From NCBI GenBank assembly GCA_031549585.1, contig JAVBPN010000019.1, positions 1 through 51,378 on the forward strand: a DNA stretch of 51,378 bases, given 5' to 3'. Position numbers and translations under genes: made by a program. This stretch comes from Bacteroidales bacterium. GTDB lineage: Bacteria; Bacteroidota; Bacteroidia; Bacteroidales; UBA4181. The notes below the pieces were generated by a model that saw only the letters and a list, made by a program, of their open reading frames with translations, was not told the DNA's origin and searched no databases. Position 1 is the first letter of the stretch. The number at the start of each line of letters is the position of its first letter. Below, piece after piece: positions 1 to 51,378 of this stretch.

Positions 1-1
1 G

Positions 2-883
2 AACACATTATATAAACAGGGTTTAGCAATCCTTACAGCGTTATTATTGATATGCGGCGTATCCACCGCCCAGAATGTCAAATTCGGAATCAAGGGAGGG
101 TTAAACCTTCCTAATATTACAGCCGGGGGCACTAACACGCCTGTAAGCGAAGGCTATAAATCGCGTTTGGCAGCAGGCGTAGGATTGTTCACCGAACTAA
201 AATTGACCCAATCATGGTCTTTCCGTTTTGGAGTGGAGTATAGCGGACAAGGAGGCCAAAAAAATGGTATGCAGGCTATGCCTACGAAACGATTGCTTAC
301 AGGAGCAGCTTCATCCATGGGTACGTCGATGACCGATGAGCAAATTGCCGAATTAACGCATTTGGCTGATGTTGTGCCTAAATATTATTATGCGAATGTG
401 GACAATACCACTAAATTCGATTATGTGATGATACCTCTTCTTGCCCAATATTCTTGGCATTTAGGACAATCTCCTTGGAGTGTTTATGTGAATGCAGGAC
501 CTTTTGTTTCATTCTTGGTATCGGGAAAGTTGGTATCAGATGGGTCAAGTTACCTGTATTCAGATGCTTCGGGACAAACGCTTTTGTGGGATACATTTTC
601 TTCAACTGATCAAGCTGATATTACAAGATTGTTCCCCGATATGGCCAGTACATTCCAAGACCCTCTTGATTTTGGAACGACAAATATTACAAGCGAAATG
701 AAATCGGCTAATTTTGGTATTATCGGAAATGTCGGATTATCTTACCAATGGGGATGTAATTTCTTTTTCATCGAAGCAGGTGGAAATTATGGGTTTGTTC
801 CTGTACAGCAAGATAGTAGTAATGGAACCAATAGGTTGGGCGCCGGATCGATTATGTTGGGATATGCCTTTTCATTTTTTTGA
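2..883 (+). CDS. outer-membrane beta-barrel protein (small porin-like/OmpA-type barrel), 5' end outside window
   Basis: The frame is open from the window edge, and the track's start at 47 is a TTG. Nt 2-70 translate to NTLYKQGLAILTALLLICGVSTA|QN, the h-region and cleavage site of a signal peptide whose Met lies upstream. Alternating Gly/aromatic strand pattern (GIKGGLNL, FRFGVEY, GIIGNVGLSYQW, FFIEAGGNYGF) and a C-terminal ...GYAFSFF fit an OM barrel. Confidence 0.6.
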   Translation, partial: NTLYKQGLAILTALLLICGVSTAQNVKFGIKGGLNLPNITAGGTNTPVSEGYKSRLAAGVGLFTELKLTQSWSFRFGVEYSGQGGQKNGMQAMPTKRLLTGAASSMGTSMTDEQIAELTHLADVVPKYYYANVDNTTKFDYVMIPLLAQYSWHLGQSPWSVYVNAGPFVSFLVSGKLVSDGSSYLYSDASGQTLLWDTFSSTDQADITRLFPDMASTFQDPLDFGTTNITSEMKSANFGIIGNVGLSYQWGCNFFFIEAGGNYGFVPVQQDSSNGTNRLGAGSIMLGYAFSFF

Positions 884-928
884 TAAACACCTATAGAGTA
901 CAAAACCTTTTTAAAAGTTAGGGAGTAA

Positions 929-968
929 TACAAAAGGCACATATAATTAATTATTTGTGCCTTTTGTA
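929..968. terminator. bidirectional stem-loop terminator between convergent genes
   Basis: A perfect 13-bp stem, tacaaaaggcaca (929-941) with tgtgccttttgta (956-968), encloses a 14-nt AT loop. The T-run sits in and after the 3' arm on both strands. It lies between the + gene ending at 883 and the - gene ending at 1141. Confidence 0.6.
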
Positions 969-1140
969 TTGTAAGTAAGAAGCCTATTTGTGTCGCATAT
1001 ATGAATGTATTGTTTTTGATGATAAACGAACCACTATGAAAAACATAGGTTTAATATTCAAAATTAAATAAACGGTGTTTCGTCCTTTTCCAAGGGATTT
1101 GTTTAGGAATGTTGTGCTACGAACGAATTTTTTTCTTCTT

Positions 1141-2154
1141 CTATCTGTTTCTTCTGTCTGTATTCTGGAATTCGTAGCGTCTCTTGTATCTGAAGAATCG
1201 TTCGCTTTGGCCAAATACAATATTTACCATCAGTTCGTGTGATCCGTATGAATATTTTCGAATATTGCCTAAAGTATAATCGAAGGCATAACCAAAATAG
1301 AATTGTTTGTAACGTGCTCCAAACAAAATACTAGTTCCTCCTGCAACGCCGCCTCCACCTGACCGATAGGACAATCCTCCCCAAAATGCATCATGGTAAT
1401 ATAAAGTAGCATTAAGGTCAATCTGTGTTGCTCCGTGTTCGTTAAATTTCAGTTGGGTGCTCGGCACTAAGCTGTAATCTTGGTTTAATTCGAAAACATA
1501 CCCTCCCAAAAGTGTATATAATCTATTAATTTGGTAATCACTACTATTGCGTCCGCCGAACATCAGAATAGATTGAAAAAGGTTGGAAATAGACAAACCT
1601 GCATAATAATCTTTGGTTGTATAATGCATCCCAAAAGCAGCGTCGGGCACAAAAGTATTCAAATCCGATGCATTAATAAAACGGTCTTCCGTTTCGGTTG
1701 TGATTTTATTCCGGTCGATCCTGAGTTGAAAAAAGCTCAGAGAAAGGCCAAAAGACAATTGTCCATAACGGTCTTCCAAGTGGTAAGCATAAGTTCCTTG
1801 CATACCTGTTGTCCGGATAGGTCCCCGGATATCATTAAACAAAGCAATGCCCAACCCTATATTTTCAGGTCCGCGTCTACCGGGACGAGATTTTCTGTTG
1901 CCAAATAATCCTTCACGAGGCACCCTCATCTGGCCAGTAAGCGTTTGGTTGCTGGGTGCATTGGCAAATCCGGTCCATTGATCTTTTATCACCAAACCGA
2001 TCGTGCTGTAATTATCAGCCCCACATGCAGCAGGATTGAGCAAAAACCGATTGAATAAATACTGGCTAAACGCTTGTGTCTGTTGTCCGTATGATTGCCG
2101 ACACAGCGCCATGAACAGGATCAGTAATAAAAATATGTATTTCTTTGTGTGCAT
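1141..2154 (-). CDS. PorP/SprF-family T9SS outer-membrane protein (partner of the adjacent type-B cargo)
   Basis: 337 aa with an ATG start and signal peptide ...RQSYG|QQTQ. N-terminal FSQYLFNRFLLNPAACG and C-terminal GSHELMVNIVF are the family signature, also seen in the two other copies in this window. It starts 6 nt after the stop of a type-B CTD gene. Confidence 0.85.
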   Translation of the reverse strand: MHTKKYIFLLLILFMALCRQSYGQQTQAFSQYLFNRFLLNPAACGADNYSTIGLVIKDQWTGFANAPSNQTLTGQMRVPREGLFGNRKSRPGRRGPENIGLGIALFNDIRGPIRTTGMQGTYAYHLEDRYGQLSFGLSLSFFQLRIDRNKITTETEDRFINASDLNTFVPDAAFGMHYTTKDYYAGLSISNLFQSILMFGGRNSSDYQINRLYTLLGGYVFELNQDYSLVPSTQLKFNEHGATQIDLNATLYYHDAFWGGLSYRSGGGGVAGGTSILFGARYKQFYFGYAFDYTLGNIRKYSYGSHELMVNIVFGQSERFFRYKRRYEFQNTDRRNR

Positions 2155-2160
2155 ATAACC

Positions 2161-3204
2161 CTACAAGATAATGGTTATGGTTCCCAATATCGGTTTACTT
2201 CCATCATTCAAATTAATGATATAATAATACGTTTCCATTGGAAGAACTCGACCTCTGCTGTCGCGTCCATCCCAAGGTTGTGGATATCCTCTGGCAGAAT
2301 TGAAAACTTTACGTCCCCATCTGTCATATACTTCGACGACCGCATTAGGGTAATCTCTAAGGACTTTGATTTCCCAAACGTCATTATCGCCGTCTCCATT
2401 TGGCGTAAAGGTATTAGGAATTCCTTTAACTATTGGATTATCTTCTGCGCAAGCTAAAATAATTATTGTATCGCTTACCGAACATCCATCAAGACTGGCT
2501 GTTACCCAATATATAGCACCACGGGTTATGTCGTGATTTGTGATATCAACATAAGGAGATGTTCCGGTTTCGCCAGTTGACCAACTGAAAGTAGTGCCTT
2601 GCGGATTCAGGTTATACCTGCTGGCATATAGCCTAAATTCAGGCACACAAATCATGGTATCTCTGCCAAGATTAATGGTTGGACGCGGTTGTGCTTTGAT
2701 TGTTACATAATTGCTTAACCGGCATCCATCCTTATCAAAAGTACGCAGTTCGTAGGTACCGGGTTTTTTGATATAGTTATTTTTAATCGACCTATCCACC
2801 CATTCATGGGCTAGGAAGTCTGATGCATTGAAAGATACTTGCACGCTATCCCCGATACACATTACATATGTGTCCTGTGTAAATTTTGCTTTTTGTCCAA
2901 CTACAGGAACATCCAAATATGCCCATTCACTGACACATTGCTCATACGGAGATTTCTCGCGTACACCTAATCTGTATGTCCCTGTGGTATTCCCCCATTG
3001 AACAATTACCTTTCCCTTAGGATCAGAGGAAATAATATTACCGCCCGATATCAAAGAATACTCAAATGTCGATGAACTCAATGTGTCGGCAGCATACAAA
3101 TGCCTGGTGCCAACACACCTCGGATCATCTTGAGCATAAATTCCCCTATTTGGCAAAAACCATAATGCCAATATAGAGATTAAGATATGGAGCTTTTTGA
3201 TCAA
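2161..3204 (-). CDS. small secreted Ig-like-repeat protein with T9SS type-B C-terminal sorting domain (gliding-motility-associated CTD)
   Basis: 347 aa. The C-terminus IPNTFTPNGDGDNDVWEI...VYDRWGRKVF...WDGRD..GRVLPMETYYYIINL matches the type-B CTD (TIGR04131-like). Signal peptide is ...NRGIYA|QDD. The start codon (3204-3202) is TTG and there is no nearby in-frame ATG. Confidence 0.85.
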   Translation of the reverse strand: MIKKLHILISILALWFLPNRGIYAQDDPRCVGTRHLYAADTLSSSTFEYSLISGGNIISSDPKGKVIVQWGNTTGTYRLGVREKSPYEQCVSEWAYLDVPVVGQKAKFTQDTYVMCIGDSVQVSFNASDFLAHEWVDRSIKNNYIKKPGTYELRTFDKDGCRLSNYVTIKAQPRPTINLGRDTMICVPEFRLYASRYNLNPQGTTFSWSTGETGTSPYVDITNHDITRGAIYWVTASLDGCSVSDTIIILACAEDNPIVKGIPNTFTPNGDGDNDVWEIKVLRDYPNAVVEVYDRWGRKVFNSARGYPQPWDGRDSRGRVLPMETYYYIINLNDGSKPILGTITIIL

Positions 3205-3242
3205 AGTGTTTTAAACTTTACTGTTACTTATTATTTCACAAC

Positions 3243-3274
3243 AAGGGATGTGCTTCGATGCGAAGCACTCCCTT
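3243..3274 (-). promoter_or_regulatory. intercistronic stem-loop between paralogue C and the type-B cargo gene
   Basis: aaggga(t)gtgcttcg-atg-cgaagcac-tccctt gives 6 + 8 bp with one bulge. It lies about 50 nt downstream of the paralogue C stop. No clean U-run follows on the minus strand, so it looks more like an attenuator or mRNA-stability element than a full terminator. A weaker second hairpin lies at 3277-3294. Confidence 0.45.
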
Positions 3275-3323
3275 TGTCGAAAATGATGTTTCGATGAAAA
3301 CAAATAATATCTATGCCAATTGA

Positions 3324-4253
3324 TTAGGGCAGGTTCTTAACATGCTCCAATTTTTGGGTTTTCGGTGTCGGCAAGAGGCTGACCAAATATCTTTCTTTCG
3401 GAATATCCTTTACTACATCTGCTATAGCACCGGGCCTGGCAGCTACCAAGGTTTGATCCAATGATTTGCGAGAAATACGGTCAGTCAAGCTGGTAATGCG
3501 TACATGGTATTCTCCTTGTGCGGCAGTGCCAAATCTTGCTGCCGGTATTACCAAATTAAATGTTCCGCCTTTACTGTTGTTGGTGGCCAAAGTTTCCGTA
3601 TATGCAACGGGCGCTCCGGCAGACCCTCCAAACGGCGTATAAGTAATGGTATATCCTACAATCCATTGACCATATCCACTTAGAGTAATAGGAATAGTCA
3701 CATTACCCATCGCGCCGGTCAAACAAGTGGCCATCACTGTATCTGCAGGCCATGCAAACGTAGGGCGATTTACAACTTGAATCTTATAAGTTGTGTCTGT
3801 TCCTGCACAACCCGGAGTCGTTGCGTTAATCATACTCCATTCATTTACCAGCAACTGTATAGTTTGCGATGTTGTTGGCATGATGGTATGAATTTCCTTC
3901 AAACCGATTGCTCCATTGGTATAATATCCAGTATGGCCTGCAATGGTAGATACCGTTGCAGCATTTGCTGTTCCATTAGCACCCGGAACATATATCGGCA
4001 ACGTAGGAGTGAATACCCATTGGAATTCAGACATAGCCATTTTACCGGCGGTAATCAGCGGAGCAATAGTAGGGTCGCCGGCTGTTCTATAGGCCATACG
4101 GCTACCCACTGTGACGGTATCAATACTTTCCCGTGTCCCAGAAGCGGAAAATTGGGTATAATCTCCCGGAAGGGATGGTTGTGCAAAAACGCCTGCTGAG
4201 CACAGCGTCATTGCCACTGCAAAAAATCCTGTTTTTAAAATATTTGTTTTCAT
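3324..4253 (-). CDS. secreted protein of unnamed family, paralogue C (no recognisable T9SS CTD)
   Basis: 309 aa with an ATG start and signal peptide ...SAGVFA|QPS. It shares DTVTVGS, FQW, the ..TPGCAG.. block and YHVRITSLTDRISRKS with the two upstream genes. Its extreme C-terminus differs (ends KNLP). Confidence 0.8.
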   Translation of the reverse strand: MKTNILKTGFFAVAMTLCSAGVFAQPSLPGDYTQFSASGTRESIDTVTVGSRMAYRTAGDPTIAPLITAGKMAMSEFQWVFTPTLPIYVPGANGTANAATVSTIAGHTGYYTNGAIGLKEIHTIMPTTSQTIQLLVNEWSMINATTPGCAGTDTTYKIQVVNRPTFAWPADTVMATCLTGAMGNVTIPITLSGYGQWIVGYTITYTPFGGSAGAPVAYTETLATNNSKGGTFNLVIPAARFGTAAQGEYHVRITSLTDRISRKSLDQTLVAARPGAIADVVKDIPKERYLVSLLPTPKTQKLEHVKNLP

Positions 4254-4286
4254 CTTATTTTGGTTTTATTTATTTCTCTTCTTAAG

Positions 4287-4321
4287 CCGCCGTCAAAATC
4301 ATACGCTTTTAACAGCGGCGG
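4287..4321 (-). promoter_or_regulatory. intercistronic GC-rich stem-loop between paralogues B and C
   Basis: ccgccg (4287-4292) pairs with cggcgg (4316-4321). Inner tcaaaa/ttttaa pairing has one G-U and a 3-nt bulge. It sits in the 88-nt B-C spacer. Confidence 0.4.
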
Positions 4322-4341
4322 ATTCGTTCATATTGAATGGA

Positions 4342-5235
4342 TTAAAAATTATTTGGCAAACGATAGATCGGGCCTGTTTCAACCGGTTTGATAATGCTAA
4401 AGGTGAACAAAGCTGATTGCCCTGTGCCCGTTGCTATATCCCCATTGACCAATACCGATGATTTACGTGAAATCCGGTCGGTAATTTGGGTAATGGTTAC
4501 CTCATATTTACCATAAGCATTAAATGCGATTGGGAATGTTCCTAATGTAGTTGACGACATGGTAAGAGCTACATTGGTCCCATTAAGTGTTGGTGCTGCA
4601 ACTCCATCCTTTGTAACTGTGTAATTTACCCATACTTTGGCATCAGGCTTTACAGCCGATGTAATAGCTACCGGAAAATTATAGGTTATAGTTGCTGTAA
4701 CTTGAGCTTGTGTTACACAAGTGTCTTTTTTGTAATCAAGAGGGCTTCCAACCTGCCTAAATGTAATAGACGGTTTTGCAATGATTTCTACCGGAATCTT
4801 TGTTTCGCTTCCGGGGCAACCGTTTGCCGGATTTTCCACCACTCTGATTGTATCTACTGCACCATAGGAATTTCCCCATGTAATGGAAATAATGGGCTGA
4901 TTGGTCGGCGTGCTTGGGGTTATACTGCCCAAAGCAGCACCTCCACTACGCCTGAAACCCCAATTGAACACTGATGTTACATTAGTGAAGTCAGTGGGAT
5001 TAGCCACATTAAATAATGGATTGGCTTCAGAACTGGGTAGTACAAAATATTTTATAACAGAACCAACTGTTACCGAGTCACGGGCTTCCTGAGGAAGATT
5101 TGGTCCACCTGTACTATTATACCCATGTTGATAATAAGTCTTGGAATCAATACTCACATTCGTAGTTTGTCCATATGCACCAACTGCTACAAAAAGCAGC
5201 AAAATGGCGGTACAATATTTTAAAATCTGTTTCAC
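4342..5235 (-). CDS. secreted protein of unnamed family, paralogue B (no recognisable T9SS CTD)
   Basis: 297 aa. The start codon (5235-5233) is GTG. Signal peptide is ...AVGAYG|QTT. It shares YYQHGYN, ARDSVTVGS, ISITWG..DTIRVVENPANGCPG, YEVTITQITDRISRKS and the terminal TGPIYRLPNNF with paralogue A. Confidence 0.8.
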   Translation of the reverse strand: MKQILKYCTAILLLFVAVGAYGQTTNVSIDSKTYYQHGYNSTGGPNLPQEARDSVTVGSVIKYFVLPSSEANPLFNVANPTDFTNVTSVFNWGFRRSGGAALGSITPSTPTNQPIISITWGNSYGAVDTIRVVENPANGCPGSETKIPVEIIAKPSITFRQVGSPLDYKKDTCVTQAQVTATITYNFPVAITSAVKPDAKVWVNYTVTKDGVAAPTLNGTNVALTMSSTTLGTFPIAFNAYGKYEVTITQITDRISRKSSVLVNGDIATGTGQSALFTFSIIKPVETGPIYRLPNNF

Positions 5236-5256
5236 TGTATTAGGTTTTAAGGTGGA

Positions 5257-6213
5257 TTAAAAATTGTTCGGTATATGATAAGTCGGGCCGGGTTTCGGTT
5301 GTGGCAATACCACATATTTAAATTCGTTTACACTAGCTGCTGTAGCTACAGTGCCTTCTATTCCGCATTTTCTTGATATGGGGTCAGTAATGGCCGTAAT
5401 TTTTATAATGTATGTACCATAATTATTAAATGTAATGGGCAACTTAGAGATATCTGCTACATTAACTTCTATAGGTGCTGATTCTGCATCACTGTCTTTT
5501 TGAATTGTATATTTTACTTTGATTCCTTTTTGTCCTGCCACTTCTGTTGTCAAAGTCAAAGGGAAATCAAATGATGGATACACATTGGAAACGCTATTCG
5601 GTAATGCCGGATTAAAAGCATAACAGTTTGAAACTTCGCGAGCGCTGTTATGTAAGCCAAATTGCACTGTCGACTTATTAATAACAGTAATCGGTATTTT
5701 TGATGCTACCCCAGGGCAAGCATTGGTAAGTGCTTGACCATTATATTCAGTAGGTGTTTCGATAATTCGTATAGTATCTGTCGATGGTTTGGCGCTTGCA
5801 GCAACCCACTTAATACTCACACGAGGCGAGGTGTTTCCATCTTTATTATTTGGATTGATGAATATGGCAGACGAGCCACTGGCTGGAACTGTCCATGTAA
5901 ACTTAGAAGTGGTTAAACTGGTTTGTGAAAAGTCGCCACCCGATGTTGATGCAATATAGGTTGCATTATATGTGGCATCGGGCATCACAAAATAAGGCAT
6001 GGTAGAACCCACCATCACCGAGTCCCGGTCTTCGCGTGGACTATCTATACTACTACCACCTTTATTATATCCGTGTTGGTATAAGAGCGTGTCGGTCACA
6101 TTAGTTCCCAGTCTCACGGAAATTGGAGGAGTCCCTTGAGCCAAAGCCTTTCCCGCACATAGCAACAACACTAATGCTATTATATTCCACTTCATGATGT
6201 ATTTCTGTACCAT
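5257..6213 (-). CDS. secreted protein of unnamed family, paralogue A (no recognisable T9SS CTD)
   Basis: 318 aa from the ATG at 6213, or 312 aa from the ATG at 6195 (MKWNIIAL...). Signal peptide is ...GKALA|QGT. Motifs are LYQHGYN, DRDSVMVGS, VSIKW..DTIRIIETP....ACPG, YIIKITAITDPISRKC and the terminal PGPTYHIPNNF. It lies 21 nt upstream of paralogue B. Confidence 0.8.
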   Translation of the reverse strand: MVQKYIMKWNIIALVLLLCAGKALAQGTPPISVRLGTNVTDTLLYQHGYNKGGSSIDSPREDRDSVMVGSTMPYFVMPDATYNATYIASTSGGDFSQTSLTTSKFTWTVPASGSSAIFINPNNKDGNTSPRVSIKWVAASAKPSTDTIRIIETPTEYNGQALTNACPGVASKIPITVINKSTVQFGLHNSAREVSNCYAFNPALPNSVSNVYPSFDFPLTLTTEVAGQKGIKVKYTIQKDSDAESAPIEVNVADISKLPITFNNYGTYIIKITAITDPISRKCGIEGTVATAASVNEFKYVVLPQPKPGPTYHIPNNF

Positions 6214-6230
6214 ATTATGTAATCTTAAAG

Positions 6231-6350
6231 ATTGTTTTATTTTTGTACTCAGTTATACGAAAAAGCAATCTTCAGGTTACAACGAAAAACAATTGTTTTA
6301 ACATAACATGCAAATAATAATAGGTTGAGTTACCTGGGTACGATTGTTTT
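6231..6350. promoter_or_regulatory. three direct copies of ATTGTTTT plus a 14-nt perfect palindrome in the operon's upstream region
   Basis: ATTGTTTT occurs at 6231-6238, 6292-6299 and 6343-6350. The middle copy is half of AAAACAATTGTTTT (6286-6299). A further direct repeat, gatttgt(t/c)c(t)aaaaaa, occurs at 6465-6480 and 6485-6499. Confidence 0.3.
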
Positions 6351-6508
6351 TCACGGCGAAGTGATTTATAAGATCTTTATTCGTAAGCTTTTATGTATAA
6401 TATCAAAATTTTACAAAAAAATCGTAACATATTGATCTTTCCAACATAAAAGGAAAAAATTCAGGATTTGTTCTAAAAAAATGAGATTTGTCCAAAAAAT
6501 AATGACAG

Positions 6509-7780
6509 TTATTTAAACCGATCACAGTGTGCCCATAAGCCTAACGCGGGATTGGACACAAAGAACACCTCTTCTCCACCAGGTAGTATATTTATTCCAT
6601 CGGTAAGTTTTTCCGGATTATATCGTTTCATCGTTTGATTTAGATCAGCATAACGAAAATATACGCTTTCAATTTCTTTTTGTGTCAGATGTCCCGGACA
6701 ATAAGTCACAGTAAAACGTCCTTCACTAGAGCCATGTATTAAATGTGCAGCAGCACTCAGGTTGTTTTTCAATTCGACCTTTTCCTTGACTGCATTAAGT
6801 ATTTTTGGCGTTCCTGCATACCCGTATTTACGGATCAGGCGGTCTATCTCTTTATCTTCTCCGAACTCTTTCAATCCGGGAGCCAGTACAATTAATTCCG
6901 CTCCGTCAGCCAAAGCCATACGTGTCCTGTAAATACTCTTATTTCCCAGCCAAGTACTTTTAAATTCACCGGGATCAAGCCAAACAACAGCTTTCTTGAT
7001 TGGCTTTTCTACCATTTGGAAATTCACCTCAAGTGACAGTTGGGAAGCCAACCGGAAACATTCAAAATCATCGCCGGCATAAAGTCCACGTATTTGCAAT
7101 TGCCCTTTTTCATCTTTTCCAACAACAGTTTGGATATACACAATGGGCAATGATTTGGTAAAACGTTCTGAAGCGTAATTCAAAATATTCCTCACAGGAG
7201 TTTCTGCCCGGCCCATAATGCGTTCCATGCCATACACCGCTCCCAAGAAGTGACTTTTGTTGATACCTTCTGCACCGCCTGTTCCAACGAAAATATTTTT
7301 GTTATAGTTTGCCATTCCGATTACTTCGTGAGGCACAACTTGTCCTACGGAAAGGATCAGGTCATATCTGCCTTCCACCAGCAATTTGTTCACTTGCGCC
7401 GGCCAGATATAATCGAGCTTTCCTTCTGACACTTGCTGTATATATTCTGAAGGAGTTGTACCAACGGTAATCACATCATTACGCCAATCGTGAATCCGGA
7501 AAAGATTTTTAGGCGTTTTCCCATACATTAGTCCGATTTCGGTTTCCGTCATTGGGGCATGTGTTCCCAAAGCAGGCAATACGTCTTTGAGTGCACTACC
7601 ATAATATTCCCAAGCTATCTCTGTAATGGGGCCTGCAAACGAATGAAACCGGGTATAATCCGGTGGAATAGCCAATACTTTTTTCCGAACTCCAAGTTTA
7701 TTGAATATTTCGGTCAATGCGCCTTTCAACTCCTCGTTGGAGAAAGCATAATTTTTCGATCCTTTTGAATAGTACAACAT
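6509..7780 (-). CDS. LarA-like (lactate racemase N-terminal domain / DUF2088) protein
   Basis: 423 aa with an ATG start and no signal peptide. Its length and blocks such as AIPPDYTRFHS, LPALGTHAPMT and GQVVPHEVIGMANYNKNIFVGTGG resemble what I recall of Bacteroidota 'lactate racemase domain-containing' proteins. This is recall-level only. Confidence 0.45.
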   Translation of the reverse strand: MLYYSKGSKNYAFSNEELKGALTEIFNKLGVRKKVLAIPPDYTRFHSFAGPITEIAWEYYGSALKDVLPALGTHAPMTETEIGLMYGKTPKNLFRIHDWRNDVITVGTTPSEYIQQVSEGKLDYIWPAQVNKLLVEGRYDLILSVGQVVPHEVIGMANYNKNIFVGTGGAEGINKSHFLGAVYGMERIMGRAETPVRNILNYASERFTKSLPIVYIQTVVGKDEKGQLQIRGLYAGDDFECFRLASQLSLEVNFQMVEKPIKKAVVWLDPGEFKSTWLGNKSIYRTRMALADGAELIVLAPGLKEFGEDKEIDRLIRKYGYAGTPKILNAVKEKVELKNNLSAAAHLIHGSSEGRFTVTYCPGHLTQKEIESVYFRYADLNQTMKRYNPEKLTDGINILPGGEEVFFVSNPALGLWAHCDRFK

Positions 7781-7842
7781 AATAGCTTGATTTTATTCAA
7801 TGTATCAATTCATACCTAATAATTTGTCACACAGACAAAATT

Positions 7843-10458
7843 TTATACCAATAATTGAAAAGCTTTTTCCATTGCTTTTCCTATTCCATCGAGATCTTTT
7901 CCTCCCGCTGTGGCAAAAAACGGTTGTCCTCCGCCGCCACCCGATATCTCTTTTGCTGCTTCGCGAACAGTATTGGACGCATTTTTCCCTTCGGCGACCA
8001 ATGCATCGCTCAATGCTATGGTTAGGCTTGGCTTATAGCCAAAATCGCTGCCAGCGATAAAAACCAGCCGTTCAAATTTGCTTTTTAGCTTAAATGCAAG
8101 ATCTTTAATCGATTCCTGTGGGAATGAGGCTTTAAACCGAATGACACTAATACCATTGATATCTTCGACATTGGCCTCCAAGCGCTTTTGAAACTCAACC
8201 AAACGTTCATTCATGATCTCCTCCAGTTCTTTCTTCAAATCGTGGTTCTCTTCTAACGATTTTTTCAAGGCCTGCAAAAATGAAGGCGAGTTGTTGAATG
8301 CCTCACGCACTTGCTGTATAATATCTTCTTGGGCATAGATCAAGGTTTCTATCGCTTCGCCTGTAACCGCTTCAATACGTCGTATGCCTGCGGCAATAGC
8401 TCCTTCGGACGCAATTTTCAATAGGCCAATTTGCCCGGTAGCTTTCACATGTGTTCCTCCACACAATTCGACGGTTTCGCCAAAGCGAATTACACGTACC
8501 CGTTCTCCATATTTTTCTCCAAAAAGCGCCATTGCTCCCATTTCACGGGCTTCATCAATTGCTATATCCCGGTATTCTGTTAATGGAGCATTGCGGCGGA
8601 TCATTTGGTTCACTTTTTTCTCCACTTGCCTGATTTCTTCATCGGTCATCTTTTGAAAATGGGCAAAATCAAAACGCAAATAGTCCGGGCATACCAACGA
8701 TCCTTTTTGTTCAACATGACTACCTAACACTTCGCGCAAAGCATAATGTAATAAATGTGTTGCAGAATGGTTGGCCTCGGTAGCGTGGCGTTTATCGATA
8801 TCTACCACAGCCAAAAAATCAGCATCCAATTGTTGTGGCAATTGGTCGACAATATGAATATTCAGATTATTTTCTTTCTTGGTATCCACCACAGCGATGC
8901 ATTCCTTATCTGATTTGATATAACCCATATCGCCCACTTGTCCACCACTCTCGGCATAAAACGGTGTGGTGTCAAACACCAACTGATACTGTTCTTTACC
9001 TTTGCTTTTAACTTTCCGGTAACGGGTGATATGTATATCGGCTTCGGTATAATCGTACCCGATAAAACGGGTTTCTTCTGCAGCCGACAATACGATCCAA
9101 TCTCCGGTATCAACGGAAGCGGCAGCTCTTGAACGGGCTTTTTGGGCTTCCATTTCTGATTCGTATTGTTTTTGGTCGTATTGTAAGTTATGTTCGCGTA
9201 AAATCAACTCGGTTAAGTCAAGCGGGAATCCATAGGTGTCATACATCTCGAACACCACTTTCCCACTAATAACCGTTTGTTGTTTACCTACGGAATCGGC
9301 AATAATATCTTCCAATAGCGATATCCCGGTAGAAAGTGTACGTAAAAACGATATTTCTTCTTCTTTGATTACCCGTTCAATCAATTGTTGCTGAGCTTTT
9401 AATTCGGGATACGAATTGCCCATCACATGCACCAAAACCGGCACCAATCTACAAAGGAACGGCTCTGTACGCCCTAAAAAAGTGTATCCGTAACGTACAG
9501 CGCGTCTCAGTAAACGGCGTATCACATATCCGGCTTTATTATTCGACGGTATTTGTCCGTCGGCTATAGAAAATGAAATAGCACGTATATGATCGGCTAT
9601 CACCCGCATGGCAATATCGCTATGTTCGTGTTCCCCATAACGGATATTGCAAAGTTGGGAGATCCCTTGAATAATTTCTTGGAAAAGGTCAATATCGTAA
9701 TTTGATGTCTTTCCTTGTACAATGCGGCATAACCGTTCGAAACCCATACCGGTATCCACATGCTTGGCTGGTAGAAATTCCAATTCCCCCGAAGCTTTGC
9801 GGTTATATTGCATAAACACCAAATTCCATATTTCGATTACTTGCGGATCATCTTGGTTTACCCGTTGCTCTCCGGGAATTTTTGCCCGTTCGGCATCCGG
9901 ACGCGAATCATAATGTACTTCTGAACAAGGTCCGCATGGCCCGGTATCGCCCATCTCCCAAAAATTATCTTTCTTAGAACCTTTCAAAATACGTTCTTCA
10001 GGCAAGTACTTTTTCCAAAAATCATATGCTTCGGTATCCATATCCAAACCATCTTCAGCGCTTCCTTCAAATATCGTTGCATAAAGGCGATTCTCGTCGA
10101 TTTTCAATGTTTTTGTAAGGTATTCCCAAGCCCAGTCGATTGCTTCTTTCTTGAAATAATCGCCAAAAGACCAATTGCCCAACATCTCAAACAAGGTATG
10201 ATGATAGGTGTCGTGTCCCACTTCTTCCAAATCGTTATGTTTTCCGCTTACACGAAGGCACTTTTGACTATCGGCAACGCGCGGATATACCACAGGGCTA
10301 TTTCCTAAAAAAATGTCTTTAAACTGGTTCAGCCCCGCATTGGTAAACATCCGCGTAGGGTCGTTTTTCACAACCATAGGCGCCGAAGGAACAATATGAT
10401 GTTGCTTAGACCTGAAAAAGTCTAGGAAAGAATTTCTTAACTCGTTGGAAGTCATCAT
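7843..10458 (-). CDS. alaS: alanine--tRNA ligase
   Basis: 871 aa. It has the class II core ([26 protein letters not shown]), the editing-domain HSATHLLH...CGGTH, and a C-terminal DHHA1-like [14 protein letters not shown]. Confidence 0.97.
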
Positions 10459-10490
10459 GAAAACTTGTCTATATAAAAGAAAAATGTGGG

Positions 10491-10498
10491 CAAAGTTA
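10491..10498 (-). promoter_or_regulatory. candidate Bacteroidota -7 box (TAACTTTG) for alaS
   Basis: Plus-strand caaagtta is TAACTTTG on the minus strand and matches TAnnTTTG. It lies 33 nt upstream of the alaS ATG. No clear -33 TTTG at canonical spacing. Confidence 0.4.
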
Positions 10499-10632
10499 AT
10501 GAAATCATTTCATTTTCTACAACTTGGTAATAGACGGTTATATCAAAATAACCGACAAATTTATGTCTATATTGAAATGTTTGTATTTGAAATTTTGTTG
10601 CAAAGTTTAATAGTAGTTATAACCACTAAGTT

Positions 10633-10683
10633 CACAAAGAACACTAAAGTATTTTGTAATCTTGTGTCCTTAGTGTTCTTGTG
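10633..10683 (-). terminator. stem-loop terminator after the GlsB-like gene
   Basis: cacaa(a)gaacactaa (10633-10647) pairs with ttagtgttcttgtg (10670-10683), giving 14 bp with one bulge. It starts 15 nt downstream of the stop at 10698. The sequence resembles 'acaaagaacac' repeat motifs recalled from Bacteroidota intergenic regions (recall-level). Confidence 0.55.
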
Positions 10684-10697
10684 GTAAATGATTTTGA

Positions 10698-10949
10698 CTA
10701 TTTGCTTTTGCTAAAAAGAGATACGATACAAAGCAAAACAACAGCGCCAACAGTAGACATGATTAAGTTACCAATAATACTGCCTTCTCTTGTAGCGATT
10801 CCCATTAAATTAAATAACCAACCACCCAAGACGCCACCAATAATCCCGACGATTATATTGATAAAAAATCCAAATCCTCTTCCTTTGGTGATTTTCCCGG
10901 CTGCAAATCCGGCAACAAGACCGATAATGATGTACCAAATAAAATTCAT
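10698..10949 (-). CDS. GlsB/YeaQ/YmgE-family stress membrane protein (transglycosylase-associated)
   Basis: 83 aa with three Gly-rich TM segments: IIIGLVAGFAAGKI, IIVGIIGGVLGGWLF, NLIMSTVGAVVLL. Confidence 0.8.
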   Translation of the reverse strand: MNFIWYIIIGLVAGFAAGKITKGRGFGFFINIIVGIIGGVLGGWLFNLMGIATREGSIIGNLIMSTVGAVVLLCIVSLFSKSK

Positions 10950-11005
10950 AATTTTAAAAATTGATTTGTAAACGTTTCAATATACGATTCATAAATAACT
11001 GAATT

Positions 11006-11413
11006 TCATTCAACACATTCTGCCCCATCCCACATCACTTTAACTGCATGGGGAGCTGATTTCCACAATCCATGTTTCGTACAATAGCTCATTGCTGTGA
11101 GATTCATAGAAACTCCGGGTGCTACTAAATGAAAGTCAACTTCGATATTTCCTGCTTGAAAAACAGATGATTCAGGGCTAAACCTTGCTTCTACCAACAA
11201 TGTTTCCCTATTCCACAATTGAATGTAGGCGATATGATGGTCTGATTCGGCTGGATGTGTATAATCCTCGCCCATCTTGACTTTTACGACAAATGGAGCT
11301 CCACGCAATACTTCCGAAGGACAAATAATATGAGGCATATGGCGGTCAAAGTAATCCTTGCGTGATTCTTTTTCCTCTTTATCTATATTTATAGCTGAAA
11401 AAACTCGCGGCAT
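11006..11413 (-). CDS. superoxide reductase (class II desulfoferrodoxin/neelaredoxin-type)
   Basis: 135 aa. Fe-ligand pattern is HMPHI, THPAESDHHIAYIQ and SYCTKHGLW (His/His/His/Cys/His). Confidence 0.8.
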   Translation of the reverse strand: MPRVFSAINIDKEEKESRKDYFDRHMPHIICPSEVLRGAPFVVKVKMGEDYTHPAESDHHIAYIQLWNRETLLVEARFSPESSVFQAGNIEVDFHLVAPGVSMNLTAMSYCTKHGLWKSAPHAVKVMWDGAECVE

Positions 11414-11453
11414 GATCGGTTTCTTTTAAATAAACAATCATATATTGGTATGA

Positions 11454-11461
11454 CAAATTTA
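11454..11461 (-). promoter_or_regulatory. candidate -7 box (TAAATTTG) for the superoxide reductase gene
   Basis: Plus-strand caaattta is TAAATTTG on the minus strand. It lies about 40 nt upstream of the ATG at 11413. Confidence 0.35.
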
Positions 11462-11502
11462 AGTAAAATTTGTTTGTGATAACCATTTGAATCCAAAACG
11501 GA

Positions 11503-12855
11503 TTACTCCTCATCAACCCATTCGTATGGGCCTAAATCTGGTTTTTGGTCAGCAGTACGGTTATTTCCGTCCATATCTAATGGAACATTTTCAGCAATAG
11601 GAAGGCTTCCAACATCACGTGCCGGAGAATCCTTTTGCAATCGAAAATTACCTTTGGCTGAGGCTACAAAAAGCGGGTCTTTATTTGTTATTACATTGGA
11701 AAACTCTGGCGTATTTGTATTCATTGTGGTACGCAACAAGCAATAATCAAAAGAAAAAGACATAGCGTCGATGGAAATTTCATTGGCCATACTTCCGTAT
11801 ACGATACTATTCTCGAAATTGGCTGTTCCCGCTCCTTTCATCACTAAGGCAGATATAGATTTTCGCTGAATATAAGGCGAATAATTATTGGCAATCGTGC
11901 AATGAATGAATTGATGAATCCCGCCATTCAACTCTACAGTTTGGGAGGTACAATTTGCAAACAAGCAATTAGATGCACTTACATCAGTAAAAGATGTTTT
12001 CAACCCAGCATTGGCCATATTCATGATAATCACCGACTCCAACGCCAAAGCCGGAGGATTCTCTTCTTGCCCAATAAGAATGCCATTGGTTCCGTTGCGA
12101 ATTTCTGTATGTTGCAGCCGGTTATTCTGGCTTGCTGTTTCAAAAACAATGCTTCCCCATTGTCCCGGAATATTTTCAAACGCCTGTTCCAACCGATCTC
12201 CGGAAAAAATAACCGGATTATCAACATTCCCGTCAGTAATCAGCGTTCCCTTCACATAAATGTCCGCCTTATTGTGTAGATACACATGAACTCCTGCATC
12301 TATTTGCAATGTTTCTAACGTGTCAACCGTCAAACGTCCGTATACCAAATAAGGTTTCACGCCCGACCAAACTTGGCTACTAATCGTTTCATCATTCAAA
12401 ATATAAACATCTTGCCCGTACGCCTCTAAATTTACCTTTTGTACATTTGTATTGGTTTCGAAAACAATTGCATCCTGAACCAAAATAGGTAAATCATTAT
12501 TTTGTGGATCAACCGTTACTTTCACAAAAATGTACATACTGTCGTTGGCTGCAATCTCCATACCTCTTGCCTGACATGTTTCCACTCCATCAATGATTAG
12601 TTGAAAAGGGGAATGGTCGCTTCCGTTCAAAGTAACCGTTGTTGCCACAGCATCTTTATTCTTATTATATACCTTTAAAATCCTTGTAGATGAGCCAATG
12701 GTGGTAAATACGGTATCGAATCGTATCGTATCGGATGAAAAGGACAAATAATAAGAAGGATCGGTACTGATTTCATTATCACAACACGTAACTGAAACCA
12801 TAAGAAAGAAAAACAGAAGGTTCCCAAAAAATCGTTTCATTTTATTCCACATCAT
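11503..12855 (-). CDS. lipoprotein with N-terminal Ig-like domain and right-handed parallel beta-helix
   Basis: 450 aa. Lipobox-like ...LMVSVTC|C. Repeated short Asn/Cys-ladder turns (NGTNGILIG, ASNCLFANCT, HCTIANN, FENSIVYG) suggest a beta-helix. The ATG at 12855 overlaps the upstream stop (ATGA); an alternative ATG is at 12840 (MKRFF). Confidence 0.6.
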   Translation of the reverse strand: MMWNKMKRFFGNLLFFFLMVSVTCCDNEISTDPSYYLSFSSDTIRFDTVFTTIGSSTRILKVYNKNKDAVATTVTLNGSDHSPFQLIIDGVETCQARGMEIAANDSMYIFVKVTVDPQNNDLPILVQDAIVFETNTNVQKVNLEAYGQDVYILNDETISSQVWSGVKPYLVYGRLTVDTLETLQIDAGVHVYLHNKADIYVKGTLITDGNVDNPVIFSGDRLEQAFENIPGQWGSIVFETASQNNRLQHTEIRNGTNGILIGQEENPPALALESVIIMNMANAGLKTSFTDVSASNCLFANCTSQTVELNGGIHQFIHCTIANNYSPYIQRKSISALVMKGAGTANFENSIVYGSMANEISIDAMSFSFDYCLLRTTMNTNTPEFSNVITNKDPLFVASAKGNFRLQKDSPARDVGSLPIAENVPLDMDGNNRTADQKPDLGPYEWVDEE

Positions 12856-13778
12856 CGAATAATACTTTCAACATAATCGGTCAAACGGTCAATCTGAAAT
12901 CCTTTCTCTGGACGGGACAATACAGCCACATCTACTTGAGAAGCAAGTTGTTTCAGCAACTCAAAATGGACTTGGTAAAGTCCCATCAGCTTCGGGAAGT
13001 ATGGCCGATATGTATGGATACGTAAAGCTTGAAATTTTTCAATTCCCTTTAAATGAACCATCTCATAATCATCTTTCTGATGCTTGTCCAAAATACAAAT
13101 CATTTGGGCTGGAAGTGGATCAGCATTAAAAGCATGATGGACAGGATATCCGTATTTGTCGAAATAACGCCTCAAAGGATTGTTATCGGCAGTGGCAAGA
13201 TCCAAAGCCATCATCGTATCAAAACATAACTTCAACTGCGGCATGCCCGGATAAACCAATGCTTGTCCGGATTCTGTCAAACGAATCGCACTCACGTCGT
13301 CGGCCAGCAATTGATATCCGCGCTTGACCAAAGAAGCAGCAAGTGTTGACTTACCCATACCCGGCTGTCCAGAAAAAACAAAAGCCTTACCACCCACTAC
13401 CACAGAACTTCCATGAAAAGGCAATATCCCGCGTTGATGCAATATTGCACCCATTGCAGAACCAAGCAAGAAAAGCCGGATATTTTCCGGTGATGCTTGT
13501 TTATCGGGTTGTATCACAATTTCTTTCCCATCCTTAACCCAATAAAAAGCATGTTCGGCAATCTTTAATAACATTTCCCTCGACGACGCTTCAAGCCAAT
13601 TTCCTCTTGTAACCGAATGCTCCAAATGCTGCGGCACATCGCCCCAACGTACCCACACGTCCGGAACAGATTGCACAGCCGCCGCTACCAATTCCGGACA
13701 TTCGCATTCCGAATCGATGACAAGACCAAAAATTTGATATAAATGATGAACCAAGAAATTTTTTTTATTCAAATACAA
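12852..13778 (-). CDS. HPr kinase/phosphorylase C-terminal-domain-like P-loop kinase (orphan, substrate unknown)
   Basis: 308 aa. Walker A is FSGQPGMGKSTLAASL, followed by YQLLADDVSAI, comparable to HprK GxSGxGKSE ... LVADD. An N-terminal FGLVIDSECECPEL is typical of HprK-related kinases. The start at 13778 is TTG and the first in-frame ATG is far downstream, so the start is uncertain. Confidence 0.65.
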   Translation of the reverse strand: MYLNKKNFLVHHLYQIFGLVIDSECECPELVAAAVQSVPDVWVRWGDVPQHLEHSVTRGNWLEASSREMLLKIAEHAFYWVKDGKEIVIQPDKQASPENIRLFLLGSAMGAILHQRGILPFHGSSVVVGGKAFVFSGQPGMGKSTLAASLVKRGYQLLADDVSAIRLTESGQALVYPGMPQLKLCFDTMMALDLATADNNPLRRYFDKYGYPVHHAFNADPLPAQMICILDKHQKDDYEMVHLKGIEKFQALRIHTYRPYFPKLMGLYQVHFELLKQLASQVDVAVLSRPEKGFQIDRLTDYVESIIR

Positions 13779-13915
13779 AGATAGTAATGATAATTAATGC
13801 CTATCAAGTATTTAGATTCTATTTTGATAACAAGCAGTGAACTATGAGGATAAAGAAGATGAGCAAATATTTTAGGTGAATCGTTCACCTTTGCACCCTA
13901 CATCTTTAGTAGATA

Positions 13916-15367
13916 TTACAACAACGGGCTGAATACCCGTGCTACTGACTCACGAAATACCATCCAACGGGGACGTCCTTCCCATTCCTTATGGTCAATA
14001 GGTTTTAATCCGGAAATATCATTCATAAAAATATTTCGCATGGCAACGGCAAGGCGATAGTCATATACCAACGCATTGACTTCAAAGTTCTGGTCGAAAC
14101 TTCTAATGTCCATGTTAGCTGTTCCTACCGAGCCAAAAACATCATCAACGACCATCATTTTGGAATGTGTAAATCCCCGCTCATATAAATATACTTTTAC
14201 GCCTGCCTCTAATAGTTGATTAATGTATGAGAAGGAACTCCAACGTACCAAACGGGAATCGGAATGTTTTGGCAATAATAGGCGCACATCTACTCCACTC
14301 AATGCTGCTGTACGCAAAGCCGTTAAAATACTTTCGTTGGGCAAGAAATAAGGGGTGGATATGTATATGTACGAGTTGGCAGTGGCAATGGCCGAAAAGA
14401 ATGTTTGCATGATGCTTGACCAGTCGGAATCGGGGCCGCTGGCAACAATCTGGACTAAGTGGCGGTCTGTGATATCATTGGGTGGAAAATATTTGTCCCG
14501 GTCATAAATATTCCTTTTGCTGACAAAGTACCAATCTAAAAGGAAAACCGATTGCAAAGAATACACGGCATCACCTTCAATTCTGACATGTGTATCGCGC
14601 CAGGCACCCAGTTCTTCATCGCCGGAAATATACCGGTCGGCTATATTTAACCCACCGACAAATCCTATTTTCCCATCCACAACGATGATTTTCCGATGAT
14701 TCCGGTAGTTGATTTTGTTGGTAAAAAAGGGAAAACGAACCGGCATAAAAGGGAAAACCCTCACTCCAGCCTTTTTGAGCGACCGGACAAATTCACGGCT
14801 TAAGCTCCAACAGCCGACATCGTCATAAATTAATCGTACCTCAACACCTTCTTTGGCTTTACGAATGAGAATATCTTTGATCGTATTTCCTATTTTGTCT
14901 TCTTCTATGATATAGTATTCCAAGTGGATATGGTCTTGGGCGGATTCAATCGCTTGAATGATTGAATCAAAAGTAGTCCGGCCATTGACCAAAATTTTCA
15001 TCCGGTTGTGTTCGGTAAGCAATGCTTTATCAGAATTGTAAAGCATTTTCATAATCCGGGATTTGTCAGCAATTGATTCATCCGGCCAATAATCCTTTCC
15101 CGCTCGATTGGACGGCTGGTATTTAGCTAATTTCTTGATCTGTATACTGTCGGAAAGCCCTTTGCGGGAAAATATTTTTTCTTTGCGGTAGTTTTTCCCA
15201 AAAAAGAAGTATAAAACAATGCCTAATACGGGAACAAAAGTAATGACTAGCAACCATGCAATCGTTTTCATGGGATCGCCACGTTGCTGAATGACCAAAA
15301 TCACCATAAAGATGATAGTGAGGGCATAGAGCAATTTTAGCCAATCATTTTGTAAGAAATAGAACAT
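13916..15367 (-). CDS. cls: cardiolipin synthase
   Basis: 483 aa with two N-terminal TM helices and two PLD HKD motifs (HRKIIVVDG..GGLN and HSKMMVVDD..GTAN). Confidence 0.92.
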   Translation of the reverse strand: MFYFLQNDWLKLLYALTIIFMVILVIQQRGDPMKTIAWLLVITFVPVLGIVLYFFFGKNYRKEKIFSRKGLSDSIQIKKLAKYQPSNRAGKDYWPDESIADKSRIMKMLYNSDKALLTEHNRMKILVNGRTTFDSIIQAIESAQDHIHLEYYIIEEDKIGNTIKDILIRKAKEGVEVRLIYDDVGCWSLSREFVRSLKKAGVRVFPFMPVRFPFFTNKINYRNHRKIIVVDGKIGFVGGLNIADRYISGDEELGAWRDTHVRIEGDAVYSLQSVFLLDWYFVSKRNIYDRDKYFPPNDITDRHLVQIVASGPDSDWSSIMQTFFSAIATANSYIYISTPYFLPNESILTALRTAALSGVDVRLLLPKHSDSRLVRWSSFSYINQLLEAGVKVYLYERGFTHSKMMVVDDVFGSVGTANMDIRSFDQNFEVNALVYDYRLAVAMRNIFMNDISGLKPIDHKEWEGRPRWMVFRESVARVFSPLL

Positions 15368-15390
15368 CTCAAATGGTGCAATGTTTTTGT

Positions 15391-15398
15391 CAAAGGTA
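15391..15398 (-). promoter_or_regulatory. candidate -7 box (TACCTTTG) for cls
   Basis: Plus-strand caaaggta lies 24 nt upstream of the cls ATG. Confidence 0.35.
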
Positions 15399-15552
15399 TA
15401 TGAAATAATTCTGAATATATCCTTTTATCAATAAAACCAATTAAATAAATCAAATGTTTGTGGGTGTAAAACCAAAATTTGGACAACTCCTTATAGTAGT
15501 ATTTAGATGACTAATAATTATATTCTCTTAGCCTAAGAACATAAGCATGTCG

Positions 15553-16470
15553 TTAAAACATTTTCCACTTGAAAAAACGAAGCCTGCTTCTCACATAGGT
15601 AGTGTTAATCGGAACGTTGTAAGAGATGAATAATTCATGAGAACCGTCATTATATCCGCTCATATCGTTAAACCCATAATCGAAGGAATATGATAGACGC
15701 AATCCCTTATATACATTGATGCCAAAAGCTATACCTGTGGTCATGGGAGATCGGTAAATTAGATTAACGGTGATATTGTTTTCATAACGGAAACCTGCAA
15801 TCAATTCATATGTGTTCATTTTTTTCGAATTGAACCAAGTGAATCCGGGAATAAAATCCCAATGGCTGTCCATTGGAATTTTAAATCTTGTATATGCAAA
15901 AATATTTCGTCCAGGGCTAAGTAAATCTTCTTTATCAGCAGATCGTGCCAAGTGAGTGACAGATCCGCCCACTTCAAAGAAACGGGTGTCAAATTCTAAT
16001 CCGAAATCAAAATCCGGCAATGTTTTTGAACTTCTGGTGTAAGTAAGCACATCGTCATCGGGGTCTTGTGGGAAGAAATCGGACTCATCATAAGTTTCTC
16101 TCAATATCCCCATACCCAATCCTAATGAAAGAAAAGCCTTTTCTTCAAAAGGGATATAATAAGCATAGTTGAGTTTGAGATTTTGGCTTTTTTGTGGCCC
16201 AAAATGGTCATTTATCCAATTGATACCGATTCCCGACCGGATTTGTCGTATAAATCCGCTGGCATTGATCACTTGCGTTGAGGGGCCGGGAAATCCAACC
16301 CATTGTTCGCGCAATCCTACAGCAGCATTAATGTCACCTCCTTTTCCGGCTACGGCAGGATTAATGATTCCCCGATTAGTCGTTTGTTGTAGGAATATAG
16401 GATCGCTTTGCGCCCAAAGCGGCACAAACAAACATAAGATGCAAAGCGTGATCCATATTTTTTTGCCCAT
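15553..16470 (-). CDS. PorP/SprF-family T9SS outer-membrane protein (partner of the HYR type-B cargo)
   Basis: 305 aa. Signal peptide is ...VPLWA|QSDP. Motifs are IFLQQTTNRGIINPAVAG and GSHELFISYNV. It lies 9 nt downstream of a type-B CTD gene. Confidence 0.85.
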   Translation of the reverse strand: MGKKIWITLCILCLFVPLWAQSDPIFLQQTTNRGIINPAVAGKGGDINAAVGLREQWVGFPGPSTQVINASGFIRQIRSGIGINWINDHFGPQKSQNLKLNYAYYIPFEEKAFLSLGLGMGILRETYDESDFFPQDPDDDVLTYTRSSKTLPDFDFGLEFDTRFFEVGGSVTHLARSADKEDLLSPGRNIFAYTRFKIPMDSHWDFIPGFTWFNSKKMNTYELIAGFRYENNITVNLIYRSPMTTGIAFGINVYKGLRLSYSFDYGFNDMSGYNDGSHELFISYNVPINTTYVRSRLRFFKWKMF

Positions 16471-16479
16471 GCTGTTTCC

Positions 16480-18780
16480 CTACAATTTTAGCGTAACTAT
16501 TCCTTTGTCCGTACGGGTACCACTAATCGTTGGCCGTTTGACAATATATAAATATGTCCCTTGCGGAAGGACTTTCCCTTTATAGGTGCCGTCCCAGCCT
16601 GCTTTCCCCTGATAGAGCACAGTTCCGGTACGATTGAAAACCGTTAGGTCATGTCCGGGCAAGAACAATTCATTCTTTCCGTCCCTATTGGGTGTGAATA
16701 CGTTTGGCAGCTTTTCCCCGGTAATTTCCAATACCAATTGGTCTTGAGATACGCAATTGTTGACACTGGTGGCAAAAACTTGTACTTTATATTTTCCCTG
16801 CAATTCTGCATAGAATCCGATTTTATTATCCATACCTGATTCCCGGACCACTTTGTCGTTTAATAAAAACTTGTAGCTGGGGAATCCGGCAGTTGCCGAA
16901 ACGACTACTTCACTGTTTTCATAGATTTCATCGATATTTCCGCCGTCATATCTCAACTTTACAGGCTCAGCTTCCCGTACGGTGATATTTATGCTTTTGG
17001 TTTCGCTTGAAGTACCATCGCTTACTGTTAATGTATATGTGGAGCTCACCAACGGGTAGTCTTCCATAACTCTTATGGAAGATACAATCGGGCTAGTCCA
17101 TGAATACACGTATCTGGATGTAATGCCGCTTCCTCCCGATACAACTGGCGTAATGGTCACCCGTTCGTTCGGGCATATTTCATAAGACGACACCCTGAAG
17201 CCAATGTTGATCGGTTTCCACGGATGTTGTACGGTGACTTTAAATTCACATATAACAGTATTTCCTGATGCATCTTTTATTGTATGGCGCACTACAGATA
17301 CTCCAAGAGGAAACGAAGATCCACTGGCAAAGTTAGGATCGTTGATGGTAATAGTTGTTCCGGGGCAGTTATCGGTAAAAGAGATTGAATAATTAACGAT
17401 AACTGAACTGTTGTCTTCATCTATAATGATTATTGTATCATTGGGGCATGTTACAACAGGAAATTCTTGGTCAATAACAGTTACAGTTTGCGATGCGCTT
17501 TCGCGAAGCCCTCCTTGATCCTGTACGATCCAGTCAACAAGGGTATGGCCTAACGGATAAATAGCCAGTGCATTGTTGGTAACAATCAATTGATTGATTG
17601 GAGTACAATCATCTGAAACAGTAGGTGTTCCCAAATTAACATTGGTCGCCACACAAACACCTGCATCTGTAGGTACGATCACTTCTTTGGGAGCGATAAT
17701 TGTCGGACGTTCATTATTTAGTATATGTACGGATGCCGATTTAGGGCGACTTTCACAAACATCTTGATATTCGACGGTTACATAATAATTAACACCTGCA
17801 TTAAGTGTCCCTGTGTGAAAAACGATTCCGGTTCCAAGTAAAGTTGTCTTATTTTCGTCGTTGTACCATCTGAACAATGGGTTATTAATACTTGGAGCCA
17901 AAGCGTATAACGTGGTTGAAGTACCTGCACAAATTGATGCGCCGTCTCCCACTATTTCAATGACATCAGGAGATGCGGCTTGTTGAATAGTCACGGTAAT
18001 CTGTGTCTTTTCACTTTCGCACTCATTGGTAATTGTTTGGGTGACATAAAATACTTGCGTTCCAAGAGTTGTTGTTGAAACGGTTGGCGGAACAGTTGAA
18101 GTGGTGTTATTGTAATACCATTTAAGATTTACCCCGGTAGCCGACAATGTAATAGGAACACTGTATTGGCACACCTCTATGTTCGGATTGGATACGGTTG
18201 GCGGCGGTGATTTGGGGATAATAATGATGTCAAATTGTTGGCGGTGGCTTTCGCAACTCACTGATGAGGTATATGCAACGGTTTGGGTCGCCCAATAGGA
18301 TGTTGTTCCGGTAATAGAGGAATTAATGACTGGTGGAGTGGTAGAGCCAACTCCTCCCGTAGGAACATCATACCATTTGGCCGGGTTGGTTCCATAGATG
18401 GATAAAGAAACCGTTGATCCCTGACAATAACCATTTACAGCATAATTGACAGTTGGATTAACCGGTAGGGGATATACGGTAAGATAATTTTCTCTATGCG
18501 CTGATTGTGCACCATTGTATACCGTAAGGGTCAATACTTTATTGTTGTCCCCTGTGCTTGCTGTATAGGCTAAAGTTGGTGCCGTTCCGATTACTGTACT
18601 TCCTAATTTCCATTCGTATGATGTCACCGTTCCGGAAACATCAGCTGTCATGTTAAGGTCAGCGCCATCACAAACATCGGGAACATTGAAGCTATTAATT
18701 ACCGGAGCCTGTGCCGATACTAAAAAGGTAAAGGCGCAAAATCCGAAAAATAACATTAACTTCCTGACCGTATGAATCAT
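16480..18780 (-). CDS. large adhesin-like protein: Ig-like (CHU_C-associated type) repeats + two HYR domains + T9SS type-B CTD
   Basis: The track start at 18801 is TTG. The ATG at 18780 gives MIHTVRKLMLFFGFCAFTFLVSA|QAP (766 aa). There are four C-x-G...W(Y)...C-E-S Ig-like repeats and two HYR-like units (PTIIAPKEV..DAGVC...TVSDDC and FPVVTCPNDT...FTDNCPG...FKVTV). The C-terminus is LPNVFTPNRDGKNELF...GWDGTYKGKVLPQGTYLYIV. Confidence 0.85.
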   Translation of the reverse strand: MIHTVRKLMLFFGFCAFTFLVSAQAPVINSFNVPDVCDGADLNMTADVSGTVTSYEWKLGSTVIGTAPTLAYTASTGDNNKVLTLTVYNGAQSAHRENYLTVYPLPVNPTVNYAVNGYCQGSTVSLSIYGTNPAKWYDVPTGGVGSTTPPVINSSITGTTSYWATQTVAYTSSVSCESHRQQFDIIIIPKSPPPTVSNPNIEVCQYSVPITLSATGVNLKWYYNNTTSTVPPTVSTTTLGTQVFYVTQTITNECESEKTQITVTIQQAASPDVIEIVGDGASICAGTSTTLYALAPSINNPLFRWYNDENKTTLLGTGIVFHTGTLNAGVNYYVTVEYQDVCESRPKSASVHILNNERPTIIAPKEVIVPTDAGVCVATNVNLGTPTVSDDCTPINQLIVTNNALAIYPLGHTLVDWIVQDQGGLRESASQTVTVIDQEFPVVTCPNDTIIIIDEDNSSVIVNYSISFTDNCPGTTITINDPNFASGSSFPLGVSVVRHTIKDASGNTVICEFKVTVQHPWKPINIGFRVSSYEICPNERVTITPVVSGGSGITSRYVYSWTSPIVSSIRVMEDYPLVSSTYTLTVSDGTSSETKSINITVREAEPVKLRYDGGNIDEIYENSEVVVSATAGFPSYKFLLNDKVVRESGMDNKIGFYAELQGKYKVQVFATSVNNCVSQDQLVLEITGEKLPNVFTPNRDGKNELFLPGHDLTVFNRTGTVLYQGKAGWDGTYKGKVLPQGTYLYIVKRPTISGTRTDKGIVTLKL

Positions 18781-19003
18781 TATGTTTACAATTGACACCA
18801 ATATGTTGTGATTATGTTATACGTAAAATACATATTTATTGTTTCATTTTTCATGTATTTTTCTGATATATATTTTTTTTGTAAAATATGATAAAAAATA
18901 CAATTTATTGAAAATTAAAAAAGTATAATGATTTTTAAGGCTTGCACGGATTTTATTTGTTGGAATTCAAGTTGTGCTGGATATCTATATTACTTTTTGC
19001 CTT

Positions 19004-19573
19004 TTAGAAATTAAACCCGAAACGAATGATCGGCCCATTGTCATAAATATCATTTAGGCTCGGATTTAGATTCCACAAGATGGTTAAATTCATACTGGAA
19101 CGATTACCAATAGGAAAACGTAAGCCGCCACCCAACAGAAAGCTATTGTATAGCTTTCTACCGTCAGCCTCATATTCAAAAAAACCATTCGGATAACTCA
19201 ATGCTTCGTATTCGGCATGTGCAAATATCCGGAAATTAAGGCCAATCGGGATTATATTATTGAAATCATTGATGATAACATAGTTGGTGAATAAACGCCC
19301 ACCCCAAATATTGGCTTCATAACGTTCGTTTCCCAATACCGGCCAATAATATTTGTTATTATAATATTCGTAGGTAATACCAACTCCAACCGCCCAACGT
19401 GGCATAACATAGTATCCGACAATCGGGGATACTTGAATGTCTGTGTAGCTTCCGCTAGCCATGAACCCAAAGTTACCTCCAAAAAATAAACGGTCGCGGA
19501 ATGATTGTCCAGATGATATTGTGATGGACAACAAACCGAAACAAATGATGAGAATCGTTTTCTTAGTTATCAT
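19004..19573 (-). CDS. small outer-membrane beta-barrel protein (unknown family)
   Basis: 189 aa. Signal peptide is ...ITISSG|QSF. It has an alternating aromatic/Gly strand pattern and a C-terminal ...IIRFGFNF. Confidence 0.55.
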   Translation of the reverse strand: MITKKTILIICFGLLSITISSGQSFRDRLFFGGNFGFMASGSYTDIQVSPIVGYYVMPRWAVGVGITYEYYNNKYYWPVLGNERYEANIWGGRLFTNYVIINDFNNIIPIGLNFRIFAHAEYEALSYPNGFFEYEADGRKLYNSFLLGGGLRFPIGNRSSMNLTILWNLNPSLNDIYDNGPIIRFGFNF

Positions 19574-19613
19574 TCTGTTAAAGGTTCAAAAATAATATTT
19601 CAAAATATTTAAA

Positions 19614-20363
19614 CTACCAGCTTCTGCTTGCACCGCCGCCACCGCCTCTTCCGCCGCCGAAGCCTCCAAATCCACCTCCGCTGGAACTGCCTCTTGAGAA
19701 GCTTCCGCCGCCTACTGGGAAAAAAGGAGTCCCTCCACTACGTATTCCTCTTCGCCTACCTTTACGTCCGGAAAAGTATACAATGATAAGAATAATGATC
19801 AGAATTAGCAAAATAGGAAATATGCCTCCGTCATCTTCCGTATTCCGGTTTCGATAATCTTCCGCAGAATATTCATTCCTGGTTAGCTGGAATAATACAT
19901 CTGTTGCTTTGTCTATTCCTACATAATAATCATCTTCTTGAAATGAGGGAATCATTTCCCGGGCAATGATCATGTCGGCAATAGCATCCGGAACGACAGC
20001 TTCTAACCCATAACCTACAGATATGGTTGCTTGCCCCCTTTCATTGTTCGTTTTGGGTTTGATCAGGATCAATATACCATTATCCCTACCCTTTTGCCCG
20101 ATTCCCCAAAGGTCTAACAATCTTACTGCATAGTCATTGGGATCATATCCATGTAAGGAATTTACTGTTACTACTGCTATTTGTGTGGTTGTACTGTCAT
20201 TGAATGCGGTTAATTTGGTTTCGAGTTCTTGTTGTTGGGATTTAGATAGTATTCCGGCAAAATCGTTGACAATGCGCGGTGGGTAAGGCTGTTTGGGAAA
20301 ATCCTGCGCACTTCCGGTATAAATCTGGCCGACAAGTAGAAAAACAAATAAAAGGTATTTCAA
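19614..20363 (-). CDS. TPM-domain protein with TM segment and Gly-rich C-terminal tail
   Basis: 249 aa. The TPM signature is VNDFAGILS...LE.KL..F...TTTQIAVVTV.SL.G.....YA..L...WGIGQKG.DNGILILI. A TM segment IFPILLILIIILIIVYF is followed by a GGGFGGFGGGRGGGGG tail. The start codon at 20363 is TTG. Confidence 0.75.
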   Translation of the reverse strand: MKYLLFVFLLVGQIYTGSAQDFPKQPYPPRIVNDFAGILSKSQQQELETKLTAFNDSTTTQIAVVTVNSLHGYDPNDYAVRLLDLWGIGQKGRDNGILILIKPKTNNERGQATISVGYGLEAVVPDAIADMIIAREMIPSFQEDDYYVGIDKATDVLFQLTRNEYSAEDYRNRNTEDDGGIFPILLILIIILIIVYFSGRKGRRRGIRSGGTPFFPVGGGSFSRGSSSGGGFGGFGGGRGGGGGASRSW

Positions 20364-20374
20364 AACAACGGTTG

Positions 20375-20896
20375 TTAAAAAATTTGCTGGATCTCTTTTT
20401 TTAGCTCATCAATGGCTTTTTGTGTTGGAGTTTGTTCCCACTCCATGGTTTTTTCAAGTATGGCTTTGCTCAAGTCAATTGCAGGAGCGTTGTCATCTAC
20501 TTCTGCTGCTACCTGGTTGATGAGCGATATAATATAATTTTTGGCGTTTTTGACGCTTCCCCAAGCTGCAGGTGAGATATACAATTGTTGCGAAAGGTTA
20601 TGCTCAAATTCTGCACGGACTGTTTGCAATAATTCCGTGTGTAATTGCTTGCTGGTGCTCGACAGATAGTTAACTCTCATGAGCAACGAATCGGGCGATA
20701 TGCGTTCCAAAAAAAGAATCAAACGCTCATAGGCTTGTAAGCGAATAGGTAGAAGCTGTTTTCGATTGCCTCTTGCCATTTTAAGTTTTTGACGTTGTTC
20801 TTTGGTGCGGAAAAACCCACCGACAATGTAATATATGGCTGCCAACATGATGATAGATGGCAGCGTGATTTTTAATATTTCGACAAAATCTTTCAT
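20375..20896 (-). CDS. hypothetical single-pass membrane protein
   Basis: 173 aa with an N-terminal TM (LPSIIMLAAIYYIVGGFF) and a helical remainder. It is tightly packed between the nitroreductase gene (4 nt) and the TPM gene (11 nt). Confidence 0.5.
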   Translation of the reverse strand: MKDFVEILKITLPSIIMLAAIYYIVGGFFRTKEQRQKLKMARGNRKQLLPIRLQAYERLILFLERISPDSLLMRVNYLSSTSKQLHTELLQTVRAEFEHNLSQQLYISPAAWGSVKNAKNYIISLINQVAAEVDDNAPAIDLSKAILEKTMEWEQTPTQKAIDELKKEIQQIF

Positions 20897-20900
20897 TGGT

Positions 20901-21413
20901 TTAAGACCATTTGTTTAAGTGTATGCGAGACGGTTGCGACCGGTCTGGCTGCGGAATTTGTTGATCGGGATAACCGATTGAAATCAGAGAGAAAGCATGG
21001 ATATGCTCTGGCAAATTTAATAGGTTTTTCATGGCCAAAACGCGGTCAGGACGCGGATAAATACCCAACCATACTGATCCTATACCCATTCCATGGGCAG
21101 CTAACAAAATGTTTTGTGTTGCTGCGGCACAATCAACTGGCCAATATTCAGGCGTGTGTGCCAATTGTTCATCTCCACAGACCGCAATAACCCATTGTGC
21201 ATGAGATAACATTTGTGTATGAGGCTGAAATTCCATGATTTTTTTGAATAACTCAGGGTCATTCAATAATACAAAATGCCAAGGCTGCGTATTACATGCA
21301 GATGGTGCGTACATTCCATATCGAACAAGCTCCTCCACTGTGTTACGGTCAATCACTTTGTCCGTATATTTTCTGATACTTCGGCGGGTCAGAATTCCTT
21401 CTAATATTTCCAT
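20901..21413 (-). CDS. nitroreductase-family protein
   Basis: 170 aa with RRSIRKYTDK...APSACNTQPWHFVLL, the typical FMN nitroreductase N-terminus. Confidence 0.85.
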   Translation of the reverse strand: MEILEGILTRRSIRKYTDKVIDRNTVEELVRYGMYAPSACNTQPWHFVLLNDPELFKKIMEFQPHTQMLSHAQWVIAVCGDEQLAHTPEYWPVDCAAATQNILLAAHGMGIGSVWLGIYPRPDRVLAMKNLLNLPEHIHAFSLISIGYPDQQIPQPDRSQPSRIHLNKWS

Positions 21414-21478
21414 GTTGATATTGAGTGAATTGAAAATTAGAATTTTACTTATCTTATTGTCAATTTTTAATTGTTTAT

Positions 21479-22441
21479 TTACCGGGGTACTTCTATCTTT
21501 TGTATCATTTGTTTGATCAGGTCATCAGGCGTTAAGCCTTCCATTTCTTTTTCGGGAGACAGGATGATGCGATGGCGCAATACAGGATATGCCAAGTATT
21601 GGATGTCTTCGGGAGTTATAAAATCACGCCCTTGCATTGCTGCCCATGTTTTTGTCCCGTTGAGCAGAGCAATGGATGCGCGGGGCGAAGCGCCCAAATA
21701 TAATGCGGGATTATTGCGCGTTATAGCTACTAATTCGGCAATATATTGCAATAATTCCGGCTTTACATAAACGTTTTGTATAGCGGCGCGTAATTGCTTG
21801 ATGTTATCAGAATTCAATACTTTATCTAAACTTTCCAAATGGTTGAAAACACCGTCATTATATCGCTGCATAATAACCACTTCTTGTTCTATGGCCGGAT
21901 ATCCCACCAATATCTTAAACATAAAACGATCTAGTTGGGCTTCAGGTAGCCGATAGGTGCCTTCCTGATCGATTGGGTTTTGGGTGGCAACAACCATGAA
22001 TGGATATGACATTTTGTAGGTTTTGCCGTCATACGTTACTTGCTTTTCTTCCATTACTTCAAAAAGTGCGGCTTGCGTTTTAGCCGGTGCCCGGTTGATT
22101 TCATCCGTAAGAATGACGTTTGCAAAAATAGGGCCTTGCCGGAATTCAAAATCGCCTTTTGCCGGGATAAACACAGAAGATCCGGTAATGTCAGACGGCA
22201 TCAGGTCGGGCGTAAATTGGATGCGGCTGAATTTGGAATCGATAATCTGTGCGAGCAGCTTAGCTGTTAGTGTTTTTGCAACGCCCGGAACACCTTCGAT
22301 CAGCACATGGCCTTCCGATACGATGGCTACCAGCAAAAGGTTGAGCATTTGTTCCTGACCGACAATCAAGCTACTAACGGCAGCTTTGGCAGTTTGTATC
22401 TTTTCGTTTAATTGAGAAAAATCAATACGTGAATCGAACAT
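21479..22441 (-). CDS. MoxR-family AAA+ ATPase
   Basis: 320 aa. Motifs are Walker A GVPGVAKT, FSRIQFTPDLMPSDITG, Walker B ILTDEINRA and VVATQNP. Confidence 0.9.
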   Translation of the reverse strand: MFDSRIDFSQLNEKIQTAKAAVSSLIVGQEQMLNLLLVAIVSEGHVLIEGVPGVAKTLTAKLLAQIIDSKFSRIQFTPDLMPSDITGSSVFIPAKGDFEFRQGPIFANVILTDEINRAPAKTQAALFEVMEEKQVTYDGKTYKMSYPFMVVATQNPIDQEGTYRLPEAQLDRFMFKILVGYPAIEQEVVIMQRYNDGVFNHLESLDKVLNSDNIKQLRAAIQNVYVKPELLQYIAELVAITRNNPALYLGASPRASIALLNGTKTWAAMQGRDFITPEDIQYLAYPVLRHRIILSPEKEMEGLTPDDLIKQMIQKIEVPR

Positions 22442-22774
22442 ATCATTTTAACATTTATGATAAACGGATGGTTTTGCTGGAGCAGAATTTTCAGCCTGTT
22501 CCAAAAAACAAGTGTTTCTTTGAGTTTTATTTGGATGGTTTTAATATTGCAAAAATAGCAAGAAGTGTAACAAATCCAAAAAGTCTAAATTGAGGTTAAC
22601 CTTAAATTTGAATAGGTTATTGGTGATTATATGTAAATCATGTGCCGATTGTTTGTGGTATCTATAAAAAAAACAGAACGATATTTTGTGTTTGTGTGGA
22701 TTATTTTTTATCTTTATATGTGGTAATTTTTGCAAATTAGAAATTAATCAACTCGTAATCAAATTTTTACGAAT

Positions 22775-24979
22775 ATGAAAAGATATTTACTTCTATTTAT
22801 TATTTGTTTACTTTGTTTCGGTAATGCGAAAGCTCAATCGATAACAATTACTGATGCTGCCGGCTTACAGGCCATGGCGAGCAACTTGAACGGCGATTTT
22901 ATATTGGGGGCAGATATTGATTTGACCGGCATTACTTGGACTCCTGTTGGAACTTCGTCTACTCCTTTTGCCGGGACGTTTGATGGTAACAACCATAAAA
23001 TTATTGGCTTAAAGATTAATTCGCCGGGGTCGGATTATGTGGGATTGTTTGGTTATACCAATGCTTCTGTGTCTGGTAATAAGATACAGCGTATTTATTT
23101 TGTAGATTGTGAGGTGACCGGACAAGATCATGTGGGGATTTTGGCCGGATATGCTTACGGAGATTCTCTGATCGACATATCTATATTGAATAGCAAGGTA
23201 ACTGGTCGTGATCAGATAGGAATTTTGGCCGGGGTAGTGGACGCAAATCCCATCACAAGAGTGCTCGTTACAAACGGCACAGTGGAGGGTCGTGCCCAAG
23301 TGGGTGGGCTGGTTGGAATGGTTGAATATTCTTCTACCGATGAGCTATCTTACAGCTATGTTTCAGGACAAGTAAATGGAGAGACTAAAGTCGGAGGATT
23401 AGTTGGAGTAGGGGGATATTACACTCATAACTGTTATACGACATGCGACGTTTCTGCTACCCAAGATATTGTGGGCGGATTAGTTGGAGCTAATGTCAGT
23501 TCTATTGGTTTTTGTTATGCTTCAGGTTCTGTTTCGGGAAGAGATTATGTGGGAGGAATTGCCGGACAAAATGATGATGGGGCTGTATTTGACAGTTATG
23601 CTACCGGAAATGTTTCTGGTGCGTATAATGTAGGTGGAATCGCCGGAGCAAATTTAGGAACATATGGAGGATCGCTTTATGACACATATGCTTCAGGCTC
23701 GGTATCGGGTACAGAAAATGTGGGTGGATTAGTTGGACATAACTTTTCTGTCGGATATATTAACAATAGTGTAGCGATTAATTCTTCCATTAGTGCGACC
23801 AATGGTCCAAGCACTGAAGGACGCATTGCCGGACTTGATGATGGAGGGGGAAATATAAATGACAATTATGCTTTAGCAACACTTAGCCCCGGTAGTGGAA
23901 CTACTACTGATAAAAATGGGGCAAACCAAACCGATGCAGACCTCAAAAAACAAATTACGTATGAAGCTCTTTATTGGGATTTTACTATTATGGAAACTTG
24001 GGGAATTAACGAAGATGCGTCTTATCCTTACCTGAAGGATCTACCGGTGAAACAATTATCCGGTAAGGTATTGCCGGAATCAGGAACTTTGGATTTATAT
24101 ACCATTGATGTGTATGAAAAAACAAGCGGATCTTTGGTAATTACCCAAACATTTGCTGCGCCAGACTACACGGTATTTGTGCCTGAAGGTGATTATCTGA
24201 TTTATGCATCAGGTGAAGGTTATTTTTCTGCTTACTATACCGTTGCGAGTCCTGCGATCCATTGGAGCGGTGCGGCAACTGTTACTGTATCGGGAGATAC
24301 GCAAATCGGCACTATTACACTTAAACCGGTATCGAATCCTGGCGCTGGAAGCGTAACCATTTCGGGTAATGTCCAATATGCAGGCCCTAAGGCGACTATG
24401 GCTCGTCCGGTTGCTTATGCTACGGTCATTTTGTATGGAAAACCGCGAGCAAAAAGCTCGCCTAAAAGCATGGTTTCGATTGCTGCAGACGACGATTTTG
24501 TGGCTATGGAGCAAACCCGAACGGATCAAGATGGTAATTTCTCGTTTACCAATTTAACAGCAGATTATTTGTATCGGTTATATATCGAAATGCCTAGCTA
24601 CACCATGGTAGTGAACGATTTCAATTATATCATTGATTCGGAAACTGCAGGACAAACTCAGTTTAATATAAACTATTTGGCAAGCGAACAAAGCAAAACC
24701 ATTTATATTAATTCTGAAAATCCTGATTTTGCTCGTATTGATGATGCCATTTCGATAAAATTGTATCCAAATCCGGCAGAAAGTGTAATCCATATATCAA
24801 TGGATATTGATATATCTTTTATTGTGCGGATATATAATTCATCAGGACAACAAATGATCGTGGCCAACGGTACTTCAAGGGAAACCTTGATTGATGTGAG
24901 CCGGTTTAGGCCGGGCGTGTATTTTGTCCGTGTAGAAATTGCCGGAAAAGCAGGAGTATATAAATTTGTAAAGAAGTAA
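22775..24979 (+). CDS. GLUG-motif repeat surface protein with T9SS type-A C-terminal sorting domain
   Basis: 734 aa. Signal peptide is ...GNAKA|QSI. It has about nine (V/I)GG(L/I)(V/A)G repeats spaced about 20-25 aa apart, then carboxypeptidase-regulatory-like beta-sandwich regions. The C-terminus KLYPNPAESVIHIS....IYNSSGQQM....IDVSRFRPGVYFVRVE matches the type-A CTD (TIGR04183-like). Confidence 0.8.
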   Translation: MKRYLLLFIICLLCFGNAKAQSITITDAAGLQAMASNLNGDFILGADIDLTGITWTPVGTSSTPFAGTFDGNNHKIIGLKINSPGSDYVGLFGYTNASVSGNKIQRIYFVDCEVTGQDHVGILAGYAYGDSLIDISILNSKVTGRDQIGILAGVVDANPITRVLVTNGTVEGRAQVGGLVGMVEYSSTDELSYSYVSGQVNGETKVGGLVGVGGYYTHNCYTTCDVSATQDIVGGLVGANVSSIGFCYASGSVSGRDYVGGIAGQNDDGAVFDSYATGNVSGAYNVGGIAGANLGTYGGSLYDTYASGSVSGTENVGGLVGHNFSVGYINNSVAINSSISATNGPSTEGRIAGLDDGGGNINDNYALATLSPGSGTTTDKNGANQTDADLKKQITYEALYWDFTIMETWGINEDASYPYLKDLPVKQLSGKVLPESGTLDLYTIDVYEKTSGSLVITQTFAAPDYTVFVPEGDYLIYASGEGYFSAYYTVASPAIHWSGAATVTVSGDTQIGTITLKPVSNPGAGSVTISGNVQYAGPKATMARPVAYATVILYGKPRAKSSPKSMVSIAADDDFVAMEQTRTDQDGNFSFTNLTADYLYRLYIEMPSYTMVVNDFNYIIDSETAGQTQFNINYLASEQSKTIYINSENPDFARIDDAISIKLYPNPAESVIHISMDIDISFIVRIYNSSGQQMIVANGTSRETLIDVSRFRPGVYFVRVEIAGKAGVYKFVKK

Positions 24980-25012
24980 GGAAAGAGAGTGCATCAAAAA
25001 ATCATTTCCGTT

Positions 25013-25087
25013 CGTCATTGCGAGCGTTAGCGAAGCAATCTTGTTTTTGTATTTGAGATTGCTTCACCCTTTGGGTTTGCAATGACG
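25013..25087. repeat. intergenic palindromic element of the 'cgtcattgcgagc...gaagcaatc' type; probable bidirectional terminator
   Basis: Outer arms are cgtcattgc (25013-25021) and gcaatgacg (25079-25087). Inner arms are gaagcaatct (25032-25041) and agattgcttc (25056-25065). It lies between convergent genes. The core matches a dispersed repeat I recall from many Bacteroidota genomes. Confidence 0.6.
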
Positions 25088-25259
25088 TCCATTATCGACT
25101 TTTGATATATCTACTTATGGGTAAACTCTTTCTTCCAGATACCTGCTTTTATGGTTGGCTTGTTGCATCAAATCCTTTTTGTTTGGCATTAATGTCTATA
25201 TACATTTTATCAACTTGAATCCGGATGATGAATTGACGGTATGTTTCAGTCGAGTTTTT

Positions 25260-27515
25260 TTATTTGATAAAAAGCAGTTTGGTGACATGTGTTTTCGAAC
25301 CATCGTCATTGGAGCAGAAGACCAGATAAACTCCCGTTGATACCCTTCGTCCGTTTGCGTTGCATCCATTCCAGACAGCTTGTCCACCTAGTGTTCGTGT
25401 TTGATAAACCAAGTTTCCGGAAATATCGGTAATTTTCACATCAGCATCCTTGATGAGTCCTGTAATAGTTATTTCTCCAAAATAGTCTGAACGGATGGGA
25501 TTAGGGAATACGTATACATTTCCGAAATCATCTCCACTTGAAACGGCATCTCCTCGATATGACACAATCCCATAATCTGTGGCGAAAAATATTTCTCCTG
25601 TTCGGTCACTGACAGCAATATCGTGTACTTTGTTTGAGAACAAAGGACTGTTTTCTGTTGTAAATTGGGTTACTTGTTGTGTTGCGTCTTCTGAAATGAG
25701 AAAAACTCCGCTTGATTTTGTGGCAATCCATTTACGTCCTGCACCGTCCATAGCAATGGACAATATAGTTTCAGAACCGAGTAAAGAGAATATTTTGTCT
25801 GACTCGACTGTACCTGTGTGGTATGCTAATTTGCCATTAACGCCAATTCCTTCCAATATTTGAGAAGGATTGTCGTAGAGTACAGGGCCTTTATCGCTTG
25901 CAATCCATACAGTATTGTCGAGGGCATTGGTGATCCCATTGATTTTATATATCGACACATCTCCAGATGGAAAAGTAACCCTTGGCACTAACCTTATCGT
26001 TGATCCGTCTTTTCCCTGTTCGGATGCGTCTTTGCCAAAGACCCATATTCCGGCATTGTTCAGCGGTGTCCAGATCTGTTTAAAAGCGTCTTCTGTGAAA
26101 CGCCCCATGCTGAAGTTACTTTGCCACGAAAGAATTTGCCATTGCCCGGAAGTAAGTACACTTGCACGTTTATCGTTGCTGACCCACAATTTGTTGTCTT
26201 TGTCCATAAGTAAACCAGAGCAGAGTATTTTGCCGGAAAAGTCGGCAACAAGCGAGCTGTTTAGATCCGTATAATGGTTTTTAATTGTTCCATTTTCAAA
26301 TACATAGACTCCTTCTCCCCACGAGGATGCGTAAATTATGTTGGGGTTTTCAGAGGAAATATCGGCATCCGTAAAATCATAAGCTCCTGTTGATGTGATA
26401 TTGCTCCATTGATTGCTGTACAATATATGTACTTCGCCCGGCCGGTTTAACGGTTGCCATGCGTCGTTTTTTCCTCCGCTCACAGCAAGTAAACGATCGG
26501 ATTTGAATCGCAATGCTGCTGTGTAGTTCGATGAAGGGCCATTGAGTAAATGGAATGAAACTGTGGATGACGACTTCCATTGTACCAATCCTTGTCGATT
26601 ATCTGCTATCCAATATGATCCCTCAGCGCCTGAAATGGCGTCAAAAGCCATAACGGAAACTCCATTGTATGAATCGATTCGTTGTTGCAAGGAATTGGTT
26701 GCATCATATATCAAAAGAGCGCCTGATGTGCTCACCAATAAACGGGTTCCATCGGTTCTCAGCCGGTTGATATTATTTCCATCCGTATAAGGTACAGTGA
26801 TCCAATTTGCACCGTTGCTCGAATATATATTGTTTTGGGCGTCACACACCCATATACTATTTTGCGTAGCAACTATTTGTTTGAATGTCCCGTTGGCATT
26901 GGGTATGTTATTCACCAGTGACCATGCTCCAAAGTCAATTAGCGTATTGCTCTGTGCATTGGCACGTTTAATGCCTTGTGCAGTAGCGGCATAAAAAGAA
27001 CCGCCGAATTGAGTCATACCGAATACTTCAACCGAAATCCCATTATTGCCAATGATGTATGTATCGCGAATTTGACGTTGGGCGAGGTCAAGCACAACAA
27101 TGCCGAATGCACAGGATAAATAGGCAGTATTTCCGGAAATGTATATGTGGTTGATATTTTTTGTGGTGTATATCTGGTTGATTTTGATATCGGAAATATT
27201 GTATATCTGGTCGTCTTGGAGAATATCAATGTTTCCGTTATTGTATCCGATGATTACAGAATTGGAAAAAGATTGTAATGCAGTAATTCCGGCATCATTT
27301 AATCCGTTCACTTTAGATAATTTACTGATATCGCGATTTTGGATGTTGTAAATGCATAGGCCTATACCGTTGCTACAATATATCTTTTGATCAGTCATCG
27401 CAACTGCTTCGGCGGTATTCCATGAAAGATGATCACGCCATCCTCCAACAGGAGGTAGTTGTGCCTGCACAGCAAATGATATAAGAAGTAAAATTAACCC
27501 TATTGGGGGTTTCAT
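25260..27515 (-). CDS. porZ: double beta-propeller protein with T9SS type-A-like CTD, PorZ-like
   Basis: 751 aa from the ATG at 27515 (MKPPIGLILLLISFAVQA|QLPP); the track start at 27554 is also ATG. It has many Reg_prop-like blades (NTVWIASDKGPVLY, RKWIATKSSGVFLI, GEIFFATDYGIVSY, KLWVSNDKRASVL). The C-terminus is VYVFPNPIRSD...ITDISGNLVY...GVYLVF. Size and architecture match PorZ; orthology is not proven. Confidence 0.55.
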   Translation of the reverse strand: MKPPIGLILLLISFAVQAQLPPVGGWRDHLSWNTAEAVAMTDQKIYCSNGIGLCIYNIQNRDISKLSKVNGLNDAGITALQSFSNSVIIGYNNGNIDILQDDQIYNISDIKINQIYTTKNINHIYISGNTAYLSCAFGIVVLDLAQRQIRDTYIIGNNGISVEVFGMTQFGGSFYAATAQGIKRANAQSNTLIDFGAWSLVNNIPNANGTFKQIVATQNSIWVCDAQNNIYSSNGANWITVPYTDGNNINRLRTDGTRLLVSTSGALLIYDATNSLQQRIDSYNGVSVMAFDAISGAEGSYWIADNRQGLVQWKSSSTVSFHLLNGPSSNYTAALRFKSDRLLAVSGGKNDAWQPLNRPGEVHILYSNQWSNITSTGAYDFTDADISSENPNIIYASSWGEGVYVFENGTIKNHYTDLNSSLVADFSGKILCSGLLMDKDNKLWVSNDKRASVLTSGQWQILSWQSNFSMGRFTEDAFKQIWTPLNNAGIWVFGKDASEQGKDGSTIRLVPRVTFPSGDVSIYKINGITNALDNTVWIASDKGPVLYDNPSQILEGIGVNGKLAYHTGTVESDKIFSLLGSETILSIAMDGAGRKWIATKSSGVFLISEDATQQVTQFTTENSPLFSNKVHDIAVSDRTGEIFFATDYGIVSYRGDAVSSGDDFGNVYVFPNPIRSDYFGEITITGLIKDADVKITDISGNLVYQTRTLGGQAVWNGCNANGRRVSTGVYLVFCSNDDGSKTHVTKLLFIK

Positions 27516-27589
27516 TTTACCGATACAGTCATTATATAGCCTGTGTACAATCATTCTTGATACATTATAAATGCCTTTTGGCTGGGCTT

Positions 27590-28183
27590 TTATTTTTTAT
27601 TCTGGATCATTTCGGCAAATTTTCGAAATGCCCTTGCTCTGTGGCTGATTTTATTTTTTTCGCCGATATTCATTTGTGCAAATGTTTGATTATATCCATC
27701 TGGCAAAAAGATAGGATCGTATCCAAACCCTTCGTTACCAATCTGTTTTTCAATTATTGTGCCATCAACGATACCTTCAAATAAATGTTCTGCTCCGTTT
27801 GCATCAATGTGTGCAATTACTGTGCGAAAACGAGCTTTCCTATTTTCTTTCCCAATTAAGTCGTGCAATAATTTTTGCATATTAGCTTTCGCCTTTTCTT
27901 CTTGAGAACCGTTTATTCCGGCATATCTTGCCGAATATACACCCGGTGCGCCATGGAGCGCGTCTACTTCCAAACCCGTATCATCAGCAAAGCAGGGTTG
28001 TTTGAATCGTTGATAGATAAACCGTGCTTTTTGCAAAGCATTACCTTCCAAGGTAGGTTCAGTTTCCGGGATATCGCCTGTGAAACCAATATCGCTTAAG
28101 TTCTTAAGGACAATACTGGCAGGAAACATAGCCTGTACTTCTTCCAATTTGTGGCGATTGGCGGTGGCAAAAATCAATTGCAT
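27590..28183 (-). CDS. rdgB: non-canonical purine NTP pyrophosphatase (RdgB/HAM1 family)
   Basis: The ATG at 28183 gives MQLIFATANRHKLEE...; the track start at 28219 is TTG. Motifs are TLEGNALQKA, FADDTGLEVDAL.GAPGVYSARY, FGYDPIF and SHRA. Confidence 0.9.
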   Translation of the reverse strand: MQLIFATANRHKLEEVQAMFPASIVLKNLSDIGFTGDIPETEPTLEGNALQKARFIYQRFKQPCFADDTGLEVDALHGAPGVYSARYAGINGSQEEKAKANMQKLLHDLIGKENRKARFRTVIAHIDANGAEHLFEGIVDGTIIEKQIGNEGFGYDPIFLPDGYNQTFAQMNIGEKNKISHRARAFRKFAEMIQNKK

Positions 28184-28241
28184 TTTAATTTGTTTGTTGT
28201 TGCCCTTTAAAGAACACAAGGAATTATACGTTTTTGCTTTA

Positions 28242-28625
28242 TTATTCGAAAAGGCTTTCGTCCCTAATTAACAGTAAAATAGATGATTGAGAGGCAATGA
28301 TGTATTTTTCGCTATCAAACTCAATTTCATAAGAGCTGCTTTGTAAATATATTGCTAAGTCGCCTTCGCGTGGCTGCAAAGGAACATATTTTACTTCATC
28401 ACTTTTGTTTTTCCAGGGCTCGTCTATTTCGGCAATGGCAGGAATGGGATAACCCGGGCCTACTTTTACGACATACCCACTTTGTAACCGTTCATTTTCC
28501 TGAACGCCCGGTGGAAGCAATAATCCGCCTTTGGTTTTTTCCATGGGCGATTTAGGCTTGATCAATACGCGATCGCCCACTACGATGAATTTGCTGAAAT
28601 CGGTCTTTTCGATTTGTAAAGGCAT
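28242..28625 (-). CDS. Cpn10/GroES-fold family protein (stand-alone, extended)
   Basis: 127 aa. GDRVLIKP....EKTKGGLLLP.......QSGYVVKVGPG...PL....GD aligns by eye with the GroES mobile-loop/beta-barrel pattern. No groEL is adjacent. Confidence 0.55.
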   Translation of the reverse strand: MPLQIEKTDFSKFIVVGDRVLIKPKSPMEKTKGGLLLPPGVQENERLQSGYVVKVGPGYPIPAIAEIDEPWKNKSDEVKYVPLQPREGDLAIYLQSSSYEIEFDSEKYIIASQSSILLLIRDESLFE

Positions 28626-28648
28626 GATAAGATTTTAAAAGTTTTAGG

Positions 28649-30028
28649 TCAAATATCTATTGTTTCCCCGATTAAAGTGGCAGGTGTACAATCCGAAATA
28701 CGGACATGAACGTAGTCGCCGGGAACATAATTACCCTTTGGAAAGATTACTACCATATTTTGTGAATTACGGCCGGAAAGCTGCATATCCGATTTTTTCG
28801 ATATATGCTCGGCCAATACTTCAAATTGCTTGCCCAGAGCCAAACGCTTATTTTCAGCCGACAGCTGGTTTTGCAAATCGATGATTTCCTGTAACCGTCT
28901 TGTTTTGACTTCTTCAGGTACACCGTCTTTCATTTTTCGCGCAGCCAAAGTATTGGGGCGTTCCGAATATTTAAACATGAACGCATAATCAAAGTTCACT
29001 TGCCGCATCAAAGAAAGGGTGTCTTGATGATCTTCTTCTGTTTCCGTACAGAAGCCGGCAATGATATCAGTCGAGATACTACATTCGGGCATAATCCGTT
29101 TGATTGCAGCAATGCGTTCCAGATACCATTCGCGGGTATAATTTCTTTTCATCAATTGTAAGATGCGTGTGCTTCCCGATTGTGCCGGAAGGTGAATGCT
29201 TTTGCAAATATTGTGGTGAGCGGCCATAACGTGCAACACATCATCTACCATGTCTTTGGGATGCGATGTGGAAAAACGCACACGTAAATCGGGTGAAATA
29301 CCCGCAACCGATTCTAAAAGCCGTGCAAAATCAATATTTTTATCATTTCCCGTCCAACAGTAGGAATCAACATTTTGTCCCAGCAAGGTCACTTCCTTGT
29401 AACCCATGTCAACCAATTCGCGGACTTCCCGTAAGATCGTATCTTGGCTGCGGCTGCGTTCACTGCCTCGTGTATATGGGACAATACAGAAAGCGCAACA
29501 GTTGTTGCACCCCCGCATAATCGACACAAAGGATGATACTTTGTCTTTATCCATACGTACCGGACTGATGTCAGAATAGGTTTCTTCGCGTGACAATAAG
29601 ACATTAACTGCTTTCAATCCGGTTCCGGCGCTGCGTACCAAATTAGGAAGATCCCGGTAAGAGTCGGGGCCAACCACCAAGTCGACTGATTTTTCTTCTT
29701 CTAATAGTTTTTCTTTGAGGCGTTCGGCCATACAGCCAATTACGCCAACGATTAATCCGGGATGTTTTTTCTTTTCCATCCGGAATACATCTAAACGGCC
29801 TCGCACGCGTTGTTCGGCATTTTCCCGGATCGAACAGGTATTGATCAGTACCAAGTCGGCTTCGGATAGGTTTTCGGTTACACAAAACCCTTCATCTGCA
29901 AGAATCGATACCACGACTTCGCTGTCGCTGACATTCATCTGGCATCCGTAAGTTTCTATATAAACTTTCAGGCCGGCTCCTTGAAGCCTGTTGGTGTCAA
30001 CCTGAAACCCTTTATCGAGTTTGATCAT
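28649..30028 (-). CDS. miaB: tRNA (N6-isopentenyl-A37) methylthiotransferase
   Basis: 459 aa. N-terminal MTTase TYGCQMN...NTCSIRE, radical-SAM [12 protein letters not shown], and a C-terminal TRAM domain. Confidence 0.92.
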
Positions 30029-30123
30029 TAATTCTTTTGGCTAACTACAATGAAATCGCAAAGGTAAAAATTTTAGTGGTATCCGGCATTGTTTCCGGGC
30101 TAATTGAGAATCAGTAGAGGCTC

Positions 30124-32196
30124 TCATTCATTTGGCTCAGCTTTTGGATATTCAATGCGGACGTGGTGCATATTCATCAGGCGGTTTTTGATGATTTGCT
30201 TGGCAATATTGATTTCTCGGTAAGTGATGTTGGCATCATTATATTGATCTTCCAATACTTGGTAATTAATGATGTTGTCAACCAAATCGCTAATATTCCA
30301 TTGGTTGACATCTTTCAAGCTACGTGAAGCCGCTTCAATAGAATCGCACATCATCAACACAACCATTTCTTTGGAAAATGGGATCGGTCCGGGATATGTA
30401 AATTTAGAACGGTCTATTCTTTTATCTGTATGCTGTTTTTGGTATGCATGATAGAAAAAGCGTACTGTTGTTGTGCCGTGATGGGTACGAATGAAATCGA
30501 TAACTTGTTGTGGAACACGATGTTTCTTTGCAATCTCAACGCCTTTGAACACATGCTCGATAATGATCTGTGCACTGTTTTCAGGACTTAAGTCTTCATG
30601 AGGATTCTTTCCGACACCTTGATTTTCGATAAAATAAAATGGACGGGTTATTTTTCCTATATCATGATAGAGGGCTGCAGTCCTTGCTAATAGAGGATTT
30701 CCTCCAATTTTTTGAATTACTTCTTCTGACAAATTAGCTACTTGTAACGAATGTTGGAATGTGCCCGGAGCTACTTCAGCTAATTGCCTCAATAAAGGTT
30801 GGTTGGTATCCGACAATTCCATTAAGGTAACATCCGAAAGGAATCCGAATGCTTTTTCAAACAGGTAAATACATGGATATGTGACAAATAGCAATATTCC
30901 ACTAAGAGCGAACCAGATGTAATTTTTCCATTCCACTTCATGGAAAGAGGAAATGCCTTGGCTCAAAATGATGGCTGTATAAACACCGACATAGGTCAAA
31001 ATGATCCATAATATGGCTTTAAATAGAGTACCTCTTCGGTATATGGATTTTACGTTCACAACGGCGACAATACCGGTTACAAGATTGAGAAATACATATT
31101 CAAACCCGTTTGGAGCTAAAAATCCGATCAACAAAACGGTGACCATAAATATAAAAGTGGCGGTCCGGGTATCGAAAAATGTACAAAGGATCAAGGGCAT
31201 CAATGTAAGCGGAAGTACATATAGGTTGAAATACTCATTACGAACCACAAGGCATGATATTCCTGTAAAGATGACCATAATCAGTAATATGAACCCCGTA
31301 CGTGTGATATTTCTGAATATCTCTTTGCGGAAGTGCATTAAGTACAGGTATACCATCATGAAACATAGGGCTATGATGGCAAATTGTCCGACTATGACTT
31401 GTTTAACACTGCCTGAACGGCCGATGGTATTCTCAAATTCATATTTAAGTGATTGCAGTTGACTGTATTTCTCTTCGTTGACCACTTCGCCATGAGAAAT
31501 AATTTTCCGGTTAAGCGGAACAAGCCCTTTTGTTCTCGATATTTTATCAATCCGTTCCTGCTTCACATTTTTAGTGATGTCAGCATTGTAAGAGAGGTTG
31601 GGCAGCAGATAATTATTTAAGTCAAGGGATTTTAAAAACTCTTTCTCATCGTTATCAGTCAGTTGATCTATTTTTGAAATAATCGTTTCATATGCTGTTT
31701 TTTGTGTGTACAAATTGTTTTTTTCTACTTCTTCTCCCACATTGTTTTTGATAACAATGATTTGCGAAGCATCCCTGAAGTTAATGCCTTCTGCTTCTTG
31801 GATAATACCATGTGAATATATAGAATCTAACAATCGTGTACAGAAGCCTTGCAAATATTGATTTCTCCTGGCATCTAACTTGCTTGCTTCTAATTGTTTC
31901 CCATAGCTTTGATTCAATAAGTTTAGTTGCTGTGAGACTATATCCGGATGATAATTATAATACAATACCAGGGTTTTCTCTACACTATCAGTTTCGGCAA
32001 CTAATTCTTGCTGGGTTTTCAAAATAGGGAAATCAAACGGCGCATATAAATCACTGTGTCCCCATATTTTGCCCATTTGAAATTCGTATGGAAATATTCC
32101 TTCCCGTGGAAATAGGAAAAATATAACGAAGATACTGATTAAGTATAACAGGATGGTATATGTGTGTGTTCTTACGAACAACAATACTTTTGACAT
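30124..32196 (-). CDS. 7TM-receptor-type HD/HDIG phosphohydrolase membrane protein
   Basis: 690 aa with an extracytoplasmic N-terminal domain, about 7 TM helices and a C-terminal HD domain (HSLQVANL...ALYHDIGKI...HH). Confidence 0.85.
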   Translation of the reverse strand: MSKVLLFVRTHTYTILLYLISIFVIFFLFPREGIFPYEFQMGKIWGHSDLYAPFDFPILKTQQELVAETDSVEKTLVLYYNYHPDIVSQQLNLLNQSYGKQLEASKLDARRNQYLQGFCTRLLDSIYSHGIIQEAEGINFRDASQIIVIKNNVGEEVEKNNLYTQKTAYETIISKIDQLTDNDEKEFLKSLDLNNYLLPNLSYNADITKNVKQERIDKISRTKGLVPLNRKIISHGEVVNEEKYSQLQSLKYEFENTIGRSGSVKQVIVGQFAIIALCFMMVYLYLMHFRKEIFRNITRTGFILLIMVIFTGISCLVVRNEYFNLYVLPLTLMPLILCTFFDTRTATFIFMVTVLLIGFLAPNGFEYVFLNLVTGIVAVVNVKSIYRRGTLFKAILWIILTYVGVYTAIILSQGISSFHEVEWKNYIWFALSGILLFVTYPCIYLFEKAFGFLSDVTLMELSDTNQPLLRQLAEVAPGTFQHSLQVANLSEEVIQKIGGNPLLARTAALYHDIGKITRPFYFIENQGVGKNPHEDLSPENSAQIIIEHVFKGVEIAKKHRVPQQVIDFIRTHHGTTTVRFFYHAYQKQHTDKRIDRSKFTYPGPIPFSKEMVVLMMCDSIEAASRSLKDVNQWNISDLVDNIINYQVLEDQYNDANITYREINIAKQIIKNRLMNMHHVRIEYPKAEPNE

Positions 32197-32555
32197 AAAT
32201 GCAAAAATTTCAGAACGGTTAAAGGCTTTGATTAATATCGAGAATCAACCTTTATTTAATACCTTTTGAATACAATTTTGTTCTGGCCTTTTGGGGATAT
32301 GATATATGTTATCCCTTTTAATGTTCAGGTTCAGAACTTTTGGAAGCAAAATTAACGAATTTATTTGAAAACCCGATAATAATGTATTTGTTCGCGTATA
32401 TAGTGTTTCGGTCATTCAGGATATAATACCATTATTGTAGTATTAACTCAAAAACCAAAAGCCGGTTTATCTATCAGTTTTCTACTGTGCTTAATACGCT
32501 TATTCTTATTTCTTTTGAGTTTGTTGATTAATCCTTTTATTAGGCACTGGTTGTC

Positions 32556-33005
32556 TTATTTGTTCAAAATAATTATACTTCCGTCTTTAATTTCCAATCT
32601 CCACATATACCAACTATCAACGGTCTTCTTTTTATTTATCTTTCCTGCATTCCACTCTTTTATAGTTTTAAAAAATTCCATTAACTCTTTATCTAATTCA
32701 TCGTTTCCCGATTTTGTAACAATGTGAAACCCTCCACCAATTTCTCCTTTGCAATTGACTGCAAATTGTATTGCAGGTTTTCCTTCAAAAGAAGGATTAT
32801 TTTTTGCGAAAGAAATTGTTCCATTCAATCTCTTTTGGATAACCTCTATGGATTCGACAGGGCTAGCCTTCCTCTCCATTAAAAAATATACATTGTTTGG
32901 TTTACAAACATTGTCTGTTATAACACCTTCGGCGCTCATTATCATCTGGCCGTAGGAATAGCAACTCATTGACAAAAAGAAAATTAATTGAAAAATATAT
33001 TTCAT
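32556..33005 (-). CDS. small secreted protein, possibly TonB-C-like fold
   Basis: 149 aa. Signal peptide is ...CYSYG|QMI. FEGKPAIQFAVNCKGEIGG...ELDKELMEFFKTIKEWNAGKINKK loosely resembles the TonB C-terminal-domain pattern. Confidence 0.35.
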   Translation of the reverse strand: MKYIFQLIFFLSMSCYSYGQMIMSAEGVITDNVCKPNNVYFLMERKASPVESIEVIQKRLNGTISFAKNNPSFEGKPAIQFAVNCKGEIGGGFHIVTKSGNDELDKELMEFFKTIKEWNAGKINKKKTVDSWYMWRLEIKDGSIIILNK

Positions 33006-33092
33006 ATAAACTTAGTTTAACGTCCGTTCCTTTAACAGACTATTATTATTTTATCCCGCTCTAACGGCTTCGCGAGTGTCTTGCCTTGTTGT

Positions 33093-34046
33093 TTAATTAG
33101 GAACATATCCACTTTCACTAATTACTTGTTTTCCTGCTTCCGTTTGCAACAATTCATATATTTTATAAGCCATAGACGATTGATCCAAGTTAGAACGGAT
33201 AATTACGAAAACTTCCGAGGTGTAAGGATATTTTTTATTTTTTATCGTATCCTTATCTGGATAAACTCCGTTTACCTCAAGTCTTCTCAAACTGGTTTCT
33301 CTGACAATATGCTCTATGTAATAATAAACCGTATATCCCAATCCGTTTACATCCAGTCCTACGGCTGAAATTAACCCCATCATACTTGGTACGATATCTA
33401 AAGGTAAATTATCAGGAATTTGCTCATTGGCAAGCACCAAATTTTCAAATAATTCTTGGCTTCCCGAATTTCTATTCCGAATGTACGGATTGATTGGTGC
33501 ATCGTTTCCGCCAACCTCGTTCCATTGCTTTATTTTGCCAGTATAAATATCCTGCAGTTGCTTATGTGTTAATGATTGTACCTGATTGTAGGGATGTTCT
33601 ATAAAAATAAGAGCATCCAATGCAATGGGCATTTCAATCAAACTAACGCCAGCTTCGACTGCATACGCTTTTTCATCTGTCGACAGCTTACGTGCCGAAA
33701 AAATCATATCCGCTTTTTTATCTATCAGATTGATAAAAGCATTGTGCGTTTGAGAAGATTTTAAATGTTGTTGAACAAACTCCAAAGGCAAATCTGTTGC
33801 TAATGTCCAGGCGATAATCATATCGGCTCCATTAATTTGCATTTCCCATTTATAATCATATCCCAACAATTTGCAGGCAATCAATCTGACTAATGGGTCA
33901 GTAGAAGTAGAACCGTCAATGATTGGAAAATTTTCGAGAGTTAATCCCTCAATTTTGGACTGTGTATCTATGTCTTCTTTATTGCAACTCGTACAAACAA
34001 TTATTGCAGATAAAATCATAACTGTTATTGAAGCAAATTTATTCAT
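33093..34046 (-). CDS. PstS-like periplasmic-binding-fold lipoprotein (orphan, no transporter genes nearby)
   Basis: 317 aa. Lipobox is ...AIIVCTS|C. Motifs IDGSTSTDPL and RNRNSGSQELF recall the PBP_like_2/phosphate-binding family. Confidence 0.5.
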   Translation of the reverse strand: MNKFASITVMILSAIIVCTSCNKEDIDTQSKIEGLTLENFPIIDGSTSTDPLVRLIACKLLGYDYKWEMQINGADMIIAWTLATDLPLEFVQQHLKSSQTHNAFINLIDKKADMIFSARKLSTDEKAYAVEAGVSLIEMPIALDALIFIEHPYNQVQSLTHKQLQDIYTGKIKQWNEVGGNDAPINPYIRNRNSGSQELFENLVLANEQIPDNLPLDIVPSMMGLISAVGLDVNGLGYTVYYYIEHIVRETSLRRLEVNGVYPDKDTIKNKKYPYTSEVFVIIRSNLDQSSMAYKIYELLQTEAGKQVISESGYVPN

Positions 34047-34164
34047 AACTGTCTATTTAAGAGGTTATATTCTTTATTCGAGCATGTGCTGTTGTCGCCT
34101 GCACCCAACGTTTCCGCGATTATTGGCGGCAGGCATTGCAGCCAAGCCGACAGTTAGATGCCGG

Positions 34165-34797
34165 TTAGTCTATTTCAACTAACCCATTCAATAATTTTTC
34201 ACAATTTATTAAATATTTGTCCATTAGATTTTGATATGAGTACGTAAGAAATTGAACTGTTCCTTTGGGGCCTGAATAGTAATACCCATAGTAAGTAAAT
34301 TTAATTCCTTGTATTGTTCCATTCATTTTTAGCAGTAGTACATTTAAACCATTCACATTTCTATATTCTTCCTCTTCGATTTGTATATCCGGTGCAGCAT
34401 TTTTTGCATTTTGTATAGCAATTAATCTTAGCGATTGAAGAGGAATTTCAGCTTTTTCGGTAAGGATCAATGCCCTTAAATCTTCTTTTTTTAGTTGAAG
34501 CTCATATTCTGTAGCAGAATCGCCATTTGATTTTTTGAATGACCATTCTTTGGAATTTAGCCAAAAACCAATTTTTATTTTATTACTTTTAAGTAGAAAG
34601 GTCGAACTTTTATCCTTTTTAAATAACTTAGGATTGATTGGTATAACCATTTCCTCAATATCATCATTATTTTGATATTGCCATGTCCCATCATCATATA
34701 ATATAACTTCATCTCCGGTTTCCGTTACAGCTCTTGTTTGTGCAAAAGTGTGATGAGCCCCTAATACGCAAATTAACAATAGAACAAGACGTTTCAT
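34165..34797 (-). CDS. hypothetical secreted protein
   Basis: The internal ATG at 34797 gives the canonical signal peptide MKRLVLLLICVLGAHHTFA|QTR (210 aa). The track's upstream extension (to 34884) has no signal-like features. No family recognised. Confidence 0.55.
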   Translation of the reverse strand: MKRLVLLLICVLGAHHTFAQTRAVTETGDEVILYDDGTWQYQNNDDIEEMVIPINPKLFKKDKSSTFLLKSNKIKIGFWLNSKEWSFKKSNGDSATEYELQLKKEDLRALILTEKAEIPLQSLRLIAIQNAKNAAPDIQIEEEEYRNVNGLNVLLLKMNGTIQGIKFTYYGYYYSGPKGTVQFLTYSYQNLMDKYLINCEKLLNGLVEID

Positions 34798-34905
34798 TTC
34801 TAAAAAACCCTGATTCGTGTCGGGCGCAACTTCTAAATTGATTAAATAGTTATATGCATTGTCAATTTCAAAACAATCTGTCAAGCCATCAAAGTCAACT
34901 AGGCT

Positions 34906-36105
34906 TTATTTTACATTTTCGCCCACTTTTCTCTTTAAATTTCCCTTGCCAAATCCTCCCCACATATCAACGATTTTATTTTCAGGGGATATCATTACGT
35001 AATAGGGAATTCCATTGACACCGTAATTGGCTGCCAACCCGCCGTAGGCTTTTGGGTCACGTATATTTACCCACGGCATATCGTGTGTGGCAAGAGCTTC
35101 TTTCCATCTAGTATCAGTATCAAGGCTGATGCTTATTATGGTAAGATTCTCATTATAGGTTTCTGAAATTTCTTTCATTTCGGGCAAGGACATAATGCAT
35201 GGCCCGCAGCCGCTACTCCAGAAGTCAAGAAGTAAATATTTACCCGAATAATCGGAAAGGTGTTTCGTATTTCCGTTTGTATCGGAAAAATCGGTGTCGG
35301 GCATATCATCGCCCACACCGAAAACGGGAGGTGGGAAAAGAATAGCTGTAATATGATAACCCTCAGGTGTGTTCTTATCTTCTTCCGACATTCTTGTATA
35401 TAAGTTTTCGGCCTTTTGACGAAGAATTCCAAGATATTCATCGTCGGTTTTAACCTTCTTCACTTGATACGAGACACCTTTCATTTTTTCAAGCCAAATG
35501 GGAGAAATATCCGTTTTTTCCATGATGTCTACGTTTGCAAAAGATAGAATTACCCGTAGTGAATCACCTACTACATCAAGAGAATCGATAATTTTCATAT
35601 ATGGAAGGGCTTCGTCTCTTGAAGATGCTGTCATGATCTTGGGAAACATAGCGTTTCTTTCGGCTGAAATGCGAGCAATATCACCGATTATATCGCGACT
35701 TTTATTTGTATAACGATTTTGTTCTTTCTGATATGGAACAGAACTTTTCACTTCCCATATCGGGTACATTTTTCCCTTCCCTTTAATTTTTACTTTAATC
35801 CCCGGTGCAACCCAAACGGGTAGTGACATAGACGGAAAACCATCACCTTGTGGGCTGATCATCAGCTGTTCAGGATTGGATATCGCTTCTTCCTTAAAAA
35901 GGAAACGTCCGCTCTTGACCGTATCGTATGCAAAGTATGTACCCACATCGCCGTCCAATCTCACTAAAGCAATCACGGTGCCGTCTTCTATGTCTGATAC
36001 TTTACCTTCAATGAGGAATTCTTTGTCTGAGAGATGATTCGAACATGCAATGCTAAAGAGCGATATGCACACCAATAAACAAAATCTAAAAAATGAATTT
36101 TCCAT
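34906..36105 (-). CDS. TlpA-family thiol:disulfide oxidoreductase lipoprotein (N-terminal DUF4369-like + thioredoxin fold)
   Basis: 399 aa. Lipobox-like LFSIAC|S, CxxC active site DFWSSGCGPC, and GIPYYVMISPENKIV. Confidence 0.8.
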   Translation of the reverse strand: MENSFFRFCLLVCISLFSIACSNHLSDKEFLIEGKVSDIEDGTVIALVRLDGDVGTYFAYDTVKSGRFLFKEEAISNPEQLMISPQGDGFPSMSLPVWVAPGIKVKIKGKGKMYPIWEVKSSVPYQKEQNRYTNKSRDIIGDIARISAERNAMFPKIMTASSRDEALPYMKIIDSLDVVGDSLRVILSFANVDIMEKTDISPIWLEKMKGVSYQVKKVKTDDEYLGILRQKAENLYTRMSEEDKNTPEGYHITAILFPPPVFGVGDDMPDTDFSDTNGNTKHLSDYSGKYLLLDFWSSGCGPCIMSLPEMKEISETYNENLTIISISLDTDTRWKEALATHDMPWVNIRDPKAYGGLAANYGVNGIPYYVMISPENKIVDMWGGFGKGNLKRKVGENVK

Positions 36106-36478
36106 GTACGTACTTTTTAAGAGGTTGTTTAAATTTTCAAAAAATCATGTAAATAATAGGCTGTTAATAAAATAAGTTATTTGACTAAATCTGTTTCGTA
36201 TATTGGTGATCGTCGGTTGAATAATCAAAAAATATAAAAATTTGTCCAATCGACTTAACCGATAGCCAACGGTTAAAGATATAAAAATTTTTTACGAAAT
36301 GTAAACATAGTTTGTGCGAAACAATTAACGCATTGTTTTATATAGCAAAATCGGGGATACAATGGCGTTTGTTGCCTAAGGAATATCCAAAGAGGGACAG
36401 GTTTATTGCTATTTTCGCTGTTGGACGGCAGAAGGCCTGATAGACAGCCAAAGCGTAAAAACAGATTCGAGGAATAAT

Positions 36479-37912
36479 TTAAGCCAACAAAAATGTTTTT
36501 CCTTCATGTTCGAGTTTCAGAATCAATTCACCGAAAAGGGTATTGGCCCAAGCAAACCAACTGCGGGTGAATTTTGAAGGATCATCCTTATGAAACGACT
36601 CATGCATGAATCCCGTGCTGGCATCGGTATCGCGGAGCATACGGATACAGTCTTTGATTTCGTTATCGTTGTTGGTAGTCATCGCTTTCATGATAATGCT
36701 CATCGGCCATATCATATCGTAACCGACATGAGGTCCGCCGATACCTTCACCTGCCTTACCCTTGAAAAAGTAAGGATTATCCGGACTCCAAACAAAACGG
36801 CGAGTATTTTGATAAATCGGATCGTCGGCAGCAACACAGCCCAAGTAGGGCAAAGAAAGCAAACCGGGGACGTTAGCATCATCCATAAACAAACGGTTGC
36901 CGAATCCGTCCACTTCGAAAGCATATATTTTTCCATAATCGAGATGTTCAACAACTGCATATCGATTGATAGCAGCCTGTACCTCGTCAGCCAGATCAAT
37001 GCATGTTTTTGTGAAAGCGCTATCCTTGGTCACCGTTTGCGAAATTTCCGCTAATTGTTTGAGCGAGACTACTGCAAAAAGATTCGAAGGGATAAGAAAT
37101 CCGTAAGTGGTGGCGTCATCGGACGGACGGAATGACGACACGATCAATCCTACGGGCTTCACAGGGTTGCCCCAACCGTTATTGGATAAAGTGTCCAATT
37201 GCCGTTCAGTCTTGCGTTGGAATTTGTAAGGGCCAAGATTGTTTTTACGTTGTTGTTCTTTAAAAGTCTTGACAATCAATGCGGTCGCTTTTTCCCAATC
37301 GTCGGTAAATATTAATGTGTCGCCGGTAGTTTTCCAATATTCGTAGGCCAAATGGACTGTGTAACATAACGAGTCGATCTCCCATTTACGCTCGTGCAAT
37401 TCGGGTTTCATATCGGTGAGATCAGTCATCCACTCACTATGCCCGGGGCCGTCGTTGAATGCGTTAGCATACGGATCGATGAGTACACACTTGGTTTGTC
37501 GGTTGATTACGCCTGCTATCAGCATTCTGAGCGGCTCGTCGTTTTGACAAAGTGGCAGATAAGGGCGGACTTGGGCAGCTGAGTCACGCAACCACATGGC
37601 ATGTATGTCGCCCGTGTAAACAAAAGTGTTGGGTTTTCCGTTCTGCATCCGAAAATTTACCGTAGTATCAAGTGTATTGGGAAAACAGTTTTCAAACATC
37701 ACAGCCAATTTCGGGTCTTTAATTTGCTTTTTTACACGTACAATGGTTTCTTCTACCGCTTTAGAGGTGAAATGCCGTTTACCGGGTTCGGGACGTTTTA
37801 CAGAATCGAAGACTGTCCAAACCATATTATCTGCTGTCGGTCCAAACCCAGAGGACATCAAAGCTGCCATGCTCAGCCCGCTTATCTTGATGAAATTTCT
37901 TCTTGATGTCAT
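36479..37912 (-). CDS. glycoside hydrolase family 125 (exo-alpha-1,6-mannosidase, DUF1237)
   Basis: 477 aa. Twin-arginine signal MTSRRNFIKISGLSMAAL. Motifs are GDIHAMWLRDSAAQ, RKWEIDSLC and WFAWANTLFGE. Confidence 0.8.
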   Translation of the reverse strand: MTSRRNFIKISGLSMAALMSSGFGPTADNMVWTVFDSVKRPEPGKRHFTSKAVEETIVRVKKQIKDPKLAVMFENCFPNTLDTTVNFRMQNGKPNTFVYTGDIHAMWLRDSAAQVRPYLPLCQNDEPLRMLIAGVINRQTKCVLIDPYANAFNDGPGHSEWMTDLTDMKPELHERKWEIDSLCYTVHLAYEYWKTTGDTLIFTDDWEKATALIVKTFKEQQRKNNLGPYKFQRKTERQLDTLSNNGWGNPVKPVGLIVSSFRPSDDATTYGFLIPSNLFAVVSLKQLAEISQTVTKDSAFTKTCIDLADEVQAAINRYAVVEHLDYGKIYAFEVDGFGNRLFMDDANVPGLLSLPYLGCVAADDPIYQNTRRFVWSPDNPYFFKGKAGEGIGGPHVGYDMIWPMSIIMKAMTTNNDNEIKDCIRMLRDTDASTGFMHESFHKDDPSKFTRSWFAWANTLFGELILKLEHEGKTFLLA

Positions 37913-37989
37913 TGTTTGAATGCAACGGAAGTTTATTCCGCTAAAAAAGAAACATTCGCTATGCTTGATTGTTTGCGGATATCTAATTT

Positions 37990-38036
37990 TCTAAAAATGA
38001 AAAACCCGTCGTAAACATAATGCTTACGACGGGTTT
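37990..38036 (-). terminator. rho-independent terminator of dnaK
   Basis: A 13-bp perfect stem, aaacccgtcgtaa (38002-38014) with ttacgacgggttt (38024-38036), encloses a 9-nt loop. On the minus strand it is followed by UUUUCAUUUUU (plus 37991-38001). It lies 24 nt after the dnaK stop. Confidence 0.85.
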
Positions 38037-38059
38037 CTAATGTTGCTTATTATGAGAGA

Positions 38060-39967
38060 TTACTTCACTTCTTCAAAGTCGACGTCGGTTACTTCGTCGT
38101 CATTTTTAGGACCACCGTTATTGTTTGCATAACCTTGGTTTGCACCGGGTTGTCCCTGTTGTTGTGCACCTGCTTTATACATTTCTTCTGAAGCTGCTTG
38201 AAATACAGTGTTCAGTTCTTGCATTGCAGTATCAATTCCGGCCAGGTCTTCTGCCTTATGGGCTTCCTTGAGCTTGCTCAGGGCAGCTTCGATCGGGCCT
38301 TTCTTGTCAGCGGGCAGCTTATCGCCAAAATCTTTCAATTGCTTTTCGGTTTGGAAAATCATGCTATCCGCTTGGTTCAGTTTATCTACCCTTTCTTTGG
38401 CTTTCCGGTCGGTTTCAGCGTTTGCTTCAGCTTCGGCTTTCATTTTTTGGATTTCTTGATCAGTCAATCCGGATGAGGCCTCGATGCGGATGCTTTGTTG
38501 TTTTCCGGTGCCTTTGTCGCGTGCTGATACATTCAGAATGCCATTGGCGTCGATGTCAAATATCACTTCGATTTGAGGAATGCCGCGGGGTGCTGGTGGA
38601 ATGCCGTCCAAGTGGAATCGACCAATGGTTTTGTTACCTCCTGCCATAGGCCGTTCACCTTGCAAAACATGGATTTCTACTGAAGGTTGGTTATCCGATG
38701 CGGTTGAGAATGTTTCGGTTTTCTTTGTCGGAATAGTAGTATTGGACTCAATCAATTTGGTCATTACACCACCCAATGTTTCAATACCGAGTGACAATGG
38801 AGTTACATCAAGTAACAACACATCTTTTACTTCGCCGGTCAACACACCACCTTGAATAGCAGCGCCTATAGCTACAACTTCATCCGGATTGACTCCTTTG
38901 GACGGAGCTTTACCAAAGAATTTTTCCACAATTTGTTGAATAGCAGGGATACGTGTAGACCCACCAACTAAGATCACTTCATTGATCTCTGATGTAGAAA
39001 CACCTGCATCAGCTACTGCCTTTTTACAAGGTTCCAATGTTGCTTGGATCAAATGGTCTGCTAATTTTTCAAACTGTGCCCGGGTCAATGTTTTTACCAA
39101 GTGTTTTGGAATGCCATCAACCGGCATAATATATGGTAAATTGATTTCCGTTTGGGTAGCGCTTGACAGCTCTATCTTTGCCTTTTCGGCTGCTTCTTTC
39201 AAACGTTGCAGAGCCATTGGGTCTTTGCGTAAATCAATTCCTTCATCTTTCTTGAATTCTTCGGCCAGCCAATTAATAATGGTTTGGTCGAAATCGTCAC
39301 CTCCAAGATGTGTGTCGCCATTGGTCGATTTTACTTCAAATACGCCGTCGCCTAATTCGAGGATGGAAATATCGAATGTTCCACCACCCAAGTCGAATAC
39401 AGCGATTTTCATGTCGTGATGTTTCTTATCCAGACCATAAGCCAATGCTGCGGCTGTAGGCTCGTTGATGATACGGCGTACAACTAATCCTGCAATTTCT
39501 CCGGCTTCTTTAGTCGCCTGACGTTGTGAATCACTGAAATAAGCAGGTACTGTAATGACGGCTTCAGTCACTTCCTGACCTAAATAATCCTCGGCTGTTT
39601 TCTTCATCTTTTGAAGGATAATAGCCGATATTTCTTGAGGTGTATATTTTCTGTCGCCGATTTGTACACGAGGTGTATTGTTATCGCCTTTTGTTACCGT
39701 ATAGGTAACATTTGCAATCTCTTTAGAGACTTGATCGTATGTTTCTCCCATAAAACGCTTTATAGAATAAACCGTATTTCTGGGATTAGTTATTGCCTGA
39801 CGTTTTGCCGGGTCACCTACTTTTCTTTCCCCATTGTCGACGAATGCCACAATGGATGGGGTTGTCCTGCGGCCTTCATTATTGGGGATAACAATTGGTT
39901 CGTTTCCTTCCATGACGGCAACACAAGAATTGGTTGTTCCTAAGTCAATGCCTATGATTTTGCCCAT
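38060..39967 (-). CDS. dnaK: molecular chaperone DnaK (Hsp70)
   Basis: 635 aa with [36 protein letters not shown] and an acidic C-terminus DVDFEEVK. Confidence 0.98.
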
Positions 39968-39995
39968 ATCTTTTATATTGGTTTAAGTTAAAAAT

Positions 39996-40003
39996 CAAAT
40001 TTA
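39996..40003 (-). promoter_or_regulatory. candidate -7 box (TAAATTTG) for dnaK
   Basis: Plus-strand caaattta lies 29 nt upstream of the dnaK ATG. Confidence 0.4.
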
Positions 40004-40191
40004 AAATCGAAAACAGATAATTCAATGATTGTGCCAGATGGTCTTTTTATACTAAAACATGACATTATGTCACAAAGTTCAAATCTTTATGTAGAAGATA
40101 TCCTAATGGCAAGGTCTAATGATAGTTGATGGGATCTATATAATTGTTTTTGTGTAAGTTATAATGATGTTGTAAATGGAGTCGGTTGAGA

Positions 40192-40218
40192 CCTAACAGG
40201 TCTTCAAGACCTGTTAGG
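40192..40218. repeat. perfect 11-bp hairpin (cctaacaggtc-ttcaa-gacctgttagg) downstream of ffh; terminator or REP-like element
   Basis: Arms are at 40192-40202 and 40208-40218, about 60 nt after the ffh stop. There is no U-run on the minus strand. The 'gacctgttagg / cctaacaggtc' core resembles a dispersed repeat type I recall in Bacteroidota. Confidence 0.45.
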
Positions 40219-40277
40219 ATTTTGCCACTTTTAAAATTTTGGCAATGAAATTTATTTCTACGAAGTTGGACGAAATG

Positions 40278-41609
40278 TTATTTCTGTCGAGGCATATTGC
40301 GCATCATTTGCGACATCTTGTTTTTATCAGTCATCATGCGCATCATTTTGCGGGTTTCGTCAAATTGCTTGATCAAGCGATTTACTTCCTGAATATTGGT
40401 GCCGCTTCCGGTGGCAATGCGTTGACGGCGAGTTCCATTGATAATGGCTGGATTGGATCTTTCAGAAGGAGTCATTGAAAAAATAATGGCTTCAATGCCT
40501 TTGAAAGCATCATCGTCGATGTCCATGTTGCGAATAGCTTTACCTACACCGGGAATCATGCCTGCCAGATCTTTCAGGTTACCCATTTTTTTGATTTGTT
40601 GTATTTGGCTCAAAAAATCATTGAAATCGAATTGATTCTTGGCAATTTTCTTCTGCAACTTGCGTGCTTCAGCTTCGTCATATTGTTCTTGCGCTTTTTC
40701 AACCAAAGATACAATGTCGCCCATGCCAAGGATACGATCGGCCATACGTTCGGGGTGGAAGATATCCAAAGCCTCCATTTTTTCGCCCGAACTGATAAAT
40801 TTGATCGGCTTGTGAACAACTGACATAATGGAAATGGCTGCACCACCGCGTGTGTCACCATCCAATTTGGTGAGTATTACGCCATTGAAGTCCAATCGGT
40901 CATTGAATTCTTTGGCTGTATTTACCGCATCCTGACCGGTCATAGAGTCAACCACAAAGAGTATTTCTTCAGGATTGACGGCTTTTTTAATGGCAGCAAT
41001 TTCGTCCATCATTTCCTGATCCACAGCCAAACGGCCTGCCGTATCGATGATTACGGTGTTAAATCCATGCATTTTAGCATGTTTGATGGCATTTTCTGCG
41101 ATTTGAACCGGATTTTTATTGCCATCTTCCGAATAAACAGGAACACCTACTTGTTCCCCCAATATTTTTAATTGTTCGATAGCTGCCGGACGGTATACGT
41201 CGCCGGCTACCAACAAAGGAGAACGGCCTTTCTTGGTTTTTAAGAAATTAGAAAGTTTCCCACTGAACGTTGTTTTACCGGAACCTTGCAAGCCAGCAAT
41301 TAGAATAATCGCCGGATTCCCTTTAAGACTGATATCGACAGACCGTTCGCCCATAAGCAATGCCAATTCGTCATGTGTGATCTTGATCAACATTTCGCTT
41401 GGTTTCACTGCGGTAAGGACATTCATCCCCAAAGCCTTTTCCTTCACTTTGTCGGTGAAACTTTTGGCAATTGTATAGTTGACGTCGGCATCGAGCAATG
41501 CTCTGCGAACTTCTTTCAGCGTTTCGGCAACATTGATTTCGGTGATGGTTCCTTGCCCTTTCAGTATTTTAAAGGCGCGATCTAATTTGTCAGATAAATT
41601 TTCGAACAT
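40278..41609 (-). CDS. ffh: signal recognition particle protein Ffh
   Basis: 443 aa with GLQGSGKTT, DTAGR, TKLDGD and a Met-rich M domain. Confidence 0.97.
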   Translation of the reverse strand: MFENLSDKLDRAFKILKGQGTITEINVAETLKEVRRALLDADVNYTIAKSFTDKVKEKALGMNVLTAVKPSEMLIKITHDELALLMGERSVDISLKGNPAIILIAGLQGSGKTTFSGKLSNFLKTKKGRSPLLVAGDVYRPAAIEQLKILGEQVGVPVYSEDGNKNPVQIAENAIKHAKMHGFNTVIIDTAGRLAVDQEMMDEIAAIKKAVNPEEILFVVDSMTGQDAVNTAKEFNDRLDFNGVILTKLDGDTRGGAAISIMSVVHKPIKFISSGEKMEALDIFHPERMADRILGMGDIVSLVEKAQEQYDEAEARKLQKKIAKNQFDFNDFLSQIQQIKKMGNLKDLAGMIPGVGKAIRNMDIDDDAFKGIEAIIFSMTPSERSNPAIINGTRRQRIATGSGTNIQEVNRLIKQFDETRKMMRMMTDKNKMSQMMRNMPRQK

Positions 41610-41643
41610 TTCCGGCTTAAAATTTTAATTTTAAAATGTGCGG

Positions 41644-41651
41644 CAAAGTTA
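41644..41651 (-). promoter_or_regulatory. candidate -7 box (TAACTTTG) for ffh
   Basis: Plus-strand caaagtta lies 35 nt upstream of the ffh ATG. The octamer and spacing are the same as for alaS. Confidence 0.4.
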
Positions 41652-41732
41652 TGAAAAATACGATTTATAAAGTACGTATGGTCAGAATTAAGTGACTTGC
41701 TTTCTGTATTTGAAAGGCCTACCAGGTCTTGA

Positions 41733-42977
41733 TTATCCGCGTTCCCACTTACGATAAAAAGATAAAAGGTCGAAATCTGACTGCTTGGGAAATCCAGATA
41801 TTTCAAGTAATTGGTTGGCTGCTTGATGAACCGGTATTTTCGGGAAACACATACTTCCGGTATTCAGATATTTGACTGTCTGAAGGCCATTAAACCAATT
41901 ATAAAATCTTTTTGAAAAAGTTTCTAAAGACGAGCTATTTGCATTGGCCAACTCAATATGTGTTTCATAATTATTTTGTTGGAGATAAGAAAGAAGAGTA
42001 TCAGGCAAGTTTTGGCACAATTCAATGATTTTTATGCGATTTGCTTGATGAAATTTAGGAACAAGCGAAAAGAAACTTTTTAAATGATCAAATAAATCGG
42101 GTGCGTATGTGAATAAGGTTGTTTTATCTTCATTCTCTAACCAACGGCCGATACTTGCCCCTGTTCCAAAAGGAACACGGTCGGAGGGGCGGGGAGAGGG
42201 GATTACCCGTGTGGTATTTATTTCTATATAATTACCTAATGGGATAATTTTTTGCAAGAAGTGGAAATCTTCGCCGGCCTTGCGTTTGTTCATTCCTCCT
42301 TGTTTCAGGTAGGCAGATACACGAACGGCAAAGGAAGAGCCAACCGTATGAAAAGCATATGGAAATCCAGCATAACGCAATGCCTGATTCAAATAGCGCA
42401 AATGTAATTCATACAAGGAAATTCCTATGTAAACAGATTTTGCATATTCTTTTCCTTCTGTAGGGTGTTCAAAATAAATGGAAGCCCCATTGACTTTAGG
42501 ATTTGCAAAGGCTCGTTCTATTTCTATTAAATAATTGCTGTCACATTCCGCATCGGCATCAAATCCGGCAATGACTCCATTGGATACTCCAAATAATCCG
42601 AAACGATATACGGCTTCGTCCATGCCCATTTTACGGGCGAAACCTACTCCTGCATCTTTTTGAGGAATATCCGGTTTATAGATAATGTGGAATTGTAATT
42701 TTTTATCTGTATGTGATGCAATCCAGTTTTGTGCGTCAGACCATGTTTTCTCGTTAAGTCGCTTTGCTTCGTCCGGCGCATTATCCGGATGGTTGATCAC
42801 GACGATTACCTCTGTATATTCAACTGAGCGTTGACAGCGATATAAAGATTGTAATGTCCGCAACAATTGCGGCTCTTTATAACATGGTATAACAATAATC
42901 AAACTTGGCGCTTGTTTTGGCTCAACAGAAAGCGCCGGGATAAATTGATTTTTTGCTAAATAAGTTAAAAAATCCAA
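41733..42977 (-). CDS. family 2 glycosyltransferase
   Basis: 414 aa with SLIIVIPCYKEP and GFDADAE (DxD-like). The start at 42977 is TTG and no nearby ATG exists. It lies 19 nt after the PBP gene stop. Confidence 0.7.
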   Translation of the reverse strand: MDFLTYLAKNQFIPALSVEPKQAPSLIIVIPCYKEPQLLRTLQSLYRCQRSVEYTEVIVVINHPDNAPDEAKRLNEKTWSDAQNWIASHTDKKLQFHIIYKPDIPQKDAGVGFARKMGMDEAVYRFGLFGVSNGVIAGFDADAECDSNYLIEIERAFANPKVNGASIYFEHPTEGKEYAKSVYIGISLYELHLRYLNQALRYAGFPYAFHTVGSSFAVRVSAYLKQGGMNKRKAGEDFHFLQKIIPLGNYIEINTTRVIPSPRPSDRVPFGTGASIGRWLENEDKTTLFTYAPDLFDHLKSFFSLVPKFHQANRIKIIELCQNLPDTLLSYLQQNNYETHIELANANSSSLETFSKRFYNWFNGLQTVKYLNTGSMCFPKIPVHQAANQLLEISGFPKQSDFDLLSFYRKWERG

Positions 42978-42996
42978 ACCTTAAGGACGAATTTCA

Positions 42997-45342
42997 CTAT
43001 TCGTTGTATTCGCTATACTCAGTGACGCCTTCAAATTGTCTTGATATGTCGCAATTCATATCTACATTAAATCCATCCGGACGTTCAAATGGCTCTTGAG
43101 ATAGGCGGATGTTTTTATCGGCATATACTTTTTGCATGAATAATCCGTATATAGGCAAAGCCATGGCCGATCCTTGTCCTAGCCTCATATTATCGAAATG
43201 GATGGAAGGCTCTTCACCACCTACCCATACACCTGCCACCAGATCAGGTGTAATGCCTATGTACCATCCATCAGCGTGTTTTTGAGTAGTCCCTGTTTTT
43301 CCACCCAGAGGCATTTTTAAACCGTAAACGGTACGTAGCCGGGTTGCTGTACCTCCATTGACAACTCCTTCCAATAAATTGGTCATCAAATATGCGGTTT
43401 GTGCACTGATGGCCTCATCTTTGAGTGAAGAAAATCGTTGCAATACATTGCCATTGTTGTCCTCAATACGTGTTACATAGATTGGCTCCGAATAGACGCC
43501 TTTGTTGGGATATACAGCAAAAGCTGCGACCATTTCAGCCAAAGTGATTTCCGGTGTACCTAAAACAATGGATGGCACTGGGTCAATATGGCTGATAATT
43601 CCCATTTTCTTTGCCATTTCAACCACAGCGGCAGGTGAAACCTGTTTCAATAACCATGCGGTAATATTATTTTCAGATGTGGCCAATCCCCACTTCAAGG
43701 TAACCGGTCTATTGAAGTATTCTTTTTTTCCGGAACTTTGGGGAGCCCAAGTACTGTCTCCTACAATAAAAGTTTGTGGCACGTTCAATACTTCAGTGCA
43801 GGGGGTCAATTCTTTTCTGTCCTGCATGGCCAATGTATACAAAAAAGGTTTAAATGTAGAACCCACTTGCCGTTTTTGCATTTTTACCCCATCGTATTGA
43901 AAATGCTTAAAATCAATGCCACCCACGTAAGCTTTCACTTCTCCGGTATGTGGGTTCATAGCCATCATGCTTGCCCGTAGGAAAGCTTTATGATGGCGAA
44001 TCGAGTCCCAAGGGCTCATAATCGTATCCCGGTCTCCATCCCATGTGAAAATAGTCATTTCGCATGGCTCTTTGAAATTTTTAACAATTTCGTTTTGCGA
44101 TAGTCCTTTTGCTCGTAATATTCGGTATCGTTCCGTTTGACGCATGGCCGTCAACATAATGCCTTCTATTTGTTGATCAGTCAGATTGTCAGCAAAAGGC
44201 GCTTTTTTGTGTCCTTTTTTCTCATTGAAGAAGTCCTTTTGCAAGGAATTTTTTAAATGATTTCGAAGCGCTTCTTCTGCATACTTTTGCATCCGGGAAT
44301 CAATAGTCGTATAAATTTTTAACCCATCGACATATAAATTATATGGTGTCTGATCCGGTTTCATGTTCTTATTGCACCAGCCAAACAACGGATTATCCGC
44401 CCATTGTATCGAATCCGCCATAAAGGACTGTGGATTATTTGGGTAGTTGCGTCTTTCTGGCTTCTTTCTATTCATGATGAGTCGGAGGTATTCTCTAAAA
44501 TAAGTTGCAGTTCCCGACTGATGGTCTAACCGTTCAAATTTCAAATTGAGCGGCAATTGCTTGAGCGAATCCAATTGTGCTTTGGTAATGAAATCGTGTT
44601 CCTCCATTTTGGTTAAAACACTATTGCGGCGAACAACGACACGGTCGGGATATTTTACCGGATTATACCAACTAGGCCGTTGCAGCATTCCGACCAGCAT
44701 AGCGGCATCTTCAATTTTCAGGGAATCGACGCTTTGTTGGAAATATGTCTGGGCAGCCGATTTGATACCGAATGCATTGTATCCGAATGGAACAGCATTT
44801 AGGTACATGGTGATAATTTCCTGTTTGGTATATTGCTTTTCAAGCCGTGCGGCAATTACCCATTCCTTAAATTTAATGGTCACCATGTTGGCTTTACGGA
44901 TAAGCCCCCAGCTGTATGTGGTTGTATCTCTTTTGAATAGCTGTTTGGCCAATTGTTGCGTAATGGTACTTCCTCCTCCTTCGTTTCTTCTTTGCAGCAA
45001 TACTGTTTTTACAGCTACACGAAGCAATCCCGTTCCATCGATACCCGAATGAGTTGGGAAACGATGATCTTCTCTGGCAATCAAAGCATTGACCAGGTGC
45101 GGAGGCAGATCCTTATAATCTACATTTGAACGGTTTTCTATTCCTATGTAACCTAACAAGACTCCATCAGCAGAATATACTTCAGATGCCAGATCGGTGC
45201 TGGGATTTTCCAAATGTTCAAACGTCGGCATGAATCCGAACATTCCGCCAGCAATTAACGCGAAAAGAAGAACGATCAGCAGAAATATACCTGCAGCTGT
45301 TCCCCAGAAAATACGAACAAATTTCTTTTTATTGAGAGCCAT
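42997..45342 (-). CDS. mrcA: class A penicillin-binding protein (PBP1A-type transglycosylase/transpeptidase)
   Basis: 781 aa with an N-terminal TM anchor. GT51 motifs are AREDHRF and GGSTITQQ. Transpeptidase motifs are STFKP, TSEN and KTGTT. Confidence 0.92.
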   Translation of the reverse strand: MALNKKKFVRIFWGTAAGIFLLIVLLFALIAGGMFGFMPTFEHLENPSTDLASEVYSADGVLLGYIGIENRSNVDYKDLPPHLVNALIAREDHRFPTHSGIDGTGLLRVAVKTVLLQRRNEGGGSTITQQLAKQLFKRDTTTYSWGLIRKANMVTIKFKEWVIAARLEKQYTKQEIITMYLNAVPFGYNAFGIKSAAQTYFQQSVDSLKIEDAAMLVGMLQRPSWYNPVKYPDRVVVRRNSVLTKMEEHDFITKAQLDSLKQLPLNLKFERLDHQSGTATYFREYLRLIMNRKKPERRNYPNNPQSFMADSIQWADNPLFGWCNKNMKPDQTPYNLYVDGLKIYTTIDSRMQKYAEEALRNHLKNSLQKDFFNEKKGHKKAPFADNLTDQQIEGIMLTAMRQTERYRILRAKGLSQNEIVKNFKEPCEMTIFTWDGDRDTIMSPWDSIRHHKAFLRASMMAMNPHTGEVKAYVGGIDFKHFQYDGVKMQKRQVGSTFKPFLYTLAMQDRKELTPCTEVLNVPQTFIVGDSTWAPQSSGKKEYFNRPVTLKWGLATSENNITAWLLKQVSPAAVVEMAKKMGIISHIDPVPSIVLGTPEITLAEMVAAFAVYPNKGVYSEPIYVTRIEDNNGNVLQRFSSLKDEAISAQTAYLMTNLLEGVVNGGTATRLRTVYGLKMPLGGKTGTTQKHADGWYIGITPDLVAGVWVGGEEPSIHFDNMRLGQGSAMALPIYGLFMQKVYADKNIRLSQEPFERPDGFNVDMNCDISRQFEGVTEYSEYNE

Positions 45343-45629
45343 ATAAAAACGGTTTCGTGACGATCAATACATTTAGTAATGATAAAAATTCTTGTGATTC
45401 CTTATGTAACTATTGATTTGGATTAGATACATAGTTAATCCTATGTCATCGTTTATAAGCATTTAAAAATGCAAATTAAAAAAGTTTCCTTTTAAGGGAT
45501 TTGGTGTCATCCTACATAAAAATCACAAAGATGAGCGCACAAAAGTACAAAATAATTGTCTTAAAATTTTGATCATCCGATACTATTTGTTTTTCTTTGC
45601 ATCGTTTTTGAATAAGCCAATACTTTTTC

Positions 45630-47963
45630 ATGGAGCCAAATTTAGTAATAGTAGAGTCGCCGGCAAAGGCAAAAACCATAGAACAATTTCTGGGGAAAGA
45701 TTTTTTGGTCAAGTCATGTTTTGGACATATTCGTGATTTGGAGAAGAAAGATTTAGGTATAGATGTCGAACATGGTTATCGTCCGAAGTACGAAGTATCA
45801 AAGGATAAAACGACAGTCGTATCTGAGTTGAAGAAATTATCTCAAAAAGCTGAAACAGTTTGGTTAGCATCCGATGAAGACCGTGAGGGAGAAGCTATTG
45901 CTTGGCATCTATACGAAGTATTGGGCCTGAATAAAAAACAGGTCAAACGGATTGTTTTCAATGAGATTACCAAAGATGCTATTCTTAAAGCAATTCAAAA
46001 TCCAAGAGATATAGACCAAAATTTAGTGGATGCACAGCAGGCTCGCCGTGTATTGGACCGGATGGTCGGATTTGAATTGTCGCCTATTTTGTGGAAGAAG
46101 GTTAGGCCTTCTCTTTCTGCCGGACGGGTACAATCGGTTGCTGTACGTTTATTGGTAGAACGGGAGCGGGAAATCCGTGACTTTAAAAGTAAATCTTCTT
46201 TTAAAACCACCGGCCTTTTTTTAGTTTCTGAAAAAGATCAAAAAACAGTTATTCCGGCAGAATTGAACAAACGTTTTGATACAGACAAAGAAACTGTTGC
46301 GTTTTTGAACCGGTGTAAGGCAGCAAGCTACCAAATTGAAGATATCATCACCAAGCCGTCGAAAAAATCTCCGGCTCCGCCGTTTACCACATCTACTCTC
46401 CAACAAGAGGCAAGCCGTAAATTGGGCTTTTCGGTGGCGCAAACTATGTCGGTGGCACAACGGTTGTATGAGGCAGGAAAGATAACTTATATGCGTACCG
46501 ATTCCGTCAATTTGTCGGATACGGCTATAAAAATGGCACAAAAGGTAATTACAGGACAGTTTGGTGCGCCATATCTTCAAACGCGTCAATATAAAACAAA
46601 AAGCAAGGGAGCTCAAGAAGCGCACGAAGCCATTCGTCCGACATATTTAGATAAATCAGACGTTCCGGGTAACAATGCGGAAAAACGGTTGTATGATTTA
46701 ATTTGGAAACGCACCGTTGCATCGCAAATGAGTGATGCTCTTTTGGAAAAAACAACTATTGATATCCGGATTTCAAATGTCGAAGAAAAATTTGTCGCTA
46801 CAGGCGAAGTAATTAAATTCGATGGTTTCTTAAAATTATATACGGAATCAAGTGATGATGACAACAATGAAGGAACTAATTCTTTATTGCCTCCTGTAAA
46901 GAAAGGTCAGTCATTGTTTGCAGACAAATTGATTGCTACGCAACGTTTCACCCATCATCCGCCCAGATATACCGAAGCAAGTTTGGTAAAAAAGCTCGAA
47001 GAATTGGGCATTGGCCGTCCGTCGACTTATGCACCGATCATATCTACAATCCAGCAGCGTGGCTATGTGGTGAAGGAAGATAAAGAAGGAATCGTGCGGC
47101 CTTATGTGGTTTACGCATTGAAAGACAGCAAAATAAAGGAAGAAACAAAAAGTGAAATCACAGGTGCAGAGAAAGCAAAACTCTTTCCGAATGATATCGG
47201 AATGATCGTTAATGATTTCTTGGTCGACCATTTCCAAGATATTTTGGACTATAATTTTACGGCTTCCGTAGAAAAAGAATTTGACGAAATAGCTGAAGGC
47301 CATTTGAATTGGACGAAAATGATCGATAAATTTTACCGTCCTTTTCATACTAAAGTAGATGTTACTACTAAGACGTCGGAACGCACTGTTGGCGAACGCC
47401 ATATAGGTGTTGACCCTGCAACAGGAAATCCGGTAATCGCTAAAATAGGTAGATATGGCCCGCTGGTACAAATTGGAGAAGTTTCCGATACGGAAAAACC
47501 AAGATTTGCCGGTTTGTTGAAAGGGCAACATATTGATACCATTACTCTTGAAGAGGCATTGGATTTATTTAAGCTTCCGCGTGTAGTGGGCGAATATGAA
47601 GGGAAAGAAATAAAAGCTGCGGTAGGCCGCTTTGGCCCATATTTACAACATAATTCGAAATTTTATTCCTTGAAACCAAATACGGATAATCCGTTGACGG
47701 TTGATCAGGAAAGAGCTATCGAGGTTATCGAAGCGAAACGTGAAGCCGACAGGAACAAGATCATCAAGACTTTTGAAGAAGATCCGGCTTTACAAATATT
47801 AAACGGACGTTGGGGGCCATACATATCATATGAAAAGGACAATTTCAGAATTCCCAAAGGGCAAGAGCCAGCGGCGCTTAGTTTTGAGGATTGTATAAAA
47901 ATTATCGAGAAAGGAGCTGCCAAACCCAAAAAAGCAACACGAAAAAAAGGTAAAAAAGCCTAA
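45630..47963 (+). CDS. topA: DNA topoisomerase I (type IA)
   Basis: 777 aa with TOPRIM VESPAKAKTI and DEDREGE, active-site ITYMRTDS, and a C-terminal Lys-rich tail. Confidence 0.96.
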   Translation: MEPNLVIVESPAKAKTIEQFLGKDFLVKSCFGHIRDLEKKDLGIDVEHGYRPKYEVSKDKTTVVSELKKLSQKAETVWLASDEDREGEAIAWHLYEVLGLNKKQVKRIVFNEITKDAILKAIQNPRDIDQNLVDAQQARRVLDRMVGFELSPILWKKVRPSLSAGRVQSVAVRLLVEREREIRDFKSKSSFKTTGLFLVSEKDQKTVIPAELNKRFDTDKETVAFLNRCKAASYQIEDIITKPSKKSPAPPFTTSTLQQEASRKLGFSVAQTMSVAQRLYEAGKITYMRTDSVNLSDTAIKMAQKVITGQFGAPYLQTRQYKTKSKGAQEAHEAIRPTYLDKSDVPGNNAEKRLYDLIWKRTVASQMSDALLEKTTIDIRISNVEEKFVATGEVIKFDGFLKLYTESSDDDNNEGTNSLLPPVKKGQSLFADKLIATQRFTHHPPRYTEASLVKKLEELGIGRPSTYAPIISTIQQRGYVVKEDKEGIVRPYVVYALKDSKIKEETKSEITGAEKAKLFPNDIGMIVNDFLVDHFQDILDYNFTASVEKEFDEIAEGHLNWTKMIDKFYRPFHTKVDVTTKTSERTVGERHIGVDPATGNPVIAKIGRYGPLVQIGEVSDTEKPRFAGLLKGQHIDTITLEEALDLFKLPRVVGEYEGKEIKAAVGRFGPYLQHNSKFYSLKPNTDNPLTVDQERAIEVIEAKREADRNKIIKTFEEDPALQILNGRWGPYISYEKDNFRIPKGQEPAALSFEDCIKIIEKGAAKPKKATRKKGKKA

Positions 47964-47977
47964 TCGAAAAAGATTTC

Positions 47978-48000
47978 AAAGCAAGGTATTGCTTTTCTTG
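47978..48000 (+). terminator. candidate topA terminator
   Basis: aaagcaa-ggta-ttgcttt forms a 7-bp stem followed by tcttg. It starts 12 nt after the stop codon. The stem is short, so the call is tentative. Confidence 0.4.
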
Positions 48001-48150
48001 GTTAATTCTGATTTTTCTTTTAAGTAATTGAATATTGATAATCGAATATTGAATATTAATTTCATTAAATCAACATAAAGCTAATATTCGAAAACGTCGA
48101 TTATTTGGGCAAGAGTACTTATCTGTAGAGAATTTGATTTGCATAAAATA

Positions 48151-49284
48151 ATGAATCTAAAAGATTACCTGATACCTGTAAGTGACGATTTGAAGGCGGT
48201 GAGTTCTTCGGGTAGTTTTGGGGATACCATTATATTATATGGTACCGATTTGAATTTTGACATTCCCGATTCTGTGCGTGTAGCATTGTTGGGTGTCCCG
48301 GAAGATCGCTTTTCCGATAATGCCGGCGAAATAAAAATGCCGGAAAAAGTTCGAAAACAACTATATGCCCTTTCAGTAGGTACACCAGGATCGGTGATTG
48401 ATTTGGGTAATATCCGCACAGGCAAGACACTTTCCGATACTTATTATGCATTGAATCATGTACTGTCCGAAATGCTTGAACGCGGAATCGTTACATGGGT
48501 TATTGGCGGGACTTTAGATGTATTTTATGGAAGTTATTTAGCAGTTGAGTCTTCCAATCCGAACCTGACGGTTATCTCTCCCCATCTTAGGCTTCCGTCA
48601 TCCGGAGCCGAAGGCCATCCGATCAATGATATCATATTTAATCAAAGCAGTCCGGTTCATTTTTGTAACGTCGGATATCAATCATATTATGTTGCCGATC
48701 AGGATTTGGGTATTTGTAAAACAAAGCATCATGAAGTATATCGGTTGGGTTCAATGAGGTTGGATAATCTCCGCGAATGCGAGCCGGTTATGAGAGATTC
48801 CGATTTGTTGGCATTAAGCCTCAACTCTGTCAAGTATTCTGATGCTCCGGCAGCATCTATTCCTTCGCCCAACGGATTTTCCGGAGAAGAGATTTGTCAA
48901 ATGGCTTTTTATGCAGGATTGGGATATCGTTGCAAAATTGCAGGTATATTTGATATGATTCCGGATAACGATTTGCGTGACATTACAGCTAAATTATCTG
49001 CACAAATTGCATGGTACTTTTTTGAAGGGGTGAAAAAACGTAATCCGGACCATCCAAGCGTTAATCCTCAGAATTTTAAAAAATATGTTATTTATTTTGA
49101 CCAATTGCATCACAATTTAAGTTTTTACAAGAACATTAAAACAGAAAGGTGGTGGATGGAGATTCCTTCATTGAAAGGTGGTACATATAATGAGTTGATT
49201 TCATGCACATACAATGATTATGTAAAATCTTCCGAACAAGAAATTCCTGACAGATGGTGGAAAACATATCAAAGAATCAATTAA
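48151..49284 (+). CDS. arginase/formimidoylglutamase-fold (ureohydrolase superfamily) protein, possibly non-catalytic
   Basis: The ATG at 48151 gives MNLKDYLIPVS; the track start at 48139 is TTG. VALLGVPEDRFSDNAG....VRKQLY, IDLGNI and VIGGTLDVFYGSY follow the order of the ureohydrolase N-terminal blocks. Confidence 0.5.
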   Translation: MNLKDYLIPVSDDLKAVSSSGSFGDTIILYGTDLNFDIPDSVRVALLGVPEDRFSDNAGEIKMPEKVRKQLYALSVGTPGSVIDLGNIRTGKTLSDTYYALNHVLSEMLERGIVTWVIGGTLDVFYGSYLAVESSNPNLTVISPHLRLPSSGAEGHPINDIIFNQSSPVHFCNVGYQSYYVADQDLGICKTKHHEVYRLGSMRLDNLRECEPVMRDSDLLALSLNSVKYSDAPAASIPSPNGFSGEEICQMAFYAGLGYRCKIAGIFDMIPDNDLRDITAKLSAQIAWYFFEGVKKRNPDHPSVNPQNFKKYVIYFDQLHHNLSFYKNIKTERWWMEIPSLKGGTYNELISCTYNDYVKSSEQEIPDRWWKTYQRIN

Positions 49285-49428
49285 TTACAATTTTTAAAGA
49301 AAAAATAATTATCTGATTTTCAATTTATTGTAAAAAATCGTCAGTTTTTATGTAAAAATTTTTACTCAAAAATGTAACCATTTGGATGTTTAAACAGTAT
49401 AAGAATAGTGTTTATGCAAAATTCCGGT

Positions 49429-49486
49429 GTGACATTTTTGCTCGTATACAATTTTTTTATTTATTTTACGTTTTTTTAAATGTCAC
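49429..49486. promoter_or_regulatory. 9-bp inverted repeat (gtgacattt ... aaatgtcac) bracketing the T-rich region just upstream of porP
   Basis: Arms are at 49429-49437 and 49478-49486 with a 40-nt spacer. The right arm ends 9 nt before the porP ATG. Confidence 0.3.
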
Positions 49487-49495
49487 AAAAATAGG

Positions 49496-50410
49496 ATGAG
49501 AGGTTTTCGAATTGGTCTTTTGTGTTGTTTTATCTTGATGATCAAGGCAGAAGCCCAGCAAGACCCACAATACAGCCAGTACATGTTTAATCAGATGGCT
49601 GTAAATCCAGGGTATGCCGGAAGTCATGATGCGATTTGTGCCACGTTGGTCAATCGCAATCAATGGGTCGGGTTCGATGGACATCCAAATACATCGGTTT
49701 TCCATATAAACGGGCCCATAAACCGGATTAACAGTGGAGTCGGAGTCACTTTCTTGAGCGATAAAGTCGGATATGATCAAAACATAAGTGTTGGGTTAGA
49801 TTATGCATATCGTTTCAATTTGGGTCCGGGAAAATTAGGGGTTGGCATCAGCGGTTTATTTATCAACAATGCTTTAAAATCTTCGTGGTATATACCGAAT
49901 GGAAGTTGGGAGACTGATGGTGCGATACCTAAAGAAAATGAAAGTGTGAGTGGATTTGACATGGGGCTTGGTCTTTTTTATCGTACCGAACAAGTGAATT
50001 TAGGGATATCGACTACCCATTTACTTGAACCCACTTTGAATTATTTTAAATTAAAAAGGCATTATTATATCAGTGCAGGATGTTTGATACCCTTACGAAA
50101 CCCGGTTTGGGAAATAGCGCCTACAATATGGGTCAATTCAGATGGAACATCAAGTCAATTCACGGGGAATGTAAATGTAATGTATAATAAAAAAATATGG
50201 GGCGGAGTAGGATACCGTTTGAATGATGCAGTAATAGGGATGATCGGAGTCGATTTATTTGGTGGATTAAAAATAGGTTACTCATACGATTTTACCTACA
50301 CAAACATCCGGAACTATTCAAAAGGGTCTCATGAAATTATGGTAGGATATTGTTTTAGTTTTGTTAAGGAGAAAGTCACACAAAAATATAAAAGCGTTAG
50401 ATTTTTATAA
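49496..50410 (+). CDS. porP: PorP/SprF-family T9SS protein, core porP by position (immediately upstream of porK/gldK)
   Basis: 304 aa. Signal peptide is ...IKAEA|QQDP. Motifs are QYSQYMFNQMAVNPGYAG and GSHEIMVGYCF. It is followed after 35 nt by a PorK/GldK-type lipoprotein gene, as in the Porphyromonas porPKLMN arrangement. Confidence 0.7.
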   Translation: MRGFRIGLLCCFILMIKAEAQQDPQYSQYMFNQMAVNPGYAGSHDAICATLVNRNQWVGFDGHPNTSVFHINGPINRINSGVGVTFLSDKVGYDQNISVGLDYAYRFNLGPGKLGVGISGLFINNALKSSWYIPNGSWETDGAIPKENESVSGFDMGLGLFYRTEQVNLGISTTHLLEPTLNYFKLKRHYYISAGCLIPLRNPVWEIAPTIWVNSDGTSSQFTGNVNVMYNKKIWGGVGYRLNDAVIGMIGVDLFGGLKIGYSYDFTYTNIRNYSKGSHEIMVGYCFSFVKEKVTQKYKSVRFL

Positions 50411-50445
50411 TTGTTGAATTAGAAAGTTTTATTAATATCAAACAT

Positions 50446-51378
50446 ATGAAGCGATTATTCCCGATAAGTATTTTATTTTTAATACTTTATGGTTGTGGAA
50501 ACAGTAACAGCGGCGAACTAACTGGTGTGTCCGGGAGAGGTAAATATTTTGAACCCGAACCATATGGAATGGTTTATATTCCATTGGGTTCATTAACAAT
50601 TGGTCCAAGCGATCAAGATGTTGCATGGGCTCAAAATGCGTTGTCCAAAACCATTTCTGTAGATGCTTTTTGGATGGACGAAACCGAAATCACCAACAAT
50701 GAGTACCGGCAATTCGTATATTGGGTGAAAGATTCTATTGCACGCCGTATGTTAGCAAAAGACGGAGTAGATGGATTTTTCAGGGAAGGAGACACTTTTG
50801 ACCAAATGGATGACGATACCCGTCCTTTAAATTGGAATACGAAAATCAATTTTAAAGATGAAACGCAAAGGGAAGTCATGGACCAAATGTATCTTGTTCC
50901 GGAAGAAAGGTTTTTCGGGCGTAAGGAAATCGATACCCGTAAACTCATCTATGATTACTATTGGGTAGATATGAAACAAGCTGCTGCCCCCGGTAACAGG
51001 TATAACTTTAAAACCAAGCAATATGACGGTTTCGCTTATAATGCTTTAGGTGAGAGAGTTCCTGTAAAAGACCGGTCTGCATTTGTATTGCATGATCAAG
51101 TTCCTGTATATCCGGATACTTTATGCTGGATCAGCGACTTTTCATATTCATACAATGAACCTTTTGCTACCATGTACTTCTGGCACGTGGCTTATGACAA
51201 CTATCCGGTTGTAGGTGTTAATTGGAAACAAGCAAGAGCATTTTGTATATGGCGTACCGAATTGTTGAACAACGCGCTTGCAAAAGATAAAGATCCTTTT
51301 GTACATCATTATCGCTTGCCTACCGAATATGAGTGGGAATATGCAGCACGTGGCGGACTTGAAAACTCAAAATATCCT
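50446..51378 (+). CDS. porK: T9SS lipoprotein PorK/GldK (FGE-sulfatase-like fold), 3' end outside window
   Basis: This gene is not in the ORF track because it has no stop before the window end. The ATG at 50446 gives MKRLFPISILFLILYG|CGNSNSGELTGVSGRGKYFEPEPYGMVYIPLGSLTIGPSDQD....ISVDAFWMDETEITNNEYRQFVYWVKDS. The frame stays open for all 311 codons to nt 51378. The lipobox plus GEL(T/V)GV..G...PEPYGM pattern fits GldK/PorK rather than GldJ. Confidence 0.75.
   Translation, partial: MKRLFPISILFLILYGCGNSNSGELTGVSGRGKYFEPEPYGMVYIPLGSLTIGPSDQDVAWAQNALSKTISVDAFWMDETEITNNEYRQFVYWVKDSIARRMLAKDGVDGFFREGDTFDQMDDDTRPLNWNTKINFKDETQREVMDQMYLVPEERFFGRKEIDTRKLIYDYYWVDMKQAAAPGNRYNFKTKQYDGFAYNALGERVPVKDRSAFVLHDQVPVYPDTLCWISDFSYSYNEPFATMYFWHVAYDNYPVVGVNWKQARAFCIWRTELLNNALAKDKDPFVHHYRLPTEYEWEYAARGGLENSKYP

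Follow-up and report, generated by a model that had tools for sequence, protein, structure and literature searches.

A conserved five-gene T9SS type-B module that couples C-terminally tagged, CTD-less paralogues with a small cargo and its PorP/SprF-family carrier

Five co-directional minus-strand genes in the analysed window, a 51,378-nt contig stretch from a Bacteroidales bacterium, are best read as a self-contained T9SS type-B surface-appendage module. In the arrangement that we propose, with a probability of roughly 0.5, tagged subunits would dock onto an anchor formed by the cargo and its PorP to build a surface appendage. ORFs were found where the initial annotation had placed the five genes, with the spacers it had given (21, 88, 119 and 6 nt): paralogue A (5257..6213; 318 aa), paralogue B (4342..5235; 297 aa, GTG start), paralogue C (3324..4253; 309 aa), the type-B CTD cargo (2161..3204; 347 aa, TTG start) and the PorP/SprF-family carrier (1141..2154; 337 aa). 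The N-termini of orthologues suggest Met7 (MKWNII.., position 6195) as a possible start of A. The same genome encodes PorZ and a type-A CTD protein, signs that it has a T9SS, and the window holds a second type-B pair with no genes of the A-C family beside it.

The spacing suggests a single operon; conserved hairpins in the spacers could instead mark separate transcripts. Folding of the C-cargo spacer and comparison between loci revealed a strong predicted hairpin (CGACAAAGGGAGTGCTTCG-CAT-CGAAGCACATCCCTTGTTG; 3239..3279, minus strand), preceded by a conserved TTATTTGTTTT motif (3293-3311, minus strand) and with no U-run after it. The position of this hairpin is kept in L001, L005, L010, L011, L013 and L017 while the stem sequences differ, with compensatory changes in 5 of 11 pairs. 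A second putative hairpin lies in the B-C spacer (CCGCCGCTGTTAAAA...TTTTGACGGCGG; 4286..4319, minus strand) and has equivalents in L001, L005, L011 and L013.

For the last two genes, profile searches returned TIGR04131 and TIGR03519, as expected from their annotation as a type-B cargo and a PorP/SprF homologue. The cargo matched CHU_C PF13585 (5e-23, residues 262-343) and TIGR04131 (2e-18), which place its type-B CTD at about 2164-2433 (residues 258-347). A predicted signal peptide at its N-terminus is followed by a head domain (about 2875-3123, residues 28-110), homologous to domain 1 of the A-C family, and by two Cys-rich stalk domains (about 2434-2874). A profile of cargo orthologues comprising passenger and CTD matched GhpA (9flp_A) with E=8.7e-132, covering about 12 successive ~240-aa units of the GhpA stem as well as the GhpA C-terminus. 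By this comparison, the passenger of the Sec-exported cargo corresponds to one repeat unit of a GhpA/SprB-type stem, made up of the head and two Ig-like stalk domains. PorP, which starts 6 nt after the cargo and ends in a basic C-tail (ERFFRYKRRYEFQ), matched PF11751 (1.5e-65) and TIGR03519 (3e-70). Its mean identity is 74% among orthologues versus 30% to the window's other PorP, and on these grounds it is the dedicated PorP/SprF-family outer-membrane carrier of the cargo. In published type-B pairs the carrier pulls the cargo from the SprA translocon and remains bound to the cargo CTD, which anchors it at the surface.

A and B align over their full length (BLASTP, E=1e-39, 32% identity), and pairwise comparison gave E=4e-9 for B versus C and E=2e-6 for A versus C, similarities far above chance that identify the three as true paralogues, as had been proposed. 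The blocks DSV.VGS..Y, F.W, C.G and G.Y.V.IT.[IL]TD.ISRK are common to all three; the claim that every block was shared was slightly overstated because YQHGYN and DTIR, present in A and B, are missing from C. Also as annotated, the putative signal peptides, which end in ..ALA before QG, ..AYG before QT and ..VFA before QP, would be cleaved before Gln, a residue conserved in 96% of 160 family members, and no conserved lipobox was found at the family N-termini. The initial annotation could not assign A-C to a named family, and this agrees with our searches: A-C had no match in Pfam, NCBIfam or PDB sequences, and none of 68 diverse family members matched Pfam. Pfam/NCBIfam models detected no known CTD type in A-C.

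Paralogue A consists of a signal peptide, a head Ig-like domain, a second beta-sandwich domain with ITDPISRK and a C-terminal tag. Its AF2 model (pLDDT 80.8, pTM 0.71) is all-beta with two sandwich domains, for which Foldseek returned generic tandem-Ig matches only (TM <=0.29). The suspected resemblance between the first domain of A-C and the N-terminal domain of the cargo proved to be homology (hhalign 98%; E=1.8e-13, and 3.5e-11 in another run). We conclude that A-C belong to an unnamed family of Sec-exported proteins with two beta-sandwich domains. Identity among orthologues was 47-52% for A-C and 50% for the cargo passenger, compared to 74-76% for the CTD and PorP. Thus, A-C evolve at the rate of a surface passenger, unlike the CTD or PorP; the last 60 residues of A-C are more conserved than their bodies.

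Absence of linkage in other genomes had been named beforehand as evidence against a common module, and no such absence was seen. Family genes directly adjoin an orthologous cargo in 23 of 23 independent loci with enough DNA, and PorP is also adjacent wherever the contig continues; cargo orthologues are present in all modules. One or two A/B-class genes are followed by exactly one C-class gene and then the cargo, with the C-class gene being the last family gene, directly upstream of the cargo, in every locus, even the permuted L007. In 7 three-gene modules the A orthologue stands where A does here, and B orthologues come second in orthologous modules. The three paralogues are thus not equivalents; they represent two ancient, non-redundant subunit classes, A/B and C, in fixed order. 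It is highly improbable that A-C are decaying, CTD-truncated cargo duplicates without current function or unrelated secreted proteins adjoining the cargo by chance. The head domain common to A-C and the cargo could stem from a cargo duplicate, but the family comprises ~560 representative clusters of full-length proteins, every one from uncultured Bacteroidales/Bacteroidota, with C166, C197, D277, K282 and N316 conserved at 98-100%, and A, B and C orthologues recur in the same order in many genomes with different flanks, the flanking genes being unrelated among the 23 informative loci.

The terminal GP.Y..PNNF reported for A and B was present in both, and C ends in a different but related tail (..KLEHVKNLP). 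These tails follow the consensus ..TGPIY[HR]xPN / ..LQH[IV][KR]N and make up the tags of A (PKPGPTYHIPNNF; 5260..5301, minus strand; class 1), B (PVETGPIYRLPNNF; 4345..4386, minus strand; class 1) and C (PTPKTQKLEHVKNLP; 3327..3371, minus strand; class 2). Within the tag of A, H313 is 86% and N316 99% conserved among the 160 members, and the AF2 model has a pLDDT of 81-94 in this region. The tail is not confined to the A-C family, as its initial listing as a family block would imply, since it also ends unrelated bodies: PKD_6 giants, an Ig_7 protein and a purple-acid-phosphatase-type enzyme, all without a CTD. Modules of this kind encode, besides the phosphatase, tagged GhpA-like giants of more than 2,600 aa; the one in L014 matched GhpA with 1.7e-293. 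The B tag is the variant nearest to the tags of such giants and of the phosphatase in other loci. Altogether 65 of 1,527 ORFs carry the tag, every carrier lying within a module and none among the flanking genes, and the strict motif is C-terminal in 50 of its 52 occurrences. By its distribution, the tail is a portable tag that goes beyond a mere block of the A-C family.

The tag could itself be a stand-alone, minimal T9SS-related sorting signal read by PorP or the translocon, such that tagged proteins are exported individually and held by PorP, with the cargo as a fourth substrate and no adaptor. We consider this unlikely. It would fit the portability of the tag across unrelated passengers including an enzyme, the standing of PorP as the module's most conserved protein, and the capacity of one carrier in F. 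johnsoniae to serve several substrates. Within the cargo, the tag matches best at the first CTD motif, motif A; the similarity is weak (rank 1 among ~340 positions, a score that 29% of shuffled profiles also reach; restricted hhalign, P ~0.009). However, the tag matches neither the type-A nor the type-B CTD model, and a 10-residue tag is unlikely to be a canonical signal because published mutagenesis showed that all five type-B CTD motifs are required for secretion of the SprB CTD, the only system tested. Such a signal also does not account for the cargo that occurs in every module, with its complete CTD and the head domain it shares with A-C. Furthermore, a fusion protein in one genome (P0135/P0165), whose gene is followed by PorP, links the body of a family member to the stalk and CHU_C of the cargo and has no tag; here the tag is exchanged for stalk plus CTD, not for the CTD alone.

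The fusion protein also bears on whether A-C remain periplasmic, as accessory or chaperone-like factors or as a base, binding either the cargo or PorP on its periplasmic side, in the manner of PorE with PorP, and assisting assembly, regulation or stabilisation of the anchored cargo. We regard this as doubtful. In its favour, A-C lack any known CTD type, the module contains no PorE-like gene, so that the slot of a periplasmic partner is conceptually open, and CTD-less SprC and SprD accompany SprB in sprCDBF, with SprC moving on the gliding track. Yet the family body of the fusion protein is a T9SS passenger, the tag also ends adhesin-type giants and a phosphatase, typical secreted or surface passengers, the bodies of A-C change at the pace of the exposed passenger, and no OmpA or peptidoglycan-binding domain was found in A-C.

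The fusion protein, the portable tag and the GhpA homology together strengthen the reading as a cargo-nucleated surface assembly. In this assembly the tag would dock CTD-less subunits, one or two of the A/B class and one of the C class, onto the cargo-PorP complex, possibly in the periplasm and with co-export of the subunits; we found no literature precedent for T9SS piggy-back export. Alternatively, the tag might sit on the carrier in a site like that of CTD motif A. As the strand that bears the CTD, the cargo would serve as anchor or adaptor in a short heteromeric surface stalk, much as seven GhpA strands form a lateral bundle on a base of the PorP type. Given the GhpA and SprB relatives, our guess is a role in adhesion or in contacting a surface or host.

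In the grappling-hook cluster GhpA-GhpB-GhpC of Aureispira, the T9SS substrate GhpA assembles into parallel bundles of 7 strands, and the gene downstream of it codes for a PorP homologue, GhpB (Lien et al., bioRxiv 10.1101/2024.01.29.577165; PDB 9flp). As in that cluster, a Cys-containing Ig-like T9SS substrate with a C-terminal CTD is followed here by a PorP homologue. GhpA has 5,898 aa, whereas the 347-aa cargo is a single repeat unit; no PorE/GhpC gene is present in the module; and seven identical CTD-bearing protomers contrast with the proposed separate strands of tagged, CTD-less A-C, whose family profile did not match GhpA.

The initial annotation had suggested an analogue of Flavobacterium johnsoniae sprC-sprD-sprB-sprF, described by Rhodes et al. 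2011 as cited in PMC12635249. This holds loosely: in both, a type-B adhesin and its dedicated, anchoring PorP-family carrier are co-encoded with upstream CTD-less accessory proteins. SprB, however, is a giant and the cargo tiny, the GhpA stem is a closer solved relative of the cargo passenger, and SprF has an invariant periplasmic Cys-x-Cys that forms a disulfide to GldK for track-driven movement, a motif absent from all module PorPs in a comparison of their C-tails. The PorP-PorE-PG1035 system of P. gingivalis and static anchors of the Fjoh_3950-3952 type likewise retain a type-B CTD protein of small or medium size at the surface through a PorP-like carrier, but they have a PorE-like partner that binds peptidoglycan and lack tagged paralogues, whereas the module has two or three tagged family proteins and no PorE-like gene. 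With neither Cys-x-Cys nor PorE, the anchor is probably not driven along a track as SprB is, nor pinned to peptidoglycan as PG1035 and Fjoh_3952 are.

Like the type A (TIGR04183/PF18962) and type B (TIGR04131/PF13585) signals, the tag sits at the extreme C-terminus of Sec-exported, diverse passengers, from adhesin-like repeats to an enzyme, and occurs strictly together with T9SS carrier genes. The core of the tag, [IVL]-P-N-x-[FY], is reminiscent of the type-B CTD opening motif, a similarity to motif A that is statistically insecure. It differs from these signals in comprising about 10-14 residues instead of a folded 70-100-residue domain, and tagged partners without the usual secretion domain possibly represent a new route for loading proteins onto the cell surface.

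Five minus-strand ORFs made up the module, with exactly the coordinates and spacers that the initial annotation had assigned to them: A (5257-6213, 318 aa), B (4342-5235, 297 aa), C (3324-4253, 309 aa), the type-B cargo (2161-3204, 347 aa) and the PorP/SprF-type carrier gene PorP (1141-2154, 337 aa), separated in gene order by 21, 88, 119 and 6 nt in the ORF listing of the window. A and B were 32% identical over their full length (E=1e-39), and C was a distant yet significant paralogue (4e-9 to B and 2e-6 to A). The motif blocks described earlier as common to all three proteins were real, except that YQHGYN and DTIR were confined to A and B. The signal peptides of A-C terminated directly ahead of Gln, which fits the 'Q-rule' that reportedly applies to signal-peptidase-I substrates of Bacteroidota. 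The annotated start of A (MVQKYIM.., window 6195-6213) may be six codons overlong; orthologues start where A has Met7 (MK..), and a start there would shorten the protein to 312 aa.

The initial annotation had been unable to place A-C in a named family, and none emerged from our searches: A-C had no matches in Pfam, NCBIfam or PDB sequences, 68 diverse family members had none in Pfam, and Foldseek of a model of A against the PDB returned generic tandem-Ig matches only, with TM at most 0.29. This confident AF2 model (pLDDT 80.8, pTM 0.71) was all-beta with two sandwich domains, and its C-terminal tail was well ordered. Exhaustive HMMER searches recovered 560 family representatives at E<=1e-3, 429 at E<=1e-10 and 168 at E<=1e-30, nearly all of 260-350 aa and aligned end to end, whereas word-indexed protein searches grossly under-counted the family, with 16 and 9 matches; a word-indexed search with the cargo passenger gave 2 matches. 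All named sources were uncultured 'Bacteroidales bacterium' or 'Bacteroidota bacterium' MAGs or metagenomes. Across 160 members with a mean identity of about 25%, the near-invariant residues were Q26 (the first mature residue), D64, V66, Y74, W107, D277 and K282 (both inside ITDRISRK) and N316, 0-5 residues short of the C-terminus and mostly in the form H-[IV]-x-N. In addition, C166 and C197 were conserved in 100% and 98% of these proteins, respectively, and the mature N-terminus was Gln in 96% of family members.

Neither kind of T9SS C-terminal domain (CTD) was detected on A, B or C at E<=1, whether type B (TIGR04131 / PF13585 CHU_C) or type A (TIGR04183 / PF18962, Por_Secre_tail), and the type-A domain was likewise missing from all 68 family members. 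We also considered domain 2 of the family as a cryptic type-B CTD and rejected this, as whole-profile hhalign with alternative alignments gave a head-domain match alone; a restricted hhalign of domain 2 against the CTD paired ITDRISRKS with VYDRWGRKVF at P=0.003, which we treat as a lead only. A reading of A-C as type V (FimA/Mfa) pilins was dropped, given no conserved signal-region Cys or lipobox, no fimbrillin Pfam match and no pilin among the top Foldseek matches of A, and a chaperone-usher-like reading was dropped likewise.

The linkage between the family and type-B cargo/PorP genes, noted at first in this window, extended to other genomes. Neighbourhoods were collected by exact-protein look-ups, a scan of species-representative genomes and a metagenome scan with an 18-sequence family alignment, and module genes were called with purpose-built HMMs for the family, the cargo passenger, the CTD and PorP. 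In all 23 independent loci with enough downstream DNA, an orthologous cargo (E down to 1e-144) came after two or three family genes, and a PorP orthologue (E down to 1e-170) came next wherever the contig continued. One locus, L007, showed the order PorP, family, family, cargo. Since the flanking genes differed at every locus, the linked genes constitute a discrete module. When all family genes were classified, each module contained one or two A/B-class genes, with the tail ..TGPIY[HR][IVL]PNN[FY], and then exactly one C-class gene, with the tail ..[KP]LQH[IV][KR]N[LM], which immediately precedes the cargo; modules with only two family genes had one of each class. Thus, the paralogues are ancient, orthologous across genomes and non-redundant. 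Mean identity among seven orthologous modules was 74% for PorP, 76% for the cargo CTD, 50% for the cargo passenger, 47%, 52% and 48% for A, B and C, respectively, and 53-62% for the last 60 residues of A-C. At the homologous locus L015 (8800-11063, plus strand) we observed two tandem cargo paralogues of 353 and 358 aa, each with a head domain and CHU_C, preceded by a 2,256-aa protein with the family's C-terminal tail and two family genes; this contig stops before any PorP position.

The predicted identities of the last two genes held above curated cut-offs. The cargo carried a type-B CTD at residues 261-344 (PF13585, 81.4 bits, cut-off 27; TIGR04131, 66.3 bits, cut-off 35), and PorP, which begins 6 nt past the cargo stop, matched PF11751 over its full length (221.9 bits, cut-off 22.3; 1.5e-65) and TIGR03519 (236.9 bits, cut-off 90.55; 3.2e-70). 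By eye, the cargo N-terminus MIKKLHILISILALWFLPNRGIYA|QDD fits a Sec signal peptide, and Q25 was invariant in 13 orthologues. The likeness first seen by eye between the first domain of A-C and the cargo N-terminus proved to be homology in profile-profile comparison (hhalign 98%, E=1.8e-13; 3.5e-11 with larger alignments), and the head domain was the sole match between the family and the cargo in whole-profile hhalign. A cargo orthologue profile (A4) matched the Aureispira grappling-hook protein GhpA (9flp_A, 5,898 aa) at E=8.7e-132, with 26 domain matches, the best with i-E=1e-12 over profile positions 25-243; these positions aligned to about a dozen successive GhpA stem units of ~240 aa, and the cargo CTD aligned to the GhpA C-terminus. 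A single-sequence search found nothing. Judged by these profiles, the cargo amounts to a GhpA-type stem of a single unit. The family profile (A3) gave only weak POM152 and filamin Ig matches in the PDB at E<=10 and no GhpA, and A-C are related to GhpA only transitively, via the cargo head.

We found the C-terminal tail of A-C on other proteins as well. At seven sister loci, a large, unrelated CTD-less protein ending in the same tag (e.g. ..TPVTGPVYREPNN, ..IETGPIYRLPNRIEN or ..ASGIIYRIPNQ) was encoded immediately upstream of the family genes. Three kinds were represented. Two of them were giants with PKD_6 repeats at L014 (>2,649 aa), L015 and L022, of which the L014 giant (2-7951, plus) matched GhpA at 1.7e-293, and an Ig_7 protein at L023. 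The third was an enzyme: at L026 (2-1891, plus), a purple-acid-phosphatase/metallophosphoesterase (calcineurin-like) of at least 629 aa, whose N-terminus lies off the contig end, terminated in ..NTGNIYRVPNL directly upstream of the family genes; thus, the tag is not confined to adhesin-like proteins. CHU_C and Por_Secre_tail were absent from all these tagged non-family proteins. Among 1,527 stop-terminated ORFs from the window and all non-redundant loci, 65 bore the tag, and 65/65 lay inside modules. The strict motif was C-terminal in 50 of its 52 occurrences, showing that it is not merely the end of each Ig repeat. As its distribution over these proteins indicates, the tag is portable. Besides its terminal copy, the L014 giant had one internal copy of the motif near residue 1982, which may be left over from the fusion of two tagged genes. 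The tag core [IVL]-P-N-x-[FY] resembled the motif that opens the type-B CTD (IPNTFTPNGDGDND), its best match position along the cargo, but with weak statistics: 29% of shuffled profiles scored as well in a sliding-profile null, and a restricted hhalign of the tag against the CTD start (P=0.009) is a lead only.

A natural fusion joined the family to the cargo. P0135/P0165 (GCA_023429135.1; 504 aa) consists of a family body (residues 1-271), a region homologous to residues 145-346 of the window cargo (E=3e-39) and a terminal CHU_C (residues 418-500); a PorP gene follows directly and no free family genes lie nearby. From this architecture, the family body is a covalent T9SS passenger in that organism, and by a Rosetta-stone argument A-C would act together with the cargo stalk and CTD. 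The fusion protein also bore on an isopeptide latch, a Lys-Asn bond locking the tail, which the near-invariant D277, K282 and N316 had brought to mind. We dropped the latch because the fusion protein retains the D/K motif yet has no C-terminal tail, because the Asn-bearing tag also occurs on giants and an enzyme without the DRISRK motif, and because the searches matched neither families nor folds of the CnaB or pilin type.

The initial annotation had read these genes as a small type-B cargo, anchored through its PorP/SprF partner, that displays or nucleates a surface assembly of the three paralogues; its observation stands, and its interpretation is partly supported and sharpened. The tag, ~10-14 residues of the form P-x-[PTE]-T-G-P-[IV]-Y-[HR]-x-P-N-x0-3 on A/B-class members (class 1) or ..LQH[IV][KR]N.. 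on C-class members (class 2), could be an unrecognised T9SS-linked sorting/docking signal. Through it, proteins that have no CTD (the A-C family, giant GhpA/SprB-like adhesins, enzymes) would dock onto a small adaptor cargo that does bear a CTD, together with its dedicated PorP, and in this way gain export and display. In effect, such a type-B substrate would be 'split', its passenger on one polypeptide and its secretion/anchor domain on another; we give this tentative reading a probability of roughly one in three. Beyond what is observed (the make-up and strict conservation of the module, the homologies, the fusion protein and the portable tag), our main reading is an inference: the tag would attach the CTD-less subunits to the anchor formed by cargo and PorP, and the cargo, which bears the CTD, would be the adaptor strand in a short, heteromeric surface stalk of the GhpA kind. 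The subunits might reach the surface by co-export, or the carrier might recognise the tag directly. The main rival is a purely periplasmic role for A-C. Two points count against tag docking: all five CTD motifs were needed in the one system tested (published), and we found no precedent for T9SS piggy-back export in the literature.

Elsewhere in the window, a PorZ homologue (25260-27554, minus; PorZ_N_b_propeller, 4.6e-31) and a GLUG-motif protein of 734 aa that ends in a type-A CTD (Por_Secre_tail; 22775-24979, plus) show that this genome has a T9SS and, taken together, indicate a complete one with the attachment-complex branch. A second type-B cargo (16480-18801, minus; 773 aa; Ig_7, HYR, CHU_C) followed by a second PorP/SprF gene (15553-16470, minus; 305 aa, 30% identical to the module PorP) served as an internal control: this pair (15553-18801) was accompanied by no family or tagged genes. 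A desulfoferrodoxin/superoxide-reductase-type gene (11006-11413, minus) is consistent with an anaerobic lifestyle; the adjoining 450-aa ORF (11503-12855) starts with a signal-peptide-like segment and matched nothing in Pfam.

The module spacers contained no intrinsic terminator, and a sigma-70 promoter/terminator scan with a TAnnTTTG search was neither enriched nor informative. The C-cargo spacer held a strong hairpin (3239-3279, minus) with a conserved TTATTTGTTTT motif upstream of it (region to 3311), and the B-C spacer held another (4286-4319, minus). Hairpins occurred at matching places in most orthologous loci (L001, L005, L010, L011, L013 and L017 spacers) with differing stem sequences, compensatory changes in 5/11 pairs and no U-run after them; the compact loci L012 and L014 lacked both hairpins and motif. 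The hairpins could be internal promoter/5'-UTR elements, or mRNA processing/stability elements that set subunit ratios. A similar 'tattattatttg' lay upstream of A near position 6315.

T9SS substrates are held to need a folded C-terminal domain, and each type-B substrate to stay on its own PorP-like carrier. The module suggests a further layer, in which strictly co-inherited CTD-less proteins carry a short portable tag. If this tag docks onto a CTD-bearing adaptor, CTD searches would underestimate the T9SS secretome and the surface proteome, the handling of giant CTD-less SprB/GhpA-like proteins in these bacteria would be explained, and five small genes would offer a compact, genetically tractable model for the assembly of Ig-strand appendages, such as the grappling hook, on PorP bases. 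Our analysis also sets the bounds of an uncharacterised family (about 560 sequence clusters) and supplies a simple regular expression with which more clients can be sought.

The module is a variant of the type-B cargo/carrier kind, in which an uncharacterised protein family comes with a C-terminal tag, a candidate new docking/sorting signal. According to published work, type-B substrates need dedicated PorP/SprF carriers and remain bound to them, and the operons of static type-B anchors include a PorE-like partner. The coupling of SprF to the gliding track runs through an invariant periplasmic C-tail Cys-x-Cys (Liu et al. 2025, PMC12635249). In contrast to such gliding-track carriers, 0/19 module PorPs had C.C in their last 45 residues, and 18/19 had no Cys there at all. 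They shared instead a basic ERFFRYKRRYEFQ tail, which could be a contact site for a periplasmic partner; in the window PorP (1141-1240, minus) and its orthologues this C-tail was conserved and strongly basic (..FGQSERFFRYKRRYEFQ..), and the window's second PorP lacked it. Unlike PorP-PorE-PG1035 and Fjoh_3950-3952, the module had no PorE-like (OmpA_C-containing) gene in its flanks in the window, L001, L003, L005, L007 or L019, where the unrelated neighbours encoded OMP_b-brl_2, 4HBT, aldo-keto reductase, ADI and nitroreductase proteins. GhpA is a T9SS substrate whose Ig-like domains form strands, seven of which run in parallel and together build a hollow stalk; downstream of ghpA come ghpB, homologous to PorP, and ghpC, homologous to PorE, and the authors remark on the likeness of GhpA to SprB (Lien et al., bioRxiv 10.1101/2024.01.29.577165). 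The cargo passenger of the module is homologous in sequence to the repeated Ig-like units of this GhpA/SprB-type stem.
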